Positions 1-64,000 of a DNA stretch of 64,000 bases are shown here, piece after piece (positions within the stretch are counted from its first letter, which is position 1; every line of letters starts with the position of its first letter). The notes under the pieces were generated by a model. It saw only the letters and a list, made by a program, of their open reading frames with translations. It had not been told where the DNA came from and did no database searches. The stretch is from a virus. Location: IMG/VR virus record IMGVR_UViG_3300008116_000011, positions 96,001 through 160,000 of that record. One strand, written 5' to 3'. The translations under genes were made by a program, and so were the position numbers.

Positions 1-160
1 GATTCTCATTTACAAGCTTAAAGCCACCTGATTCGTGACCACATTGAGATAAGAAATGAGAAAGGCGAAGTGGAGTGTTAATTTGAAATTTTTCCATTAC
101 TCCAGGAATTTGTCCTATTACTGTGTCAGGGATGTGTCCTTTTAATTTATTTAAGTCCAT
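1..160 (-). CDS. Endolysin, glycoside hydrolase family 19-like (5' part; runs off the window edge; not in ORF track)
   Basis: Manual translation from ATG at 160: MDLNKLKGHIPDTVIGQIPGVMEKFQINTPLRLSHFLSQCGHESGGFKLVNEN. The 'R(L)xHFLxQxxHESGG' motif is typical of GH19 phage lysins. Confidence 0.85.
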   Translation of the reverse strand, partial: MDLNKLKGHIPDTVIGQIPGVMEKFQINTPLRLSHFLSQCGHESGGFKLVNEN

Positions 161-180
161 AGCTTATTTTGTTATAAATA

Positions 181-573
181 TTAATTTCCAGTAGTATCTG
201 TTTTTTCAGTAATTATACTATCGGATTTAATAGTTGTGTTTGTTTTTTCTTTGCCCCAGAAGTTCTTTTTAGTTTCAATATAAACAGTATCTATTTTATA
301 TACAATCTTTTCAGTGGCTATTGTTTGTTTACTTAATACTTCTTTATATTTTTCAACTTCAGTATTCAAATAGCTAATTTCTTTAACTATTTTAACTACT
401 TGTTCTTTAGCAGCTGAATCTGATTGATTGTATACTATAACTGCTGTGTCGAAATGTTTTTGGCTGTTTTCAAGTATATTATCTGCTTCTGTTATTTTTT
501 CATCTACAACTTCATATCCTTCATCTTTGCAACTGAATAGAAACAAAGCAGATAACAATAACAATTTTTTCAT
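181..573 (-). CDS. Lipoprotein, candidate outer-membrane spanin
   Basis: Signal peptide with lipobox MKKLLLLSALFLFS-C; directly upstream of the endolysin. Confidence 0.6.
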   Translation of the reverse strand: MKKLLLLSALFLFSCKDEGYEVVDEKITEADNILENSQKHFDTAVIVYNQSDSAAKEQVVKIVKEISYLNTEVEKYKEVLSKQTIATEKIVYKIDTVYIETKKNFWGKEKTNTTIKSDSIITEKTDTTGN

Positions 574-575
574 AA

Positions 576-842
576 TTATTTAATTTTACCCAGTTCTTGT
601 AATAATGTAATCTTAGAAACAGCAGCAGCTAAAGCACTGTCTGATTTACGAAGTTGATTTGTTAACATATCAACTTTAGTTTCTAATACTACAATTTTAG
701 CATCTTGTTTAGCCACAATAGAGCTATTTGACATTTTAATATCAACATAAAGATATCCAATTGCAACTAATACAATGAATAATAATCCTTTAACTGGGTC
801 TTTGGAAAATTCCTTAAATGTAATAGGGGTTTTTACAGGCAT
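576..842 (-). CDS. Single-TM coiled-coil protein, candidate inner-membrane spanin or holin
   Basis: TM segment GLLFIVLVAIGYLYV followed by a heptad-rich tail; lysis-cassette context. Confidence 0.5.
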   Translation of the reverse strand: MPVKTPITFKEFSKDPVKGLLFIVLVAIGYLYVDIKMSNSSIVAKQDAKIVVLETKVDMLTNQLRKSDSALAAAVSKITLLQELGKIK

Positions 843-862
843 TTTATTTTGGTTTTTATAAG

Positions 863-1132
863 TTAATGAACAGCTATACTATCCACAACCTCAATAGGTA
901 AAGTATCTACAGGAGAAATAATGCTATCTACAGGAACGGATACGCTATCAACAAAAGCATTACTAATATAATCGATTACTACATCTAATTTAACAGCATC
1001 TTCGGCTATATATCCTTTTTGAACAGCAAATACATAAGCAGCAATTGCTACTACTGATAGGATAATTACAATTTTCTTTTTACCTTTTAATTTGTCTACT
1101 AATGGGAATAATTTACTTAATATGTTTTTCAT
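863..1132 (-). CDS. Single-TM membrane protein
   Basis: Basic N-terminus, TM IVIILSVVAIAAYVFAV, and a tail with four D-S/T-hydrophobic triplets. Confidence 0.6.
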   Translation of the reverse strand: MKNILSKLFPLVDKLKGKKKIVIILSVVAIAAYVFAVQKGYIAEDAVKLDVVIDYISNAFVDSVSVPVDSIISPVDTLPIEVVDSIAVH

Positions 1133-1238
1133 TTTCTAATTTTTTGATTACTTTAATATTTTGATCAATTAACTTACGATCTTTAATACCGTTTTTTCTT
1201 GATTTTCTTGGTTTAAAATTATTGTGTGACCTTGCCAT
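1113..1238 (-). CDS. Small basic protein (41 aa, not in ORF track)
   Basis: Manual translation MARSHNNFKPRKSRKNGIKDRKLIDQNIKVIKKLENEKHIK; ATG overlaps the upstream stop (TAATG). Confidence 0.55.
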   Translation of the reverse strand: MARSHNNFKPRKSRKNGIKDRKLIDQNIKVIKKLENEKHIK

Positions 1239-1495
1239 TATAATGTTTCCTCCTCAGATCCTTGATCCTTTTTATTAATATATTTGTCAATAGATGCAAT
1301 ACCAAAGCATCCTAATGTTAACCATAAGAAGGCGTTGAATATAAAATCTTGTACTAGTAGTTCTTTACCCATTGAGCCGGTAATAATATCGGCAATCGCA
1401 AAGCCTACCATCATTAAAAAAGCTAAAAAACCAATGAAAGATTTTTCATTGATGTTGTTGTTATCACTAAATAGTGACTTGAAGAATTTTTTCAT
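1238..1495 (-). CDS. Two-TM membrane protein, candidate holin
   Basis: 85 aa, two hydrophobic helices, charged C-terminus, first gene of the lysis cassette. Confidence 0.55.
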   Translation of the reverse strand: MKKFFKSLFSDNNNINEKSFIGFLAFLMMVGFAIADIITGSMGKELLVQDFIFNAFLWLTLGCFGIASIDKYINKKDQGSEEETL

Positions 1496-1512
1496 ATATA
1501 TATGATAATTAA

Positions 1513-1551
1513 GGGGTTATCGGCGATAAATAGGACACGCGCGATAACCCC
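1513..1551 (-). promoter_or_regulatory. GC-rich hairpin with a late-promoter-like TATTTAT motif in its loop, upstream of the lysis cassette
   Basis: Inverted repeat GGGGTTATCG (1513-1522) / CGATAACCCC (1542-1551); GATAAATA on + at 1525-1532. Confidence 0.55.
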
Positions 1552-1573
1552 CTGCGGTATATATGTAGTAATT

Positions 1574-2593
1574 TTAATCTATAAACGCCTGCTGTATTAA
1601 TTTTTTAGCTGTTTCGTAATCTGTATTATAAATTTTGCGGCGGCGTGTTTCTGCTTTAGTAATTTCTAATTCATCTAATAGATTATAAAAATCTTTTAGT
1701 GATTTTTGTGTTACGTTTAGTTTCTGAGTAGATACTGCTGATTTAAGTTTTGTAGCATTCATTAAAGTATCATTCTTTTTCTTTTTACCCTTAACAAATA
1801 TAATACTGAGTAGTGTTAAGGATTCTTCAAGTTGCTTGTATTTTGGAGTACCAAATAAATCTTTTGTTTCAGTATATGCTCCTAATGTATAATATCCTCT
1901 AAATCCAACGCCTACTAATACTACAATTTCTAGAAAAAATGTTAAAAATACAAGTAACTTATTGTTTTCTTTATTTTTATTAACTTGTGTTTGTACAGTT
2001 AATCCCGTCTTATTTTCAACACTTGCTAGTTTTTGGTCTTTAGTTGTTTGTAGTACAGCTACAATTGAATCTCTATATTTTCTATCTGCTCTAGTACGTG
2101 CAGGTTGGTTACGATAAAAGTCAATTTCCTTATCATAATATTTTGCAATTGAATCAGCCTTAGTAGATACTGTTTGGTCTACTGTGGTAGCAATTTGTGT
2201 ACTTCTATCTATCCAACGATGGGATCCATTTAAAGATAAATAAAATGAACCTACTGTTAGCATAACTACGGCTAAAGCACCACCAATTAATCCAGGTGTT
2301 GCTTTTTTCTGTTTAAATAATCCAGTAATAAACTGTTCAAATGCGAATCGTTTAAATAATTCGTATCCGGTCATGATTAAAACAGCAAATATAAGGAATA
2401 TTGTTGCTTTAATACCAGCTAGATCAGGAATCGAGTTAACTACATCGGCAAAGAAGTAGTATGAAAAATAAATAATCGCTATGTTACCAAGGAATGAAAA
2501 CCAATACAAGGTTTTATCCAAGGTACCGAAATTCAATTCAAAACTGTTTGTTTCTAGCTGCTTTTCGAGTTTTTTATATTTAGAAAAATCCAT
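1574..2593 (-). CDS. Multi-TM membrane protein with periplasmic helical segment
   Basis: About 4 hydrophobic helices. Start moved to MDFSKYKK (2593) because a promoter motif lies at 2604-2611. Confidence 0.65.
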   Translation of the reverse strand: MDFSKYKKLEKQLETNSFELNFGTLDKTLYWFSFLGNIAIIYFSYYFFADVVNSIPDLAGIKATIFLIFAVLIMTGYELFKRFAFEQFITGLFKQKKATPGLIGGALAVVMLTVGSFYLSLNGSHRWIDRSTQIATTVDQTVSTKADSIAKYYDKEIDFYRNQPARTRADRKYRDSIVAVLQTTKDQKLASVENKTGLTVQTQVNKNKENNKLLVFLTFFLEIVVLVGVGFRGYYTLGAYTETKDLFGTPKYKQLEESLTLLSIIFVKGKKKKNDTLMNATKLKSAVSTQKLNVTQKSLKDFYNLLDELEITKAETRRRKIYNTDYETAKKLIQQAFID

Positions 2594-2613
2594 TCGTTTT
2601 ATATATAAATATA

Positions 2614-2904
2614 CTACATTCCTAAGCTTTCCCAATATTTTCGCCTAACCAACTCTCCTAAATCAGCGTCATTAGGAGTATTGAATATTTCTTCATGGGA
2701 TACAGTTATTAATGTTGTTCTGCGTTTCATAATATTAGAAACAGAATATTGATCCTCATATTGATCCTCTATAGTTTCTACCCCTGTATAACATGAATAG
2801 CATAATTGTCCTGCGCCTTCAACATAGCCTATTCTGTAATCAATATGTGTTTCAAAATCATAAGCGGTTTCTTTACCGCACATAATACAAGTGTCTTTTG
2901 CCAT
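2614..2904 (-). CDS. Zinc-ribbon hypothetical protein
   Basis: CIMC...CYSC. Confidence 0.65.
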   Translation of the reverse strand: MAKDTCIMCGKETAYDFETHIDYRIGYVEGAGQLCYSCYTGVETIEDQYEDQYSVSNIMKRRTTLITVSHEEIFNTPNDADLGELVRRKYWESLGM

Positions 2905-2915
2905 AACTTATTTTT

Positions 2916-3257
2916 TTATTTCCAAAATATTTGTACTAAAATTATCAGGGTTCCTAAACCTAAACAAACAAGTGTTTTAAGAGTTATAGGTTCTTTAAAT
3001 AAAAAGTAAGACATTAATGCAAATGTAATTATACCAACAGCAAATCCAATCAATCGACTAGGCCATATTTCACCATTATACGCAATGACAAAATGTTTTA
3101 CAGATGCCATAAATAAAAGTGATATAGGAGCACCTCCAATAACTGCTACTAATATAGGATGGTTTTTTACCCAATCATATTTCATTTGTCCTTGCAATTG
3201 GATAAATGTAATTACTTGAGCTATAAAACCATATATAATTCCTTTAAGTATGTCCAC
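2916..3257 (-). CDS. Small 4-TM membrane protein (DMT/SMR-like size and topology)
   Basis: 113 aa, four hydrophobic segments, C-terminal 'FKEPITLK..GLG' as in DMT proteins. Confidence 0.55.
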   Translation of the reverse strand: MDILKGIIYGFIAQVITFIQLQGQMKYDWVKNHPILVAVIGGAPISLLFMASVKHFVIAYNGEIWPSRLIGFAVGIITFALMSYFLFKEPITLKTLVCLGLGTLIILVQIFWK

Positions 3258-3260
3258 AAC

Positions 3261-3956
3261 TTATTTTTTAATATATGCTGTAGGGCACATATAATTTAGT
3301 GTTTTTATTTCTAGATTTTTTTCTTGAATAAATTTATCTACACCTTTAGATTCACTCCAACTGTGATATCCATACTCATCAAACACTATTATTCCTCCTT
3401 TTGTAACATTATCCCACATATTACTTAAAGCATCATAAGTAGGCTCAGCAATATCTAAATCCATATACAATAGAGATATTTTAAATCCAGGATATTCAGA
3501 TACAAACTTTTTACTTGTAAGTGAAATATCTCCTTCTACTAAAAGAAAATCTGAGGTACTGAATCCATCTTGTAAGAGTTTATTTTGGAATTGTTCTTTA
3601 AAGGATGAATCATGGTTAAAACTTCTTCCTTCAAATAAAGTATTCATTGTTTCTTTATCTGTTGAATTTTGAATAGAAGAAAGTAAACCATCAGTATTAA
3701 AGAAATCAAACCCAATAACTTTTTTAGCTGAATTAGGGTTGTATATATTTTTTAGTTTAAGAAATGTATACATTCCTGTTCCTTTAAATACTCCACACTC
3801 TACTATATCTCCAGGAATATCTTTAACCTCATTATATAGTAATGTTCTAGCAACTAATTTATTAAAAACCCTTCTATCATTACTTAAAATAAAATTATTA
3901 AAGTTATCAAATAGACTTTGAGGATTTTGTGTTAATTCTATCTTATTTAAATCCAT
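3261..3956 (-). CDS. TylF/MycF/NovP-family SAM-dependent O-methyltransferase
   Basis: Motifs PGDIVECGVFKG, GFDFF, LYMDLD, GGIIVFDEY. Confidence 0.85.
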   Translation of the reverse strand: MDLNKIELTQNPQSLFDNFNNFILSNDRRVFNKLVARTLLYNEVKDIPGDIVECGVFKGTGMYTFLKLKNIYNPNSAKKVIGFDFFNTDGLLSSIQNSTDKETMNTLFEGRSFNHDSSFKEQFQNKLLQDGFSTSDFLLVEGDISLTSKKFVSEYPGFKISLLYMDLDIAEPTYDALSNMWDNVTKGGIIVFDEYGYHSWSESKGVDKFIQEKNLEIKTLNYMCPTAYIKK

Positions 3957-5326
3957 TATTTTTTATTTTCAATAAAGTAACGAAGATCTTCTGGGGTTCC
4001 CAAACCCCACATTTTGTCTATATGGAATATTTTTATATGCTTTCCATTAGCTATTGCTTCGTTAAATGTAGGACATATATAAAATTCATTATTTGTCCTA
4101 ATATTTTTAGATATCATCTGTTCAGCAGAATTAACATAATCAGAACCCTTAGCCCAATAATATATACCAACAGTTGCTATATCAGATATAGGATTTTTTT
4201 CTGCTACTTCAATTACATGACCATATTCATCAACCTTAGCAAATGACCATTTAGGGTGTGTAGCGGTAAATGTAAGTATACCTCCATCAGCTCCTGTTTC
4301 TTGCATCTTGTACATAAATTCATTCGAATCCCATTCTACAAATTGATCAGAATTTGCCATTAATAAAGGAGAATCATTGTTGATATATTCTTTAGCTAAC
4401 AATGTAGTAACAGCTGATCCTTCCGTAACACCATTTACTTCTACTATTTTACATCCTGGTGTTATTAGGTTAAGTAATGTATCTAGGTTATATTTTTCGC
4501 GGTGTGATTTTTGTACAAGGTAAATATAATTAGCATCTATATTTAGATTTTCAATTACTACTTGGATCATTGGTTTTCCTTTAACCTCAATAAGTGGTTT
4601 TGGGAATGTGTATCCTGCTTGTTCAAATCTAGAACCAGCACCAGCCATTGGAATTAAAACATTTAATTTTTCATCTTTCCATTTTGGTATTGCCATATCT
4701 TTACCATTTTCTATTTCCATTAATTTTAAAATAATTCTAGTGTAAGTAACATCTTGAGGATTTTTTACTCGCATTACATTAGCACAACTTCTATGTGCTG
4801 CAAGCAAGCCATAAGGGCTATCTTCAATAATTAATGTTTCTTCAGGTAGTACTCCTAAACCACTCATTGCTTTCCAATACATCTCAGGATGTGGTTTACT
4901 ATTTTTTACGTCTTCATTCGATAAAATCAAATCAACAAATTCAGTAAGACCTAGTTTAGATAATACTGTTAATACTGTTTTACGAACACTATTAGAACAT
5001 ACAGCTATTTTATATCCATCTTCAGACAAAGCACTAAATACCGATTGTAATGTTAAATTTGGTTTTAATTGCTTTAAAGCCTCAATAGTTAAATATTGTT
5101 TTTTATGCCAAATATCATCATAAAATTTAGGATGTAATCCTTTATTTTTAGTAAGTAACTCTAACTTTTGAGTTGTTTTTAAACCATCATATATTGAAAG
5201 ATGTTCTGCTTCTGTAATTATATATTGCTCTCCAATTTCTTTAAGAGCTTGATTTAATGTATCAAAGTGTATCTGTTTGGCCTCAACCAAAACACCATCC
5301 ATATCAAATATGATTAATTTTACCAT
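3956..5326 (-). CDS. HAD phosphatase fused to sugar-phosphate nucleotidyltransferase
   Basis: N-terminal FDMDGVL, KPHPE, EDSPYG (HAD). C-terminal IPMAGAGSRF..PKPLI, NSDQ, GLGTPEDL (NTP transferase). Confidence 0.9.
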   Translation of the reverse strand: MVKLIIFDMDGVLVEAKQIHFDTLNQALKEIGEQYIITEAEHLSIYDGLKTTQKLELLTKNKGLHPKFYDDIWHKKQYLTIEALKQLKPNLTLQSVFSALSEDGYKIAVCSNSVRKTVLTVLSKLGLTEFVDLILSNEDVKNSKPHPEMYWKAMSGLGVLPEETLIIEDSPYGLLAAHRSCANVMRVKNPQDVTYTRIILKLMEIENGKDMAIPKWKDEKLNVLIPMAGAGSRFEQAGYTFPKPLIEVKGKPMIQVVIENLNIDANYIYLVQKSHREKYNLDTLLNLITPGCKIVEVNGVTEGSAVTTLLAKEYINNDSPLLMANSDQFVEWDSNEFMYKMQETGADGGILTFTATHPKWSFAKVDEYGHVIEVAEKNPISDIATVGIYYWAKGSDYVNSAEQMISKNIRTNNEFYICPTFNEAIANGKHIKIFHIDKMWGLGTPEDLRYFIENKK

Positions 5327-6147
5327 ATAAAAAGACTTTTATCAAACCCAATATACTTATTATATTCGGGATTATTAAGTAAATTATTTTCTTTAATAAG
5401 TTGTTTTACAAATGTATCCCCATGAGTTCCTGTTAGAGTTTCATGGCCATTCAAATCCATTAAAAATGCACCATGGCGTATTATTTCTTTATACCCTATA
5501 ATAAAATATTCTGCAGGGTATGCTAAATCATAGATATAGTATTTAGTGCATATTATTTTATAGTGATTCTTATTAGCTATTTCTGAGCAATCTAGTTCAT
5601 GAGGATTTATATCAGGGTTGTCTTGTAATAATTGTGTTAGTGATGATTTTTTCCATATACATGGTTGGATACTAAAAGCATGCCTGTAATTAGGATCCAT
5701 GTGGTGGAATATATTATTTTCAAATCCGTATTTGCTATAATCGATATTAAATAAAGGTCTATTATATTGATTAGCGTATGATGAAGCAAATGAGAATAAA
5801 TCTATGTTTTCATCATTCATTAATTTAACAAGATTATTTAGCCCTGTTATATCTATAGGATCTGTTAGAATATAGTCTTCGCAAAAATAGAATATATAAT
5901 CTTCTTTAATTTGAGGAAGTACATTGTTTAATGTTTTTGAGAAATGACCCCCAATAGAATCAAATTCTACATCCCCTGCTAAGTATTTTACTCTATCTAA
6001 ATATGGTAGATCGAATATTGTAAATTTGTTAGCTACAACATATATTGGTAAATTAAAATTTGGATTATGTTTAAAAAAATAATCTAAAAATAATCGTAGT
6101 ATGGGCAAATTAGTTTCATTAGTATAAACTACTATAGCTAAATTCAT
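5320..6147 (-). CDS. Putative GT-A fold glycosyltransferase
   Basis: YIFYFCEDY (DxD-like), QPCIWKKSSL; translationally coupled to sugar-nucleotide genes. Confidence 0.6.
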   Translation of the reverse strand: MNLAIVVYTNETNLPILRLFLDYFFKHNPNFNLPIYVVANKFTIFDLPYLDRVKYLAGDVEFDSIGGHFSKTLNNVLPQIKEDYIFYFCEDYILTDPIDITGLNNLVKLMNDENIDLFSFASSYANQYNRPLFNIDYSKYGFENNIFHHMDPNYRHAFSIQPCIWKKSSLTQLLQDNPDINPHELDCSEIANKNHYKIICTKYYIYDLAYPAEYFIIGYKEIIRHGAFLMDLNGHETLTGTHGDTFVKQLIKENNLLNNPEYNKYIGFDKSLFIW

Positions 6148-6371
6148 AAAACATCTTTATCAAATATAACTATTATTTCTCCTGGGTTATGTGCAGGGAT
6201 ATTATATTCAAAGTTATATTTAGTCAAAACTTCACTTACTATTTTCTTCATAAATTCAGAATATCCAGTAATTATTCTTAAAGGTAGTTGTTTTGAATTA
6301 AGTAATACAAAATTTTCTACCACACCCCATACTTGATGATGATATAAACCATGTAAATCTAATTCTTTCAT
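6144..6371 (-). CDS. Stand-alone Smr domain protein
   Basis: LDLHG, IITG and NPG motifs in 75 aa. Confidence 0.8.
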   Translation of the reverse strand: MKELDLHGLYHHQVWGVVENFVLLNSKQLPLRIITGYSEFMKKIVSEVLTKYNFEYNIPAHNPGEIIVIFDKDVL

Positions 6372-7261
6372 TATACATTTAATGTTTTATTCCAAGCTGC
6401 AATATGCAAACGAGTCAATCCTCTAAATTTATACTTTTTAGCCATTTCAAGAACAAATTGAGTACGCTCTTCAAAATTAGCTACATCATCTAGTCCTGGC
6501 ATACAAACCACGTTGGAAAGAGGTATATTAAGTGGTACGATAAAGTCGCTAAAAATCTCGTGTACATCTTCTTCATTGGATATAACAAATTTAAATTGAT
6601 AGTTTCTATGTTCCATAATACGTTTAAGAGCAGCTTCGTTAAAGCGTTGACTCTTACTCATTCCTGAGTTTGCTAACTTAGGTGAACAGTTGATTTGGTC
6701 TAAATAATCGAATAATAGTTCATCAATTACTACAGTACCATTTGTTTCAATTTCATTAAAAGCTGTTACTTTTCTAACTTTAGATGATTCACCTGTTTCT
6801 AAGTTATATTTTGTAAAAATATTTTTTACGCTAGGATCCTGGTTAATCCAATATTCAAAGAAGTTACAAATTGCTTGTTGGTGTCCTTTAATTGTAGGTT
6901 CACCACCAGTCCAAATAATATGAATAGTACCGTTTTTAATATCATCATAGATACCTTCTTCTTTCCACCTATCAATTAGATATTGGAATTCTTTATCTTC
7001 ACCTCTCCACAACCATTGGCTTGTAGAATCACAAGTCCAAGTTGCTTTACCTTCTTTAACTAAATCACCTTCGAATATTTCTCCGTCCTCTAAATTTTGA
7101 TCTTTCATTAATTGATTTGCAAATTGACGGCTCATACCGCAAGTCAAGTTACAAATACCTAAACGAACAAAGTAAGAGGGCACACCTGAGGAGATACCCT
7201 CGCCTTGGACAGAGTAGAAGTCGGAACTTATTAATAGCTTATTCGGATCAATTTTACTCAT
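6371..7261 (-). CDS. queE: 7-carboxy-7-deazaguanine synthase (radical SAM)
   Basis: FYSVQGEG, RLGICNLTC...CDS, TGGEP, ETNG, CSPK, RLH. Confidence 0.9.
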   Translation of the reverse strand: MSKIDPNKLLISSDFYSVQGEGISSGVPSYFVRLGICNLTCGMSRQFANQLMKDQNLEDGEIFEGDLVKEGKATWTCDSTSQWLWRGEDKEFQYLIDRWKEEGIYDDIKNGTIHIIWTGGEPTIKGHQQAICNFFEYWINQDPSVKNIFTKYNLETGESSKVRKVTAFNEIETNGTVVIDELLFDYLDQINCSPKLANSGMSKSQRFNEAALKRIMEHRNYQFKFVISNEEDVHEIFSDFIVPLNIPLSNVVCMPGLDDVANFEERTQFVLEMAKKYKFRGLTRLHIAAWNKTLNV

Positions 7262-7383
7262 TTAAATAATGTTTTTATATAACTAAATATAGGACTAAAG
7301 TTTTGCCAATCCAAAATTACTGATAGTATGTTGAAATGTTTTTCTCCACATAGTCCTAATATATGTTGTATTTCGTGAATCAT
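7258..7383 (-). CDS. Small hypothetical protein (41 aa, not in ORF track)
   Basis: MIHEIQHILGLCGEKHFNILSVILDWQNFSPIFSYIKTLFK; stop overlaps the queE start (ATGA). Confidence 0.5.
   Translation of the reverse strand: MIHEIQHILGLCGEKHFNILSVILDWQNFSPIFSYIKTLFK
7284..7315 (-). promoter_or_regulatory. Bacteroidota-type promoter TTTGG-N19-TATATTTA (queE)
   Basis: One of 8 exactly spaced copies; resembles the Bacteroidota -33 TTTG / -7 TAnnTTTG consensus. Confidence 0.7.
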
Positions 7384-7399
7384 AATTAATTAATTAAAG

Positions 7400-7427
7400 A
7401 AGGTCCCAACAATTAAGTTGGGACCTT
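7400..7427 (-). terminator. Probable intrinsic terminator
   Basis: AAGGTCCCAAC / GTTGGGACCTT perfect 11-bp stem after the 7435-7647 gene. Confidence 0.65.
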
Positions 7428-7434
7428 AGTTAAA

Positions 7435-7647
7435 TTAGGCAGTTGGCAACTGGCTGTTTTTTACGCGGCGGCGTGAAATAGAATACATTGCATTTGCAAG
7501 TACTTCATTTACTGTTCTTTCTCCTGCTTTAACATAATTGATAAAACGGGTTGTGAAACCAGTAGTTTCAGCAAGGCGAGTAGTGTCACCTTTGCGTTCG
7601 CGAGCCATGTAAAATGCTAATTTCGCTGTGCGATTCAATTTACTCAT
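7435..7647 (-). CDS. Small Cro/HTH-like DNA-binding protein
   Basis: TTRLAETTGFTTRFINYVKAGER fits an HTH pattern; basic; has its own promoter and terminator. Confidence 0.55.
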   Translation of the reverse strand: MSKLNRTAKLAFYMARERKGDTTRLAETTGFTTRFINYVKAGERTVNEVLANAMYSISRRRVKNSQLPTA

Positions 7648-7683
7648 AACAATTTTTGTTTGTTTAACAATTTATTTACAATG

Positions 7684-7715
7684 TAAATATATAGACAGTA
7701 AATTGGGTTTCCAAA
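7684..7715 (-). promoter_or_regulatory. Promoter TTTGG-N19-TATATTTA
   Basis: Exact motif and spacing upstream of the HTH gene. Confidence 0.7.
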
Positions 7716-7719
7716 AGAG

Positions 7720-7791
7720 TTGTTGTACCAAGATTCGAACTTAGTCTTTATGTTCCGGAAACATACGTGCTATCCCTTACACTATACAACA
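7720..7791 (-). tRNA. tRNA-Arg(CCG), no encoded CCA
   Basis: TGTTGTA/TACAACA acceptor; GTGT/GCAC D-stem with GGA (A20); TATGT-TTCCGGA-ACATA anticodon arm; CTAAG-TTCGAAT-CTTGG T arm. Confidence 0.85.
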
Positions 7792-7796
7792 AAGGA

Positions 7797-7830
7797 ATAA
7801 AAAAAGGGACTGATTAGGTCCCTTTTTATT
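7797..7830. terminator. Intrinsic terminator (bidirectional-looking)
   Basis: AAAAAGGGAC / GTCCCTTTTT stem flanked by A and T tracts. Confidence 0.7.
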
Positions 7831-7866
7831 GAGTACACCTTTCGGTGGTTTGAACAACTCGCAAAG

Positions 7867-7914
7867 GGTTCTTTGTATAAGCTCAAACCAGGTTCTTTGT
7901 ATAAGCTCAAACCA
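7867..7914. repeat. Perfect 24-bp tandem duplication
   Basis: GGTTCTTTGTATAAGCTCAAACCA x2. Confidence 0.95.
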
Positions 7915-7938
7915 CGGAGTACTTAAGTTTCCGAAGCT

Positions 7939-8013
7939 TGGAGCCACCAGTCAGGCTTGATCTGACACCTCTCCCGGTCGGAGTGGGAGGCTTCTACATT
8001 GAACTATGGCGGC
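7939..8013 (-). tRNA. Atypical tRNA-like element (CCG anticodon, encoded CCA)
   Basis: GCCGCCA/TGGTGGC-T-CCA acceptor; CTCCC-ACTCCGACC-GGGAG arm; GTCAG-ATCAAGC-CTGAC T arm lacking TTC; D loop lacks GG. Confidence 0.7.
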
Positions 8014-8162
8014 GAGTATCTTTTAAAGGATACTCAAACCTGCCTTGCGACAGTTTATTCGAGTTGTCTGCTCTAGATAGCTATAAAAACCGATTTGGTC
8101 GGTAAGGATTGATCTATCTAGTCCCTTTGTTGTTTGCTTAGTGCGTATATAAATATATAATA

Positions 8163-8516
8163 TTATCCAAAAACAGCTACTCCTACTACAGTTCCTATAG
8201 AAGCACAAATTACAAATACTATTTGGTCTACTCTAGTTCCGTAAGTTACCCTTTGCACATTTAATGCAAATGAAATCCAGAAAAAGAAAGCTACAAAAAA
8301 TAGACCAATATCTGCTTGCATTGTTTCATTAGCCCATCTAGCACTAATATTACTTCTCATAAATGCATGAATAAATGCTGACATAAATGCTACTACAAAT
8401 GTAATAGGATTATAACTATTTACTTTAAGATACTCAGTAAATAATGATTTATTACCTTGTGTTAGTATCTTTTTTGCTTTTGGCTTTTTTCGAGGTTGTA
8501 ATTGATTATTTTCCAT
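8163..8516 (-). CDS. Three-TM membrane protein
   Basis: Three hydrophobic segments; overlaps the queC stop. Start at 8516 or 8522 is uncertain. Confidence 0.6.
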   Translation of the reverse strand: MENNQLQPRKKPKAKKILTQGNKSLFTEYLKVNSYNPITFVVAFMSAFIHAFMRSNISARWANETMQADIGLFFVAFFFWISFALNVQRVTYGTRVDQIVFVICASIGTVVGVAVFG

Positions 8517-9333
8517 ATTCATTTAAAACTTTTTCTACGTGTGCTTTAGCTACTTCCCAAGATACAGGACCTGTTTCATCAGCATACTCTACAGAATCCG
8601 GACGACCCAATTTGATAAATGCTTCAATACGTTCTACTGATGCTGCTGATTTGTAGTCAGAATACCATTTACCTTCAAAATCAGACCATGGATGTTTAAT
8701 AAAGATTGGTTTATAAGATGTATTAGTACGTTTATACACTTCATTAAAATCTAAACCTAATATTTCACAAGCTTTTAAACCATCTTCTAAAATATCAAAT
8801 TTATTCATTTCAAGATATGGAGTATAATGTGATATTCTTTCAGCATCCCAATTACCAATCATAAACGCTTCAAAATCAGCATCACGGAATTCTTGTCTAC
8901 AATCAGGATAAATTGCATGGTCACCAGCATGAATACCCATTGCAATAGCACATTCAGTACTATGTTTAGTTGCTATAGATAATGCTACTGCTTGTATAAG
9001 TGAAGCAAAAATTTTATTACGATTAGGAACAACAGTATCTTTCATGTTGTCTTGTTCGTAATGTCCTTCAGGTACATCCCACCCACCTTCAACTAATGCT
9101 GAGTTGAGTAGTTGAGATAGGCCATCAATTTTGATTATTTGGTGTTTTACTTTGTAAACTAGTCTAGTGTTTACATATTCAACTAATGAAGTTGCTCGTT
9201 CAAGTTCTACTCTATGTTTTTGACCATAATCAAAAGATAGAGCTGTTACTTGATAACCATTTGCTAATAGGTGGAGGAGTAAAGTTGATGAATCCATTCC
9301 ACCTGACAGTGATAATACTGCTTGTTTTTTCAT
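8506..9333 (-). CDS. queC: 7-cyano-7-deazaguanine synthase
   Basis: SGGMDS, FDYGQKH, VPNRN, HAGDHAIYPDCR. C-terminal Zn cysteines are absent. Confidence 0.92.
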   Translation of the reverse strand: MKKQAVLSLSGGMDSSTLLLHLLANGYQVTALSFDYGQKHRVELERATSLVEYVNTRLVYKVKHQIIKIDGLSQLLNSALVEGGWDVPEGHYEQDNMKDTVVPNRNKIFASLIQAVALSIATKHSTECAIAMGIHAGDHAIYPDCRQEFRDADFEAFMIGNWDAERISHYTPYLEMNKFDILEDGLKACEILGLDFNEVYKRTNTSYKPIFIKHPWSDFEGKWYSDYKSAASVERIEAFIKLGRPDSVEYADETGPVSWEVAKAHVEKVLNEYGK

Positions 9334-9376
9334 TTAAAATAATTGTTAAAATTTAGGCGGTATTTTAACGTTTAGC

Positions 9377-10168
9377 CTATTTAATAAACGATTTAAACTT
9401 TTGTACGTTGAATTTAATATCATCTAATTGGGTATCCAAATTCTTTTCAAAATAATGTTCGAGCTTATCTTTAGGTTTAAAGGTAATTCCACTATTAGAA
9501 TATCTTACTCCTTCAGCTCCAACTAGAATTGGATTTGATGTATCACATGAATTAACAAATTTCCAATCACTATAAGCCATAAATTCTTGAGGCAAAGAGC
9601 AACCAAGCAAATGGTGATAGCAGCTTGTATCTATAATATTTTTTTCTACTAATCGCCTAATAAATTCCATTCTACCATACATTTGGGCTTTTAGTATAGG
9701 CATTTCACCTGGATATTCTTTTTGGTATGCTGCACTGGAGTGGTTGAGTGCAATGTATTTGTATCCTAAATCAATTAATGTTTGATATGTAATTATTAAT
9801 TCACCCATATCTTTACCTTGGCATACAGCCATTAATTCAACATCTAATTCTCTCAGTTTTTCTCCATAGTTATTCATCCAATGTTTAGCATTTCTAAGAG
9901 TAGTAATGCTATCATTCCAAGCATCAGGAACAATGAATATATTTGGTTGTAGTAATTCGATTTTTGAAAGTAAATCTTCTGTTGTATGTGTTACTCCTTC
10001 AAATAATCCATTATCCATAATAATGAATCGTTTATCTTTTTTAGATTTTTGAAAGAATAAATTATACTGTTGTGATTGATCTAACAAATGAGGGAGGCAG
10101 TAATCATAGTCATTCCACTCATAAGCATATTGTAGTAGACTAAGAGGTAATTCGTGTGATACTTTCAT
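9377..10168 (-). CDS. TGT-fold DNA-guanine transglycosylase (DpdA-like)
   Basis: MDNGLFE (cf. DSG), IVPD, AVCQG, HHLLG, SCDTS motifs; between queD and queC. Subfamily not determinable by eye. Confidence 0.7.
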   Translation of the reverse strand: MKVSHELPLSLLQYAYEWNDYDYCLPHLLDQSQQYNLFFQKSKKDKRFIIMDNGLFEGVTHTTEDLLSKIELLQPNIFIVPDAWNDSITTLRNAKHWMNNYGEKLRELDVELMAVCQGKDMGELIITYQTLIDLGYKYIALNHSSAAYQKEYPGEMPILKAQMYGRMEFIRRLVEKNIIDTSCYHHLLGCSLPQEFMAYSDWKFVNSCDTSNPILVGAEGVRYSNSGITFKPKDKLEHYFEKNLDTQLDDIKFNVQKFKSFIK

Positions 10169-10175
10169 ATAGCTA

Positions 10176-10454
10176 TTAAAATATTTTATTATTATTTTCC
10201 TCCTCAGCCATTCTAAAACTATCTTCCATTAATTGAGTATTAATATCGGTAAAATCAGTATCAATGAATATTTTTTCAGCTTCGAAATATTCATTCAAAA
10301 ATTCTTCAGGATATAAAAGTACTTCCCCTGTATATTTTGGGTTTGAAACAAAACGTTTTTCTGGGGTAATGTTTTTTAACTTAGCATAGCCTGCTACTCG
10401 TTTACCCAATGCAGGGCCAGCAGCATATCCTAAATAATCATAAAGCGAAACCAT
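10176..10454 (-). CDS. Hypothetical protein
   Basis: ORF in operon; no recognised motif. Confidence 0.6.
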   Translation of the reverse strand: MVSLYDYLGYAAGPALGKRVAGYAKLKNITPEKRFVSNPKYTGEVLLYPEEFLNEYFEAEKIFIDTDFTDINTQLMEDSFRMAEEENNNKIF

Positions 10455-10466
10455 AATTATATGTTT

Positions 10467-10709
10467 TTAACTTAGTAATTGAATATAATAACTTTTTGGT
10501 TGGGGACCTACCTTTCTTTCAGTTTCCTTTCCATTAACTAATAAAATAGTTGTTGGAATAGAAGTAATTCCATATTCACGAGCAATTTCAGGTTGATTGT
10601 CTATATTAATTTTTTTAATAGGATATTGTGTTGATAATTCATCTAAAATAGGACCTAGTGCTCTACAAGGACCACACCAGGGTGCAGAAAAGTAAAGTAA
10701 TTGTTTCAT
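10467..10709 (-). CDS. trxA: Thioredoxin
   Basis: WCGPC active site; SIPT cis-Pro motif. Confidence 0.95.
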   Translation of the reverse strand: MKQLLYFSAPWCGPCRALGPILDELSTQYPIKKINIDNQPEIAREYGITSIPTTILLVNGKETERKVGPQPKSYYIQLLS

Positions 10710-10918
10710 TGGTATCGTTTTAGTTTTCTTTTTAATTTATCAATTTGTATTTGGCAGTACCATTTTCCCATATTACTAGAGGCTTCATCATACTTTTTCT
10801 GCCATTTATCAATTTTTTTATAAATAGAAGCGTTTGCATTATTAAGAATGTCTATATCATAATAGCTATTATTTTCCAACATAGCTTCTTCCCATTCTTC
10901 TTTTTTAGTTTTACTCAT
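10706..10918 (-). CDS. Hypothetical protein
   Basis: Likely start MSKTKK (10918), overlapping the queD stop. Confidence 0.55.
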   Translation of the reverse strand: MSKTKKEEWEEAMLENNSYYDIDILNNANASIYKKIDKWQKKYDEASSNMGKWYCQIQIDKLKRKLKRYQ

Positions 10919-11372
10919 ATATAGCAGTATTTTTGTTATGCTCCATAAATTCAACACGTGCTACCTTAACTCGTCCATTTGTTTCCTCCTGGATAAATGT
11001 ATTTAGTTTTTCAAATATATATTTTGCAAATTGTTCAGCACCAACAGCAGGAATAACTCTAATTTGAGCAGCGCCTACTTTATCCATTTCAAGGAATGCA
11101 GGTAAAAACGGATCATCTTCGGCTATAATAGTAGTGTGATCAAACATGTAATCCATCCATGCTTTAGGATTCTTACCATCAATAGTACCTTTAGCACGTT
11201 TCATACCTCCAAAATCCCAAACCCAATTACGTTCATCAAGTTCACCTTCGAACCATACTCTAAACGATACTCCATAACCATGGATATATTTGCAGTGTGT
11301 ACCTTCGGCTCTCCATTGTCTAAAAACACAACTAAAACCGTCAAATAACTTTGTTGATTGAAACTTTGGCAT
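10911..11372 (-). CDS. queD: 6-carboxy-5,6,7,8-tetrahydropterin synthase
   Basis: HCKYIHGY, DFGG, FDH, AEQFA motifs. Confidence 0.88.
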   Translation of the reverse strand: MPKFQSTKLFDGFSCVFRQWRAEGTHCKYIHGYGVSFRVWFEGELDERNWVWDFGGMKRAKGTIDGKNPKAWMDYMFDHTTIIAEDDPFLPAFLEMDKVGAAQIRVIPAVGAEQFAKYIFEKLNTFIQEETNGRVKVARVEFMEHNKNTAIYE

Positions 11373-11377
11373 AACGT

Positions 11378-11554
11378 TTAATTTTCTTTATTATCTAAAT
11401 TTATTATTTTAGTATCTATATTGTTAAGTATATCAAGTAAATAATCTATATCTTTTTGTTCTAATTGTCCTCCATTAGATTTTTCGTATAATTTTTTAAC
11501 CTCATCTTCCATATTGGACATAAATGAAGATAAATCTAAAAGTTCGTTTTCCAT
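11378..11554 (-). CDS. Hypothetical protein (58 aa, not in ORF track)
   Basis: MENELLDLSSFMSNMEDEVKKLYEKSNGGQLEQKDIDYLLDILNNIDTKIINLDNKEN; fills the gap and follows a promoter. Confidence 0.55.
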   Translation of the reverse strand: MENELLDLSSFMSNMEDEVKKLYEKSNGGQLEQKDIDYLLDILNNIDTKIINLDNKEN

Positions 11555-11559
11555 ATATA

Positions 11560-11758
<199 letters not shown>

Positions 11759-12184
11759 TTATTTTAATTTGTAAATATCACGTATTTTATCTTTTAAATG
11801 ATTTTTCATAAAGTCTTCTACTTCTTCAAATGTATCAAATTGATAATAGTAGGTTCTATGACCTAAAGGATCCCAATCTCCATCATCTTCATATTTTTCA
11901 AGAGGATCTTTTGTCCATAAACCGGCTCCCAACCAATCTACATATTCTTCTAAATCTCCAGAAGCTACATATTTTTTAGGGGTTGGATAATTTCCAATGT
12001 CTATGTATTCTTCTTTTTTTGGGTCAAAATAAAGTAATTGAACAAATACTCCATTTATATAATCTTCATCATCTTCTATTATTTCTCCATCTTCTATTGT
12101 TACTTGAAAATCATATAAATCTTCTAGTTTATTATTGCTAAGAACGTATGTTGTTTCGTTTAATATGTCTATTAGCTTTATCAT
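11759..12184 (-). CDS. Acidic hypothetical protein with MIKLIDILNE leader (candidate head-internal protein)
   Basis: Leader shared with 54481-54891 and 40964-41296; own TATTTATA motif at 12188-12195. Confidence 0.65.
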   Translation of the reverse strand: MIKLIDILNETTYVLSNNKLEDLYDFQVTIEDGEIIEDDEDYINGVFVQLLYFDPKKEEYIDIGNYPTPKKYVASGDLEEYVDWLGAGLWTKDPLEKYEDDGDWDPLGHRTYYYQFDTFEEVEDFMKNHLKDKIRDIYKLK

Positions 12185-12195
12185 ATATATAAATA

Positions 12196-14067
12196 CTAAA
12201 CTATTTCACAGGCACCACCAGCACACGCTGCTTGATCCATCAAGGCAGTTTCATCGCTAAATTCTACTACTTTAGATAAATCAATTGAGTGAAGGTGTTG
12301 AGCCATTTCTTCAAATTGTTCTTTAGTAATATCTTCGAATGGTGCTTGAATGTAGCTACCTCCAAAATAAGGTAATACTGATAAGCCATTAAATGTTTCT
12401 TTGTATTTCCACATCCATTCACCTACTTCTTTCCATTCATTTTCTTTAATTGAAATAGTAGCGGATACGTTATTTGTATTTGCTCCTCTTCTATGGCCTT
12501 TTCTAACCCATTCTACATTGAATTTACGAACACGTTCTAACAAGTCAATAGCTGATTCTGTTCTTAAAATAGCGCCTTCTGGTGCTTTTTGAGGTACTGA
12601 AATTACAGCTTGGATTGTTGGTTTAAAGTATTCATCTTCTACTAGTTCAGGATGATGAACAGCCAAGTGAGTATATAGTGCTTCATTTTTACCTACTCTC
12701 ATTCGGCGAACATAATAATCGTTATGCCATGCATGAATACCACTTGAAGTACCTAATACTAATGATGAAGTACCAGATGGTTTAATTGTAGTAACACGAG
12801 CTGCTGTGTTAATATTTAAAATTTCAGCTACACGAGCATTTTCTACTTTAGCAATTTCAGCTGCTTCTTTTAAGTTATACTTTAATACAGCACCAGAACC
12901 AATACCTGTTTGACCAACACCAATTAAAGCGTCTTTTTCAGTTGTTTTACGCCATACATCTCTCAAGTAATGGAAATCAGTGTATGATGCTTGTAATGTA
13001 CCAATAAAGGCAGCAGCACGAGCTCTTTCATTTAGATCTTCTTGTGATTCAACATCTGAAACGTTTAATTCACATAAGTTACAGAATTGGTAAGGGCGAA
13101 GAGCAATTTCGCAACATGGGTTTGTACCCCAATCCTTATCGTTTGAAAAATAAATACCGGGTTCACCACTGCCGCTCATTTCAATTTTTTTCCACAGCTT
13201 AAAGAATTCTTCTTCTGTGATTTTGTGGCGTAACACAACGGCAGAATTGTTAGCGCGACCACGTTGAGGATTTTCTTCCCACCAATTTCCAAATTTACAC
13301 GTCAACATATCTTCATCGTTTAAATTAAACAATGAAATCAATGCTGCTCTTCTAATACCACCTGATAATACTGCATCTGCAATATGACAAATAATATCAT
13401 GTGCTTCAAGTGAAGTTACTTTATCGCCATTTTGCTTGCGATCAAATATCTTCTGAATTTGGAATAGACATTCTTTTAATGGCTCAGGACCAGGTGCTTT
13501 GCCACCTGCAGTAATTAAACGAGCCCCTTTAGGACGAATATCTCTAAAGTCAAATAATGGAAGTGGAGATCCAGTAAAATATGCTTTAACTAGTATTTTA
13601 ACTGAGTCAGCCCATCCTTCAATGCTATCACTTACTAGATAGCGTTTATGTTTGGTAGGAATTTTAATTTCAGGAAGTTGTTCAATGTGGTGTTGTTGTA
13701 CACTAAATCCTACTCCACAACCACTTAACAATAAAAACATTGTTTCGCTAAATGAACGATAATCATCTACAGGTAAATAAGCACAATTGTAAATACGTGC
13801 ATTATTAATTTCAATTGGTTTACCAGCAAATTGTAATGAACGCATTGATGGTAAAATCTTTTTTGCATATACTAATTCATATGCTTTTTCAATTTCATCT
13901 TTTAAATTTGGAAACTTAGATATATGCATATCCTTATTTCTCGTAACTATTTCGTCCCATGTTTCTCTCCTTTCTAATTCAGGAATATACTTTGCGTACT
14001 TGTTATAAACTGTAATGTCAGAGAGAATGCTCACCGAAGGATGAACGTCATGTTTTCCTTTGTCCAT
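12196..14067 (-). CDS. nrdJ: Class II (B12-dependent) ribonucleotide reductase
   Basis: YNCAY, TNPCCEI, FCNLCE, TTIKPSGT, C-terminal ACAGGACEI; no beta subunit nearby. Confidence 0.9.
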   Translation of the reverse strand: MDKGKHDVHPSVSILSDITVYNKYAKYIPELERRETWDEIVTRNKDMHISKFPNLKDEIEKAYELVYAKKILPSMRSLQFAGKPIEINNARIYNCAYLPVDDYRSFSETMFLLLSGCGVGFSVQQHHIEQLPEIKIPTKHKRYLVSDSIEGWADSVKILVKAYFTGSPLPLFDFRDIRPKGARLITAGGKAPGPEPLKECLFQIQKIFDRKQNGDKVTSLEAHDIICHIADAVLSGGIRRAALISLFNLNDEDMLTCKFGNWWEENPQRGRANNSAVVLRHKITEEEFFKLWKKIEMSGSGEPGIYFSNDKDWGTNPCCEIALRPYQFCNLCELNVSDVESQEDLNERARAAAFIGTLQASYTDFHYLRDVWRKTTEKDALIGVGQTGIGSGAVLKYNLKEAAEIAKVENARVAEILNINTAARVTTIKPSGTSSLVLGTSSGIHAWHNDYYVRRMRVGKNEALYTHLAVHHPELVEDEYFKPTIQAVISVPQKAPEGAILRTESAIDLLERVRKFNVEWVRKGHRRGANTNNVSATISIKENEWKEVGEWMWKYKETFNGLSVLPYFGGSYIQAPFEDITKEQFEEMAQHLHSIDLSKVVEFSDETALMDQAACAGGACEIV

Positions 14068-14131
14068 AGCTGGTTCAGATTTTATGTTTTGTAATTCTTA
14101 AAGTGTGCCAATAAATACAATATATACAACA

Positions 14132-15499
14132 TTAGGATGAACTAAGAATAAAGTTTTTCAGGAAATCCTTCTCATCTCTATCTAAAGTATTGTAATCAGT
14201 AGGTTTTTTAGATACTCCATTAGTCGGTTCTTCTATATCTAGAAAATCCTCGTATATATCTATATGTCCTGTTGAAGTATCTATTTTAGAGGCAAATGTC
14301 ATACCATCGGCACCTAATCTGTTCTTCATAATATGCCAACGTCCCGTACCTTCTAATTTGTCTTTTCTATTACGTGCTAATGATACCACTATATCCCCAA
14401 TCATCAATTTAGAATAAGAACCTGCTATATTATCTCCTTCAATAATATCACTTTTAGCACCTGTTCTATTTGCTTGTGAAGGTGTTACAATAGGTAATCC
14501 TAATTCACGAGCTAATCCTCGAACACTAGTGTATATATCTTCTGTTCCTTCTAATCTATCACGAGCTGTGTTTTTAAGCAAGTCGATATAATCAATAAAG
14601 ATGATATCTGGTATAAATTCATATTGAGTTTTAAGTTGTTCAATATGTTGTTCAATATTGTCTAGTGTAGTTTTTCCTGATGCAAATTCTTTAATTTTAA
14701 TTTTACCAGGTAAATTTTCTACTATTTGTTCAATTTCAGCTCTATGTTTTGTAATTTGATCTACAGGTACATTTAGAATGTTTGCGTCAATACGTCTTGC
14801 AACATATGTTTCACTTAATTCAAGTGTATAATACAATACATTATATCCTAATTTAGCAGCATGAGCAGCCATTGCAATAATAGCCCACGATTTACCTCCA
14901 CCAGGATTACCAAATACAATACCTAATTCACCTTTACCAATACCTCCTTGTGTAATATTATTAAATGTATCCCAAGGAAATGGAATAGGTCCTCTATTAT
15001 CTTCACGATAACGAGTTTCAACATCTTTTTCATATTCATGTCCTATTGATCTTACTTCACCTATTTTAAGTGCGTTAAGAATAATTTGACGAATAGAATC
15101 AAAATCATTTGTAACAAGCAAATCTGCTGATGTTACAATTGCTTTTTTCATTTGTTGGTTTTTACAAAAACCTAAAAATTCATCTTTAATGTATTGGATA
15201 TCTGTTTGTTCTGATTCACGATATGCTTGTACTAGCTGTTCTTTAATAGCAATTTTAAGTACATCGTTATCTATTTTTTGCACTTCAACTTTAATAGCAT
15301 CCATTGACGGAACAGTGTGATACTTATTAAAATATTTAAGTATTTCTTTGATAATCCATTGATGAGACGTGTTTTCAAAGTATTCATCGCTTAATGATTC
15401 AGAAATAGTAATTAAAAAATCTCGATCTGTCAGCAAGGCACCCATTACTTTTGTTTGGAAAGTAGGTCCGTACTGAGATAATTTACTCAGAGTTGTCAT
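14132..15499 (-). CDS. DnaB/gp41-type replicative helicase
   Basis: GNPGGGKS Walker A, TLEL, IDYIDL, SQANR, KNRLG. Confidence 0.9.
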   Translation of the reverse strand: MTTLSKLSQYGPTFQTKVMGALLTDRDFLITISESLSDEYFENTSHQWIIKEILKYFNKYHTVPSMDAIKVEVQKIDNDVLKIAIKEQLVQAYRESEQTDIQYIKDEFLGFCKNQQMKKAIVTSADLLVTNDFDSIRQIILNALKIGEVRSIGHEYEKDVETRYREDNRGPIPFPWDTFNNITQGGIGKGELGIVFGNPGGGKSWAIIAMAAHAAKLGYNVLYYTLELSETYVARRIDANILNVPVDQITKHRAEIEQIVENLPGKIKIKEFASGKTTLDNIEQHIEQLKTQYEFIPDIIFIDYIDLLKNTARDRLEGTEDIYTSVRGLARELGLPIVTPSQANRTGAKSDIIEGDNIAGSYSKLMIGDIVVSLARNRKDKLEGTGRWHIMKNRLGADGMTFASKIDTSTGHIDIYEDFLDIEEPTNGVSKKPTDYNTLDRDEKDFLKNFILSSS

Positions 15500-15517
15500 A
15501 CGTAACTTTTATTTTTG

Positions 15518-15549
15518 TAAATATACTATTTTAAAATAAGGGATCCAAA
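15518..15549 (-). promoter_or_regulatory. Promoter TTTGG-N19-TATATTTA (helicase)
   Basis: Exact motif and spacing. Confidence 0.7.
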
Positions 15550-16551
15550 AGTTTCTACTAACCATCCTTGGGTGTTACCAATAGAATTTTTTAGACCATC
15601 AGTCTCATAAAGCATTAAAAAACCACCTATATTTAAATTATTTATATCCTCATTTAGTGATTCAAATATAACCTGTTGATCAGGTTGAGAAATATTAGGT
15701 GATCTAAGATTCATCAATTGATAATTAATATCTAGTTGATGTTTAAAATCTAAAACACTACCATATAAAGCATTAACGTCAATATTATCTTGACATACTT
15801 CATATATTTCTCTTAAAGTATATTCAATATCATCACTTAGAGCAAATAATTTTACTGCTTTTTTAGGTCCTATTCCTTTTACTCCTGGAAGATTATCTGA
15901 TTGATCTCCCATTAGTGTTTTGTAAAGTAAAAAATTATTAGGATGCACTCCAAATTCTTCAAGTACATCTTTAGTTTTATATGTTTTACGTTTAGTAGGA
16001 GAGTAAACTGATGTTTTGTCACTAATTAATTGGTAGAAGTCTTTATCAGCAGACATAATAGTAATTTCTTTACATTCTTTATCATTTTCAAAATGATTAA
16101 CAATGTATCCTATACTATCATCTGCTTCTATTTTATCAATTGAAACTAAAGTGACAGGAAGCTGTTTTAAATATTGGATAAGGCGAGTCATTTGCCCAAC
16201 CATCGCTTCGCTTTCATCGTCCTTATTTTCAAATACATCCCAATTAGTAACGCGAGTAACATTTCTATTTCCTTTGTATTGTGGATATAGGTTTTTCTTA
16301 TTATTAGTACTACCTAAACCATCAAATACTAGTACTACTCGGGTAGGACGGAAAGTTTTAATAGCGTATCCAACACTTCTTAGATATCCCACAAGACCAC
16401 CAATATGGTGGCCTGCAGGATTCATAAGGTTAACAGTAGAGAAACTACGAATAAAAGTATTCATTGAATCTACTATAAGTATTCTACTGTTACGTGTTGG
16501 TTTTTCTCCTAAGGAATTAATAATTTGGTTTAAAAACTTTTTGTCAAACAT
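15526..16551 (-). CDS. 5'-3' exonuclease / flap endonuclease (PolI N-domain, T4 RNase H-like)
   Basis: VDSMN, VFDG, YKGNR, EADD, SADKD, GDQSDNLPGVKGIGPK. Confidence 0.92.
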   Translation of the reverse strand: MFDKKFLNQIINSLGEKPTRNSRILIVDSMNTFIRSFSTVNLMNPAGHHIGGLVGYLRSVGYAIKTFRPTRVVLVFDGLGSTNNKKNLYPQYKGNRNVTRVTNWDVFENKDDESEAMVGQMTRLIQYLKQLPVTLVSIDKIEADDSIGYIVNHFENDKECKEITIMSADKDFYQLISDKTSVYSPTKRKTYKTKDVLEEFGVHPNNFLLYKTLMGDQSDNLPGVKGIGPKKAVKLFALSDDIEYTLREIYEVCQDNIDVNALYGSVLDFKHQLDINYQLMNLRSPNISQPDQQVIFESLNEDINNLNIGGFLMLYETDGLKNSIGNTQGWLVETFGSLILK

Positions 16552-17633
16552 TATTCTGGTTCTTGTTCAAATCCCACATCATGAATAAGATCATCTCTTT
16601 CCTCAACAATATCAAAATCGTTTGTACCAAGTTTTTCAAGCCACTCTGCTGAGTGTAGCTTTTTGTATTCATCAATTGCTTTTTTATCATCATCAATAAA
16701 ACCATGAGTAGTCATGATGATAGTTCCTTTTGATGAAATACCATTTACGTGGTTCTTTTCAACTTGAATTTTAGTACGTTTAGCAAATTCAACGTCTTTA
16801 CCGTTTTTGGTTGCTTTAATTTTGTTTGTACCAGCATTTGATACATTACCAAATGTAATGATAAATGTTGCATCATACCACATTGCCATTCCACCTTTAT
16901 TCATCATTTTAGGTTGAGACATTGGTGTTTCTGCCTTTGCTGTCCAAACTTTATTAACACATACTAATGTATTTGTATAGGGGTAAGATTCCTTACGTGA
17001 TAATAGGATCTTTTGGTTTACACCGTTAGAAAATTGAGTTGACATTGCACCTGCAATCCACTCATTATTATTTTTTCCTGAGTTGAGTGACATTTGGCAC
17101 GTAATACTTCCAATTGAATCCCAAAAGAATGCTAAGTCATGAGGCAGATTACCTTTCTTTTGTTCATCTAATAAATCAGAAATAAAAGATGCTACGTCTT
17201 CAACTGTATTTAGGTTGCTTCTATCAGCAAATATAAAGAAACCATTATAATCCGCTACGGCACCATTTTCATCAGGTATTTCCTCAAATTGCAGACCCAT
17301 TTCACGAGCATGCTCCCAATTCCATTTCATCTCTGTGATTAGGAATACAGGTAATACACCCATTTTTTGAGCTGCTACTGCTGCTTCTAACATTGCTGTT
17401 GTTTTGCCTGTATCCGAGTGACCACGTAACAAAGTTATGTGGCCCATCGGAATACCAGGTACAGAAGTAACATCTTGAAAAGCTTGTGATAGTGGAATCC
17501 ACTTTTGTTCTTTAAATTTAACAGCTGTAGTTAGATATTTTGCCTGTTTAAAAGCATCTAAATCAAATGACTTGCCAGGAGAACTTTTAATGGCAGAAGA
17601 TGCTGCCTCATTTAAACTTTTACCACGAGCCAT
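16551..17633 (-). CDS. RecA/UvsX-like recombinase
   Basis: GHSDTGKT Walker A, WDSIG Walker B, KGG, KNH. Confidence 0.85.
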   Translation of the reverse strand: MARGKSLNEAASSAIKSSPGKSFDLDAFKQAKYLTTAVKFKEQKWIPLSQAFQDVTSVPGIPMGHITLLRGHSDTGKTTAMLEAAVAAQKMGVLPVFLITEMKWNWEHAREMGLQFEEIPDENGAVADYNGFFIFADRSNLNTVEDVASFISDLLDEQKKGNLPHDLAFFWDSIGSITCQMSLNSGKNNNEWIAGAMSTQFSNGVNQKILLSRKESYPYTNTLVCVNKVWTAKAETPMSQPKMMNKGGMAMWYDATFIITFGNVSNAGTNKIKATKNGKDVEFAKRTKIQVEKNHVNGISSKGTIIMTTHGFIDDDKKAIDEYKKLHSAEWLEKLGTNDFDIVEERDDLIHDVGFEQEPE

Positions 17634-17635
17634 AA

Positions 17636-18442
17636 TTATTCGTTAAATAGGTCATTAAATTTGTCTGCTTTAGATTGCTTAGCCTGCAAGTTAAAATTTT
17701 GGTCTTGCTTTTTTTCCCAAGGTAAATCACCCTCTTCCTCTTCGTCCTTAGCAACAATTGGCTCTTCAGTATCTTCTTCAGGATTAGCCCATTTTTGGAA
17801 GATTTCGTTCAAGCTCTCATAAGTGTGATGCTTATTAATTGCTAAAATGTCAGGTTGCTCTTCAAGCCAACCATTAATGGCATCAGCATCATCAGAAAGT
17901 GGAGTTGTTTTTACACGTGGGGTAAGGTTACATTTAATACCTTTACGACCTGCAATGTCTGCTTCAACAGCTTCAATGACAAAATCACGACCATCTTGAA
18001 TATCGGTATAATCACCGTAATCTTCATTCATGGCAATGTTCATAAGTTGTGTGTAAAGTTCTTTACCAAATTCCCACAAACGAACACCCATTTGCTCTTC
18101 ACCACGTACAATAACAGGAGCAAATACTCTCATTTTAGGAGTAATTTTCTTTGCCATCTGCCAATGATCAGGATTGTCTGATTTGCGAAGCTTTTGAGCT
18201 GCTTCTACAATTGGATCAGCTTCACCCCAGTTGGTTAGTGCAAGGATAGGTCCTTTTGTGTAGCCATAGTGAAAATAAATTTCACGGAATGGAGTCGATT
18301 TGTTAAACTTAGAAGGAACAATACGAATCTGGTATTTACCAGCTTTTGGTTTCCAGAAAATCTTTGTGTAGTCGATTTTCTCTCTTTTTTCTCCTTTACT
18401 CTGGAAGGAGTCCAGTTTGTTTTTAATTAATGATAAATCCAT
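17636..18442 (-). CDS. Single-stranded DNA-binding protein (gp32-like)
   Basis: FWKPKAG..IRIVP, DYTD..GRDF; acidic C-tail with DLPW. Confidence 0.85.
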   Translation of the reverse strand: MDLSLIKNKLDSFQSKGEKREKIDYTKIFWKPKAGKYQIRIVPSKFNKSTPFREIYFHYGYTKGPILALTNWGEADPIVEAAQKLRKSDNPDHWQMAKKITPKMRVFAPVIVRGEEQMGVRLWEFGKELYTQLMNIAMNEDYGDYTDIQDGRDFVIEAVEADIAGRKGIKCNLTPRVKTTPLSDDADAINGWLEEQPDILAINKHHTYESLNEIFQKWANPEEDTEEPIVAKDEEEEGDLPWEKKQDQNFNLQAKQSKADKFNDLFNE

Positions 18443-18464
18443 AACATTTTTTATTTTGTGACAA

Positions 18465-18496
18465 TAAATATAAGAAATTAGGATTGGGTATCCAAA
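18465..18496 (-). promoter_or_regulatory. Promoter TTTGG-N19-TATATTTA (ssb-uvsX-exo)
   Basis: Exact motif and spacing. Confidence 0.7.
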
Positions 18497-18520
18497 AACG
18501 GTACTGGTTTTATTTTATTA

Positions 18521-18841
18521 TTACATAAGATCCCTTAACCATTGCAATACTTCCCTTAATTCATCATCTTTTAAATGATATATATCTTCAGAAGTAATAT
18601 AACCTTTTTCATCAAAAGCATCAATAAAACCATATTCTAATCCTATACGCTCTAATTCCTCGCGTAAAACATTATAATACCCCACATATGGATCACCATC
18701 CCACTGATGTTCAGCTTTACGAGCTAAATTATTAAATAAATCAACTATACCTAGGAATTGTGGTTGTACAGGTACAACTTTAGCCTCATTAATTCCTGCT
18801 AGTTTTTGCAGGCGTTGAGCTTCTGTGATGTACTGTTTCAT
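18521..18841 (-). CDS. Hypothetical protein with ITEAQRLQKLAGINE leader (candidate head-internal protein)
   Basis: Leader shared with 55403-55729 and 55735-56184; TATTTATA at 18845-18852. Confidence 0.65.
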   Translation of the reverse strand: MKQYITEAQRLQKLAGINEAKVVPVQPQFLGIVDLFNNLARKAEHQWDGDPYVGYYNVLREELERIGLEYGFIDAFDEKGYITSEDIYHLKDDELREVLQWLRDLM

Positions 18842-18852
18842 GGATATAAATA

Positions 18853-19314
18853 CTAGATCTCTACTATCTTGTAGATCTTAGTGTGTACTTTCCTTAAACC
18901 ACCGTCTTGAGTAAGCAATATAGTATTGCGGTGATCCAACCAATTAACTCTATAATTAGTATCTAATATACCTCCGTTTAATTCACGAATTAATGCATTA
19001 AGAGCATTAATTGTATATAATGTATTACTTTCTTTTTTGCGATGCAGCAATATTGTATTGGAAAGAGCATTTTGTGAATTGTTATTCACAATATCAATGT
19101 TGTAAGTAAGAATTAATTCATCTGTATCTGGTGATTCCAATACAAATATTTTATTATATAAAATAGCATAACGCGTAGTTAAGCTATTTAATGTCTCATC
19201 TAATCTGTTGTGCTCAATAAAGGTGCAAAATAATTTATTTCCCGCCATTTCATCAATAAGAATGTTCTCAAATTCATAACTGGTCATAAATATGGGGTGT
19301 TCTAGTGTAGACAT
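18853..19314 (-). CDS. Conserved-looking hypothetical protein
   Basis: NKLFCTF...LHRKKESNTLYTINALN; start uncertain (a promoter-like motif at ~19285 suggests a later start). Confidence 0.65.
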   Translation of the reverse strand: MSTLEHPIFMTSYEFENILIDEMAGNKLFCTFIEHNRLDETLNSLTTRYAILYNKIFVLESPDTDELILTYNIDIVNNNSQNALSNTILLHRKKESNTLYTINALNALIRELNGGILDTNYRVNWLDHRNTILLTQDGGLRKVHTKIYKIVEI

Positions 19315-19320
19315 TATGTT

Positions 19321-20598
19321 TTAGTTTAATCCGTTATAGTTAGTTCCTGTTTTTACTCGTACAGGGTATTGGAGTTTAGCGATAAGTTCATTGATTTTTT
19401 GCGTTTCTTCACGCGATACATCAATAAGCACAGAATCGTATGTGTATAGTATTATACGTGATTTTAATGGTCTAAATTCATTAAATAATGAATAAAATTG
19501 TGTGACATTCTGCGAAGTCTCATAATTCTGAATGTAGTAGTTTAATATTTTTTGTGGGTTAGGGTTGTCAATATCTTTTAGTCTAAAGCGTTTACCAGAT
19601 AGCATTTCAATAAACCCACTATAGTTAATAGTGTCCCATAGATCTTCGGTAAATGCTTGTATATTTTTAAAAAATGGTTTACTTTGCAATTCAGGTCTAA
19701 TACCTCCATACAAATTTTGGAATGTTATTTCTTTAACTTTAGATGTATCGGGGTTGTTTAGTATTTTTCCTATTTGACTATATACACTTGTTTCTTTATC
19801 AAACTTGTAGTCTACAATTGTACCAAGAAGACGCGGATGGTACCCGTTAAAGTCAATTTCAATAAATAAATCGTTGTGTGGTATAAAACATTCACGTTCA
19901 CCATTTTCTTTATTTAAGGCAGCAAAGTTTATACCATTGAAGCTATTAGAAGGGCGCCCAGTGAGAGTAAATAAATTATAAGAAGTGTAAATAACTCCTT
20001 GTTTGACTGAAAAATGCGGTGTAAGGTGGTTTTCATGATACTTAATAAAACATGTTTTATCTAATTTAATACCTTCTTTTTCTATCTTAAAAAACACCTC
20101 GATTGCTTTATTCATAGCATCAGTGTTTTTAAGTAGGTAAGGTTTTACTACATCATAAATATTCTCACAATACTCATAATGTTTAGAGATAGGTATAAGC
20201 TCATTAACATTTTTTAAAGAACCATGCTCACGATAAAAATTAGAGATAATTATTGGTTCGCATTTATCAAAATCAAACCTACTATTTTCTGTTAAAGCAT
20301 AATGAAATGAGGCATCATTAATTTTACCACTAAGAAAATATTTAGTATACTTTGCATCAACAGCATACAATTCCTTTTCGGATAGATATTTTTTAATTGT
20401 TTGCCATTTTAAACTAAGCGATTCACTATGCTTAATACAAAATATATAACCTTTACTATTAAATGGCTTTACATACACAAGTGAAACTTCGGCAATAGCA
20501 GGATGATAATTGTTGTTATTTGTAATTATATGAACAAAACATTTATCAAAGGGAGGTATGTGTTGTAACTGTTCTTCTTTCTCAATAATATAAAACAT
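19321..20598 (-). CDS. Miniature family A DNA polymerase
   Basis: TLTGRPSN, motif A EIDFNGYHPR, motif B KEITFQNLYGG, NYYIQ, motif C YTYDS. Confidence 0.8.
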   Translation of the reverse strand: MFYIIEKEEQLQHIPPFDKCFVHIITNNNNYHPAIAEVSLVYVKPFNSKGYIFCIKHSESLSLKWQTIKKYLSEKELYAVDAKYTKYFLSGKINDASFHYALTENSRFDFDKCEPIIISNFYREHGSLKNVNELIPISKHYEYCENIYDVVKPYLLKNTDAMNKAIEVFFKIEKEGIKLDKTCFIKYHENHLTPHFSVKQGVIYTSYNLFTLTGRPSNSFNGINFAALNKENGERECFIPHNDLFIEIDFNGYHPRLLGTIVDYKFDKETSVYSQIGKILNNPDTSKVKEITFQNLYGGIRPELQSKPFFKNIQAFTEDLWDTINYSGFIEMLSGKRFRLKDIDNPNPQKILNYYIQNYETSQNVTQFYSLFNEFRPLKSRIILYTYDSVLIDVSREETQKINELIAKLQYPVRVKTGTNYNGLN

Positions 20599-20617
20599 AA
20601 CCTTTATCTTTATACAT

Positions 20618-20649
20618 TAAATGTATGTATAAAACTTTAGGTTACCAAA
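20618..20649 (-). promoter_or_regulatory. Promoter TTTGG-N19-TACATTTA (polA)
   Basis: Motif and spacing as in the other copies. Confidence 0.65.
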
Positions 20650-21110
20650 AATTCTCTTAACCCTGGCATTTGTTGATTGGCTTCATCTAACGTTGTTGTA
20701 TTAGGATTGTATTGTATTACCTGATAATCTGAAGCTGATTTATTTGTTAATTCATTGTATGCTTTTTGATCTATTTCTTTTATAAGGATGTTTGGATTAG
20801 TTAAGTCTTTATAGAAATATCTTATCTCACTTCCTTTTGTATTAAAAACAGAACCTGCTTTTGTAGGTAAAGTACCAGCAGCTAATGCACCGGCAGCAGC
20901 TGCAGCAGCTCCTAAAAGATTATATTTTTCTAATGGTTTAGAATTTTCAGTATATGTTTTGCCACTAAAATATTTGTTACCATTTATTATACTGTAGAAC
21001 CCAATGTATGGAAGTTTTGATCGTACAAAACGTAAAGAAATATTTTTTCCAATACCAGTACCATTGGTATATTGATTTTCTACAATTTTATTTTTTGGCA
21101 CTTGAATCAT
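20637..21110 (-). CDS. Hypothetical baseplate-associated protein
   Basis: Last gene of the baseplate operon; start overlaps the upstream stop. Confidence 0.55.
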   Translation of the reverse strand: MIQVPKNKIVENQYTNGTGIGKNISLRFVRSKLPYIGFYSIINGNKYFSGKTYTENSKPLEKYNLLGAAAAAAGALAAGTLPTKAGSVFNTKGSEIRYFYKDLTNPNILIKEIDQKAYNELTNKSASDYQVIQYNPNTTTLDEANQQMPGLREFLVT

Positions 21111-24100
21111 TAGAATACAATTTTAATATCTTTAACACCCAGTACAGATTTTTTTCCTACTCCCGTACGAGTATAAGTTAATGTTACTCCTATTTGTGCT
21201 AGTTTTGCTTTTATAGAATCAGTTGTTATTAAATCTTCGTCTCCAAGTTCACTGTTTAATATATTTTCTATATTTACAAGTTTATTTATTTGAGCAAATG
21301 TTTCTTTATCTTTTATTCTACCTATTGCATTAACTAAACCTTTTTCATCCGTTCCAGCTCCTCCAATTCCAGGAGAGGCAGCTTTGTTAATGTCACTAAT
21401 AATAGAATTTATCTCAGCGTTAGGATCAGTAGGTGATGTATAATTACCAAATTCACCAGCTCTTATACGTGCTAATATGTCTTGAGTATATTCTATTCTT
21501 TTACCTGTTTCTGGTGCCCTTAATACTTCATCATATGTTACTCCATCTAGTATAGTTATGCCAGCGTATCTTTCATAAAAAGCAGCAGCTACAATTGCTT
21601 CTTCTAATGTTTTGGATCTTTTTAATCTATCTCCTGCATTTTTTTCATCCTCGCTAAATTCTTCAATAACAAAATTTAATTGAGTTATTAAACTAGTAGG
21701 TTCTGCTTTAGATAATAATTTTGTTTTTCTATAACTTAACCATTGAGCTATTCCTATTGCTCCTATACTGTTTACTATTTCAGGATTTACTCTAGATTCT
21801 TGAACAAATCCTCCTACTAAAGCAGCTACCTGGATGTCAGTAAATCCTTTATCTAAGAAGAAACGAACTGCCTTTCTTAAATTATTTTGATTTATAGTTT
21901 TAGTACTTAATCGTGCAATAGGTACTCCTCCAGCAGATATAGTAATAATTCGTTCTCCAGGTTTAGGTCCAGGATATTCTTGTTGTTTCCAATCTTTAAG
22001 AACATTTGTTCCTTGTTTAAGCTCATATATAATAGGATATGCTTTTAATGTTGTAGTCCAATCATTATCTTGAATAGTATGTTCTATTCTAGTTACTATG
22101 TATGCTACTCGTCTGTCAGATGTTGATTTATAGCCTTTAGGGATAATATCTTGATTTATAGTGAAAATATTACCTATTACAATTCCTCCAATGCCATCTA
22201 AAGTAACAGATAATTCTGTTGGTATAATTGCTTTAAAATTATTTCTTTCATCAATTCTAGCTAGGTATGCTAAAAAATCTCTATAAGCAAAATTTAACCC
22301 TCCATAAGCAAAGCTAAGATTATCTTTAGCACGTCCTTGAGTAGCTTGAAAATAATCGTACATTTTAGTTAAAAAAGGATATATAAAAGTAACAGGATTA
22401 TCTTCTTTATCTAATTTAATTAAAGAGGTAAAATCACGTTTTGGTATTAATCTATCAACTATCCCATTATTCCATGCTACTAATGTAGCGTTATCATATC
22501 CCAATTTACCAATACCCGTAACATCTTGAGCACTAATCGCTATAATTGACCCCATTTCTGGGAATATTTTAGATTGGAAACTATAGCTACGTACTATGGA
22601 ATTTAGATTATGTATTTGTAGTAGAAAGAGATCTTCTGTTGGTTCTTCTGTATAATTAATATCTATAATTCTTCCAATTGCATTTCTATTATCTACTTGT
22701 AGATCAAAATTATTTATGTTTCCTAAACTATTTTGTATTTCTCTTAAAATACCTTGTAAATATTCTCTAATAGATATTACGCTTTTATTTTGGGTGTCAT
22801 TAGAAGCAACATTTCTAGAAATAGCTTGTGAATATAAGAAATTTATATTTACATAAATATTTGCAATATTACCTATAGATTTTGTTTGTTCTGAAGTAAT
22901 AGGGAGTAAAAATTCATTTATATCTGAGCTTACTCCGGGAGCTTTGGATGCTTCATTAGCTAATGCATCTACTACCTCAGGTATTTCTTTAGTTAGTTGT
23001 TCTTGAATAAGGGTATTTATTGGTACTCGTGTAAGAGCAGATTCCAATAAAGCTTTTATATCTTCACGTTTCCATGTTCTATTTTGATCTCTAAGAATAT
23101 TTCTTCCACCCGCTGGGTCTTCATCAAATCCCCATATTCTATTTCCATCATAATCTTCTATAAATAAATCTTTATATGCTTGGTTTATTTTTTCTTCAAA
23201 AGTAAGAGAAGTAATTTCGGCTCCTTTTTTACCTGTTCTATCAGCTTCTGTTTGGCTTTGATAAAAATAATCAAAAAAGTTTATTGTTTTTGCATTCTCA
23301 GCAAATGTAGAAGAAATAAATGATCTTGCTCCATTTGGTGCAAACAAGAAAGTAGGAACTTGTTTACCGTTAACGTTCCTTACATCTACTTTTAAAATAG
23401 CATTTAATAAATCAGAAGCTAATGCTTCAACATCTGCTGCTAAGTCTCCTGCATACACGTAATTATTGTCATCTGCAGGATTGGTTATTTTATTTTGAAA
23501 TCTGTTAGCTACATTTCCTGGGTTTTCAAATGATCCTTTACTAATAGCTATTAAAATATCATTTTTTACAGATTTAGCTGGGAGTGTTGTGGTTTGGTTT
23601 GATTCTTCATCTTTAGCTGCATTTTCTGCTTGTATTACTAGTGATTGCCAGTTATCATTTCTTACTAGGCAAACTCCTAAGTTGGTAGATATAGAAAGAG
23701 GATTAGCTATACATTTTAAAGAAGAAGGAACTTCAATTGAATTTGAAGGTATAGGAATTTGTGGTATTTTACTTGAATTTAAAAACTCATTAGGCTTATA
23801 TAATGGAAGTTTAGTAAAATCCTTTACTACTTGTTTCTTCTCAGTTAATACTCGACCACTAGCATCCATTTCATATGCTGTTACTTGAGATAAAGGATTA
23901 TTATTTACGCCTTTAAGTAAAACATAGTTATTTAATAAGTCACAAAAACTACCTAAAGTTATATAGGCTTCAGCTAATATATCTTTTCCTAATGGTTTAG
24001 GATATCCGTTTCTATCATTTTGTGTAATAGCTGTATTGTTTGGATTTTTGTATAAGTCATATTTAGTTTTAAAAGTAGGATCAATAAATTGCTCACTAGC

Positions 24101-25018
24101 AGCACTACTAACAGTTTTAGACTCTAAATAAATCCATAATTCATGAAGTAATCCAGGAATTATACCTTGTTCATATGATGTAGCTATTTCTTGATATTTT
24201 CCTAATGATCCTTGACCAAGTAATCCGGAGCCATTTGTATCAAAAGCATATGTGTTAATTGGTACCCAGTTTACTTTTAATGATTCTAATACTTCACCTA
24301 ATGATATAATTGTAGTAGTGCAATCATAACCCCCATCATCACGAGCAGACCAATTATAGTTTGTTACGTACCCTAATAAAGCATCATAATTACCTTTACT
24401 ATCTGTAATTTTTTGGTATATTTCAACAAATGCTTCAGTTAATTCAATATCTTTTTTATTTAAAATATCATATTCAGGTATTATAGGTTTGGCAAAATCC
24501 CAACCAAATTCTAAAAGTACAGTATACCCTGGGCGCATGAATAGTAGTTCTAATTCTTCTAGTTGTCTAACATCCCAAGCAACAAATGATACTGTTGCTT
24601 CTTGTAATGAGCCATAAGCACCTTTATTTTTTACAGATACCCCAGTAATACCGGCCATTGGTCTTATACCTAATCGATATTTTTCACCAGAGGCATTAGC
24701 AGTACCGTATGCATTAGTAGAAAATGCACCTCCTAAACCTGCTTTTAAAGCATATGCATTAGAAATTTCTCCTGTTTTCTCATCAACAACTGAACCTTTA
24801 TATGTTAGTGTACCTGCTTGAAGAACATATTTTTTAGCTAAATCATTACTTACAATCCCGTCTTTGTTCGCAGTATTTACTCCTGAGGTCATTCTAACCC
24901 AGGCACTTCTGGTGTTAAGTTCATGAACAAATCTAGGAGTACGTGTAAATATTCCATTTTGTCTTCTATCTAACTCTTCTTGTATAAATTCAGGAAATGT
25001 TTCGCGAAATATTGACAT
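21110..25018 (-). CDS. Large baseplate hub protein with phage-tail-lysozyme domain and C-terminal annexin-like repeat
   Basis: Hub-like 'YIVTRIEHTI..WTTTL'; lysozyme AALVGGFVQES..GIAQW; GAGTDE..LVNAI. Confidence 0.7.
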   Translation of the reverse strand: MSIFRETFPEFIQEELDRRQNGIFTRTPRFVHELNTRSAWVRMTSGVNTANKDGIVSNDLAKKYVLQAGTLTYKGSVVDEKTGEISNAYALKAGLGGAFSTNAYGTANASGEKYRLGIRPMAGITGVSVKNKGAYGSLQEATVSFVAWDVRQLEELELLFMRPGYTVLLEFGWDFAKPIIPEYDILNKKDIELTEAFVEIYQKITDSKGNYDALLGYVTNYNWSARDDGGYDCTTTIISLGEVLESLKVNWVPINTYAFDTNGSGLLGQGSLGKYQEIATSYEQGIIPGLLHELWIYLESKTVSSAASEQFIDPTFKTKYDLYKNPNNTAITQNDRNGYPKPLGKDILAEAYITLGSFCDLLNNYVLLKGVNNNPLSQVTAYEMDASGRVLTEKKQVVKDFTKLPLYKPNEFLNSSKIPQIPIPSNSIEVPSSLKCIANPLSISTNLGVCLVRNDNWQSLVIQAENAAKDEESNQTTTLPAKSVKNDILIAISKGSFENPGNVANRFQNKITNPADDNNYVYAGDLAADVEALASDLLNAILKVDVRNVNGKQVPTFLFAPNGARSFISSTFAENAKTINFFDYFYQSQTEADRTGKKGAEITSLTFEEKINQAYKDLFIEDYDGNRIWGFDEDPAGGRNILRDQNRTWKREDIKALLESALTRVPINTLIQEQLTKEIPEVVDALANEASKAPGVSSDINEFLLPITSEQTKSIGNIANIYVNINFLYSQAISRNVASNDTQNKSVISIREYLQGILREIQNSLGNINNFDLQVDNRNAIGRIIDINYTEEPTEDLFLLQIHNLNSIVRSYSFQSKIFPEMGSIIAISAQDVTGIGKLGYDNATLVAWNNGIVDRLIPKRDFTSLIKLDKEDNPVTFIYPFLTKMYDYFQATQGRAKDNLSFAYGGLNFAYRDFLAYLARIDERNNFKAIIPTELSVTLDGIGGIVIGNIFTINQDIIPKGYKSTSDRRVAYIVTRIEHTIQDNDWTTTLKAYPIIYELKQGTNVLKDWKQQEYPGPKPGERIITISAGGVPIARLSTKTINQNNLRKAVRFFLDKGFTDIQVAALVGGFVQESRVNPEIVNSIGAIGIAQWLSYRKTKLLSKAEPTSLITQLNFVIEEFSEDEKNAGDRLKRSKTLEEAIVAAAFYERYAGITILDGVTYDEVLRAPETGKRIEYTQDILARIRAGEFGNYTSPTDPNAEINSIISDINKAASPGIGGAGTDEKGLVNAIGRIKDKETFAQINKLVNIENILNSELGDEDLITTDSIKAKLAQIGVTLTYTRTGVGKKSVLGVKDIKIVF

Positions 25019-25023
25019 AACAT

Positions 25024-25323
25024 TTATTGTTGATTTTCAGCATTAAATAATTCTATAACATTATTTAGATTGATTGGTATTCTTAATTGAGTACCAGGTT
25101 CAGGAAACATAGATCCAAATGTAATATTACTATTAGCAACAGATATTACCCACCATAATGTTGGATCTTTATAATATTGATATGATAACAAATCTAATCT
25201 GTCACCTTGAACAGTAACTACATATACGTCACTTTCTTGTGGTGGAATAGGTGGATATTTTTTAGCCTTATAATATTTTACACCTCTAGAAGTTGTTAAT
25301 ATATCAGTTGCATTGTATATCAT
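25024..25323 (-). CDS. LysM-type baseplate wedge protein (gp53-like)
   Basis: GDRLDLLSYQYYKDPTLWWVISVAN...GTQLRIP. Confidence 0.85.
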   Translation of the reverse strand: MIYNATDILTTSRGVKYYKAKKYPPIPPQESDVYVVTVQGDRLDLLSYQYYKDPTLWWVISVANSNITFGSMFPEPGTQLRIPINLNNVIELFNAENQQ

Positions 25324-25326
25324 AAG

Positions 25327-27303
25327 TTATGGTACTATTTTTCCTTCAGGAATTTCTTTATTTCCATTTGCCGTAAATATATCAGTAAGCCATTTATTTT
25401 CCTTCTCTACTCTATCAACAGTAAATGCGGGGAGATTAGCCCAATCCCCTGGAATATTGCTAAATTTATTTGGAAATTTGCGAGGTAAGAAATCATGCAC
25501 AGGAGTAAATGTCATTTGCACAGTCATTACATGAGGTAATTCATACATATTAACACCAGCACCTCCTTCAGGATCATCTATTGCTATTTCCCAAGGTGAC
25601 TTATCATCTATAGTATAAGTTAAATTTTTAATAATTCCTGGTTGGCGATACATGTAATTACCCATAGTGAGTTTCATATATGGTCCTCTCATATTTATGC
25701 CATCATAATCGGGCATTGTGTTTGAGTATAAATAATTTAACTTTTGCCACATCGGTTTCATTTCAGCTTCAGACATTGCTGCTACTTGAAATGTAAATGA
25801 AACATTTCTTTCAAATCCTTTATAGATATAAAAGGGTTCTCCTCTACCTACATAATTCACAGTATTCCAAGTTGGATTAGGATTATCAGATATACTTGTT
25901 AAATAAGATCTAAATATCATCCATGTACTAAGTCCTGGATTAGTTCCATCAACAGCCTCTATTCTAAATTTAATAAGGTCTCTTACGGTAAAGCTCTTTC
26001 CATTTACATTTATTTTGGTATTTGGAGGAGCACCACTTATATATAAAGGGGTAAGGTTAATTTGATCTTGTCTAGGATATTCTGAGTCTGTAGGATTATA
26101 TCCTAATCGTCTTTCAATATTGAATTGTTCTAATGGTAAACCCTTATCAGCATATGACCCTGTTGTAGGTTTATATTTTGAAAATCCTTTAAATGTAAAT
26201 GTTATAGGCCTATCTAAATAGCCTTGGCGGCTTATAGTGCCAGGACCTACTATATCATTATTTGCTTTAACTATATTAGCTGTTCCTATAGCAAAACTTC
26301 CGGTTTGTTGGTTAATTGCATTTATTAAATTATTATAAAGTTTACCTGCCTCTGGGTAATTTATAGCATTTTGATCAATCTGGGAGGGTTTATGTGTGAG
26401 AGAACCAGTAGTTATATTATTATACTCTAAAATTTGATCTCGATTCCAATCAAAATACTCTTCAGAAACACCTTGTGCTAAAAAATAATCAATATCAGGA
26501 ATAGGACGTCTAAATTTAGAAGCCATATTAGAAAGTGATACAACACGAGCTGTACCTGTGTCTACAAGATTAGCAGTAAACCCAGGAAGGGAAGCATCAA
26601 TAGGTAAAACTCTACGTCCACCACCATATTGATTATATTGTTGATTTCCTAATGTATTATAATATCTTGGTATAGTAGTTCGTCCTATACCATCAATAGA
26701 TCCAGGACCGCTAACATATTGATTAATATTAACAGTAGTATTATTACCTGCTGCTACTAATTTATCTTTTAATAATACTAATCTATTATTAGCTCCATTA
26801 GAACCACGAGCATCATTAGCAACTACTACATTTTTATATAATTGACCTTCATTTAATACCGGTAATAAACCATGTCTAGTAATGTGACCACCAAACGCTG
26901 TAATTGGTACTTGAGCTAATGTATTGATACCTAAATTATAGATACGAGTAGGACCTATTTTACCTAATAGTTGTCCTAAAGCATCTGTTCTAGTTTCAAG
27001 TTGAGGATTTGATAATTGTAATCCTACTTGTTTTGCTATAAATAAAGGTCCACGAGGTGGATCAACAAGAAATTTTCCAATACGGAGAGTATCACGAGCA
27101 GAAGCTAGTGTAGCACCAGCAAAACCACCTCTGATTAAACCATTATCTGAGTTCCATATAGTTGTAGATGGAACTTGTTGTTGGTATGGTGGTGGTATTT
27201 TTGTAGTAATATATGGCTCACCACTACTACCTCCTCCTGGTTGATCATTTCCGTATTTAAGACCTCTTAATGCAGTTAATCCAGCTTGTGTAATTATTGG
27301 CAT
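25327..27303 (-). CDS. Baseplate/tube-initiator protein
   Basis: C-terminal 'YVGRGEPFYIYKGFERNVSFTF..PYMKLTMGN' resembles contractile-tail tube initiators; position after the tape measure. Confidence 0.6.
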   Translation of the reverse strand: MPIITQAGLTALRGLKYGNDQPGGGSSGEPYITTKIPPPYQQQVPSTTIWNSDNGLIRGGFAGATLASARDTLRIGKFLVDPPRGPLFIAKQVGLQLSNPQLETRTDALGQLLGKIGPTRIYNLGINTLAQVPITAFGGHITRHGLLPVLNEGQLYKNVVVANDARGSNGANNRLVLLKDKLVAAGNNTTVNINQYVSGPGSIDGIGRTTIPRYYNTLGNQQYNQYGGGRRVLPIDASLPGFTANLVDTGTARVVSLSNMASKFRRPIPDIDYFLAQGVSEEYFDWNRDQILEYNNITTGSLTHKPSQIDQNAINYPEAGKLYNNLINAINQQTGSFAIGTANIVKANNDIVGPGTISRQGYLDRPITFTFKGFSKYKPTTGSYADKGLPLEQFNIERRLGYNPTDSEYPRQDQINLTPLYISGAPPNTKINVNGKSFTVRDLIKFRIEAVDGTNPGLSTWMIFRSYLTSISDNPNPTWNTVNYVGRGEPFYIYKGFERNVSFTFQVAAMSEAEMKPMWQKLNYLYSNTMPDYDGINMRGPYMKLTMGNYMYRQPGIIKNLTYTIDDKSPWEIAIDDPEGGAGVNMYELPHVMTVQMTFTPVHDFLPRKFPNKFSNIPGDWANLPAFTVDRVEKENKWLTDIFTANGNKEIPEGKIVP

Positions 27304-27578
27304 TATCTAGGTAGATTGTCTGTGTATTTTTTTCCAGCTTGGTTTCTATAAGTACTTGTATTCAAAGCATCTTCAGAATCGAGTGCTGTTGGGGCAGGCT
27401 TTGGTGGAACAAACCCAGCACCAACACCATTAATGTTAGGATTTCCGTCAAGAGAGTAAGTATCATGACGTGATCCTGGAGGATTTGGGTTAACCTTAGA
27501 CATCCTATTAGATGGTACAGGACCACCTCCCCAGCCTAATTTGCTTACGCCGCCAAATAATAAATTAAGTAATCCCAT
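27303..27578 (-). CDS. Hypothetical tail protein
   Basis: Pro/Gly-rich ORF with its own TATTTATA motif at 27601-27608. Confidence 0.6.
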   Translation of the reverse strand: MGLLNLLFGGVSKLGWGGGPVPSNRMSKVNPNPPGSRHDTYSLDGNPNINGVGAGFVPPKPAPTALDSEDALNTSTYRNQAGKKYTDNLPR

Positions 27579-27613
27579 ATTTGTTGTATTTTATATTTGA
27601 TATAAATATTAAA

Positions 27614-29944
27614 TTATGGTAAATTGGTACCAAACATCATTTGAGCTGTGCCTACTTGTTGAATATCAACACCAGCTACAAGTTTCTTATTGACAAATTT
27701 ACCAGTATTTTCTCTAGTAGCACGCAGTTCATTACGCATATCTGTAAATAGTTTTATCATTTCTGAATTGTCTTGGGCAGCGGCCGTTTGTCTATTAGAA
27801 TTACTAATAATATCTTGTAGATCACTTAATGGAGCAATAACTTCAGGATTGTTTGCAGCACCAGAATATTCACCAACAATAGCGTTTGTTTTCCCATATA
27901 CTAAACCACCATTTGCAAATTCAGTAGCATCTTCAGCATTATTCATAGCAGAAGCAATTACACCTACAGCAGTTGCTAAAGCAGCTACTCCTAAAATTAA
28001 GTTTACTGGGTTTAAAAAAGCACTAGTGGCTGCTCCTGCTATTGCTGCTACTCTTAATTGGGCACTCATTAGAGCAATACTACTAACAGTTCTAGCTAGT
28101 GAAAGACCAGCTATTGCTGTTAATACTCCATATAAAACCCCAGTATTACTAGCTATAGAAGCTATAATATCAGCCATTGTTCCTAAAGGACCACCAACAA
28201 GTCTAGCAACAATATCTTGCATTTTTTCCATTGCAAGATTAAATCTATCTTGTGCATTTATTGCTTCTAATCTTTTAGCTACCTCATCACCAGCCAATGC
28301 CCTAACTTCTTCTGTTGATTTATTTAAGTATTGTTGTTTTAATAATTGATCAGATAGTGTATCTGATGTTGTTCCTAAAGCAGCTGCTATTTTATCTTGA
28401 GCAATAACATTCATGTTAGAAAACTTATTAAAATCAATATTTTGATTATTAAGTTCTTTCATTACTGTTGTCATATCACCCATTAAAGCTGCTGTTCTAG
28501 CTCTTTCTAGGTTTAATTGTTGACCAGTTAATAACTCAGCTTGTAATTCATTTTCAATTGATGTTTCAAAATCAAGTAAAGCAGATGCTTGTTTTCTTGT
28601 ATTATCAAGAGTAGTACCTAATAATTTAGCTTGTGCTACCGCTTGTGTTAAGGCAGGAACACTACCTTTAAACATTGCTAAGGTTTGCCCAGATATTTTA
28701 CCTACTTCTTCAAGTACTTCTTTTTGATTTAACTGAATACCATATTGTGAAGATAAATTTTGTGTTGTTTCAAAAGCAATGTTTTTAGATTCTTTTAATG
28801 TTTTACCAGATGCAATAGAAAGTTTTGCTAAACCACCAGCTGCTTCTTCACTTAATCCAATTTGTTTAGTTAATAGAACAAATTGAGAATTTAAGTCATC
28901 TGTAAATTTAGAAGAAAATCCTAATTGTTCACCTAATTTAGCATTAGCTTCTACTAAACGATTAGTATTAAGAGCAACATTTCCTGATTCAACAGCCATT
29001 CTATTGAATTCCTGTCTTACAGTATATGCTTCTTCTCTACTTAATACTAAATTCTTTTGTAATCTAGTTACTTGATCTGAAACTTCTAATGCTACTTTTT
29101 TTAGGTAAGTAAAAATAGTAGTTAAAGATAATGTATTGTGGATATTATCTTTTATTCTTTTTCCTATACCCTCAATTTCATCTTTAAACTTTTTAGCACT
29201 ACTATTTTGTTCTTTTAAAGCTCCAGATAAAGCTTCATTTTTTAAAATTTGTTCCTCTATTAGTTTTAATAATTCTCTATAAAAATCAACTATTTTATCT
29301 GTTTCTTCTTTTTCTTTCTTTTTTTGAATTAAATTCTTTTCATTTAAAGATTGAGTTTTTTCTATAGTATTTATAGAAATATTATTATCTTTTATTCTTT
29401 CTCTAAGTGATTCTTGTTGTGCTTTAGCAAAATCTTTTTGTGTTGTGTTATTAGCATTGTTATAAGCTTCAGTTGCTCTTTCTAACTGTTGTGTTAAATC
29501 AAGTTGATCTTCTAATCGCTCAGTATAACGTGCTCTTATAGCTATTCCTTCGTCTTCTAATTTTTTTACATCCTCTTGTAATTTACTTTGAAGAGATTTA
29601 GCTTGGTTTATTTTGCTATTTTCGTTTTGTTCTTCTTTAGCATATTCGTTTTTTAAACGAGCAAGTGTCTCTAATTGTTTATCAATGTCTATTTGCTTTA
29701 ATTTTCCTGCATATAGCTTATCTGATAGTTTAAGAGTATTAGTAAGTGCTCTGCCTATTTCTTTAGTGCCATCTATTAATTTTCTATCTTCTACATTAAC
29801 TCCTCCTAATCTTTTAGCAAAAGTTTGAATATTATCAGAAAGTACCCTAGATAAACTAATGGATTCTCTAAGAGAATCATTGTACTCAGCTAATCGTTCT
29901 TGAGCACTTCTTATATCTTTTTCATTAGGTGTATTATCAGCCAT
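27614..29944 (-). CDS. Tape measure protein
   Basis: Long helical Ala/Leu/Gln/Glu-rich protein with hydrophobic segments and FANGG..VGE..PEVIAPL; position after tube and chaperone. Confidence 0.8.
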   Translation of the reverse strand: MADNTPNEKDIRSAQERLAEYNDSLRESISLSRVLSDNIQTFAKRLGGVNVEDRKLIDGTKEIGRALTNTLKLSDKLYAGKLKQIDIDKQLETLARLKNEYAKEEQNENSKINQAKSLQSKLQEDVKKLEDEGIAIRARYTERLEDQLDLTQQLERATEAYNNANNTTQKDFAKAQQESLRERIKDNNISINTIEKTQSLNEKNLIQKKKEKEETDKIVDFYRELLKLIEEQILKNEALSGALKEQNSSAKKFKDEIEGIGKRIKDNIHNTLSLTTIFTYLKKVALEVSDQVTRLQKNLVLSREEAYTVRQEFNRMAVESGNVALNTNRLVEANAKLGEQLGFSSKFTDDLNSQFVLLTKQIGLSEEAAGGLAKLSIASGKTLKESKNIAFETTQNLSSQYGIQLNQKEVLEEVGKISGQTLAMFKGSVPALTQAVAQAKLLGTTLDNTRKQASALLDFETSIENELQAELLTGQQLNLERARTAALMGDMTTVMKELNNQNIDFNKFSNMNVIAQDKIAAALGTTSDTLSDQLLKQQYLNKSTEEVRALAGDEVAKRLEAINAQDRFNLAMEKMQDIVARLVGGPLGTMADIIASIASNTGVLYGVLTAIAGLSLARTVSSIALMSAQLRVAAIAGAATSAFLNPVNLILGVAALATAVGVIASAMNNAEDATEFANGGLVYGKTNAIVGEYSGAANNPEVIAPLSDLQDIISNSNRQTAAAQDNSEMIKLFTDMRNELRATRENTGKFVNKKLVAGVDIQQVGTAQMMFGTNLP

Positions 29945-29969
29945 AGTAAAATATTACCAATATAAATAT

Positions 29970-29997
29970 AAAAGCGCCTTATTTTTTAGGCGCTTTT
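29970..29997 (-). terminator. Probable intrinsic terminator
   Basis: AAAAGCGCCT / AGGCGCTTTT stem overlapping the stop of the frameshifted ORF. Confidence 0.6.
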
Positions 29998-30245
29998 GCT
30001 GTGTATGTTGGTTTTATATTAGGTTTTGCTGTTTGAGCTGTTTTGGATTTTAGTGATTTTTGTTGTTTTTCTTGGTCTTTTGCTTGTTTTTCATAATGTT
30101 CTCGTAATTGTCTATAAATAAAATCACGATATCTTATAGGTAAGCTATAAACAGTATCCCAATCGTAACCACCATTTCCGAAAAATACAATTTCATGTAT
30201 TCTAGAGAATAGGTATTCCCTATATTTAGGATTCAGGCCAAAAAA
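29979..30245 (-). CDS. Start-less ORF, probable frameshift extension of the tail assembly chaperone
   Basis: FFGLNPKYREYLFSRIHEIVFFGNGGYDWDTVYSLPIRYRDFIYRQLREHYEKQ...APKK*; contains no ATG, GTG or TTG codon. Confidence 0.7.
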   Translation of the reverse strand, partial: FFGLNPKYREYLFSRIHEIVFFGNGGYDWDTVYSLPIRYRDFIYRQLREHYEKQAKDQEKQQKSLKSKTAQTAKPNIKPTYTAKAPKK

Positions 30246-30981
30246 AGTTAATATTAATAGGAATAATTACGCCCTCCTGTACGTAACCATCCTTATTAAT
30301 CGTAATTTCAGTATTAATATCTGGAGATAGTTGACTGTAGTATTTTTTAAATGCTCTAGAATCGGGAACAAGTAAGTAGTTGTCTACAAAATCACGTATA
30401 GATGCTTGATCGGCTTTACCATTAATAGAAGTAATCATGTGCTTCAAACGAGTAGTATTTTCAAAAGCACCATTAGGATCAATTTTTTCTAAACCTTTAA
30501 TTTCAGCATCAATTGCTTTTTCATCTTTACCTGTTAGTAATTTGAATGTAACAACATTTTCTGATTGAGGTAAGGTAAATTTAAATTCATTTTTGCCTTT
30601 TTCAAATAATGATTCGTTAATTTCTTTTTCTTTTAATGTAGTTAAATCAACAGTATAATCTTCATCTTTACCAGTTGATTCATTTCTAAATCTAAAAGAA
30701 TATTCCTTACCATATCCTAAAATACGAGCAGCAAATAAAATTGCATTTTTATCACCTACAATCAATTCATCAATGTCAATTGGTGTAACAATTAATGATT
30801 TTAGCAATTTATCAATTGCCGTACCTTGTTTGATAAAGTTAATATTAGTTAATATGTCTTCATCTTTAGCAGACATATAACGCATTTCAATTTCGCCTTT
30901 AGATAATAGTGATGTTTCAGGATATACAAGACCTTTTGAAGGTAATGAAACCGTTTCTGTTGGAATTTTTAATTCAGCCAT
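30226..30981 (-). CDS. Baseplate hub / tail assembly chaperone (T4 gp26-like)
   Basis: LPSKG, MSAKDEDIL, GDKNAILFAARI; between tube and tape measure. Confidence 0.75.
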   Translation of the reverse strand: MAELKIPTETVSLPSKGLVYPETSLLSKGEIEMRYMSAKDEDILTNINFIKQGTAIDKLLKSLIVTPIDIDELIVGDKNAILFAARILGYGKEYSFRFRNESTGKDEDYTVDLTTLKEKEINESLFEKGKNEFKFTLPQSENVVTFKLLTGKDEKAIDAEIKGLEKIDPNGAFENTTRLKHMITSINGKADQASIRDFVDNYLLVPDSRAFKKYYSQLSPDINTEITINKDGYVQEGVIIPININFFWPES

Positions 30982-31030
30982 AAACTAATTTGTTTTATAT
31001 ATATAAATATAAACACTTTAAATTTTTAGC

Positions 31031-31058
31031 AAAAAGAAACCCGGTATTTCTACCGGGT
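31031..31058 (-). terminator. Intrinsic terminator after the tube operon
   Basis: ACCCGGTA-GAAA-TACCGGGT followed by TTCTTTTT on minus. Confidence 0.75.
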
Positions 31059-31095
31059 CCTTCCTCCAACGAGTGATTACACCATTATCACCCAA

Positions 31096-31356
31096 TTATT
31101 TATTAGAAGCAGATACTTCTTCTTTCAAGGCTTTAAAAGCTTCAGCTAATTTTTTATACTTAGATTTAGCTGCTTTTTCACCAGCAGCGTATCCAGCACC
31201 GTATACTTCCTCTTCACCTTTATCTTTAGCTACTTTACCTTTTACACCTTTATCAACGCGTTTAAATTCGTCGTCGCCTTTGCTTTTCTTTTTTCTTTCT
31301 TCTAGTACTTCAGAAATGCATTCTTGCACTAATGATTGTAGATCTTGTTTTTTCAT
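31096..31356 (-). CDS. Small charged protein with LQSLVQECISEVLEE leader
   Basis: Lys/Glu-rich; resembles motifs in head proteins. Confidence 0.6.
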   Translation of the reverse strand: MKKQDLQSLVQECISEVLEERKKKSKGDDEFKRVDKGVKGKVAKDKGEEEVYGAGYAAGEKAAKSKYKKLAEAFKALKEEVSASNK

Positions 31357-31362
31357 TGATAA

Positions 31363-31854
31363 TTAGTAGTTTAAGATGCAATAATCCATTCCAACACTCA
31401 TAGTAAGGTTGATAGCTTCAGTATAAGTAGACCAATCATAATCGTCAAAGTTTGCAGTCTTAATGAAAGCACCTTTAACAATCCATTCTGATACTACGTC
31501 ACCTACTGGGCCTAAGCCATTGAATGTTAAATCTTTCTTATAGAAGTCAGAATAACCAGCGCGGCCAGTTACTGATTCGTATGCTAAACGAGCCCATTCC
31601 ATTACAGCTTGAGCACCGCTTGGAGCGATTGGATCAAATAAGGTGAAAGTCATATCACCCCAAAGTCTTTTACCGCTACGAATTTTTCTATAAGTGTTAA
31701 TATGATCTAATATAATCTCACCATCATCGAATGTTACGGCACTTACTCCTTTAACAATATATGATGGGATACCGTCTATATACATTATGAACCTATTAGG
31801 AACTTTAGGTTCATATTGTGTAAACATAATTTCGTTTGCGTCTAATACAGGCAT
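31363..31854 (-). CDS. Tail tube protein (gp19-like)
   Basis: EPKVPNRF, WGDMTFTLFDPI, YKKD, GPVG..EW..KGAF; follows the sheath. Confidence 0.9.
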   Translation of the reverse strand: MPVLDANEIMFTQYEPKVPNRFIMYIDGIPSYIVKGVSAVTFDDGEIILDHINTYRKIRSGKRLWGDMTFTLFDPIAPSGAQAVMEWARLAYESVTGRAGYSDFYKKDLTFNGLGPVGDVVSEWIVKGAFIKTANFDDYDWSTYTEAINLTMSVGMDYCILNY

Positions 31855-31893
31855 GTTATGTTGTGTTTAATATTTGTTTATTATAAATATTTT

Positions 31894-33663
31894 TTAAGCT
31901 GGGAATTCAACACCTGTTGGTAAGATTGTGAAATCTAAGATGACAAATTCTGCAGTTTTAGTTGGCTGGATATAAATCTGGCCAATTAATTGGTTACGAT
32001 CCACAACATCTGGTGTGTTGTTAGATTCATCCATTACTACCTTGTATGCGTATAAACCTTGTTTTTGTACTACGTTATCAAGGTAAGGATTAACTTGGTT
32101 TAAGAATCTATTTCTTGTAGCAGCTGTATTTTGTTCAAATACTAAACTACGACCAACAGCACCGATATAATTCTTTAATGAGATTAACAAACGTCTTACA
32201 TTTACTCTATCAAGAGCAGTTGCTTTTTGTTGTAATGTCTTTTGACCAAATACTACAACACCTTCACCAGGGAATGTAGCTAATGGGTTTACATTATCTT
32301 GATATAAAGTATTTCTATCGTTTAATGATAATTTTCTTTCTACTTTAATCACATTTGGAATACCACCACGAGTAATACCTGCAGGAGCAAACCAAGGAGC
32401 ACTTACTTCATCAGTAAAGGCAAACACACCACCCATTAATACAGAGGCAGGAACCCATACTAATTTACCCATTGGTGCACTAAATACTTGACACCATGGC
32501 CAATAAGTAGCACCATAGCTGGAATTAGAAGCATTAGCAGCTGTAGCAGCTGTTACAATATTACTACCGTAAGGTACTGGGTCAACTACTGCTAAAGCAT
32601 CAGCTCTACCTTCACATAAAGCAATTGGATCAGCATTATTAGCTCCTAAGTTAATAGCAGCGTTACCACCGGCTAAGAACAAACCTGGAGTTAATAATAA
32701 ATTAAACATGTATTCGTCTGTGTTGCTTAACAAGTTTAAAGCAGGAGCATAATCAGAGGTTGTAAATCCTTGAGCATTAGTTACACCACTAATAATGTTT
32801 TCAAACATGTTTTTAGATAAACTAGTATCTACAATACCACCATTGAAAGCACCATTTACAGAGCCACTTCCAAGAGCTGGTAAGCTAGAGCTATAATCTC
32901 CTGCTTGGTAGAAGCCATTATTATTGAATGTGTTATATTGTGCTTGAGGAACAGTAGCTACTCTAATGTATCTAGATGCATTAGGAAAATCACCATTGTA
33001 TTCAATATATCCTTGACCATCTGCAGCTGAGTATGTGTAAACAGGTTTGGTATCACCAATTACACGACCAATGTAGTTAGGTTGGTTAACATCCATAGAC
33101 AAGTTAGTCCATGTTTCAAGAATATTCTTTTGAGCGTTATTATCATCACCACTTCTAACTAATAAGGTAAATGTACCTTGAGTATAGTTAACATTACTAA
33201 CTTCCCAACGAACGTTTTGAGCACTACCACTTGGTAAAGCACCTGATACTACAGTACCACCTTCGTTGTTCATTTGAGCACCCCAAGCTAAAGTTTCAAG
33301 GGTAAAGCTAGTTGCTAAAGCACCACTTGAAGGAACACTTGCTGATGCAAAGCTAGATAATGCTGCACTACCTGTCCCAGCGTGTGTAATTCTGGTTACT
33401 AACATGGTGTTACCACCATTTTCAAAGTAGTTTCTTGCAGCAATAGATGTGAAATATTCTGCTACTCCGCTAGTTCCATTTTCAAAAGTAGTACCAAATT
33501 TAGCAATATAATCACTATAAGAGGTAACAATAGTAGGTACATAAGGAACGCCATTTACAGTTGGACCTACAATAGCGGCGCCAACCACAACAGGACCTTG
33601 TGATACTGCACTCTGGTCATTTTCATTGGTATATACACCAGGGGAGATAATTGCTTCTGCCAT
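31894..33663 (-). CDS. Tail sheath protein (gp18-like)
   Basis: SPGVY, WFAPAG..RG, GQKTL, RVNVRRL, FEQN, PTKTAEF. Confidence 0.95.
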   Translation of the reverse strand: MAEAIISPGVYTNENDQSAVSQGPVVVGAAIVGPTVNGVPYVPTIVTSYSDYIAKFGTTFENGTSGVAEYFTSIAARNYFENGGNTMLVTRITHAGTGSAALSSFASASVPSSGALATSFTLETLAWGAQMNNEGGTVVSGALPSGSAQNVRWEVSNVNYTQGTFTLLVRSGDDNNAQKNILETWTNLSMDVNQPNYIGRVIGDTKPVYTYSAADGQGYIEYNGDFPNASRYIRVATVPQAQYNTFNNNGFYQAGDYSSSLPALGSGSVNGAFNGGIVDTSLSKNMFENIISGVTNAQGFTTSDYAPALNLLSNTDEYMFNLLLTPGLFLAGGNAAINLGANNADPIALCEGRADALAVVDPVPYGSNIVTAATAANASNSSYGATYWPWCQVFSAPMGKLVWVPASVLMGGVFAFTDEVSAPWFAPAGITRGGIPNVIKVERKLSLNDRNTLYQDNVNPLATFPGEGVVVFGQKTLQQKATALDRVNVRRLLISLKNYIGAVGRSLVFEQNTAATRNRFLNQVNPYLDNVVQKQGLYAYKVVMDESNNTPDVVDRNQLIGQIYIQPTKTAEFVILDFTILPTGVEFPA

Positions 33664-33739
33664 TTTGTATTTTTATTTAATTTTGATAGGTTTTGTCTAG
33701 CTATAAATATTCTAAAACCATTACAAAACTAAATTAGGG

Positions 33740-34018
33740 TTATTTAAGTTCGCCAGTTTCTAAATCTACTGTTTTCATTCCGTATTTATCACCTAATTGA
33801 GCACTAAGTGATGCTTGTTTTTCAGAAAGAACATCAATATGTGCTAATAGATCAATACGTTCGCCATTGAGTTCATCAAGTCTTTTTTTAAGTCTATTAA
33901 GTTCAACATCTAGTGTACCAAGATCGTATACTGCTTTTTGAGAACCCTCATATACGTCTTTAAATTCTTTAAGTTCTTCTGCTGTTAGTTTTTGTCCGTT
34001 TTTTGATTGTTTAATCAT
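33740..34018 (-). CDS. Small coiled-coil protein (possible fibre chaperone)
   Basis: Heptad-rich, C-terminal KYG..VDLETGE; promoter at 34041-34072. Confidence 0.6.
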   Translation of the reverse strand: MIKQSKNGQKLTAEELKEFKDVYEGSQKAVYDLGTLDVELNRLKKRLDELNGERIDLLAHIDVLSEKQASLSAQLGDKYGMKTVDLETGELK

Positions 34019-34040
34019 AACTTTGAGTTTTTATTTGTTA

Positions 34041-34072
34041 TAAATATAATATTTCTTTTTTACATATCCAAA
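34041..34072 (-). promoter_or_regulatory. Promoter TTTGG-N19-TATATTTA
   Basis: Exact motif and spacing. Confidence 0.65.
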
Positions 34073-34078
34073 TTTATG

Positions 34079-37000
34079 TTATGGATTTTGATATCTAACC
34101 CATACGGCACCTTGAGCTCCTGTACAACCTGCTCCTGCAGAGTCATCATCTCTTGCTCCACCACCAGCACCATATATACCACCAGCTCCTTGAGTACCGT
34201 TGTTTCCACCTGTACCTCCAGTACCTACAGCGTTTAATGCTCCTCCAGTACCATTAGTTCCTGCTGCTGTTGCAAACCGTACACCACCACCGCCATATCC
34301 TTGACCACTAGTTGTTGCACCACCACCGCCGCCACCACCGCCAGCTCCATTAGCACCTGCACCACCATTACCACCATTACCACCATTACCAGAATAACCT
34401 CCTGCACCACCACCTCCACCTCCGGAGTTATTATCTGTAGCTCCACCACCACTACCACCATTACCACCACCACTAGTTAGTACAGATCCAGCGTCTATAG
34501 TATAAGTACCTCCTGCTCTTGCAGCTGTAGTACGTTCTACTCCTCCTAAACCTCCAGTAGCATTAATAATAGTTGTAGCTCCACGTTTTAATTGAGAGAA
34601 TCCACCTGCAGTACCGTTACCACCATTAGTAGAAGTACCTCCATTACCAACGATAATAGTTAATGATTCACTTGGGGTTACAGTAAGTGTAGCCCATCCT
34701 AAGGCTCCACCACCACCACCTGTATTACCTTGGTTACGGTTACCATCGGATCCGGCACCACCACCACCACCACCAACACACACAACATAAAGTTCTGTTA
34801 CTCCTGTTGGAACTGTAAAGCTAGAGCTTCCTACAGTTGTAAATGATTGAGTAGTAAATGTAGGTGCTCCACCACCACCAGATGGAGTTATTGTACGTGT
34901 AGGTGTTGCAGTTGGTGTAATTGTCCGTGTTGGGGTGATAGTCTGTGTAGGTGTAATTGTCCGTGTTGGAGTAATACTAGGTGTAATAGTAGCACTTGGT
35001 GTAATTGTTCTTGTTGGTGTAATCGTAACTGTTGGTGTAATTGTTGGTGTGATTGTAGCTGTTGGAGTAGGAGTAGCTCCAACACAAGATCCTTCAGTAA
35101 TAGTAGGTACAGGAGTAGCTCCATTAATAGCAGTCCATGTAGTTACTTGCCAAGGATATTGAACCTGATCACTACTAGCATAATATAAAGTAAGTGGAAC
35201 ATCTTTATCCCTTATTTGCCAGTTACTTACTTGATTATTAAAATATACTCTATAAAGTCCATTAGCACTTTCATAAGTTTGGAATCCAAGATATGTGTAT
35301 GTTCCATTAAGTGCTGTTGTTCCTGCTCCAGCAACGCAAGCTGGGTTGGTATTTTCTGATGATGGAGTAGGTGTAGCTGTTCTAGTAGGTGTTGCTGTTG
35401 GAGTTATAGTAGCAGTTGGAGTAATTGTTCTTGTTGGAGTAATTGTTGGTGTTACTGTAGCTGTTGGAGTAGGACTTGGAGATACACAAGCTCCTTCAGT
35501 AACAGTAGGTACTGGAGCACTACAACATCCTACCTGCCATGTTGTAACTTGCCATGGATATTCTACATTATCTGTAGAGAAGTAATACACAAGTACAAAT
35601 CCAGTTGAATATATTTCCCATTGTGTACCAGTCCAATAAATAATTACATCCTCAGGGAATGTTTTACCATTACCATATCGTGGTCTATTATTTAATAAAA
35701 ATCCAGAGTAAGTATAAGTACCATTTCCACCAGTAGTTCCTCCACCAGCAACACACACTGGGTTAGTATTAATTGCAGATGGAGTAATTGAAGGTGTTAT
35801 GGTAACAGTTCTTGTTGGGGTAACTGTTCTTGTTGGTGTAATTGTTGCTGTTGGTGTAATAGTCCGTGTAGCAGTAATAGAAGGTGTTATAGTCTGAGTT
35901 GGTGTAATTGTTCTAGTTGGGGTAATACTTGGAGTAATTGTTGCACTAGGTGTAATTGTCCTTGTAGGTGTAATTGTTGGTGTTATACTTGCTGTAGGAG
36001 TAACAGTCCGAGTAGCAGTAATACTAGGTGTAATAGTAGCTGTAGGAGTTACAGTTCGAGTAGCAGTAATTGATGGTGTAATAGTAGCAGTTGGAGTAAT
36101 AGTTGAGCTAGGAGTTACTGTAGGAGAAGCAGTTATTGATGGAGTAATAGTAACAGATGGAGTAATAGTCCTTGTTGGTGTTATTGAAGGTGTAACAGTT
36201 ACTGTAGGTGTTATAGTGCTAGATGGAGTAACAGTAGGAGAGGCTGTTATACTTGGTGTAATAGTAGCACTTGGAGTAACAGTACTAGAAGGAGTTACTG
36301 TTGGAGATGAGGTTATTGATGGTGTAATAGTGACAGTTGGTGTTACAGTTCTTGTTGGTGTAATCGACGGAGTAATTGTAACAGATGGTGTTACTGTCGA
36401 ACTAGGTGTTACAGTAGGTGATGCAGTTATAGATGGAGTTATAGTAACTGTAGGAGTAACAGTCCGAGTAGCAGTTATACTTGGAGTTATTGTTACCGTT
36501 GGCGTAATTGTGCTAGAAGGAGTTACTGTTGGTGATGCCGTAATACTCGGAGTAATTGTTACAGTTGGAGTAATTGTTCTTGTAGGTGTTATAGAGGGCG
36601 TAATAGTGACAGTTGGTGTTACAGTAGCACTTGGAGTAATAGTTTGAGTTGGTGTTATTGAAGGTGTAATTGTTGATGTTGGCGTAACAGTTCGAGTAGC
36701 AGTTATTGTTGGTGTAATAGTTACACTAGGAGTTACAGTTACTGAAGGAGTTATAGTGCTTGAAGGTGTAATTGTTGGAGTAGCAGTTATTGATGGTGTT
36801 ATAGATGCAGTTGGTGTAACCGTTCTAGTAGGTGTAATACTAGGAGTAACAGTAACACTTGGAGTAATAGTTGAACTAGGAGTTACTGTCCGAGTTGGAG
36901 TTATAGTTGCTGTTATTGAAGGAGTTACAGTTACACTAGGAGTAACAGTTACAGATGGAGTAACTGTTCTAGTTGGTGTTATTGATGGTGTAATTGTAAC

Positions 37001-39271
37001 TGTAGGTGTTATTGTTGCTGTTGGTGTAATAGTCCTTGTTGGTGTAATACTAGGAGTTATTGTTACTGTTGGTGTGATTGTTGCTGTAGGTGTAATAGTC
37101 CGAGTTGGAGTAATACTTGGAGTAATTGTTACACTAGGAGTAACAGTACTTGAAGGTGTTACAGTAGGAGAAGCAGTTATTGATGGTGTTACAGTTACAC
37201 TAGGTGTAATTGTCCGTGTTGGCGTAATTGAAGGAGTTACAGTTGCTGTAGGAGTTATAGTAACAGATGGGGTTATAGTTGCTGTAGCTGTTATACTAGG
37301 GGTAATAGTAACAGACGGAGTTATAGTTCTTGTAGGTGTAATACTTGGAGTAACTGTAACTGAAGGTGTTACTGTTACTGAAGGAGTAATTGTAGATGTT
37401 GGTGTAATTGACGGTGTAATTGTAGCACTAGGAGTTATAGTTCTTGTAGGTGTAATACTAGGTGTTATTGTAGCTGATGGAGTTACAGTTACACTAGGTG
37501 TAATTGTGGCTGTTGGTGTAATAGATGGTGTTATAGTAACACTTGGAGTAATTGTTCTTGTTGGTGTAATTGATGGAGTAACAGTTACTGTAGGCGTAAC
37601 AGTTGAACTTGGAGTTACTGTAGGTGAAGCAGTTATAGATGGAGTAATGGTTACTGATGGTGTGATTGTTCTAGTTGGAGTAATACTTGGGGTAACTGTA
37701 ACTGAAGGTGTTATTGTTGCTGTTGGTGTTATTGTAGCTGATGGAGTGATAGTTCTTGTAGGGGTAATACTTGGTGTAATTGTAACACTAGGTGTAATTG
37801 TAGATGTTGGTGTTATTGTTACACTTGGTGTTATTGTTGCTGTTGGAGTAATACTTGGAGTAATAGTAGCACTTGGAGTTATAGTTCTTGTTGGTGTTAT
37901 ACTAGGAGTTACAGTTACACTAGGCGTAATTGTGCTTGTTGGTGTGATAGTAGCTGTTGGTGTAATTGTAGGTGTAACAGTTACAGATGGAGTTACAGTC
38001 CGAGTAGGTGTAATTGAAGGAGTAATTGTAGCACTAGGAGTTATAGTTGCTGTTGGTGTTATGGTAGCTGTTGGAGTAATTGATGGTGTTATAGTAACAC
38101 TTGGAGTAATAGTTCTAGTAGGTGTAATTGACGGAGTTATAGTTACACTAGGAGTAACTGTGCTTGAAGGAGTTATAGTTGGTGATGCTGTTATTGATGG
38201 TGTAATTGTAACGGAAGGGGTAACAGTAGAACTAGGAGTTATAGTTGGTGATGCTGTTATACTCGGAGTTACTGTTACAGAAGGAGTTACAGTACTAGAA
38301 GGTGTAATTGTTCTAGTAGGAGTAATACTCGGAGTTACTGTTACTGATGGTGTTATAGTTGAGCTTGGAGTAACAGTAGGAGAAGCCGTTATACTAGGTG
38401 TTACAGTTACACTAGGTGTAATTGTAGATGATGGAGTAATAGTTGGAGAAGCAGTAATTGAAGGTGTGATTGTAACTGTAGGAGTTACAGTTGCACTTGG
38501 AGTTACTGTTCTAGTAGGTGTTATTGATGGTGTTATAGTTGCAGATGGAGTAATCGTTACACTAGGTGTGATTGTAACAGAAGGAGTTATAGTCGATGTA
38601 GGTGTAATACTTGGAGTAACAGTTACAGATGGAGTAATTGTTACTGTTGGAGTAATAGTTGCACTAGGTGTAATTGTTCTAGTAGGTGTGATTGAAGGAG
38701 TAATAGTTACAGAAGGTGTAATAGTAACAGTTGGAGTAACAGTTACAGAAGGAGTTATGGTACTTGAAGGTGTAATAGAAGGAGTTATTGTAACAGAAGG
38801 AGTAACAGTACTAGATGGTGTAACGGTTCTAGTTGGTGTTATTGATGGAGTTATTGTAACAGATGGAGTAACAGTAGAACTAGGAGTAACAGTTCTTGTT
38901 GGTGTAATAGAAGGAGTTATTGTAACAGAAGGAGTAACAGTTCTTGAAGGAGTAACAGTTACAGAAGGTGTAATTGTTACAGATGGAGTAACTGTACGAG
39001 TTGGTGTGATAGTTGGAGTAATAGATGGAGTTACAGTTACAGAAGGAGTAACAGTTCTTGAAGGTGTTGGTGGAGGTGTAAATTGGTCATACCCATACCA
39101 GCTACTCAATCTAAAAGGAGCGCTAGAATCGGGTTGATAAGGTGAATATGGATTTAAAGGTACATATTCACCTAAAGATGCACTAGTTAGTGAAAATGGT
39201 GCTTGGGCGGGTACACCCAATTCATTTCTAACATCGTCAAGTGATATAGATCCTGTTAACTGTAACGGCAT
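34079..39271 (-). CDS. Giant Thr/Pro-repeat (mucin-like) virion fibre/adhesin with Gly-rich C-terminal domain
   Basis: N-terminal GSISLDDVRNELG; ~1100 aa of TP(S/T)x(T)(V/I) repeats; two homologous ~90-aa domains; Gly-rich tip (VGGGGGG...GAQGAVWVRY). Confidence 0.8.
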   Translation of the reverse strand: MPLQLTGSISLDDVRNELGVPAQAPFSLTSASLGEYVPLNPYSPYQPDSSAPFRLSSWYGYDQFTPPPTPSRTVTPSVTVTPSITPTITPTRTVTPSVTITPSVTVTPSRTVTPSVTITPSITPTRTVTPSSTVTPSVTITPSITPTRTVTPSSTVTPSVTITPSITPSSTITPSVTVTPTVTITPSVTITPSITPTRTITPSATITPTVTITPSVTVTPSITPTSTITPSVTITPSVTITPSATITPSITPTRTVTPSATVTPTVTITPSITASPTITPSSTITPSVTVTPSITASPTVTPSSTITPSVTVTPSITPTRTITPSSTVTPSVTVTPSITASPTITPSSTVTPSVTITPSITASPTITPSSTVTPSVTITPSITPTRTITPSVTITPSITPTATITPTATITPSATITPSITPTRTVTPSVTVTPTITPTATITPTSTITPSVTVTPSITPTRTITPSATITPSITPTATITPSVTITPTSTITPSVTITPSITPTRTITPSATITPTATITPSVTVTPSITPTRTITPSVTITPSITASPTVTPSSTVTPTVTVTPSITPTRTITPSVTITPSITPTATITPSVTVTPSATITPSITPTRTITPSATITPSITPTSTITPSVTVTPSVTVTPSITPTRTITPSVTITPSITATATITPSVTITPTATVTPSITPTRTITPSVTVTPSITASPTVTPSSTVTPSVTITPSITPTRTITPTATITPTVTITPSITPTRTITPTATITPTVTITPSITPTRTVTPSVTVTPSVTVTPSITATITPTRTVTPSSTITPSVTVTPSITPTRTVTPTASITPSITATPTITPSSTITPSVTVTPSVTITPTITATRTVTPTSTITPSITPTQTITPSATVTPTVTITPSITPTRTITPTVTITPSITASPTVTPSSTITPTVTITPSITATRTVTPTVTITPSITASPTVTPSSTVTPSVTITPSITPTRTVTPTVTITPSITSSPTVTPSSTVTPSATITPSITASPTVTPSSTITPTVTVTPSITPTRTITPSVTITPSITASPTVTPSSTITPTATITPSITATRTVTPTATITPSITATRTVTPTASITPTITPTRTITPSATITPSITPTRTITPTQTITPSITATRTITPTATITPTRTVTPTRTVTITPSITPSAINTNPVCVAGGGTTGGNGTYTYSGFLLNNRPRYGNGKTFPEDVIIYWTGTQWEIYSTGFVLVYYFSTDNVEYPWQVTTWQVGCCSAPVPTVTEGACVSPSPTPTATVTPTITPTRTITPTATITPTATPTRTATPTPSSENTNPACVAGAGTTALNGTYTYLGFQTYESANGLYRVYFNNQVSNWQIRDKDVPLTLYYASSDQVQYPWQVTTWTAINGATPVPTITEGSCVGATPTPTATITPTITPTVTITPTRTITPSATITPSITPTRTITPTQTITPTRTITPTATPTRTITPSGGGGAPTFTTQSFTTVGSSSFTVPTGVTELYVVCVGGGGGGAGSDGNRNQGNTGGGGGALGWATLTVTPSESLTIIVGNGGTSTNGGNGTAGGFSQLKRGATTIINATGGLGGVERTTAARAGGTYTIDAGSVLTSGGGNGGSGGGATDNNSGGGGGGAGGYSGNGGNGGNGGAGANGAGGGGGGGGATTSGQGYGGGGVRFATAAGTNGTGGALNAVGTGGTGGNNGTQGAGGIYGAGGGARDDDSAGAGCTGAQGAVWVRYQNP
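35775..39075 (-). repeat. Degenerate 12/18-bp coding repeats (TPSITPTRTI / TPSVTI units)
   Basis: Near-perfect protein-level repeats with varied synonymous codons. Confidence 0.9.
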
Positions 39272-39315
39272 TACTGATTTAAACGTTTAATCAGTAATAA
39301 ATATTTGTTATCTAG

Positions 39316-39549
39316 TTATTTAAGCCATTTGTTTTCAGGACATGACTCTTTATCTTCCGCAAATATTTTTTTATTTAGTGGACATCCACATAAATTACAG
39401 TAATAAAAATCAATAAGTGTAGTATTTTGCTTACGATGCTCACAACCATTACATATTTCGGCTCTATGTTTAGCTTTTTCAAGAGCCTCAGGACTAGGAT
39501 TAGCTGCTGTTATCCAAGCATTTGCTATTTCTTTGAATTTTTTAAACAT
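39316..39549 (-). CDS. Cys-rich small protein
   Basis: R..ICNGC, CNLCGCPL..K, CPENKW; promoter TTTGG-N19-TATATTAA at 39553-39584. Confidence 0.7.
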   Translation of the reverse strand: MFKKFKEIANAWITAANPSPEALEKAKHRAEICNGCEHRKQNTTLIDFYYCNLCGCPLNKKIFAEDKESCPENKWLK

Positions 39550-39588
39550 AATTTAATATAATAACTTTTTGTAAAATAACCAAATTTT

Positions 39589-40464
39589 TTACAGATTTCC
39601 TGCTCTTATATTGTTAATATTTTTAACTACTTCGTTTGTAATAGAAACAGTAGATTTAGAAAAGAATTGACGTTTACCATTTGTAGCTAAATCTTTATTC
39701 ATATTATCAGGAATAATATAACCATATAAAGTTATACTCATATTTGTTCTTGCAACACGTTGTTCATTTACAGAATATTCAGCTGTTGAATCAAATCTGT
39801 CTATGTATGTTCTAAATTGAAATCTATTTTTATCTCCCCAATATGAATCAGAAGCAAATTCTATTGATTCAATTATCTTATTATTTTCCTGCATGTAATT
39901 TGTAAATACAATACAATCATATGTCAAGTTAATATAATCAGGGACTGGGGTTAGATAGAATTTATCAGAGGGAATCCAGTTATTTAGTATATCAAAAGGA
40001 GTATATTGATTTTGTTGGTTATATCTTGCTTTGGAAACAGCAAAATTATTTACATTATTACCATCTAATTTATTAGCTAATGTTCTATTTTTTTCAAATC
40101 CTGTTCTCCTTATCATAATGATAGGATACATGATCTTACCGTTTTTATCCCTCCAATATCCATCTTGTTGAACAGAAACCCAACGTTCTTGAGAACCATA
40201 ACTTACAGGAACATTAAATTTATTACCATTTTGAATTACAGTAGGTTTAATTACATTATTAAAATAATAAAATACAGCTTCATCTATGTCTTGTAACCCA
40301 ATAGTAAATGGTTTAATATCATTTTCGATATCAACCGAAATTTGATTTGCACGAGTGATTTTTTCCTCAGGCAAAAAAGGTTGAGTTCCAGGAATATAAG
40401 GATCAATTTGATCTCTTACTCTTTCAGCTGGTGTATTTGGTAGTATGGGTAGTTGTCTTGGCAT
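39589..40464 (-). CDS. Tail terminator / sheath stabiliser (gp15-like)
   Basis: VPVSYGSQERW, PDYINLTY; position after the neck genes. Confidence 0.65.
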   Translation of the reverse strand: MPRQLPILPNTPAERVRDQIDPYIPGTQPFLPEEKITRANQISVDIENDIKPFTIGLQDIDEAVFYYFNNVIKPTVIQNGNKFNVPVSYGSQERWVSVQQDGYWRDKNGKIMYPIIMIRRTGFEKNRTLANKLDGNNVNNFAVSKARYNQQNQYTPFDILNNWIPSDKFYLTPVPDYINLTYDCIVFTNYMQENNKIIESIEFASDSYWGDKNRFQFRTYIDRFDSTAEYSVNEQRVARTNMSITLYGYIIPDNMNKDLATNGKRQFFSKSTVSITNEVVKNINNIRAGNL

Positions 40465-40961
40465 TATCTAGATTGAGTTATACCTAATAGTTCAGGAGAA
40501 ACATAATGAGCAAAGCATATAATAGAAAAACTAGCACCAAAATTATCTAGGTATTCACCTCCATAATTGTATTGAGGTACTTTACCTACTATATCTTGAT
40601 TTTCGTTTACTAAATTTACTTCATAATAATCATTATTCCATAATATAATATCACCTATTTGAGGTACTACATTTTGTAATACTAAATCACTACGCAAAAA
40701 TCTAAATCCAAAATTTCTTGTAATATCAGGACCTAAACTATCATAATTACCTTCATAATCTCCTCTATCAATTAAACATTGAATCAATACAGGAGGAAGA
40801 TACATTTTAGTACCGTTAGCAGCTTCACCATAAACATTTTGAGGAGTTTCTTGTAGTGATATTTGATAATATCCTACATTTTGCTCAATAATGTTATGTA
40901 TCAACTCAGTGTTGATAACATGAAAAAATGAAATATCGCGAGCGCTACCGTATAAAGCCAT
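40464..40961 (-). CDS. Head closure / neck protein (gp14-like)
   Basis: NVYGEA, PQIGDIILWNNDYYEV. Confidence 0.65.
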   Translation of the reverse strand: MALYGSARDISFFHVINTELIHNIIEQNVGYYQISLQETPQNVYGEAANGTKMYLPPVLIQCLIDRGDYEGNYDSLGPDITRNFGFRFLRSDLVLQNVVPQIGDIILWNNDYYEVNLVNENQDIVGKVPQYNYGGEYLDNFGASFSIICFAHYVSPELLGITQSR

Positions 40962-40963
40962 TA

Positions 40964-41296
40964 TTAGTAATTTCTGATTTTTAATAATGTTTTTGTTCTA
41001 ACATAAAACTTTAATAGTCCTGGTATTTTTAAAGCTTCATGTTTGATCATTTTGATAGTATTTATAGCATTACCTTCAGAAATAAATTTTATTTCTAATA
41101 AGGTATATTTGTAATCATCCGTTGAAGTAGCATCTAATTTTTCAGTATCAATTACTTTAACTACAACTACATCTCTAATACCACGAATTTGATTATATAT
41201 TTCTGTAAAGTTAAAGTCGGTTCTCATTTTGATAACTACTTGTACAAAGTATGTTTCAAATGTCGCTTCGTTTAATATAGTTTGTAATGATATCAT
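40964..41296 (-). CDS. Hypothetical protein with MISLQTILNEA leader
   Basis: Between the neck genes; leader as in 11759 and 54481. Confidence 0.6.
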   Translation of the reverse strand: MISLQTILNEATFETYFVQVVIKMRTDFNFTEIYNQIRGIRDVVVVKVIDTEKLDATSTDDYKYTLLEIKFISEGNAINTIKMIKHEALKIPGLLKFYVRTKTLLKIRNY

Positions 41297-41297
41297 T

Positions 41298-42470
41298 TTA
41301 AAATATGTAAAAACCCATTGGTACGTTAGCTAATGTTTTATTTAAATTATCAGCATTTGCTGCTTGTTTTTCAAGTTGTTTTTGCCTTCCAGTTTCTGAT
41401 AGTGTTTCTCTTAATTGTAGTAATAATGCTTCTTTTGTTGATCTAGCATCTGTAAGTAAGTCTTGTTGGTTAAGAGTAACTTCAGATCCAGGAATAGGTA
41501 CTGTTGAATATTTACCTCTTACATATCCTAAAATTTCACGACACAATGCTAGTGTATATTGATAAATCCACATTCTACCTATTGAATTAATATAATTGTA
41601 ATTTGGATTACAATAAGGTACATTTGATGGATTTGTAATAAGATTTGTTTGAGCAGATCCACTTGCATTTCTTCCTCCAACAACACTATCTCTTTCACTT
41701 CCTTTGACATATTGAATCCATAAATTATATTCAATTAAAGGAATAGGGAATATTTTAAGTTGATTATTTATAATTTCAAAAGAAAATGCTGCTTTTCTAA
41801 TTTGATCATTTAATTCAATTGCTTGAATCCTTTGTAGGTCAAAAAACAAAGGCATCAATAAAAATGTGATAGCAGGTGAATAAGCACCAAATCCAAAGCT
41901 ATTAAGTAAACCTTCATAGCTATATCCTATACCAACATATGGATCAAAATATCTTAAAGCCGCTGGAGGAGCTTCAAAAAATACTCTTTTTACTTCAATA
42001 TAATCTCCAGGAGCTAATGAGGCTGATTGTTGTGCCCATTTATTTAAATCATATGATTGGGTTCCAGGCATCATTTTAACAGCGCCACTATACCATGTAA
42101 CATCACCACCAACACCTGCTTCTTCACCATAATCAGATGCAATTCTAACCATTCCTCCAAGTGAAGGAGTCATTAGTAATTGATTAAATGGACCTGAACC
42201 TGTCGGGTTACCTTCCATAGAGAGCATATTCTCTCTAACTTGAAATTGATAAATTTCATTACCATATACAGTAACAGCTTCTTCAAAAGCAGTATATATT
42301 TGAACTGGTTGTAATTCTACAACTTCAATAGGCCATCCTAGTCGCCTTGTAACAAAAGTTACAACAGCGTCGGCATCTACTTGAAAATCATATTGATAAT
42401 CGTAGAAACCAAAGGCAGTATCCCCAGGAAAAAACGAGGAACTACCAGCATATACAGGAATATTGGCCAT
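41298..42470 (-). CDS. Neck/adaptor protein (gp13-like)
   Basis: RRLGWPIEVVEL, WIYQYTLALCREILG..RGKY..IPG..VTLN. Confidence 0.8.
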   Translation of the reverse strand: MANIPVYAGSSSFFPGDTAFGFYDYQYDFQVDADAVVTFVTRRLGWPIEVVELQPVQIYTAFEEAVTVYGNEIYQFQVRENMLSMEGNPTGSGPFNQLLMTPSLGGMVRIASDYGEEAGVGGDVTWYSGAVKMMPGTQSYDLNKWAQQSASLAPGDYIEVKRVFFEAPPAALRYFDPYVGIGYSYEGLLNSFGFGAYSPAITFLLMPLFFDLQRIQAIELNDQIRKAAFSFEIINNQLKIFPIPLIEYNLWIQYVKGSERDSVVGGRNASGSAQTNLITNPSNVPYCNPNYNYINSIGRMWIYQYTLALCREILGYVRGKYSTVPIPGSEVTLNQQDLLTDARSTKEALLLQLRETLSETGRQKQLEKQAANADNLNKTLANVPMGFYIF

Positions 42471-42498
42471 CTATTTGTATTTTGATATAAATATTAAA

Positions 42499-45400
42499 TT
42501 ACTCTGGTTTATTTTTTGGTTTGGTTTTGCGAGTTTTTTTAGGTTTTTCAATACCTTTAAGCTCATTTATTTCGTCTTTAAGTTCCTTAATACATTGTAT
42601 GAGGAAAGGAACTAATTTTTCATATTTTACTGCTTTATATCCACTATCTCTAGTTGTTACTACTTCAGGTAATATTTCTTCAATTTCTTGAGCTATAACT
42701 CCTATATCACGACCTCTAAATCCATGTACTGCTACTAAATTATCATCATCTTTCCAATTAAAGGTATAGCCGTGTATATTATCTAATTTGTATAAAGCAT
42801 TAGTAATAGGTTTAAGATTTTCTTTAAGCGCCTTATCAGAAGTAGAGAATGCTACAACATCATTTGAGGCATCAATTCTACCTACAACAGCAGATCCTGT
42901 TGTGCCTACACCTAATGAACCTGTAATTGTTACACTTTGACTTAATGTAGTGACATAAGAAGCACTAGTAGCAAAGCTAGCAGTTCCAAATAATGAACTT
43001 GTTATAGAAGTAGCGGAAATATTATCTACATTATACAAATCATTCCCTCCAAGACCTAAATCTCCAGACATTTCTCTTCCACCATCAACTAACAAATATT
43101 GAGGATGATCATCTGCTTCTAATCCTAATAAATTGCCGTGCAAAGTAACAACACCAGTTCTTGATGGTGATGCAAAACCAAGTCTAGGTCTTTCATCAAC
43201 TATTATTTGTAAACTTGCACTATCTGGAGTTACAACTATTGAAGAAAATAATGCAAATTGATCTATTAGAAAAGAAGGAGGAGTAGGTAATTCACCTGAT
43301 TCAGCAGCTTCAGCATTATCATATAATGTTTGTCCATAAACTAAAACATATTTAGTTTCTGGAGCTCCCATCATATATAGGGAATGCTTTGTATATGAGC
43401 CTGAAGGGATAATTTGTAGTACACCTGAGCTAGCACTGTCATAATATATATTACTAGCTGTAACCTGGTTAGATACTCTAGCAAATCCAGATCCTCCTGT
43501 TCCTGTTCCTGCTGATCCACTTCTGTAGTATGCATCAAAAGTTATTGGAGTTGCTCCTGTTGTTGTAATTCTATGTTCAGAGTAAAAATAAGTTGCTGAT
43601 GTTACATTTAATGTTCTAGGAGTGGTACCTTCTGTGGTTATGCCACCATTTTGGAATATAGGACCTAAGGCATCTCTAAACATTCTATCTATAAAGTTAG
43701 AATAATGGTGAGCATCTAAAGGTGTCCTATCTATGTAAATAATAGAAGAACTATCAGTTATTATTCTTCCTAAAGGTACATTAAATCTAGAGTTTGGTTC
43801 AGTTGCTGATGATGTTAAAACGCCAGAACTGTTATAATATATGTATCTGTCAGAGTTGGTAGGTAAAGTTATTTGTCTAGAAACATCACTTGTTCCTCTA
43901 GTGTTTATTTTTAATAAATTGTGGTTAGGATAATTTCCTGTAGTCATTACATATCCAACAGATTCTGCTACTTGAATAGTTAATGCACTAGCAGTTGTTA
44001 GAGTTCCCCCGTCTATTATACCCATAGTACCACCAAACGAAATAAGATCTCCTATTTCTGTTTGTGCTGCTGTTGGTGTTCTAACCCAATCTATACCTCC
44101 ATATAATACAACAGAAGCCGTACCTATACCAGCACCTCCACTAGGATATAATAATATATTACCTCCAGGATTTGCTATCATACTTGATGTTACAGATCCT
44201 GATACGCTTAATGAAAATGAAGATGTTGATGCAAACGAAGCACTTAAAGCTTGTGTTGCATAAGAAGAACTTATTGCATTTAAAACATACGATGCTGTGC
44301 TAGCATTTAATGCTTGAGTAGCATAAGAAGCAGTTCCAAACAATGAGCCTGTAATAGATCCTGTAACTATTAGTTTACCAGGTATAGAAACGGTTGTACC
44401 ATCATCAGATATTTGAGAATCTCCAATATGTTCTCCACTGGCTTCTGAATATCCTTTTGTAAGCCTATTAAATGTTATTTGAGTTTCATTACCTTGATTA
44501 TTATAGGTTTCAGGACCCATAATACCAATAGAACTAGTTAATGCTGATCCTACTGTTTGTTGGTGGAGAAATATCCATCTATTTTGTTGAGAATCAAATA
44601 ACCAAGAACCAGAAACTTGAGGTGATGATCCTGAGTCTATAACTGCTAAACCACCAAAACGAACTGATGGAGTATTAGAGTTTACTGTTATAAGATTAGT
44701 TCCTATATTAAGTGTAGATTCACTTACATATGTAATAGAGGCAGATCCAAATACAGTTAAATTTTGATATATAGTTAAACTACCAGAAATGATAGCATTA
44801 TTTTGTACATAAAAACTATCAGCATATGATGATGTAGCACCATATGATGAGCTTAAAGCTTGAGAAGCATATGATGAACTTAAAGCTTGTGTTGCATAAG
44901 ATGCTGTTCCAAATAATGAACCAGTAAATCCACCATTAATAGATGTTAATGAACCTGTTAATCCATAAGAACCAGTTAATTGTTTGGAGTTAATCCAAAC
45001 ACTACCACTTTTAACTAATAAATCACCGTATGAAGAACTAGTTGTATTATCAATTACGTCATGTAATTCACCTAATTCATATCCATTATCTATTTTTACA
45101 TAAATAGACCCTACAGTAGTACTTACTCTTTCTACATAACCTAATCTTACCCCATGGGCTGGGGCTGTAGGAGGTGTTTGAGTATATGTACCAGGAGTTG
45201 TACCTAAAAATACTAATTGACCTCCTACTAATCCATTCGTATTTAATCCTCTTAAAGTACCTTCAGTCATTACCCAACCTTCAGCACCCTGAGCTATTGT
45301 TTCAGCTACAAATCCTAATGTATTAGCTGAACCTTGTTCAGCAGTAGCTGAAGCTAATTTAACAGCTATTCTATTACCTTGTGATCCTGAAACATATACT

Positions 45401-46734
45401 GTTTGGCCTTTAGATAAAGATGATGTTGTGGCATTATAAACATATTGATAAAGATCGGTACCAATTTTTAAATTAATATTTCCACCTGCTAATCCAAATG
45501 TTAATGTTCCTTCACCACTATCATAACCTAATCTAGCAACAGCATTAGCAAATGAAGCGCTAGTATCAAAATCAATATAATTAACGTCTTCAATTGCTCC
45601 TGATACTATAATGTTTATAGCATATGATGCTGTTTGAGCATATGATGCACTTAAAATACTATTTGATCCATAAGGACCAAACACATTAGAACCCGTTATA
45701 AACGATGAAGTTATTGCGTGAGAAGCAGATACAGCAAATGATGCTGTACCAAATAAACTGCCTGTAAATCCTTGAGTTGCAGTTACAGAACCTGTTATTG
45801 TTAATCCATTTGTGTATCTACCTGATCCACTAACATCGAAGTTAAATTCTGGATTTGGTTGGTTAATACCAACTTTACCATTTACTGATCCTGAATAAGG
45901 GTCAGATACTATGTTAGAATATGAACCTGTTGCAAATATAATACCTCCTAAATTTATAGAATCACGTCTACTATCTTCTAATGTAATATTTGTACCAATA
46001 ATAATATTATTAGAACCTATACCATTAGGATCTGAAGCTATATTGCCTACATTATAACCTAATAATGTAGAATAAGATGCATTGTATGCACCATAACCCG
46101 CAAATGATCCTAAAAAATTAGAATATACAGCATCGATTGCTCCGTAACCTGCTAAGTTACCTATAAAGTTTGATTGTGAAGCATTTGTAGCACTGAAACC
46201 TGCTAAAGTTCCTATAAAGTTTGATTTCTTTGCATTGATAGCTCCATATCCTACAGAGTTTCCTATAAAGTTTGCGTCACTAGCACTGTACGCTGTGTTA
46301 CCTGCATAGTAACCAATAAAGTTAGAACTTGTTGCTTCATTAGCACCTTCACCAGCTTGACGACCTATAAAGTTAGACCAGTATGCATTTGTTGCATTAA
46401 AACCAGCATAGTAACCTATAAAGTTAGAAGCATCTGCATTTGTTGCAATGTATCCAGCAAAATTACCTAAGAATATAGATCTGTTTGCATTAGTAGAATT
46501 ATATCCTGCATCAACACCTAATATAATACTACTGTCGTTATTATATCCTGTATTCTCAGGTGAGATAGCAGAGTAGATAGTACTTCCGGTTATTGCTATA
46601 GGATAGGAAGAACTGACTGTATTAGATGCCCAACTGGCTGTGCCAAATAAAGAACCGGTTATACCATTAGCTACAGTAAGAGAGTTTAGGCTAGCGTTCG
46701 AGCCTGATACAATGACTTTTTTCCAGTTTGGCAT
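42499..46734 (-). CDS. Long tail fibre with C-terminal peptidase S74 intramolecular chaperone
   Basis: TGSLFGTASYA repeats; 14-aa SNFIGxxAG repeats; SDKALKEN..GVIAQEIEEILPEVV..VKYEKLVPFLI. Start taken as MPNWKK (46734). Confidence 0.85.
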   Translation of the reverse strand: MPNWKKVIVSGSNASLNSLTVANGITGSLFGTASWASNTVSSSYPIAITGSTIYSAISPENTGYNNDSSIILGVDAGYNSTNANRSIFLGNFAGYIATNADASNFIGYYAGFNATNAYWSNFIGRQAGEGANEATSSNFIGYYAGNTAYSASDANFIGNSVGYGAINAKKSNFIGTLAGFSATNASQSNFIGNLAGYGAIDAVYSNFLGSFAGYGAYNASYSTLLGYNVGNIASDPNGIGSNNIIIGTNITLEDSRRDSINLGGIIFATGSYSNIVSDPYSGSVNGKVGINQPNPEFNFDVSGSGRYTNGLTITGSVTATQGFTGSLFGTASFAVSASHAITSSFITGSNVFGPYGSNSILSASYAQTASYAINIIVSGAIEDVNYIDFDTSASFANAVARLGYDSGEGTLTFGLAGGNINLKIGTDLYQYVYNATTSSLSKGQTVYVSGSQGNRIAVKLASATAEQGSANTLGFVAETIAQGAEGWVMTEGTLRGLNTNGLVGGQLVFLGTTPGTYTQTPPTAPAHGVRLGYVERVSTTVGSIYVKIDNGYELGELHDVIDNTTSSSYGDLLVKSGSVWINSKQLTGSYGLTGSLTSINGGFTGSLFGTASYATQALSSSYASQALSSSYGATSSYADSFYVQNNAIISGSLTIYQNLTVFGSASITYVSESTLNIGTNLITVNSNTPSVRFGGLAVIDSGSSPQVSGSWLFDSQQNRWIFLHQQTVGSALTSSIGIMGPETYNNQGNETQITFNRLTKGYSEASGEHIGDSQISDDGTTVSIPGKLIVTGSITGSLFGTASYATQALNASTASYVLNAISSSYATQALSASFASTSSFSLSVSGSVTSSMIANPGGNILLYPSGGAGIGTASVVLYGGIDWVRTPTAAQTEIGDLISFGGTMGIIDGGTLTTASALTIQVAESVGYVMTTGNYPNHNLLKINTRGTSDVSRQITLPTNSDRYIYYNSSGVLTSSATEPNSRFNVPLGRIITDSSSIIYIDRTPLDAHHYSNFIDRMFRDALGPIFQNGGITTEGTTPRTLNVTSATYFYSEHRITTTGATPITFDAYYRSGSAGTGTGGSGFARVSNQVTASNIYYDSASSGVLQIIPSGSYTKHSLYMMGAPETKYVLVYGQTLYDNAEAAESGELPTPPSFLIDQFALFSSIVVTPDSASLQIIVDERPRLGFASPSRTGVVTLHGNLLGLEADDHPQYLLVDGGREMSGDLGLGGNDLYNVDNISATSITSSLFGTASFATSASYVTTLSQSVTITGSLGVGTTGSAVVGRIDASNDVVAFSTSDKALKENLKPITNALYKLDNIHGYTFNWKDDDNLVAVHGFRGRDIGVIAQEIEEILPEVVTTRDSGYKAVKYEKLVPFLIQCIKELKDEINELKGIEKPKKTRKTKPKNKPE

Positions 46735-46752
46735 ATCAATTATTTTATTTGA

Positions 46753-46814
46753 ATTGCGGTTAGATACATACACTTATGCCGTGTATATGCCTACTTCCCC
46801 TAGGGGCCAGCAAT
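46753..46814 (-). promoter_or_regulatory. Structured 5' leader (possible cis-regulatory RNA)
   Basis: Closing stem ATTGCTGG/CCGCAAT with two internal hairpins, between the promoter at 46822-46829 and the fibre ATG. Confidence 0.45.
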
Positions 46815-46836
46815 ATTCTATAATAAATATGCTAAA

Positions 46837-47061
46837 TTATTTCCTGGCTTGTTGTCTTTCTTTGTCGAGGGCGATTGCTTTTTCTAATTCTGCGGTTTTT
46901 TTTTCACTCATCATGTTATTAATTTCTGTAATTTCATGCTCTAATTTATTTTGTAAATTAGCTAGAAATTTTGCATCTTTACCTGTAATATTTACAACAT
47001 CAGATGCTTGACGCATAAAAATTAATTCATTAAGAGTAAAATCTACTGAGAATAAATCCAT
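46837..47061 (-). CDS. Small fibre-associated helical protein
   Basis: ORF in the fibre cluster; 'FTLNELIFM...TGKD' resembles 'LNAQELEFL...FKGE' of its neighbour. Confidence 0.6.
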   Translation of the reverse strand: MDLFSVDFTLNELIFMRQASDVVNITGKDAKFLANLQNKLEHEITEINNMMSEKKTAELEKAIALDKERQQARK

Positions 47062-47063
47062 AA

Positions 47064-47267
47064 CTATTGTTTTAATTTAGCGTACTGATTTTGTAATTTA
47101 ATAGCAGTATTATAAATTAATTCTACTGATTCTCCTTTAAATGTTGTTTGTTTTAACAATACAAGTAAAAATTCTAGTTCCTGAGCATTTAATTGGTCAG
47201 AAGCTAAAGGAGAAGTGTTCTGTGGCTGTATGCCTTTTTGTTGGTTAATTTTATCTAATAATCCCAT
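47064..47267 (-). CDS. Small fibre-associated helical protein
   Basis: Likely start MGLLDK (47267), which avoids overlap with the upstream gene. Confidence 0.6.
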   Translation of the reverse strand: MGLLDKINQQKGIQPQNTSPLASDQLNAQELEFLLVLLKQTTFKGESVELIYNTAIKLQNQYAKLKQ

Positions 47268-47286
47268 AACTGATTTTAAAAACATA

Positions 47287-48330
47287 TTATGAATAAATCC
47301 AAATTTCTTGATCTGTACCAATAAATATATTACCTCCAACTTGATATCTAGAAGCAACAGCTGTAGGATCTGTACCTGCACCTATTAAAGCAGCAGCTAC
47401 AAATGCATCTGGGGTGAATGAGCTACTTGCTGCGTTAAATGAACCTGTAAATGCCCATCTTGTAGTACCACTATCAAAAGCAAATAATTCACCTACATTT
47501 TGAGTACCTTGTTGTACTACAAGACCACCATCGCCTGCTGAGTTAGAACCAGAAGCTAATAAAATAAATCTATCTGCTACTTCTAAGTTAACTGTATTTT
47601 GAAAAGAAGCGGTACCTAGTACTGTTAAGTCATTATTAACAACTAAATCACCTGCTATAGTTACATCATTAGGTAAACCAATAGTTACTGTTTGACCAGC
47701 TACTGATGTTTCAATTTCATTAACAGTGCCAGCAATAGTTAATGCTTGGGTCTTTAAATTTACTGTACCATCACCTGTAGAACCAGACACAGCTAATACT
47801 GTAGCAATACCTGTTAAATTGCTACCATCACCAGCAAATGAACCTGTAAATGAACCTGTTAGTACTGATGAAGCTCCAGTTAATTGGATTGATGAAGCAC
47901 CACTAAGTACAGAGCCATTATCTGTTATACTAGAATTTACAAATTTACCATCTGCAGAATTCCATTTAACGATAAGATTATTAGTTAATTGAGCAGCACC
48001 ACTAACAGCTACAGTCCGAGCTGCCGTGCCATCAAAATTAAAAGGAACAATACCTGAACCTTGTGATAATGCATTTGCTAAAAATGAAGCAGAAATACCA
48101 TTTAATCCACTACCATCACCTTGGAAAGAACCACTAAAAGAACCAGAAATAGATACACTAGTAGCACCGGTAGTTGCTAGAATATTGCCAGTACCATTAA
48201 TGGGGGTTGAAGATAGATTACTAGCGTTTCCTCCACCTATTACTACTTGACCGGAAACTAAATTATCTACTTGTAGTGCGGTAAATTCGGGAGAACTACC
48301 AGAGACTACGACTTTTTTCCATTGTGCCAT
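47287..48330 (-). CDS. Tail fibre / baseplate fibre protein
   Basis: SGSFSGSFxGDGS repeats; N-terminus MAQWKKVVVSGS paralogous to the long fibre's MPNWKKVIVSGS. Confidence 0.7.
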   Translation of the reverse strand: MAQWKKVVVSGSSPEFTALQVDNLVSGQVVIGGGNASNLSSTPINGTGNILATTGATSVSISGSFSGSFQGDGSGLNGISASFLANALSQGSGIVPFNFDGTAARTVAVSGAAQLTNNLIVKWNSADGKFVNSSITDNGSVLSGASSIQLTGASSVLTGSFTGSFAGDGSNLTGIATVLAVSGSTGDGTVNLKTQALTIAGTVNEIETSVAGQTVTIGLPNDVTIAGDLVVNNDLTVLGTASFQNTVNLEVADRFILLASGSNSAGDGGLVVQQGTQNVGELFAFDSGTTRWAFTGSFNAASSSFTPDAFVAAALIGAGTDPTAVASRYQVGGNIFIGTDQEIWIYS

Positions 48331-48376
48331 GTTATCTTAATGTTTTATTTAGTGTTGTTCCATTATAAATATTAAA

Positions 48377-49804
48377 TTATTCCAATCCCACATACATTGA
48401 CGATGAAGTAAACCATATACTTCCTGCATCTGTTGTTCCTGTTGGGTCAAAAGCTTGTGGAGCTATGCGAACTATACTTTGACTTACTGTAAATACTTCC
48501 TCTCTAGTTGTGTAATTTCTTATAAGAAAATAATTAGTATAAAATTCAGTTTCTGAATCTTCTCGTATGTTAAGATACTTATTTTCTGGTGCTCCGTATG
48601 TTAGTATAAATAAATTTCCATCTACATTTACTTTAGCTTCTACCACACTACCTTCACTACCTGTAACTAATTTTGAAATAGAAGCATCTAAAGCAAATGA
48701 TGAGGTACCGTATAAAGAACCGGTTATTCCTATATCAACAATTAATGATCCACTTATATTTAAAGAACCAGACATTATATGTTGGTCATCGGATTTTAAT
48801 ATTAATTTTTGATAATTTTCAACTAATCCACCACCAACAAAGAATATAACAGATTCACCAGGAACAGTATTACCTATAACTAAATTTTTACCTGTAGAAA
48901 ACAAATAAGCATCATTTGGTCCACCAACAGATCCAGTAAAATTACTGCTGTTGATACCCATGTTAACAAAGTTAATAAATTCGTCCCCATTATTTGCTGT
49001 AGCTACAATATCTGAAGATGCTGTTTCTCCATCACTTTCATTTCTAATATTAATTTGGGAGTAATTATCAACATTACTTTCAAAAGTAGCAATATTAAAT
49101 GATTCTGTATTTGGTTGGAATACAAATAGAGCTTCTGGGGCATTAGCTGTACCAAATTCTCTATTAATTATAATGCTATACGAATTTGACTGGTGTATGG
49201 CACTAGATGATAAGCTATTTTCAGTATCAAATAATGCTATATATTTAGTAAGACCATTTATATTGTTTGAATAACTAGAGGTAGTAGCAAAAGAGGCACT
49301 ATCAGCAAAAGAAGTACTTACAGCGTAAGAAGCACTATCAGCAAAAGAAGTACTTACAGCGTAAGAGGCACTATCAGCAAAAGAGGCACTATCAGCAAAA
49401 GAAGTATTTACAGCGTAAGAGGCACTATCAGCAAAAGAGGCACTAGCTATATTAAATAACCCACTTCCATCTCCTGAAAATGAACCTGTTATACCTTCAG
49501 TTACTATTAAACTACCTGAAAATATAGCAGGGCCTATGTTAGTAAGAGTGGAAGAACCAGATATAATTAAACTACCTGTTATTATCTGGTTACCATTAAA
49601 CTGATTTGATCCTGTAGTAGCAAAAGAACCAGTATCAATAGAACCTGAAGGTCCCGGAGGACCTTGTTCTCCTTGAGGACCTTGGGGTCCAGGAGTTATT
49701 ACCTCAACAATAGTACTATTTTGGTCAGGGATTACATTTACAGTATTGTATACTGTATTTACTGTAACTGAATTTCCTGATTGGTTGTCAACACATACTG
49801 CCAT
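48377..49804 (-). CDS. Fibre-like virion protein with short collagen segment
   Basis: GPQGPQGEQGPPGPSG, FATTGSNQFNGNQ, SASFADSASYA repeats. Confidence 0.7.
   Translation of the reverse strand: MAVCVDNQSGNSVTVNTVYNTVNVIPDQNSTIVEVITPGPQGPQGEQGPPGPSGSIDTGSFATTGSNQFNGNQIITGSLIISGSSTLTNIGPAIFSGSLIVTEGITGSFSGDGSGLFNIASASFADSASYAVNTSFADSASFADSASYAVSTSFADSASYAVSTSFADSASFATTSSYSNNINGLTKYIALFDTENSLSSSAIHQSNSYSIIINREFGTANAPEALFVFQPNTESFNIATFESNVDNYSQINIRNESDGETASSDIVATANNGDEFINFVNMGINSSNFTGSVGGPNDAYLFSTGKNLVIGNTVPGESVIFFVGGGLVENYQKLILKSDDQHIMSGSLNISGSLIVDIGITGSLYGTSSFALDASISKLVTGSEGSVVEAKVNVDGNLFILTYGAPENKYLNIREDSETEFYTNYFLIRNYTTREEVFTVSQSIVRIAPQAFDPTGTTDAGSIWFTSSSMYVGLE
49285..49446. repeat. Tandem 18/36-bp coding repeats (SASFAD / SASYAVSTSFAD)
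   Basis: Repeated GCACTATCAGCAAAAGA(A/G) units on the + strand. Confidence 0.85.
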
Positions 49805-49805
49805 T

Positions 49806-50180
49806 TTATACTACGGTTACTTCTTTACTTAATTTAACTTTACCTTCTAATATTCTATTAACTATAGGGCAATCACTTCCTGAAATGACATCTAAATCAT
49901 AAACAGCCTCGTTAAATGTAAATTGTGATGATGTGCAAGAAGCAATAAATATACCTATAGCTCCTGAAATGGCATTAGACATGTTTAAACCGGTTCCATC
50001 ATCGTTTAAGCTACTACTTAAAGTAGCTATAACATCATTAGAACCAACATATGGCCTAATTTGCATTTTTGCACTATAATATTGTAAATCTATTGGATTT
50101 CCATTAGAATCTTTATAAATTATAGTGAAATCTGTAGTAGACCCTTGTTCTATAACAAATGAATATTTACCTGCTGCCAT
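49806..50180 (-). CDS. Virion structural protein (beta-sandwich, BppU-N-like)
   Basis: IEQGST..YKDSNGNPIDL..AKMQIR..AVYDL..RILEG. Confidence 0.55.
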   Translation of the reverse strand: MAAGKYSFVIEQGSTTDFTIIYKDSNGNPIDLQYYSAKMQIRPYVGSNDVIATLSSSLNDDGTGLNMSNAISGAIGIFIASCTSSQFTFNEAVYDLDVISGSDCPIVNRILEGKVKLSKEVTVV

Positions 50181-50220
50181 ACTTTGTAGAAATTACTGGC
50201 TATAAATATTGTTTTATTTG

Positions 50221-50889
50221 TTATTTACCGTATTCGTATTCGAGTATTTTCCCGACTAGATCCGATCTGTGGTTTTCTTTTAATTTAATCCACTTAATTT
50301 CGTCGATTTTTTTAGATAGTTCAATAGCATATTGTAAACCGTTTGCTTCACCTGTTGGTATTCTAATATCAGTTTGTTCATTATCGCCGTTTATGACAAT
50401 TTTACCTGTTTTACCTAAACGGGTTAATATAGCTAGCATTTCACCTCTAGTTAGGTTTTGTGCTTCTTCTACAATTAAAATATCGTCAATTGTTTTACCA
50501 CGAATAAATTGTACTGGTAGTGCTTTAACTTTACCTTCCTCAATTAATGCTGGTACTTCATTTTTATTAGTACAACATTTGTTAAGATTTTCAATAAGTG
50601 CTTCCATGTATGGATCAAACTTTTCACTTAATGCTCCTGGAAGATATCCCAGTGATTTACCTACTTCAATAGCGGCTCTTGTATTATAAATGCAGTTAAT
50701 TTGTTTTTTCTTAAGAAAATCTAATGCGGCTTGAGCACATACTAATGATTTACCGGAACCTGCTCTACCTGTTATAACTACTATTTGGTTTTCTACTATT
50801 AACCTTTTTGCTTCTTTTTGCTCTTCATTTAATTGAAGAGCATTAATAGACTTAATATCGTTTTTTCTTTCACGATTTGGTTCCCTCAT
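50221..50889 (-). CDS. phoH: PhoH-family ATPase
   Basis: GRAGSGKS, GYLPG, RGKT, EEAQN, TRLG, GDNEQTD, HRS. Start MREP (50889), downstream of the promoter at 50904-50911. Confidence 0.92.
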   Translation of the reverse strand: MREPNRERKNDIKSINALQLNEEQKEAKRLIVENQIVVITGRAGSGKSLVCAQAALDFLKKKQINCIYNTRAAIEVGKSLGYLPGALSEKFDPYMEALIENLNKCCTNKNEVPALIEEGKVKALPVQFIRGKTIDDILIVEEAQNLTRGEMLAILTRLGKTGKIVINGDNEQTDIRIPTGEANGLQYAIELSKKIDEIKWIKLKENHRSDLVGKILEYEYGK

Positions 50890-50911
50890 GCAACAATGTT
50901 TGCTATAAATA

Positions 50912-51427
50912 TTAAATATCAAGCAATTTTAGATTACCCTCTTTATCATATCCCATATTACCTGGATTGATATCTAGGAATTGTTTTGTATTTATTTGTT
51001 GTGTTTTATAAAAAAAGTCTAGCCATCTGTTAAGTAGCTCTAATTTTTCTGGAGCTTTTTGTTTTAATTCTTCTACAGCGTTTTTTTTCTCTTTAGAATT
51101 TAAAGATATTGATTCTAACCACCCTGTAACATCTGATGGGTAATTAAAATCAAAAATATCAGCTAATTCATCTAATTCTTTTCCTACTCTATCAGTGTCT
51201 AATTTTTCTTGAGCCATCCATCTTTTATCCCAGTTTATTTTTACTATTTTAGCATATAATTCAGGATATTTAAGTGATGTCTCATACTCTTTTTTTACCA
51301 TTGAATTTGAGGCAGGGCCCCAAATTTTAATTATATATTGAGGAAGAGCATCAAAACTAAATACAGATTTAAAAGCACCATATTTGTTTAGTTTATCTTT
51401 ACGATATCTTATTTTAGCTTCTTGCAT
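50912..51427 (-). CDS. Minimal protein-kinase-like protein
   Basis: GAFKSVF (Gly loop-like), IIKI (VAIK), KKE, DINPGN catalytic loop, LLD. Confidence 0.6.
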   Translation of the reverse strand: MQEAKIRYRKDKLNKYGAFKSVFSFDALPQYIIKIWGPASNSMVKKEYETSLKYPELYAKIVKINWDKRWMAQEKLDTDRVGKELDELADIFDFNYPSDVTGWLESISLNSKEKKNAVEELKQKAPEKLELLNRWLDFFYKTQQINTKQFLDINPGNMGYDKEGNLKLLDI

Positions 51428-51452
51428 TATTGTTAATTATATCGATAAATAT

Positions 51453-51482
51453 AAAAAAAGAGTCGAGCTTTCGCTCGACTCT
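51453..51482 (-). terminator. Intrinsic terminator after the major capsid gene
   Basis: AGAGTCGAGC-GAAA-GCTCGACTCT followed by a T tract on minus. Confidence 0.85.
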
Positions 51483-51504
51483 CTTATTATCATCATTCTA
51501 ATGA

Positions 51505-53178
51505 TTAAGCAATACCAAGGGCGTTTAAGCCATTAACAAACACTTTACCATAGAATTCAGGACGTACCATTTTCTTAGCGTAACGAGTCATGATACCTTT
51601 TCTTGGTACGAAAGTTTCTGGATCGTACACAAGAGGGGTCATCAACAATGGTACATAAGGAGCATAAACAGCACCTGATTCAAGGAACTGAGCACCTTTG
51701 TAACCCATTAAGATCACGTTATTGCTGAAGTAAGGGTTAACATATACTTTGAAACGAGAGTTCAAAGAACCGATCTTTTGGCTACCGAAGTTAAACACTT
51801 TCTCAAGATCAGCACCTGCATCAGAAGCATATCCTGGGATAGACTGCATGATAGTAGCGATCTGAGGAGAGATAACTAAGAAGTTAGCTTGACCACGAAG
51901 AGTCTTTTGTAAGATCTTGTTAGATACAGATTGTAATACAGTACCCAATGTTGCAAACCAACCACCTTGTGTGTTATAGAAACCACCAGTTGTAGTAGAA
52001 GTTTGAACGAAAGTTGAACCATTCCACAATTTGTTGTTTTCAGCTGACCAGTAACCAATAGTAGCTGCTTCTTCAGTTAACATAGAAAGGATTTCTAAGT
52101 CGATTTCCATTGCAATGTACTGAGAAAGAAGACCTGTTAATTCCGCTTCAGCGTCGATGTTCTGATAAGCGTTAAGGTCTTGAGCTAATTCTGGTGTCCA
52201 TTGAGCCTTTAATTTACGAGTCTTAGCAACAATAGCATCAGATTTTAACTGGATATTGATTGTTGGGATGTCGATTTGAGCAGGATCAGCGGCATTCGGA
52301 ATAGCGATGTTAGTATTGTCAGCTTCGAAATCACCACGTAAAGCAGGAGTTGTTTGCTTATTGTAGTACAATTCGATTGAACCAGAAGAGGTTGAACCAG
52401 TTAATGGGAAATTAACTACGAATTGTAATGCAGTAGCACCACTACCACTCTGATAGTTAGTGAACTGTTGTAATACTACAGGAGCAGCAACTACAGAGCT
52501 ACTTGGAATCCAAGCTTGTACTGACAAGAAGTCAGGTAAAGCTAAGTTAGAAGCTAATTGAGCATCAGATACATTGATTACATATAATGAACCAGTAGAA
52601 GACTCATAACGAGAATCCCAATCAACATCAGCTAAAGAATTAACTAAAGATGCAGAATAAGTAACAGATGCAGAGAATTGGTTAATTGAATAACCATATC
52701 TACCTTGACCATAAAGACCACCTGTTGGATCTACGTTAGTGATGTCATAATCAGTTGCCTGAACATCAGCTAATGAACCATAAAGTGATTTACCTTGCTG
52801 GAAAGGAGTTTTGTTATTACCATACTGGAAATCCAAGTAGAATACGAGGCCAGAAGGCATAGACATTGGTTGAACTGAAACGAAGTCTTTAGCTACGATT
52901 TCAGCAAATACACGGCGAACGAGTGGTAATGCGATACCAGCCCAGTTTTCACCAGTTCCACCAAGCATAGAGTTGGTACCAGCAGTAATGTTGGTAGACT
53001 CAACTACTAATTGCTTAGCTTGGTTCTCAAGGATCACAGCCATATTGTTTTTTTCAATTTCGCTGCCAATGCCCTCAAGAAGACCGCTCTTACTCCATTT
53101 GGTAGCAACCTTAGCAGCTTCTGCTTGTTGGCTCTTCCATGGATTAGCGCTTTCTAAAAGCATGTTTAAATTTTCCAT
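51505..53178 (-). CDS. Major capsid protein (gp23-like)
   Basis: KWSKSGLLEG, LENQ, VQPMSMPSGLVFYL, RKLKAQWTPELAQDL, YAPYVPL, TRY. Confidence 0.97.
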   Translation of the reverse strand: MENLNMLLESANPWKSQQAEAAKVATKWSKSGLLEGIGSEIEKNNMAVILENQAKQLVVESTNITAGTNSMLGGTGENWAGIALPLVRRVFAEIVAKDFVSVQPMSMPSGLVFYLDFQYGNNKTPFQQGKSLYGSLADVQATDYDITNVDPTGGLYGQGRYGYSINQFSASVTYSASLVNSLADVDWDSRYESSTGSLYVINVSDAQLASNLALPDFLSVQAWIPSSSVVAAPVVLQQFTNYQSGSGATALQFVVNFPLTGSTSSGSIELYYNKQTTPALRGDFEADNTNIAIPNAADPAQIDIPTINIQLKSDAIVAKTRKLKAQWTPELAQDLNAYQNIDAEAELTGLLSQYIAMEIDLEILSMLTEEAATIGYWSAENNKLWNGSTFVQTSTTTGGFYNTQGGWFATLGTVLQSVSNKILQKTLRGQANFLVISPQIATIMQSIPGYASDAGADLEKVFNFGSQKIGSLNSRFKVYVNPYFSNNVILMGYKGAQFLESGAVYAPYVPLLMTPLVYDPETFVPRKGIMTRYAKKMVRPEFYGKVFVNGLNALGIA

Positions 53179-53200
53179 TCTAAGAAATTTTGTTTTTAAA

Positions 53201-54325
53201 TTATTTAATGTTTGCTAACTTTTTCATCCTAGCAATGAAGTCGTTACTTTCAACAATTGCTTGTTTTTGTGGAGCAACGCCTGCTGCTTTAGATGCAAAT
53301 CCTAAAGATTCTTTGATATGAGCTTTTCCAGATTTAGTAGCAAATGTTTCGTTTAATGATTCATAAACAAGTTTTGCTTCTTTAGCTGATTCAGCTTTAT
53401 CAAATGCTTGTACAACCTTAATTTTTTGTGATTCAGTTAAGTTTTTAGACTTAAAGATTTTGTTAACATAAAGTAACTTAGCGTTTAACAAGTTAACTTC
53501 TTGAAGTTCTTGACGAAGAGTATTTACAGTTTCAAGAGCTAAATTTAGATCTTCCTGCATTTTTTTCTTCTTCTTGTAATCTTCAACTCCTTCTTCTTCA
53601 GCAGTGTCTTTTTTATCACCACGTTTAGAAGCAGGAACGTCACCTTTGTTACCACCGTACTTTTTGTGTTTTTTACCTTCAGTAAGCTCGGTTTCTTCAT
53701 CTAACAATTCAGCTAGAATTTCATCGAGGTTTACTTCTTCAATGTCTACAACTTCATCATCGGCTGTGTCAGGTAACTCATCAGACATTTTCATATCCGC
53801 AGATACGTCTATGTTTGCGTTACCATCACCACCCATTTCTTGAGAAACTATGTCGCGGATCATAGCTTCTAATTCATCTATGGAAAGTTCAGATACTTCT
53901 TTTTCTTCCTCTTCTGATTCTTCTTCGTCGTCTTCTACATCTTCAACGTCTTCTTCGGCTTCGATTTCTTCTTCATCTTCAGCCTTTTTAGCTTCGTTTA
54001 ATTCTGCATCAAGTTCGGCGAGAATTTCATCAAGGTCGATTTCGGCGATTGAATTATCGTCGTCATCATAATTCATACCTGACATTCCTTCCATTTTTTC
54101 TTTAGCCATTTCAGCTTCGATGTCATCAGTCATCTTGTCATCTAATTCATCGATCATGTCATCTTCTGTCAAGTCGTCCATCTTTTCTTGCAATCTTGCA
54201 TTGAACATAGATGTTAAACGTGGCATAAAAGCTTCTTCAAGAGCGAGTTTAGCTTGAGCAAGAGCAGTTTCGCGAACAGCTTTAGCGTCAGCAATGGCCT
54301 CCTTTAAAAGGTCTTTTGTGTTCAT
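53201..54325 (-). CDS. Prohead core / scaffold protein
   Basis: Very acidic, upstream of the capsid gene; NAKLLY, C-terminal RMKKLANIK. Confidence 0.8.
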   Translation of the reverse strand: MNTKDLLKEAIADAKAVRETALAQAKLALEEAFMPRLTSMFNARLQEKMDDLTEDDMIDELDDKMTDDIEAEMAKEKMEGMSGMNYDDDDNSIAEIDLDEILAELDAELNEAKKAEDEEEIEAEEDVEDVEDDEEESEEEEKEVSELSIDELEAMIRDIVSQEMGGDGNANIDVSADMKMSDELPDTADDEVVDIEEVNLDEILAELLDEETELTEGKKHKKYGGNKGDVPASKRGDKKDTAEEEGVEDYKKKKKMQEDLNLALETVNTLRQELQEVNLLNAKLLYVNKIFKSKNLTESQKIKVVQAFDKAESAKEAKLVYESLNETFATKSGKAHIKESLGFASKAAGVAPQKQAIVESNDFIARMKKLANIK

Positions 54326-54480
54326 TTTTCCTTAAATTTAGTTTGCGGAAATAAGCTTAATGTAAAAAGCTTAATAGGTTGTTATTGATATTGACAGAGC
54401 TATAAAGAGTAGAGTAGGATAGCTCATTAGTCGTAAATAAATATATGTGGAAATACAAAAACCGCGTTTCGATGCGATTT

Positions 54481-54891
54481 TTATTCAAAAGCTCTTTGGT
54501 AAGATTTAGCTGCTTCTTTTAAAGAGCTAGCGGCCCATTTAAGTTGATATGCTGTTTCACTTAGATTATCTAATTTATTACTAATTTTTTCTAATTCACG
54601 TACATTATCAGGAATATCAAATATATCATATGGTTCATATATATCAAAATATTCTTCAAATAATTTTTTTAAAACGTTTTCTGTATTTTCTAGATTTTGT
54701 TTAAGAGTTTCTAGTTGAGATGGATTGTTGATAACATCACTTATACTTAAACTAGATAATTGATCCGCATAAGATTGAACTTTATCTGAAAAGAAATTTT
54801 CTTCTTTTTGAGCTTTAGCTACTAAATCATCTATGCTTTTTCTAGGAGGTGTTACTCTAGCTTCTTTTAGTATGTCATGAAGTTTAATCAT
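54481..54891 (-). CDS. Helical protein with MIKLHDILKEA leader
   Basis: Head cluster; shared leader. Confidence 0.65.
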   Translation of the reverse strand: MIKLHDILKEARVTPPRKSIDDLVAKAQKEENFFSDKVQSYADQLSSLSISDVINNPSQLETLKQNLENTENVLKKLFEEYFDIYEPYDIFDIPDNVRELEKISNKLDNLSETAYQLKWAASSLKEAAKSYQRAFE

Positions 54892-55016
54892 CTTCCTTGT
54901 CCTCTATAGTTTTTTTCTGAACGATCGTGTTTATTAAATGACTTTTGTGATTTGCCTTTTTTGCGTTTGCCAAAAGTAATTTTAGTTGAACCGCTTGAAC
55001 CTTTTGCTTTTGCCAT
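54888..55016 (-). CDS. Small basic protein (42 aa, not in ORF track)
   Basis: MAKAKGSSGSTKITFGKRKKGKSQKSFNKHDRSEKNYRGQGR; ATGA overlap with the next gene. Confidence 0.7.
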   Translation of the reverse strand: MAKAKGSSGSTKITFGKRKKGKSQKSFNKHDRSEKNYRGQGR

Positions 55017-55024
55017 GACTTTTA

Positions 55025-55396
55025 TTATTGTAAGTTAACTAATTTATATTTGGTTGAATATAATAAATTTACTACGTTATCTATTTCGTTTTGAATAAAA
55101 CTATCTGCTAAATTTGGTGCTTGTCTTAAAGCACATACAATTTGAATTAACTTATCAAAATAAGCTACAATATTTGCACCGTCACAATTATTATCTAAGT
55201 TAACTACCGGTTTAAATTTAATTAAACCATATTTTCCTTGATATGATTCTACTAAACCATCAATTAAATCAACTATATCTTCATAATATTTTTGAAGTGC
55301 TTTGTGAGCAGCATAAGCACCAGGACCACTTACACCTAAATGAAATACGTGTGCTTGAGTTCTAGAGTGCATTAATATCGATGCTAATTCTTCCAT
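55025..55396 (-). CDS. Ferritin/Dps-like four-helix protein (DUF5856-like)
   Basis: HVFHL..AAHKAL..YY....D.LVESYQG..IQNEID. Confidence 0.65.
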   Translation of the reverse strand: MEELASILMHSRTQAHVFHLGVSGPGAYAAHKALQKYYEDIVDLIDGLVESYQGKYGLIKFKPVVNLDNNCDGANIVAYFDKLIQIVCALRQAPNLADSFIQNEIDNVVNLLYSTKYKLVNLQ

Positions 55397-55402
55397 GTTG
55401 TT

Positions 55403-55729
55403 TTATTTTGTCTCTTTTAATCCATAAGGTATACCTAATACTCCATGAACTGCTCTTCTAAATGCTTTTTGAGTTTCCATTTGAATTGCTTTCATTACAA
55501 GTTCTTGTAAAGCAGGATTATTAATTAATAAAGGTATTTTTCCATTTGAAGGATCATGATAAAATGCACTTAGTTTTATTCTCATCATTCCATGATCATT
55601 AATGTAAAGTTTAACAGATGGAACATCGTCCATTAATTCTCGATCTGGAAGGTAATTGTGTTCTTCTTCATCAACAATTCCTGCTAATTCTTGCATTCTT
55701 TTAGATTCTGTAATGAATTGTTTTGACAT
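55403..55729 (-). CDS. Hypothetical protein with MSKQFITESKRMQELAGI leader
   Basis: Shared leader; head cluster. Confidence 0.65.
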   Translation of the reverse strand: MSKQFITESKRMQELAGIVDEEEHNYLPDRELMDDVPSVKLYINDHGMMRIKLSAFYHDPSNGKIPLLINNPALQELVMKAIQMETQKAFRRAVHGVLGIPYGLKETK

Positions 55730-55734
55730 TTTAA

Positions 55735-56184
55735 TTATTTGTATGGGTTTTCCTTTGCTTTATTCCAATAAATTAAACTATCTTCACCAATAGAAAATTC
55801 ATTAGAATGATTTTTTATATAATCTTCAGCATATCTCTTTAAAACATCAGCAGCTTCTGCTCCTGTCATGTCGCTAGAACCGAATGCAAATTTTTTAGTT
55901 CTATCATTTATTGAACTTCCTAAATCTAATTTTTTTTCATCACTCATTTTATTAAGAACGGGTCTGATGTTTTTTTCATAGAATGCTATTTGAGCTTTTC
56001 TATCAGCTTGTTGTTTTTGATCTAGTTGATGCACTTTAACTCCACCTAATATAGTAGCAGCTGTTAGTCCTAATCCAATAAGCCAATCTTTAAAACCTTC
56101 GTCTATTGTTTCTTCTTGATTTTCAGCAATAATGCCTGCTAGTTTTTGCATTCTTTTTGCTTCGGTAATAAATTGCTTTGACAT
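55735..56184 (-). CDS. Hypothetical protein with MSKQFITEAKRMQKLAGI leader and a hydrophobic helix
   Basis: Shared leader, then EGFKDWLIGLGLTAATILGG. Confidence 0.65.
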   Translation of the reverse strand: MSKQFITEAKRMQKLAGIIAENQEETIDEGFKDWLIGLGLTAATILGGVKVHQLDQKQQADRKAQIAFYEKNIRPVLNKMSDEKKLDLGSSINDRTKKFAFGSSDMTGAEAADVLKRYAEDYIKNHSNEFSIGEDSLIYWNKAKENPYK

Positions 56185-56196
56185 TCTAGTTTAATT

Positions 56197-56838
56197 TTAA
56201 TATCCAGGTAATTCACAAGTACAGAAACCAGCGCGATTGCAAAGGATTTCTGTTACTAGTTCGTTAATTTTATCTAATTTCTTTTGTTCTTGTTTATTAT
56301 ATTGATTATATTGTTTAGATTCACTAACAATTTCCATAAACGCACCTTGTGTTGATGGAGTTGATACGAAATCCCAACATAATAATTCAAAATCGGGTTG
56401 TACTTCAACAGTCTCACCGATTTGTTTTACAGAACCCATACCACGAGATGAAATACCAATAGTAATACCTGCAATTAACAATGCTTTTAAAATATTACCT
56501 GATGGTGTTGGTAGTACTTCAATTTTTCCCATTACATCATCTTTATCCCACCATAAATCTTTAATGTTATGACATACATTTTTTAAGTTGATGATTGGAG
56601 ATTCTGGGTGGTCTAATTCACCTAGTGCTCTATTTTCTTTAATGTATGTGTCTTTATATTTTTGTACTTCTCTTTCAAGAGTATCTTTAGGATATACACG
56701 ACCATTACCATTTTTTGCTTCAGCACGTTGTACCAAACCTTGAACAATAAGACGTCCACCGTTGTTTTTAATAGATTCCTCCAACATTGATGGAGTAATA
56801 TTAAAAGTAGTAATACGCTCTATTAATAGTTCTTTCAT
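56197..56838 (-). CDS. Prohead core protease (gp21-like)
   Basis: NGNGRVYP, GELDHP, GISSRGMGS, DFVSTPS. Confidence 0.95.
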   Translation of the reverse strand: MKELLIERITTFNITPSMLEESIKNNGGRLIVQGLVQRAEAKNGNGRVYPKDTLEREVQKYKDTYIKENRALGELDHPESPIINLKNVCHNIKDLWWDKDDVMGKIEVLPTPSGNILKALLIAGITIGISSRGMGSVKQIGETVEVQPDFELLCWDFVSTPSTQGAFMEIVSESKQYNQYNKQEQKKLDKINELVTEILCNRAGFCTCELPGY

Positions 56839-58469
56839 TAGTTAAGATTATATCCTTTTTCTCTCAATTTATAAATAACTTCACTCCAAACAGCATCATT
56901 ATATCTTTTTCCTACACTATCTTCAAACATAGAAAATACATTATCTAAATCAGATAATCTAGGATTTTCAATATCATTTGTATTGATGTGGTCCATAAAA
57001 TTATCTATTATCATAGAAACAGCATCTCTTCCAGATGGAGGTGCATCAAGATCTCCTTCGTAATCATCATAATCGTCAGAATTTCTTCTAACTATTAATG
57101 CACTTCTCATTTCTCTTTCAGCTTCAGGATCACCCGCAGCTTCCATTCCAGCAGGACCCATTTCATCTAATAGTTCGTTAACCATTTTTTTAATGGTTTC
57201 TTTTAATCCAGGTTTATAACTATTGCTAGACTTTCCAAGATCACTAGCGCCAGGTGAGATAGTATTAGGAAGTGCACGTCGAGCAGCATCTACAGGATTT
57301 GTAGACTGTGATGGTTTTTTCTTTTCAACTGCATCAGATGTAAAATTAGAACCTTTATCATCAGGATCAGCATCTAATGCTTTCCTTACAGCTGATATTA
57401 TTTGTTGTTTTGAAACTCCATCAAGTCCTGTATAGTTAAATATAAGTTCAAGTAGTCCATCTAATTCACCAGCCATATTTATAAGCTTAAGAGCTTGAAG
57501 TAGAGATGGTGCTTGTTGTAATCTTCTTAAAAAGGTTTGTTCATCAGGAGTGTTACTTAAAGTATTTTCTTTAATGTTTGATTCATTAAAAGCATTAGTG
57601 TCTCTTATTTTTTCAGGAGTCATTCTTGATAAAGCAGTAATGACACTATCTACATATCTACTATCAACTTGAGCTGATCTCATTGCTTTGTTTAGATATC
57701 CAACAATGTCATCTTTATATTCCTTCCATGAGCCTTGTATTCTATCTGTTACACTTATTTTTTTAACAGGATTATTTTTGTTATCTTTATAAAAAGTAAT
57801 AGCAATATATTCATCCCTATTTCCTGGGCGCTCAAAGGCCATATCAAATCCAAAAGTACCATCTTGATTATTGTACCATCTTATATCAGTTAATTTAAGA
57901 GGAGACTCTTTATTTCCTGAAAAAGAGGTAGGTTGGATAGATAATGGGTGGTTAGATAAATAGTCTTTTTGAATATTTTTTAAAGAATTAAATTCACTAC
58001 TTTGAATTTCTTTATCACTAACTGAGGTTAGTTCAGTTAAACTTTTTTTAGATTCCTTAACGATACGAATTTTCTTCATTTCGTTTTTCTTATCCTTATC
58101 TTTAGCAGATTCTAAACCATCAGGTCTATTTTTGCTTTTGATTGGCTTGCTAACTTCTTCCTTAGGAATATCTGTTACAGTAGTAGCAGGATAAATACCA
58201 TCTTGCTCGTCAACTTCCGGCTCTTGTACTACTTTTTTGTACTTAGCTGGTTGGGTTGGGTAGTCATATGATGGAGCTTTGTCAGGAGTGCCTTTAACAG
58301 CGTTACCTTCGTTTAATAATCCTTTAGATTTAAGGATCTTAACTGAGTCATCAAATGAGTTATGGTTAGTTACAAAGTTAGGAAATAACATTCTTGCATT
58401 ACGCAAAAATTGATGTTGGGTCATTCTTCCCTCTTTTAACTCTTGGTATTGTACGCTAATACTTTTCAT
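56838..58469 (-). CDS. Head-cluster mosaic protein
   Basis: Several LNE/LTE/IKE/LDE sites separate unrelated segments. Confidence 0.6.
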   Translation of the reverse strand: MKSISVQYQELKEGRMTQHQFLRNARMLFPNFVTNHNSFDDSVKILKSKGLLNEGNAVKGTPDKAPSYDYPTQPAKYKKVVQEPEVDEQDGIYPATTVTDIPKEEVSKPIKSKNRPDGLESAKDKDKKNEMKKIRIVKESKKSLTELTSVSDKEIQSSEFNSLKNIQKDYLSNHPLSIQPTSFSGNKESPLKLTDIRWYNNQDGTFGFDMAFERPGNRDEYIAITFYKDNKNNPVKKISVTDRIQGSWKEYKDDIVGYLNKAMRSAQVDSRYVDSVITALSRMTPEKIRDTNAFNESNIKENTLSNTPDEQTFLRRLQQAPSLLQALKLINMAGELDGLLELIFNYTGLDGVSKQQIISAVRKALDADPDDKGSNFTSDAVEKKKPSQSTNPVDAARRALPNTISPGASDLGKSSNSYKPGLKETIKKMVNELLDEMGPAGMEAAGDPEAEREMRSALIVRRNSDDYDDYEGDLDAPPSGRDAVSMIIDNFMDHINTNDIENPRLSDLDNVFSMFEDSVGKRYNDAVWSEVIYKLREKGYNLN

Positions 58470-58972
58470 TATTCTTCGGTTTTTTCTTCTTTTCCTGTAA
58501 GTTTTTCTAAAATATCTGCTAAATTTTCTTTGATATCATCAGTAGCAAACACGATAGCATATGATTTTGGATTCTTTTTGTAATATACTTCGGTTTGTTT
58601 TTTAGCTTTTGGTAAAGCAGATTTAATGCTACCAACTAAGTCCATAAGCTCATCAAAAGCTTTAACCCTATCTTCATGAAGTTTTTCTCTTTCTTCAAGT
58701 TTCTTTGGATCTTCTTCTTTTTCCTCAGCTAAAGACGCTAAAATATCTTCAAGTTGTAATGATTCTTGTTCAGTTTTTAGCATTTTGTTGTAAGCTTCTT
58801 TCATGCTACGATAACCTTTCATTAATTCACTAATGTCAGTTTTGTGAGCATTAGCTACACTATCGTCAGATTTTTTAGCTTCCGCAACGCGATACTTAAT
58901 TTCTTCACCTAAGTCGTCAAGTTTTTTCTTGAGTTCTTCTTTGCTTAAGATTTTTTTGCTATCGTCTTTCAT
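58469..58972 (-). CDS. Charged coiled-coil head-cluster protein
   Basis: K/E-rich ORF in operon. Confidence 0.6.
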   Translation of the reverse strand: MKDDSKKILSKEELKKKLDDLGEEIKYRVAEAKKSDDSVANAHKTDISELMKGYRSMKEAYNKMLKTEQESLQLEDILASLAEEKEEDPKKLEEREKLHEDRVKAFDELMDLVGSIKSALPKAKKQTEVYYKKNPKSYAIVFATDDIKENLADILEKLTGKEEKTEE

Positions 58973-58979
58973 ATATTAA

Positions 58980-59552
58980 TTATTGTGATAAATTTCTAAT
59001 TTTATTTGATAAATCATTTAACCTTTCAGACAGAGCACTTAATTGTTCTGTTTTAGAAGTCCAAAATGATTCTTTTTTTATAGTATTTTCAGTCTTTAAT
59101 CTATGAGAATATTCAATTACTTGCTCAATCTCTCTAATACGCTTTCTAACTTCATTTAATGCACGAGTAATTTTACGCTCAGAAGAAACTTTAGATACAT
59201 TTTCACTAAAACGACGATATGAAATCTCGTTTAATTGTTCTTGATTTTCTTTATACAACTTAATCTTTTTAGGTTCTGGTTTTGCAGGAAATTGTTTGTA
59301 ATCAAACATTCTTGAATCAGATGGCATCCCCTCAGGTACTTTTTTAAATCCATCTTTAGTATATGAACTAATATTAGCTTTACCTGCAGCTAAAGTAGGA
59401 GTTTTTTCTTCTAGTTTCTTTGGTTTTTTAAGAAAATACTTACTATTATATTCTCCACCAGCACTAGCAGTAGTAGACGTAGCTCCATCCATTTCTTCTA
59501 ACATTTCATGGATAAGTTCGTCAATATATTTTTTTACTTTATCAGGAATCAT
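58980..59552 (-). CDS. Head-cluster hypothetical protein
   Basis: ATGA overlap with the upstream gene; 'EMDG.TSTTASAGGEY'. Confidence 0.6.
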   Translation of the reverse strand: MIPDKVKKYIDELIHEMLEEMDGATSTTASAGGEYNSKYFLKKPKKLEEKTPTLAAGKANISSYTKDGFKKVPEGMPSDSRMFDYKQFPAKPEPKKIKLYKENQEQLNEISYRRFSENVSKVSSERKITRALNEVRKRIREIEQVIEYSHRLKTENTIKKESFWTSKTEQLSALSERLNDLSNKIRNLSQ

Positions 59553-60400
59553 AATGTTTTGATTTCATGGATTAACTCATGGAATTGGAGAAGATTAAGA
59601 ATATCTTCGTCTTTAACAGATTCATTTTTATCAAGTGGTTTGATAATTGATGATAATTCTTTAAGCTTAATCTGTGTTCTTTGATCAGTTACTTTAGTTT
59701 GTAACTCCATCAAAGATTTTTTTATATTTTCAAAACTATTATTAATGTATTCGCGCAAAGAAACAGTATTAGAAATCTTATTAATATAAGTTTTTAATAC
59801 CTCACGCTGTTCAGGTAACAAGTTTGCATATTTTTCATTAAACTTGTCAATCATTATTTTAGAAATCAATTCACGAGTTGCCTTATCTTGAGAAGCATAT
59901 TCAAGCATTACTTGATCTTCAACTTTATTTTTATTTACATCTTGTTGTGTTAAAAATTCAAGTAAAGTTACTTTATTTTCAACAATAAATGATGGTTCTA
60001 TAAATTCTAATGAAGTATGAGCTTCAATTAAGTTATAAACAGCAGCGTATGCTTTGTAATTATGGATTTTTGCTTTAAAGAACTCCTCTAAATCATAATG
60101 TTCTTTAATTTCCTTAATTAAGTTATATTTTTCCTTACGTAATGCCGTACGATTCAAACGTTCTGATAGTTTAATCGTAGAAGACATAATAGTCTCTGCT
60201 TTAACTTCACTGAGTGATACTGCTTTTGTTAGTGTTTGATATAGCTTATATTCTTTAGCTAATTCTCCGCGTGAAAAGTATTTTTTTACGATGTCTACAG
60301 CAGCAGATTCCTTATTAGACATAATGTCTGCTGTGATCTGCCTGGTAAGGAGCTCAAATAAAATACCAGTATTTTTAAATTTGTTATGTTTTAGTTTCAC
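59549..60400 (-). CDS. Conserved head-cluster helical protein
   Basis: GTG start, KHNKFKNTGILFELL; directly after the portal; promoter at 60418-60425. Confidence 0.7.
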   Translation of the reverse strand: MKLKHNKFKNTGILFELLTRQITADIMSNKESAAVDIVKKYFSRGELAKEYKLYQTLTKAVSLSEVKAETIMSSTIKLSERLNRTALRKEKYNLIKEIKEHYDLEEFFKAKIHNYKAYAAVYNLIEAHTSLEFIEPSFIVENKVTLLEFLTQQDVNKNKVEDQVMLEYASQDKATRELISKIMIDKFNEKYANLLPEQREVLKTYINKISNTVSLREYINNSFENIKKSLMELQTKVTDQRTQIKLKELSSIIKPLDKNESVKDEDILNLLQFHELIHEIKTL

Positions 60401-60434
60401 ACTGTAAGTTTACTAATTATAAATATGTATTTTA

Positions 60435-62297
60435 TTATATATCTTTGATATTTGATTCGTCGAGCAATGAAGAATTGTTACCCTTTTGATCAAATACATT
60501 AGACTTTTTAAACATTTCCTCAAGCATCTTTTTATTTTGAGCATATACCGCTTTAGTATTTTCTAAAGCTAGTGGTGAACCACCTTTAGGTTCAGGAGCT
60601 CTAGCAGAATCCGGGTGAAGATCTACTTCTTTACCTAATGGATCCTTACCTAACACGCGCTTTTGAGTGTTATAAACAGATGTTTTCTCTTGAGGACGCC
60701 CAATAGGGTTAGTCTCATCATAGGCAGGCGGTACTCCGACCCCGTTACGACCTTTACCATACAATGAGGCTAAATCATGTGGCGTTCCATATGATTGTCC
60801 ACTAGTTAACGGGTCATTTCCTTCGTTTTCAATTTGTGATAGACGGAACATGCGTTTTTTATCTTCAACTACTAAATCACGCATTTCCTCATATTTGTCA
60901 TCACTCATATGGAATAGATAATCATAAATGTAGTCAGTTGGGAACAAACTAGCATCCATAATATTTTTAGCTAAGTCAACCTTTTCTTTCATCAACGCAA
61001 TTCTTTCTTGATCGTAAACGATAGAAGGAGTCGTTAATTCTAATTCAAAGTTTGTTAAATTCTCATCAGTATAACCTTGAGAATATAAATGTACTAACGC
61101 GATTTTAGTTAATTCACTAACAACAATACGTTGTATACGCTCAATTGTACGAGCAAAACGAATATCTTGTTGTGCTAGTGTAGATTTACCTTCAACATCA
61201 GCTTCATATCCTAAGAATGCCTTAGGAACTTTCATAGCAGCTAACATTTTATCTCTTAAATAAACAACATCTTCAATTGCATTATACTCAAGACCAGGTA
61301 ATGTATCAATTTTAGTATTTGTATTTCCACCTCTAACTGGTATGTAGAAATCTTCATTTACATTCATCATGTTATAACGAAGGTTATATTCACCAGTTTT
61401 AGGATCAGTAAATGGAGTACGTTGAGTTTGTGTTTTCAACTTTTCCATAAACTGAGGGATTTCGTTTGGTGGAATGTTTCCGGTATCAACGTAGTAAACA
61501 CGGCGTTGAGGTGCTCTCAAAATACGGTGAATTAACATTGCATCTTCCATCAATGCTAATTGCTTAAATATTTTACGAGCAGGTTCAATATATGAACGAC
61601 CATAAGGAAGGAAATTATAATCTCCTAATAGTCTAAAGTTTGCTATTTCAAAGTTTTGGAATACAACATCGTTATCTGATGATGGGCTTATAATTCCAGA
61701 GTATGCAGCGTTTGGTGACACTTTAAATTGCACATATGCTGGATTTTTAGGGTCAAGTCCTTCTTCTCTAATTACATTATACACATTGAGAGGAATTACT
61801 TGATAAACACCATATTTTTCTGCAATGTGGAGGTGTAGATATAAGTCACCGTATTTACACATTGAGCGAACCCAACCCCAAAGATTAAATTCAATATTTA
61901 ATACATCATAGAATAGATTGTATAATATTCTTTGAATATTTTCGTCAGGTGATTTGATAGCTAATACTTCACCAGCACCATTTTTAAGTGTAGATTCATC
62001 AGCTACAATATCTAATACAGAAGCTACGATTGGATCACCATCCATTACTTCGTAGTCATTATATAATTGAGGTCTTAATACAGTATAATTAGAATAAGGA
62101 GCATTACCAACATAAGTACCTAAACCACCAGTATATATGCGTTGGTACCTGTCAGGGTACATGTTTGTTTGTACAACTCCTGTTGATTGTATATGGTCGG
62201 TATCAATTACTGTTACTTGACTACCTCCAACATTGCGTATAATTACGTCAGTTGAAAATAATCGTTTGAGTCTACCAAATAAAGATGTGTCTATCAT
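60435..62297 (-). CDS. Portal protein (gp20-like)
   Basis: MEDAMLIHRILRAPQRRVYYVDTGN, EDFYIPVRG, IDTLPG, QQDIRFAR. Start taken as MIDTSL (62297). Confidence 0.95.
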   Translation of the reverse strand: MIDTSLFGRLKRLFSTDVIIRNVGGSQVTVIDTDHIQSTGVVQTNMYPDRYQRIYTGGLGTYVGNAPYSNYTVLRPQLYNDYEVMDGDPIVASVLDIVADESTLKNGAGEVLAIKSPDENIQRILYNLFYDVLNIEFNLWGWVRSMCKYGDLYLHLHIAEKYGVYQVIPLNVYNVIREEGLDPKNPAYVQFKVSPNAAYSGIISPSSDNDVVFQNFEIANFRLLGDYNFLPYGRSYIEPARKIFKQLALMEDAMLIHRILRAPQRRVYYVDTGNIPPNEIPQFMEKLKTQTQRTPFTDPKTGEYNLRYNMMNVNEDFYIPVRGGNTNTKIDTLPGLEYNAIEDVVYLRDKMLAAMKVPKAFLGYEADVEGKSTLAQQDIRFARTIERIQRIVVSELTKIALVHLYSQGYTDENLTNFELELTTPSIVYDQERIALMKEKVDLAKNIMDASLFPTDYIYDYLFHMSDDKYEEMRDLVVEDKKRMFRLSQIENEGNDPLTSGQSYGTPHDLASLYGKGRNGVGVPPAYDETNPIGRPQEKTSVYNTQKRVLGKDPLGKEVDLHPDSARAPEPKGGSPLALENTKAVYAQNKKMLEEMFKKSNVFDQKGNNSSLLDESNIKDI

Positions 62298-62311
62298 GTG
62301 TATAAATATTT

Positions 62312-63892
62312 TTATCCTAATAACCAACTAATATCTTCAGATCCATGGTCAGTAGGTATTTTATAAGGATTTGGTCGTCCACCACCAAAAGCATTATATG
62401 AATTCATATGTCCCCTGTCAACTGAAAAACCAGACATTATTGCTCTGTCTTGTTCTATATTACTTTTTCTAAATCTTAATGCAGTATCGCGCAAATATAG
62501 TCCCATAGAAAATGACATTACTAAATCATCATTGTATCCATCTTGAGCTTGTGCTTTACTATTTTTCCAAATGAAAACCTTCATTTCTTCTATTAATCGT
62601 TTTGAGCGTATCACACATGATTTTTCATGAGCGTATTCTCTAAATTTTTCAATCATTAATGGTCTAGTTTTTACAGATGTTGTAAAACCAGCTACTAGAT
62701 TATTATTATTCTCATATCGTCTAGCCCATTGGTCAGATGTCATTGCATCTTGTTTTGGAGAGTAATACAAATTTCTATATCCTCTATCAATAGCTGTTTG
62801 TACTGTATCCCAACCTACGTTAGCATTTTCTATTGATAATAAAGCATCATTATATTCTGCTGCTAAACCTACTAACATATGTCCATAATCACGAGTACCA
62901 ATTTGGCCTCTATATTCTGCTACTTGAGTTGCTGATTCGACATCAAAAACATGACATGCAGAATAATCTTTTCCATCTCCTCTAGCTACGTCGGCTACTA
63001 CTAAGTAACTTTTATTATAATCTGGTTGTTCCCATATCCATAAGTTACCATCTACTCCTCTTTTTTCAAGAGGATCCATCATATTAGCTTCAAACCAACC
63101 TATAATTTCAGGCTCAAATACTGTATCACCTGATGTTGCAAAGTCACAATCACACTCTTGAGCAGCTAATCTAATTCCTAAATCATTATCTTGTCTATCT
63201 CTCCAAATTTGATCTCTTTCGGGGTGTACACTCCAAGGTAATCTAATAGGTACAAATGAATTATCTCCAATTTCTGATTTTTGCCATGTTTGGTGAAACC
63301 AGTTACCTGTGCCATTGGGGGTAGATAATGCTATACAACCACCACCCGTAGCTAATGTTTGTTGAGCAGAAGCAAATATTTCATCAATGTTTTCAATGAA
63401 CGCAGCCTCATCTATTATAAGTAAAGATACAGCTTCAGATCTACCAGCATCACCTGCTGCTGAAACTGCTTTTACTTGAGACCCATTTGCCAATTTAAGT
63501 AAAAGTTTATTGTTCTCCAAAGGTTTTTCAACCCCCTTTAGCCATGAAGGTAGATTATCGTACATAAATCGTACTTTAGTAACCATGTTTTTAGCTGTGT
63601 CTTGTTTAGTTGCGATACACAACACGTTTTTATCTTTATGGAATAACATCATCCATAAAGAGAAACCAGCTACAAGAGTAGAGATACCTAACTGGCGAGA
63701 TTTAAGTACTATATTATAGTTATTTTTCTGGAATTGGTATAATACTTTTTCTTGGAAAGGATATAAGTTAAATTGTATGCGACCCCTAGTTGGGTGTTGA
63801 ATCATACAATATTTCTTCATGAAATGGGCAGGATCAGTCATACATTTAATGTATTCCTGCTTGATTATGTCTTTAATATTTTGATCGCTCAT
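62312..63892 (-). CDS. Terminase large subunit (gp17-like)
   Basis: LYPFQ, KSRQLGIS, IIDEAAF, STPNG, ADVARGDGKDYS, DDLVM. Confidence 0.97.
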   Translation of the reverse strand: MSDQNIKDIIKQEYIKCMTDPAHFMKKYCMIQHPTRGRIQFNLYPFQEKVLYQFQKNNYNIVLKSRQLGISTLVAGFSLWMMLFHKDKNVLCIATKQDTAKNMVTKVRFMYDNLPSWLKGVEKPLENNKLLLKLANGSQVKAVSAAGDAGRSEAVSLLIIDEAAFIENIDEIFASAQQTLATGGGCIALSTPNGTGNWFHQTWQKSEIGDNSFVPIRLPWSVHPERDQIWRDRQDNDLGIRLAAQECDCDFATSGDTVFEPEIIGWFEANMMDPLEKRGVDGNLWIWEQPDYNKSYLVVADVARGDGKDYSACHVFDVESATQVAEYRGQIGTRDYGHMLVGLAAEYNDALLSIENANVGWDTVQTAIDRGYRNLYYSPKQDAMTSDQWARRYENNNNLVAGFTTSVKTRPLMIEKFREYAHEKSCVIRSKRLIEEMKVFIWKNSKAQAQDGYNDDLVMSFSMGLYLRDTALRFRKSNIEQDRAIMSGFSVDRGHMNSYNAFGGGRPNPYKIPTDHGSEDISWLLG

Positions 63893-63905
63893 TAGCGCGT
63901 TTATA

Positions 63906-63913
63906 TATAAATA
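63906..63913 (-). promoter_or_regulatory. Late-type promoter motif TATTTATA (representative of >20 copies)
   Basis: TATAAATA on + just upstream of the terminase; the same motif precedes most structural genes. Confidence 0.65.
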
Positions 63914-64000
63914 TATAATTAAAAAAAAAGCTCAACCTTTGTTGATTGAGCCTATCGTATGGGCATGCAAGAGATGTTAATTTTAATCTTCATAATAAGG

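Follow-up and report, generated by a model that had tools for sequence, protein, structure and literature searches.

Stable phage RNAs that carry look-alikes of tRNA, such as species 1 and 2 of T4, GOLLD and the phage Y RNAs, have been known for decades, and to our knowledge no function has been assigned to them. T4 itself encodes two of them, rnaC (species 1, 119 nt) and rnaD (species 2, 139 nt), directly beside tRNA-Arg, on its downstream side; the acceptor and T arm of rnaC are of the tRNA type. Both belong to the tRNA transcription unit and are processed from the T4 tRNA cluster.

GOLLD and ROOL, large ornate RNAs encoded by phages and prophages, are often found near tRNA islands; GOLLD is built of a 5' and a 3' domain, and phage tRNAs are sometimes located in its linker (bioRxiv 10.1101/2024.12.08.627333). 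YrlA, a Y RNA, contains an internal tRNA-like domain within a larger fold, and RNase P, the CCA-adding enzyme and tRNA-modifying enzymes all act on it (PMC4201824); YrlA is ~100 nt long, is encoded beside Ro60 and has a Ro-binding stem.

The element described here was found in a 64,000-nt stretch of a viral genome (positions 96,001 to 160,000 of IMG/VR record IMGVR_UViG_3300008116_000011; hereafter, the window). Like the T4 RNAs, it lies directly beside tRNA-Arg. It is ~310 nt long and located upstream of the tRNA, and it shows no sequence similarity to rnaC or rnaD (nhmmer, no match); unlike them, it includes an entire cloverleaf, whose anticodon is conserved, and comes with a predicted promoter box and terminator of its own. 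Its size is one third to one half of that of GOLLD and ROOL, it is known from one narrow phage clade only, and its embedded part appears to be a constant, degenerate mimic, in contrast to the optional, normal tRNA of GOLLD. Unlike YrlA, the tRNA-like part keeps a full anticodon arm, and the 174-kb phage genome contains no TROVE/Ro60 gene by a search to which control genomes responded.

Comparison with other known RNAs

Two further classes have to be considered. The element resembles tmRNA in that a tRNA-like module is fused to further structured RNA with pseudoknots. However, the genuine tmRNA of the phage lies elsewhere (Rfam, 56.8 bits), the element has no match to RF00023, and its cloverleaf, unlike that of tmRNA, is contiguous and has an anticodon arm, with no tag reading frame. 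It resembles a T-box in its long structured leader, its intrinsic terminator and a triplet, CGG, that resembles a codon, is followed by a purine (CGG-A) and could pair with a tRNA anticodon. It differs in the absence of the conserved T-box sequence, in having the tRNA-like part in cis, and in the downstream gene, which is a tRNA here and an aminoacyl-tRNA synthetase or transporter gene in T-boxes; moreover, the UGGN candidate varies independently of the discriminator base.

A scan with all 4227 families of Rfam 15, at the gathering cut-offs and at E-values up to 10, found no family other than tRNA at the element; the remaining hits were chance-level small-RNA matches far below their cut-offs. 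This agrees with the first-pass annotation, which could assign the element to none of tmRNA, RNase P or a riboswitch class. The GOLLD and ROOL covariance models gave no match at E up to 10 in positions 7600-8300, and neither T-box and other riboswitch cis-regulatory models of Rfam nor its Y-RNA-type models matched the element.

An antisense role was tried as well and rejected. The longest complement to the rRNAs (E. coli 16S, 23S and 5S as a proxy) is 11 nt, a length reached by 7 of 60 shuffled sequences, and complements of 11 and 12 nt to the phage's own genome are fewer than in shuffled controls.

Genomic locus and phylogenetic distribution

The source genome is a viral record of 174,437 bp with terminal repeats and a G+C content of 32%; the non-coding share is 6%, and a T4-type portal is encoded. 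The element fills the gap on the minus strand between a 119-aa ORF (8522-8163) and tRNA-Arg(CCG) (7791-7719). The features of the locus, in the direction of transcription, are as follows.

8163-8522, minus strand: ORF of 119 aa for a DUF1761-like membrane protein (weak match to Pfam DUF1761), directly upstream of the RNA
8148-8155, minus strand: promoter-class box TATTTATA, from genome-wide motif enrichment and conservation in relatives
7800-8133, minus strand: core of the non-coding RNA as conserved in the 19-sequence alignment A2, with ACAACAAAGGG and the U-tract of the terminator as its limits
7801-7827, minus strand: intrinsic terminator hairpin and U-tract, from a terminator scan, with compensatory changes at three pairs
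7719-7791, minus strand: canonical tRNA-Arg(CCG), from ARAGORN and Rfam (56 bits)

The RNA is ~335 nt long in this genome, compared with ~310 nt in its relatives; the segment ACAACAAAGGGAC (8133-8121, minus strand) lies between the promoter box and the first helix, H1. Every feature listed for this locus in the first-pass annotation was recovered at its position on the minus strand. There is no second copy or paralogue of the RNA in the phage genome. A protein-coding role was rejected: the element holds only ORFs of at most 61 aa, and the indels of 1-2 nt among relatives rule out a coding function.

Relatives were gathered by exact-motif scans of IMG/VR and metagenome contigs, and through homologues of the upstream ORF and the contigs that carry them. 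The element is present in ~19 related freshwater phage contigs; two of the 11 metagenome matches (L011 and L014) are due to chance. The upstream ORF has 81 homologue clusters with 61-88% identity. Further motif and profile scans of IMG/VR for more distant homologues returned the same two contigs and chance matches only, none was found in the genome contigs collection, and blastn gave no match in the 'phages' collection. The nearest cultured relative found, by its QueC protein (62% identical), is Flavobacterium phage immuto, whose QueC/tRNA region contains no homologue of the RNA. The carriers of the RNA form a narrow clade of myoviruses from freshwater, with a portal of the T4 type.

Identity to the window is 85-98% in the RNA core, 68-82% in the DNA of the upstream ORF and 79-96% in tRNA-Arg. 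From ACAACUCG through GAGUA, variation is confined to two loop positions, and 24 of the 28 columns of the hub strand described below do not vary. Shared ancestry of close relatives partly accounts for this conservation.

The RNA directly follows the 119-aa ORF on every examined contig that reaches far enough, and tRNA-Arg(CCG) follows the element on every such relative contig. The wider neighborhood is variable: some relatives have the queD..queC context seen here, others have a holin gene upstream, heme oxygenase and bilin reductase genes downstream, or other genes. The location within the deazaguanine cluster noted earlier is true for this genome; since the ORF-RNA-tRNA module occurs in at least three other gene contexts, the link to deazaguanine is incidental.

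Predicted promoter

The box TATTTATA occurs in 69 copies in the phage genome, both orientations counted, and 36 of these are intergenic. It precedes an ORF start by no more than 60 nt in 30 cases in the orientation observed here and in two cases in the reverse one. The tmRNA gene of the phage is likewise preceded by TATTTATA, at a distance of 17 nt; at the element, 14 nt separate the box from the first conserved base. The copy upstream of the element is kept in relatives, with a single mismatch in L002. Judged from its distribution and conservation, TATTTATA is a genuine, if predicted, promoter class. The proposal that the non-coding RNA unit lies behind a promoter box and ends at a terminator was borne out, as both signals were located.

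Conserved secondary structure

The RNA consists of three parts: a 5' domain (helices H1/H1b, Hb and Hc), the cloverleaf, and a 3' domain that holds Hd, the helix UGGUUUGA/UCAAACCA, the variable hairpin Hf, capped by a GNRA loop, and the terminator. Its internal features are listed below from 5' to 3'.

8123-8129, minus strand: 5' segment CAAAGGG, invariant in all relatives
8073-8121, minus strand: long hairpin H1 (CUAGAUAG/CUAUCUAG) with a variable internal loop, 100% of alignment cells paired
8089-8103, minus strand: tip hairpin H1b (ACCGA/UCGGU), within H1
8060-8067, minus strand: ACAACUCG, candidate long-range partner of the hub segment CGAGUUGU, in the MFE fold and invariant
8040-8053, minus strand: hairpin Hb (CUGUC-GCAA-GGCAG) with a GNRA tetraloop, invariant in 19 of 19 sequences
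8014-8035, minus strand: hairpin Hc (GAGUAUC/GAUACUC), with paired indels (one base pair more in L006, one fewer in L009)
7942-8013, minus strand: tRNA-like cloverleaf with the loop YUCCGAC (CCG anticodon) and U73, from a match to Rfam tRNA (35 bits) and compensatory changes
7915-7935, minus strand: UUCGGA motif and hairpin Hd (CGGA...UCCG) with the loop AACUUAAGUAC, 97% of cells paired
7867-7914, no strand: exact 24-nt tandem duplication (Tandem Repeats Finder, 2.0 copies, 100% match)
7845-7868, minus strand: 24-nt hub strand, CCCUUUG-CGAGUUGU-UCAAACCAC, with complements of at least 7 nt to three upstream segments
7836-7847, minus strand: variable hairpin Hf, here CACC-GAAA-GGUG, a hairpin in all relatives

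The element is more structured than expected by chance. The folding z-score is -5.1 for the whole element, -3.9 for the 5' domain alone and -3.5 for the 3' domain alone. Perfect complements of at least 7 nt cover 142 of 314 nt, versus 35 +/- 21 in dinucleotide shuffles, none of 2000 of which reach this value. On alignment A2 the structure model has 96.9% of its cells paired, and changes on both sides are observed at ten pairs, compared with 4.1 +/- 1.2 after shuffling of columns (ten was attained in none of 500 shuffles); slid controls are all far below the model.

Covariation backs the three tRNA-like stems, Hc, UGGUUUGA/UCAAACCA, Hf and the terminator. The arms of H1, CTAGATAG (8121-8114) and CTATCTAG (8080-8073) in DNA letters, vary only by one-sided changes of A-U to G.U, which occur in four sequences in H1 and in three in H1b. 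Hd is kept in L015 via a G.U and a new G-C pair, and in L009 via a register shift. A U-A pair of UGGUUUGA/UCAAACCA is replaced by C-G in L009, and Hf has at least five unrelated sequences and lengths among relatives, mostly GNRA-capped. Closure of the 3' domain by TTAAGTAC and GTACTCAA, which had also been suggested, did not hold up: ~70% of the cells are paired across relatives, and no compensation is seen. A loop-loop pairing CCUUAC/GCAAGG was tried and rejected, with ~85% of cells paired and no compensation.

The 24-nt duplication is specific to this genome and missing from all relatives; as a result, the UGGUUUGA strand occurs twice here (7907-7914 and 7883-7890). GGTTTGAG is indeed present three times, as had been noticed, with the third copy arising from this duplication. 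Such repeats, together with many inverted repeats, would also fit an element acting at the DNA level, namely an origin of replication or a site of packaging or recombination, in which the GGTTTGAG repeats would resemble iterons and the inverted repeats would form cruciforms. We consider this very improbable. The compensatory changes proceed through intermediates with G.U, a pair in the minus-strand transcript but C.A on the opposite strand, so that an RNA is read from the minus strand. In addition, the promoter box and the terminator bracket the unit, a tRNA cloverleaf above the Rfam cut-off lies inside it, and the third repeat is a recent duplication confined to one genome.

By comparative sequence analysis, the element is an uncatalogued and strongly constrained phage RNA family with a putative tRNA(CCG) mimic, which would be added to the RNA databases, and its conserved structure clearly points to a functional RNA.

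The tRNA-like domain

At positions 8013-7942 the cloverleaf scores 35.0 bits against Rfam RF00005, above the gathering cut-off of 29. ARAGORN missed it at the default setting and called it tRNA-Arg(ccg) at the 95% threshold (-ps95). Its stems are supported by compensatory changes: the acceptor pair A7-U66 is replaced by G-C or G.U in relatives, a C-G pair in the anticodon stem is replaced by U-A in five sequences, and an A-U pair in the T stem by G-C in three; the D stem is invariant across the alignment. The mismatch A31.C39 becomes A-U in L006, which fixes the 7-nt loop YUCCGAC, with U33, the CCG anticodon and A37. The cloverleaf retains U8, A14, A15:U48, U33, the CCG anticodon, A37 and U55-C56-R57. 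The Rfam match, the conservation and the covariation bear out the earlier suggestion that a tRNA-like module is embedded in a conserved structured non-coding RNA.

These features could also be expected if the element were the precursor of a tRNA operon, in which the cloverleaf is a genuine though unusual second tRNA(CCG), excised by RNase P and a 3' nuclease, tailed with CCA and charged with Arg or another amino acid, and the flanks are a processing scaffold or yield small by-product RNAs. A score above the Rfam cut-off, the call by ARAGORN at the relaxed threshold, the canonical 7-nt loop with U33 and A37 and its repaired closing mismatch in L006, and the retained U8, A14, A15:U48 and U55-C56-R57 all favor this explanation. 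The neighboring phage tRNA-Arg has no encoded CCA, because of which the host must supply CCA in any case, and processing from a tRNA cluster has its precedent in T4 rnaC and rnaD.

Against it, the flanks equal or exceed the cloverleaf itself in conservation, unlike ordinary spacers, and conserved sequence continues on the 3' side of the cloverleaf. The base at position -1 is engaged in Hc in every sequence, leaving no unpaired leader; Hc and G1 of the cloverleaf are always joined with a zero-nt spacer. The CCA that follows U73 (7939-7941 here) is lineage-specific, being present in 6 of 18 sequences and thus coming and going among close relatives. A canonical elbow is lacking: the D loop AAUGUA has a single G, G18G19 is absent, and neither position 54 (A, C or G) nor position 58 (A, U or C) is conserved. 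Finally, the codon that a second decoder would read occurs 16 times in ~49,500. We therefore regard a tRNA precursor as an unlikely explanation.

The reading that we favor, with confidence about evenly divided for and against, is a composite stable RNA with an internal tRNA mimic, followed by tRNA-Arg made by read-through. The cloverleaf would be held in a scaffold and would not be a conventional tRNA gene: its 5' end may stack directly on Hc, and its 3' end would run into conserved sequence. That it stays embedded is suggested by the equally conserved flanks, the spacerless junction with Hc, the unstable CCA and the degenerate elbow. The retained U8, A14, A15:U48, U33, CCG anticodon, A37 and U55-C56-R57 lead us to propose that the mimic could be a handle or decoy, either for RNase P or for a host factor that recognizes tRNA-Arg(CCG) by its body and anticodon. 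A bold alternative, by analogy with what has been proposed for GOLLD, is an RNA-only assembly that would display a covalently linked tRNA.

Among tRNA look-alikes the element may be a tractable case for finding what such mimics do, as it has ~310 nt and defined ends and is conserved above the neighboring genes. The putative mimic might act as a decoy or a scaffold, serve as a handle for processing, or regulate the supply of tRNA.

The hub strand and long-range pairings

The hub strand, in full CCCUUUGCGAGUUGUUCAAACCAC (7868-7845), is wholly covered by complements of at least 7 nt to the three upstream segments; only 1 of 2000 shuffled sequences has a 24-nt window of this kind. Its UCAAACCA portion covaries with UGGUUUGA in L009. 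The two other candidate pairings connect the 5' and 3' regions, CAAAGGG with CCCUUUG and ACAACUCG with CGAGUUGU, and are invariant, giving no covariation signal. RNAalifold favors UCGAA/UUCGG over ACAACUCG/CGAGUUGU. Competing pairings that are likewise invariant include UCGAA/UUCGG, an extended Hb, and AAGGGA/UCCUUU.

In the composite RNA favored above, the invariant hub would pair with all three upstream segments and so link the 5' and 3' domains, with a crowded topology if all three pairings form simultaneously.

The terminator and the downstream tRNA-Arg

The U-tract is separated from tRNA-Arg(CCG) by 9 nt in this genome, and the tRNA lies 9-12 nt behind the terminator across relatives. No promoter box was seen between the terminator and tRNA-Arg, so that the tRNA, having no promoter box of its own, would arise by read-through, which makes the read-through proposed in the first-pass annotation a reasonable suggestion. 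In the composite-RNA model, tRNA-Arg(CCG) would come from those transcripts that pass through the terminator, and RNase P, by cutting at the 5' end of the tRNA, would generate a 3' end of the large RNA that is protected by the hairpin.

This arrangement is also compatible with an attenuator, in which alternative pairing among two AAAGGG and three CCCUUU/CCUUUG segments would set termination and the amount of tRNA-Arg(CCG). The signal might enter via the tRNA-like domain or UUCGGA, and the device would gate giant proteins with CGG codons. The location of tRNA-Arg 9-12 nt behind a strong terminator without a promoter box, common to all relatives, speaks for this possibility. So does the 5' segment CAAAGGG, complementary to the hub CCCUUUG, to the 3' arm of the terminator and to CCUUUG at the tRNA-Arg junction, as well as UUCGGA, whose complement is found in the anticodon loop of the putative mimic and in that of the true tRNA-Arg.

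The complementarity of the 5' segment to the terminator arm and the tRNA junction had been noticed at the outset and is real, but covariation does not support the terminator pairing. The terminator arms covary only with each other, at three compensated pairs, and the invariant 5' segment does not follow them. At position 7 of its match with the terminator 3' arm, A.C, A.A or A.G is found in 6 of 15 sequences, and the 9-bp match shrinks to AAAGGG/CCCUUU wherever the terminator arms have covaried. Other candidate alternative pairings are all invariant. The comparison lends no support to the 'alternative terminator pairing' switch as originally proposed.

A simpler account of the UUCGGA motif is that it forms the 5' strand of hairpin Hd, a stem maintained by the compensation in L015 and L009. 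In L009 it is the hub, rather than the discriminator base of the tRNA, that covaries with the change of UGGU to UGGC; no T-box or riboswitch model matches; and 300 nt of near-invariant sequence would be unusual for an attenuator. In sum, an attenuator of this design seems doubtful.

Usage of CGG codons

The ~49,500 codons of the phage include 16 CGG codons, and 14 of these fall in Thr-rich repeats of two giant ORFs, a distribution that also favors an attenuator gating those proteins. Because CGG is so rare and so clustered, both elements with a CCG anticodon point at a very small set of genes: the putative mimic and the real tRNA share the anticodon for a codon used almost only in two giant proteins.

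A more specific regulatory hypothesis, and in our estimation a distinctly improbable one, is that the tRNA(CCG) look-alike in cis, together with the CGG motif, senses CGG decoding or a factor that binds tRNA-Arg(CCG), and sets read-through of the terminator accordingly. If true, this regulator would determine the supply of tRNA-Arg(CCG) and thereby gate the two giant Thr-rich proteins, and it would be a phage counterpart of the rare-codon control of the bldA type.

Inspection of the Thr-rich repeat positions gave no evidence for recoding of CGG by an odd tRNA. Within these repeats, CGG occupies a variable position at which AGA is used as well.

CGG codon usage and tRNA-Arg(CCG)

The CGG codon is almost unused in the phage genome, accounting for 16 of approximately 49,500 codons, and 14 of these 16 lie in two giant Thr-rich ORFs, within their T-x-T-[IV]-T-P repeats (here and below, genome coordinates refer to the whole 174,437-bp phage record):

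Window 34079-39271, minus strand: first giant ORF, 1730 aa, with a Gly_rich_2 domain at its C-terminal end
Genome 13255-20307, minus strand: second giant ORF, 2350 aa

Because a rare codon, nearly absent elsewhere, is concentrated in these two genes, their translation may depend on the phage's own tRNA-Arg(CCG). Position 33 of tRNA is a near-universal U. The anticodon loop of tRNA-Arg(CCG) in the related phage contig L002 (L002:4693-4765) is UCCCGGU, with C at position 33; in L018, a close relative of L002, the loop is normal (UUCCGGU).

Promoter boxes, tmRNA and a terminator-like hairpin

Examination of the whole genome revealed several TATTTATA promoter-class boxes followed by ATG after only 3-4 nt, which implies that the mRNAs starting from them are leaderless or near-leaderless. 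Wherever an ORF begins no more than 120 nt after a listed box, that box is on the minus strand.

Genome 8730, 12602, 108195, 114852, 158308 and 168212: examples of TATTTATA boxes 3-4 nt before ATG

Another TATTTATA box was found 17 nt upstream of a tmRNA gene, detected by both Rfam RF00023 and ARAGORN:

Genome 59339-59726 (L030:1838-2227), outside the window, minus strand: tmRNA gene

The RF00023 score of 56.8 bits (cut-off 47) identifies it as a genuine phage-encoded tmRNA, for which ARAGORN predicts the tag peptide DEMSTMTFDDLMAFVGADEATFA*. Genes for tRNA-Thr(UGU) and tRNA-Leu(UAA) are located approximately 800 nt downstream.

Within the conserved structured RNA that precedes tRNA-Arg(CCG), the tip hairpin ACCGA/UCGGU (window 8089-8103, minus strand) with its trailing UUUUU scores as terminator-like in a terminator scan, and could serve as a pause or early-termination site.

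Neighboring genes and elements in related phages

The closest cultured relative found (by QueC), Flavobacterium phage immuto, has an annotated tRNA that may be another odd tRNA-like element:

NC_055915 20246-20331 (L021:5634-5719): 'tRNA-Cys', 86 nt, from the record annotation

It was not detected by ARAGORN, and its only Rfam match is a weak one to tRNA-Sec (22.6 bits). The preceding ~110 nt contain no annotated gene on the same strand; the opposite strand carries just a 33-aa ORF.

Downstream of tRNA-Arg lies an ORF that is kept in some relatives:

Window 7435-7647, minus strand: 70-aa ORF

It is conserved in related contigs L002, L006 and L018, other genes taking its place in other relatives, and comparison with Pfam and PHROG yielded no match. 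In one relative, the module of DUF1761-like ORF, structured RNA and tRNA precedes genes for heme oxygenase and ferredoxin-dependent bilin reductase (L026:1089-2100), an unexpected auxiliary pair, the nearest cultured relative of the phage by QueC being one that infects Flavobacterium.

Follow-up and report, generated by a model that had tools for sequence, protein, structure and literature searches.

A scaffold-tail-like N-terminal leader as a probable capsid-targeting propeptide in a distant T4-like phage

Introduction

Several proteins of the phage studied here have bodies of unrelated sequence and yet begin with the same short peptide, which resembles the C-terminus of the phage's own scaffolding protein. 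This raises the question of what function such a peptide could have in front of so different proteins. The window analysed, a stretch of 64,000 nucleotides, covers positions 96,001 to 160,000 of the IMG/VR virus record IMGVR_UViG_3300008116_000011 and belongs to a genome of 174 kb. In T-even phages, loading of diverse cargo by a capsid-targeting sequence (CTS) is established (PMC3012670, PMC9026906). In T4, the CTS is found on IPI, IPII, IPIII and Alt and is removed by gp21 (Mullaney and Black 1996; PMC3012670, PMC9026906). The leader described here is probably a comparable capsid-targeting propeptide of this uncultured, distant T4-like phage, which would act by mimicry of the scaffold tail.

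Leader-bearing genes

Five ORFs of the genome carry the shared N-terminal leader, and three of them lie wholly inside the window. For these three, encoding proteins of 149, 108 and 106 aa on the minus strand, near-identical N-terminal peptides had been described in the original prediction, and both the peptides and their coordinates were confirmed. A profile scan of the whole genome, suggested there as a check, added two further copies and revealed cargo that varies under a constant leader. Among 964 genome ORFs, the five scored with E 4e-20 to 9e-18 and the next best with E 0.57, and in each of the five the leader occupies the extreme N-terminus, from residue 1.

The gene for the 149-aa protein (55735..56184, minus strand) is located directly downstream of the protease gene; its leader comprises residues 1-21 (56122-56184), in which the core RMQKLAGI occupies 56131-56154. 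The 108-aa protein, of which a homologue is present in L024, is encoded at 55403..55729 (minus strand), with the leader at residues 1-21 (55667-55729) and the core RMQELAGI at 55676-55699. The gene for the 106-aa protein (18521..18841, minus strand; leader residues 1-19, 18785-18841) occupies a variable slot with a conserved 153-aa ORF on one side and a gp32-like SSB gene on the other. A two-module leader protein of 332 aa is encoded just upstream of the terminase gene on the minus strand; its gene spans window positions 63983-64981 (L001:983-1981), of which the 3' end (63983..64000) is in the window and the start is beyond the window end. The fifth copy, a 126-aa ORF, is located outside the window (genome 167821-168201).

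Three of the five leader genes lie in the head module, which also encodes a 136-aa protein (54481..54891, minus strand) with a second, short class of leader, MIKLxDILKE followed by ARV. The late-promoter-like octamer TATTTATA (18845..18852, minus strand) begins 11 nt upstream of the start codon (ATG) of the gene for the 106-aa leader protein. This octamer is found at the two isolated leader genes and also ahead of the terminase, sheath and tube genes.

The leader peptide, its flanking sites and the head protease

The leader consensus of about 20 residues is M-K-K-Q-F-I-T-E-A-x-R-[LM]-Q-K-L-A-G-I-x-E, and its predicted structure is a helix at residues 3-15 followed by coil. Synonymous codons vary between the genome copies and the DNA upstream of the leader genes is not conserved between them. 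Conservation and selection are therefore located at the peptide level, and a DNA-level element is ruled out.

The predicted I/L-x-E motif was found in each of the five leaders as [ILV]-x-E at residues 6-8, and a second such site follows just after LAGI. Both sites, before the core and directly after LAGI, are present as [ILVM]-x-E in 141 of 143 distinct leaders. For 118 of the 120 database proteins listed, the core maps to residues 10-12, and the other two have a LANI variant at the same position; this invariance is partly due to ascertainment, as the matches were picked with the leader profile. The leader is joined to the body by E↓A-[KR]-V-[VI]-P (arrow, presumed cut), and further copies of this junction lie at joints inside a polyprotein and inside the 332-aa protein.

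A gp21-like prohead protease of the Peptidase_S77 family is encoded at 56197..56838 (minus strand; Pfam E 1.9e-30). It is 35% identical to T4 gp21, and the HP and SSRG motifs, which contain the catalytic His and Ser, align between the two. The proposed involvement of a gp21-like protease is consistent with the sequence, with an S77 homologue that has the catalytic motifs and with matching sites on the flanks of the core; the trimming itself is a presumed step. The gp23-like major capsid protein (51505..53178, minus strand; Pfam Gp23 E 1e-78) has a probable propeptide that ends at V-V-E, residue 60, and an equivalent [VI]-x-E is present in the capsid proteins of relatives. The tail/leader motif is absent from the capsid protein.

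The C-terminal tail of the scaffold

The acidic gp22-like scaffolding protein is encoded at 53201..54325 (minus strand), and its C-terminus reads as originally described. The tail, 15 residues long, ends the protein (53204-53248; core RMKKLANI, 53207-53230), and an I-V-E site stands just before it (53249-53257). It is predicted to form a short helix behind a 33-residue low-confidence linker. Across 150 diverse scaffold representatives (50% identity), the tail motif is located at the extreme C-terminus in 149, and 133 have [ILVM]-x-E 11-22 residues ahead of the scaffold end. The motif is also present in the scaffolds of Flavobacterium phage immuto and Microcystis phage Mel-JY01. When a profile of the tail alone was run against the genome, the scaffold was retrieved with E 4e-7, followed by exactly the five leader ORFs with E 1e-4 to 0.8 and by noise from E 2. 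The proposal that the leader copies the scaffold C-terminus has thereby gained strong comparative support, and these sequence comparisons strongly support the identification of the leader core RMQKLAGI with the motif of the tail.

In Mel-JY01 the tail is present and a leader ORF is absent, so the tail is the older element. No tight co-variation between scaffold tail and leader of the same genome was seen in the few complete genomes, so co-evolution supports neither side. A second acidic protein, of 375 aa, has a similar tail at its C-terminus. In one relative, the capsid protein is fused in frame to the scaffold right after the tail motif, which suggests that the two ends lie close together.

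Distribution and turnover

The leader is found in at least 229 metagenome and database proteins and is N-terminal in all 120 that are listed. The scaffold family has thousands of homologues. Aquatic metagenomes are rich in the leader/scaffold family, and cultured phages are represented in it by a Flavobacterium phage. Flavobacterium phage vB_FspM_immuto (host Flavobacterium sp. LMO8) has two leader ORFs, near positions 111675 and 25061 of NC_055915. Neither the 149-aa protein nor a consensus leader of 25 residues gave a tblastn match among 50,697 phage records; the leader is too short for this search, since immuto was missed. One narrow leader pattern gave zero hits in 185,579 prokaryote genomes. 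In the literature searched, the leader motif strings were absent and a virion proteome of immuto or Mel-JY01 was not found.

Of 77 relatives, 50 have nothing in the slot upstream of the SSB gene, and six different cargos are found at this slot among the relatives. The genes for the 149-aa and 108-aa proteins have a fixed place in relatives, between the protease and scaffold genes.

Cargo proteins

In the original prediction, homologous C-terminal parts were named as the finding that would reduce the leader proteins to plain paralogues. No significant pairwise similarity was detected between the five bodies (lowest E value 0.009, for 47 aa, with a database of the five sequences), and plain paralogues are ruled out because the bodies in this genome are unrelated. 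The 120 listed leader proteins form 42 body clusters. The description of the leader as a portable module on unrelated cargo has strong comparative support and needs one small correction: some bodies share shuffled modules, as detected by single linkage.

No family was assigned by Pfam and PHROGs to any leader protein or to ten longer cargo proteins of relatives. Foldseek found no match of the 149-aa model in the PDB at E 0.001 or better, the ESM Atlas contained no look-alike of the 108-aa body, and a PDB sequence search with a 313-aa cargo containing a DGHHR-like motif returned nothing. The 149-aa protein has a predicted hydrophobic helix spanning about residues 29-50, with a helical body behind it. 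The hydrophobic stretch itself, at about residues 34-50 and also predicted earlier, is real and kept in homologues, and structure prediction gives it as a helix.

The cargo has a mean net charge of -0.12 per residue, and 67% of the cargo is below -0.10, compared with 5% of the proteins of this phage. At +0.055 per residue, T4 IPII and IPIII are basic, and the cargo does not share the basic character of the T4 internal proteins (IPI-III), which are small and DNA-associated. The simple analogy with internal proteins is weakened by this mostly acidic cargo, for which a long-term stay beside DNA is not obvious, and some leader proteins may be expelled core components.

Proposed mechanism and alternative explanations

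A removable head-loading tag is the most likely function of the leader, because the leader copies the scaffold tail and is flanked by sites that fit the phage's own head protease. In the proposed sequence of events, the helical core R-[ML]-Q-K-L-A-G-I would imitate the short helix that ends the scaffold, and the late-made leader proteins would dock via this core to the receiver of the scaffold tail. This receptor would most likely be the gp23-like capsid protein, at its inner face or its N-terminal propeptide; otherwise it would be the scaffold core. Docked leader proteins would then become enclosed in the prohead, where the gp21-like S77 protease would cut after [ILV]-x-E on both sides of the core and would also cleave the scaffold at its I-V-E site, which lies 15 residues ahead of the C-terminus. 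The cleavage would free the body from the docking peptide. Freed bodies may stay in the head and exit with the DNA, or they may be expelled like scaffold fragments.

A trivial origin of the similarity, whether by simple paralogy, by chance or through a nucleotide-level element (a promoter or a recombination site, for instance), could draw on the module sharing among some bodies. It is highly improbable and already largely refuted, as the bodies are unrelated in this genome and synonymous codons and upstream DNA differ; a chance match is ruled out by the leader-profile E values below 1e-17 and by the independent tail profile, which picks the same ORFs. The shared helix may also bind a different partner. 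This could be the prohead protease, through an exosite, in which case the helix would be a substrate-recruiting degron, or it could be a chaperone or host factor. The constant presence of protease-type sites on the flanks of the core would fit such a partner. The capsid protein, however, is also a presumed substrate and has no such motif, the linker-tethered C-terminal helix resembles the coat-binding ends of other scaffolds (P22 gp8, PMC9965877), and the natural scaffold-capsid fusion of one relative argues in the same direction. Binding to such another partner is therefore considered improbable.

Somewhat more weight, within what is still an unlikely explanation, is given to the possibility that the leader proteins are accessory parts of the scaffold or core, which dock, fill or tune the core, are cut and are then expelled, so that nothing reaches the host. 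It would be in line with bodies that are mostly as acidic as the scaffold, with the tail on the 375-aa protein and with the fixed position of the 149-aa and 108-aa genes. The extreme diversity of the bodies and the gain and loss of cassettes at a non-structural locus, in contrast, fit dispensable accessory genes better than assembly parts, and the T-even precedent consists of diverse, defence-related internal proteins (PMC3012670).

Comparison with known systems

The targeting propeptide favoured here shares with the T4 CTS that both are short N-terminal propeptides on otherwise unrelated proteins, that both end in [IL]-x-E and that the cut is followed by Ala and then Arg-Val, as in IPII. Both phages have gp23, gp22-like and gp21-like head genes and a diverse cargo set that changes fast between relatives. 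In direct comparison with the T4 CTS (MKTYQEFIAE), only F-I-x-E↓A and E↓A-R-V are common, which is too short for statistics. In contrast to the CTS, the leader is twice as long and bipartite with two flanking cut sites, its core copies the scaffold tail, which T4 gp22 does not have, and its cargo is mostly acidic instead of basic. For T4, replacement by Asp at the cut site is described as preventing processing while targeting persists (PMC9026906).

Like the C-terminal coat-binding helix of P22 gp8 (PMC9965877), the scaffold tail of the present phage is a terminal helical element on a flexible linker and presumably the part that docks to the shell. The P22 element has no sequence relation to the leader, forms a helix-turn-helix and is not removed by a protease, whereas the present phage has the docking element relocated to the cargo's N-terminus, where it is predicted to be excisable. 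In engineered P22, cargo fused to the scaffold gets loaded (PMC9962691), and the present phage appears to have arrived naturally at an equivalent of this design. Ejection and inner-body proteins of the giant phages phiKZ, 201phi2-1 and SPN3US have long propeptides that are cut after x-x-E by a gp21-related protease and are thought to target proteins into the prohead (PMC5694885). The identical N-terminus of the paralogues gp53 and gp54 recalls the shared leader, and the mature form of one ejection protein begins with a transmembrane segment (PMC5694885), in which respect it resembles the 149-aa protein. Most of these propeptides differ from the leader in exceeding 100 residues, their cut motif is A/S/G-x-E, and a link to a scaffold tail has not been reported for them (PMC5694885).

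Two further analogies come from shells with the HK97 fold. Short terminal peptides dock cargo on the inside of such a shell in both cases, namely the cargo-loading peptides of encapsulins and the targeting tail at the C-terminus of the HK97 protease. They differ from the leader in being C-terminal, of unrelated sequence and not excised, so the resemblance is one of analogy only.

Tentatively, cargo tags of T4-like heads may copy scaffold ends in general: the long leader would derive from the C-terminal helix, and the short MIKLxDILKE leader resembles the scaffold N-terminus, as does the T4 CTS. This generalisation is rather doubtful at present. To our knowledge, the binding partner of the T4 CTS has never been defined in 30 years; if the generalisation held, the receptor would be the scaffold's own binding site, and the packaged proteome of uncultured phages would be readable from sequence alone.

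Significance

Loading by a shared propeptide is already known from T-even phages, and the copy of the scaffold tail on the tag is what differs here. As this tail is the conserved terminal helix of the scaffold, a concrete mechanism is suggested, namely competition for the scaffold docking site and subsequent excision. The idea is directly testable since the family includes a cultured Flavobacterium phage. There are hundreds of leader proteins with bodies of no assigned function. If the proposed mechanism is true, the leader would offer a sequence rule for finding packaged proteins of uncultured phages and, for capsid engineering, a natural tag that loads cargo and can be excised. As part of the more doubtful generalisation above, the mostly acidic, cassette-like cargo could represent pre-made anti-defence proteins, possibly DNA mimics, that are delivered with the genome. 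The proposed mechanism, if true, would also point to a pool of candidate early-acting proteins for host takeover or anti-defence.

Head module

The virus record comprises 174,437 bp with 32% G+C, the window being its positions 96001-160000, and nearly all genes lie on the minus strand. In transcription order, the head module encodes the terminase, the portal, four unnamed ORFs, a Peptidase_S77 prohead protease (56197-56838, minus strand), two leader ORFs of 149 and 108 aa, a DUF5856 protein (55025-55396, minus strand) matching a PHROG annotated as starvation-inducible regulator, a conserved, very basic 42-aa protein (54888-55016, minus strand), a 136-aa ORF, an acidic gp22-like scaffold (53201-54325, minus strand) and a gp23-type capsid protein (51505-53178, minus strand). 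The DUF5856 and 42-aa protein genes thus lie between the protease and scaffold genes; in Microcystis phage Mel-JY01, a ribosomal protein S21 gene takes roughly this position. The protease shares 35% identity with T4 gp21, with the catalytic His and Ser segments aligned. By capsid protein, the closest cultured relative is Flavobacterium phage vB_FspM_immuto (53% identical), and the capsid proteins of Mel-JY01 and Rhodothermus phage RM378 are 47% and 37% identical, respectively.

The immuto gene L027:7725-8966 (NC_055915 125626-126867), annotated as 'DNA polymerase phi-like protein', can be assigned as the gp22-like scaffold from its position, N-terminus and tail. The label is probably a low-complexity artefact of the acidic region.

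A common leader on unrelated proteins

The original prediction was that three unrelated ORFs begin with near-identical peptides resembling the scaffold C-terminus. ORF coordinates and translations show that all three carry this leader of about 20 residues with the consensus core R-[ML]-Q-K-L-A-G-I, and the observation as a whole is confirmed. Two further leader ORFs encode 332 aa (its start lies just past the window end, and the terminase gene follows directly) and 126 aa (genome 167821-168201). A profile covering residues 1-26 recovered these five from 964 genome ORFs at E 4e-20 to 9e-18, the next match having E 0.57. Against the alternative that the leader proteins are plain paralogues, the bodies stripped of their leaders show no significant match, either among themselves or to the remaining ORFs of this genome. 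Synonymous codons for Ile, Thr, Ala, Arg, Leu and Gly vary between the leader copies and the DNA upstream of them is unrelated; thus, conservation is at the level of the peptide rather than of DNA or RNA. The 332-aa protein consists of two modules; a 138-aa leader protein that stands alone matches its residues 195-314 at 48% identity (E 9e-37), and this alignment extends into a decayed leader at the junction between the modules.

In a large collection of longer proteins, the leader profile had 229 matches at E up to 10. In all 120 of these that were listed the leader is N-terminal, and single-linkage clustering divides their bodies into 42 groups; no Pfam domain was found in these bodies. Diverged leaders with an unchanged core occur in IMG/VR contigs, including the immuto genome, and one narrow leader pattern had no match among 185,579 prokaryote genomes. 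Among 143 distinct leaders anchored on L-A-G, E at -7, R at -4, Q at -2 and L-A are invariant, G (141/143) and I (140/143) nearly so, an invariance partly due to the selection of matches with the leader profile. The motif strings were not found in the searchable literature.

The leader core as a copy of the scaffold tail

The scaffold of the window ends in I-V-E, followed by S-N-D-F-I-A and R-M-K-K-L-A-N-I-K; relatives end in A-R-M-Q-K-L-A-G-I-K (locus L021), S-R-W-Q-K-L-A-G-I-I-K (immuto) and E-R-M-K-K-L-A-G-I-V-K (Mel-JY01). Homologues of the last 120 scaffold residues number 5,266 in a clustered collection and 3,133 in a 50%-identity library. Since 149 of the 150 best scaffold representatives end in R-[MWF]-[QK]-x-L-A-[GN]-I, with at most a few residues after it, the consensus tail equals the leader core letter for letter. 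As an independent test, a 13-position profile built from scaffold tails only was run against all ORFs of this genome; it ranked the scaffold first (E 4e-7) and the five leader ORFs next (E 1e-4, 2e-3, 1e-2, 3e-2 and 0.8), with noise from E 2, which upholds the proposed mimicry. In Mel-JY01 the motif is present at the scaffold end only; therefore, the tail is older and more widespread, and the leader was copied from it. For the scaffold, an AlphaFold2 model from 49 sequences has a helical domain predicted with confidence, then a low-confidence linker of 33 residues and, over D-F-I-A-R-M-K-K-L, a short helix at the end; the leader of the 149-aa protein is predicted as a helix at residues 3-15, followed by coil.

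In an IMG/VR contig (L044; G003:C1:27803-31144, minus strand), scaffold and capsid protein form a single open frame, joined directly after R-W-Q-V-L-A-G and lacking about a dozen capsid N-terminal residues. This is either a natural fusion or an assembly artefact; a natural fusion would hint that tail and capsid N-terminus are neighbours, the sole clue here to the receptor of the tail. An acidic 375-aa protein of this genome (L001:2658-3785, minus strand; genome 161658-162785) ends in the tail variant E-R-M-I-K-L-V-N-Y-K-G. Of 24 homologues, 14 retain the tail; in most of the others a conserved V-Y-E leads straight into an unrelated short tail, as though the tail could be exchanged as a module.

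Putative cleavage sites and a second leader class

T4 gp21 cleaves after [LI]-x-E, and CTS propeptides of 10-19 residues direct T4 internal proteins to the core (PMC9026906). Here, [ILVM]-x-E is found upstream of the core in 141 of 143 leaders and directly after it in 141, as well as 11-22 residues from the end of 133 of the 150 best scaffold representatives. The capsid propeptide boundary, as placed by alignment with T4, would be V-V-E in this phage, and [VI]-x-E in its relatives.

A short leader, M-[IK]-K-L-x-[DEN]-I-L-x-E, begins further unrelated proteins: the 136-aa ORF (54481-54891, minus strand) and those encoded at genome 5763-6140, 6169-6690, 107759-108184 and 165828-167447, the last being a 539-aa protein. 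Its likeness to the conserved scaffold N-terminus (K-D-L-L-K-E-A), too short for statistics, is similar to that between the T4 CTS and the gp22 N-terminus. In T4 IPII and IPIII, A-R-V and A-S-V, respectively, come after the N-terminal CTS, and in both the 136-aa ORF and the 539-aa protein the short leader is followed by A-R-[VI]. The junction E|A-[KR]-[VI]-V-P comes after three leaders in this genome, after the short leader of the 136-aa ORF, and at the opening of internal modules of the 539-aa protein.

In a relative, a 446-codon frame (L019:9230-10570, plus strand) consists of a short leader, a body of ~230 residues, two tandem long leaders and another body, which is related to the 332-aa protein. 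This architecture may represent a polyprotein with internal docking modules.

Expression signal and cassette turnover

The octamer TATTTATA, reminiscent of T4 TATAAATA, occurs genome-wide in 55 copies on the gene strand versus 14 on the other. Within 60 nt upstream of starts it is sevenfold enriched (28 copies versus 4 expected), including those of terminase (window 63892), sheath and tube genes, and is a candidate late promoter. In both isolated leader genes it begins 11 nt ahead of the ATG (18845-18852 for one copy), which suggests, without proving, that they are expressed late; in several genes it likewise stands only 11 nt before the ATG. A copy also precedes the gene of the 375-aa protein.

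The gap separating the gp32-like SSB gene from a conserved 153-aa ORF (17636-19314, minus strand) is a hyperplastic slot. The gene just upstream of SSB-gene homologues was read at 80 loci, 77 of them usable. The slot is empty in 50 of the 77, including relatives with 92-96% identical SSB; it holds a long-leader gene at 13 loci (six body clusters, none that of this window), a short-leader gene at one and an unrelated gene at ten, such as one of 112 aa.

Cargo and relation to T4

Leader bodies are mostly strongly acidic (mean net charge -0.12 per residue), 67% of them lying below -0.10 versus 5% of this phage's proteins, whereas T4 IPII and IPIII carry +0.055, which weakens the analogy with T4. 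Both head-module leader proteins are near neutral. The hydrophobic helix predicted after the leader of the 149-aa protein is present and conserved, as judged from homologues and structure prediction, and the SPN3US ejection protein gp47 has the same feature (PMC5694885). Family, fold and look-alike searches assigned no function to the leader bodies.

From sequence comparison, the leader is a scaffold-tail copy that serves as a portable, protease-site-flanked N-terminal module. Most likely it targets proteins to the capsid as the T4 CTS does, through mimicry of the scaffold's presumed docking helix. Because propeptides common to diverse cargo are already established in T-even phages (PMC3012670, PMC9026906), the leader system is a variant of something known.
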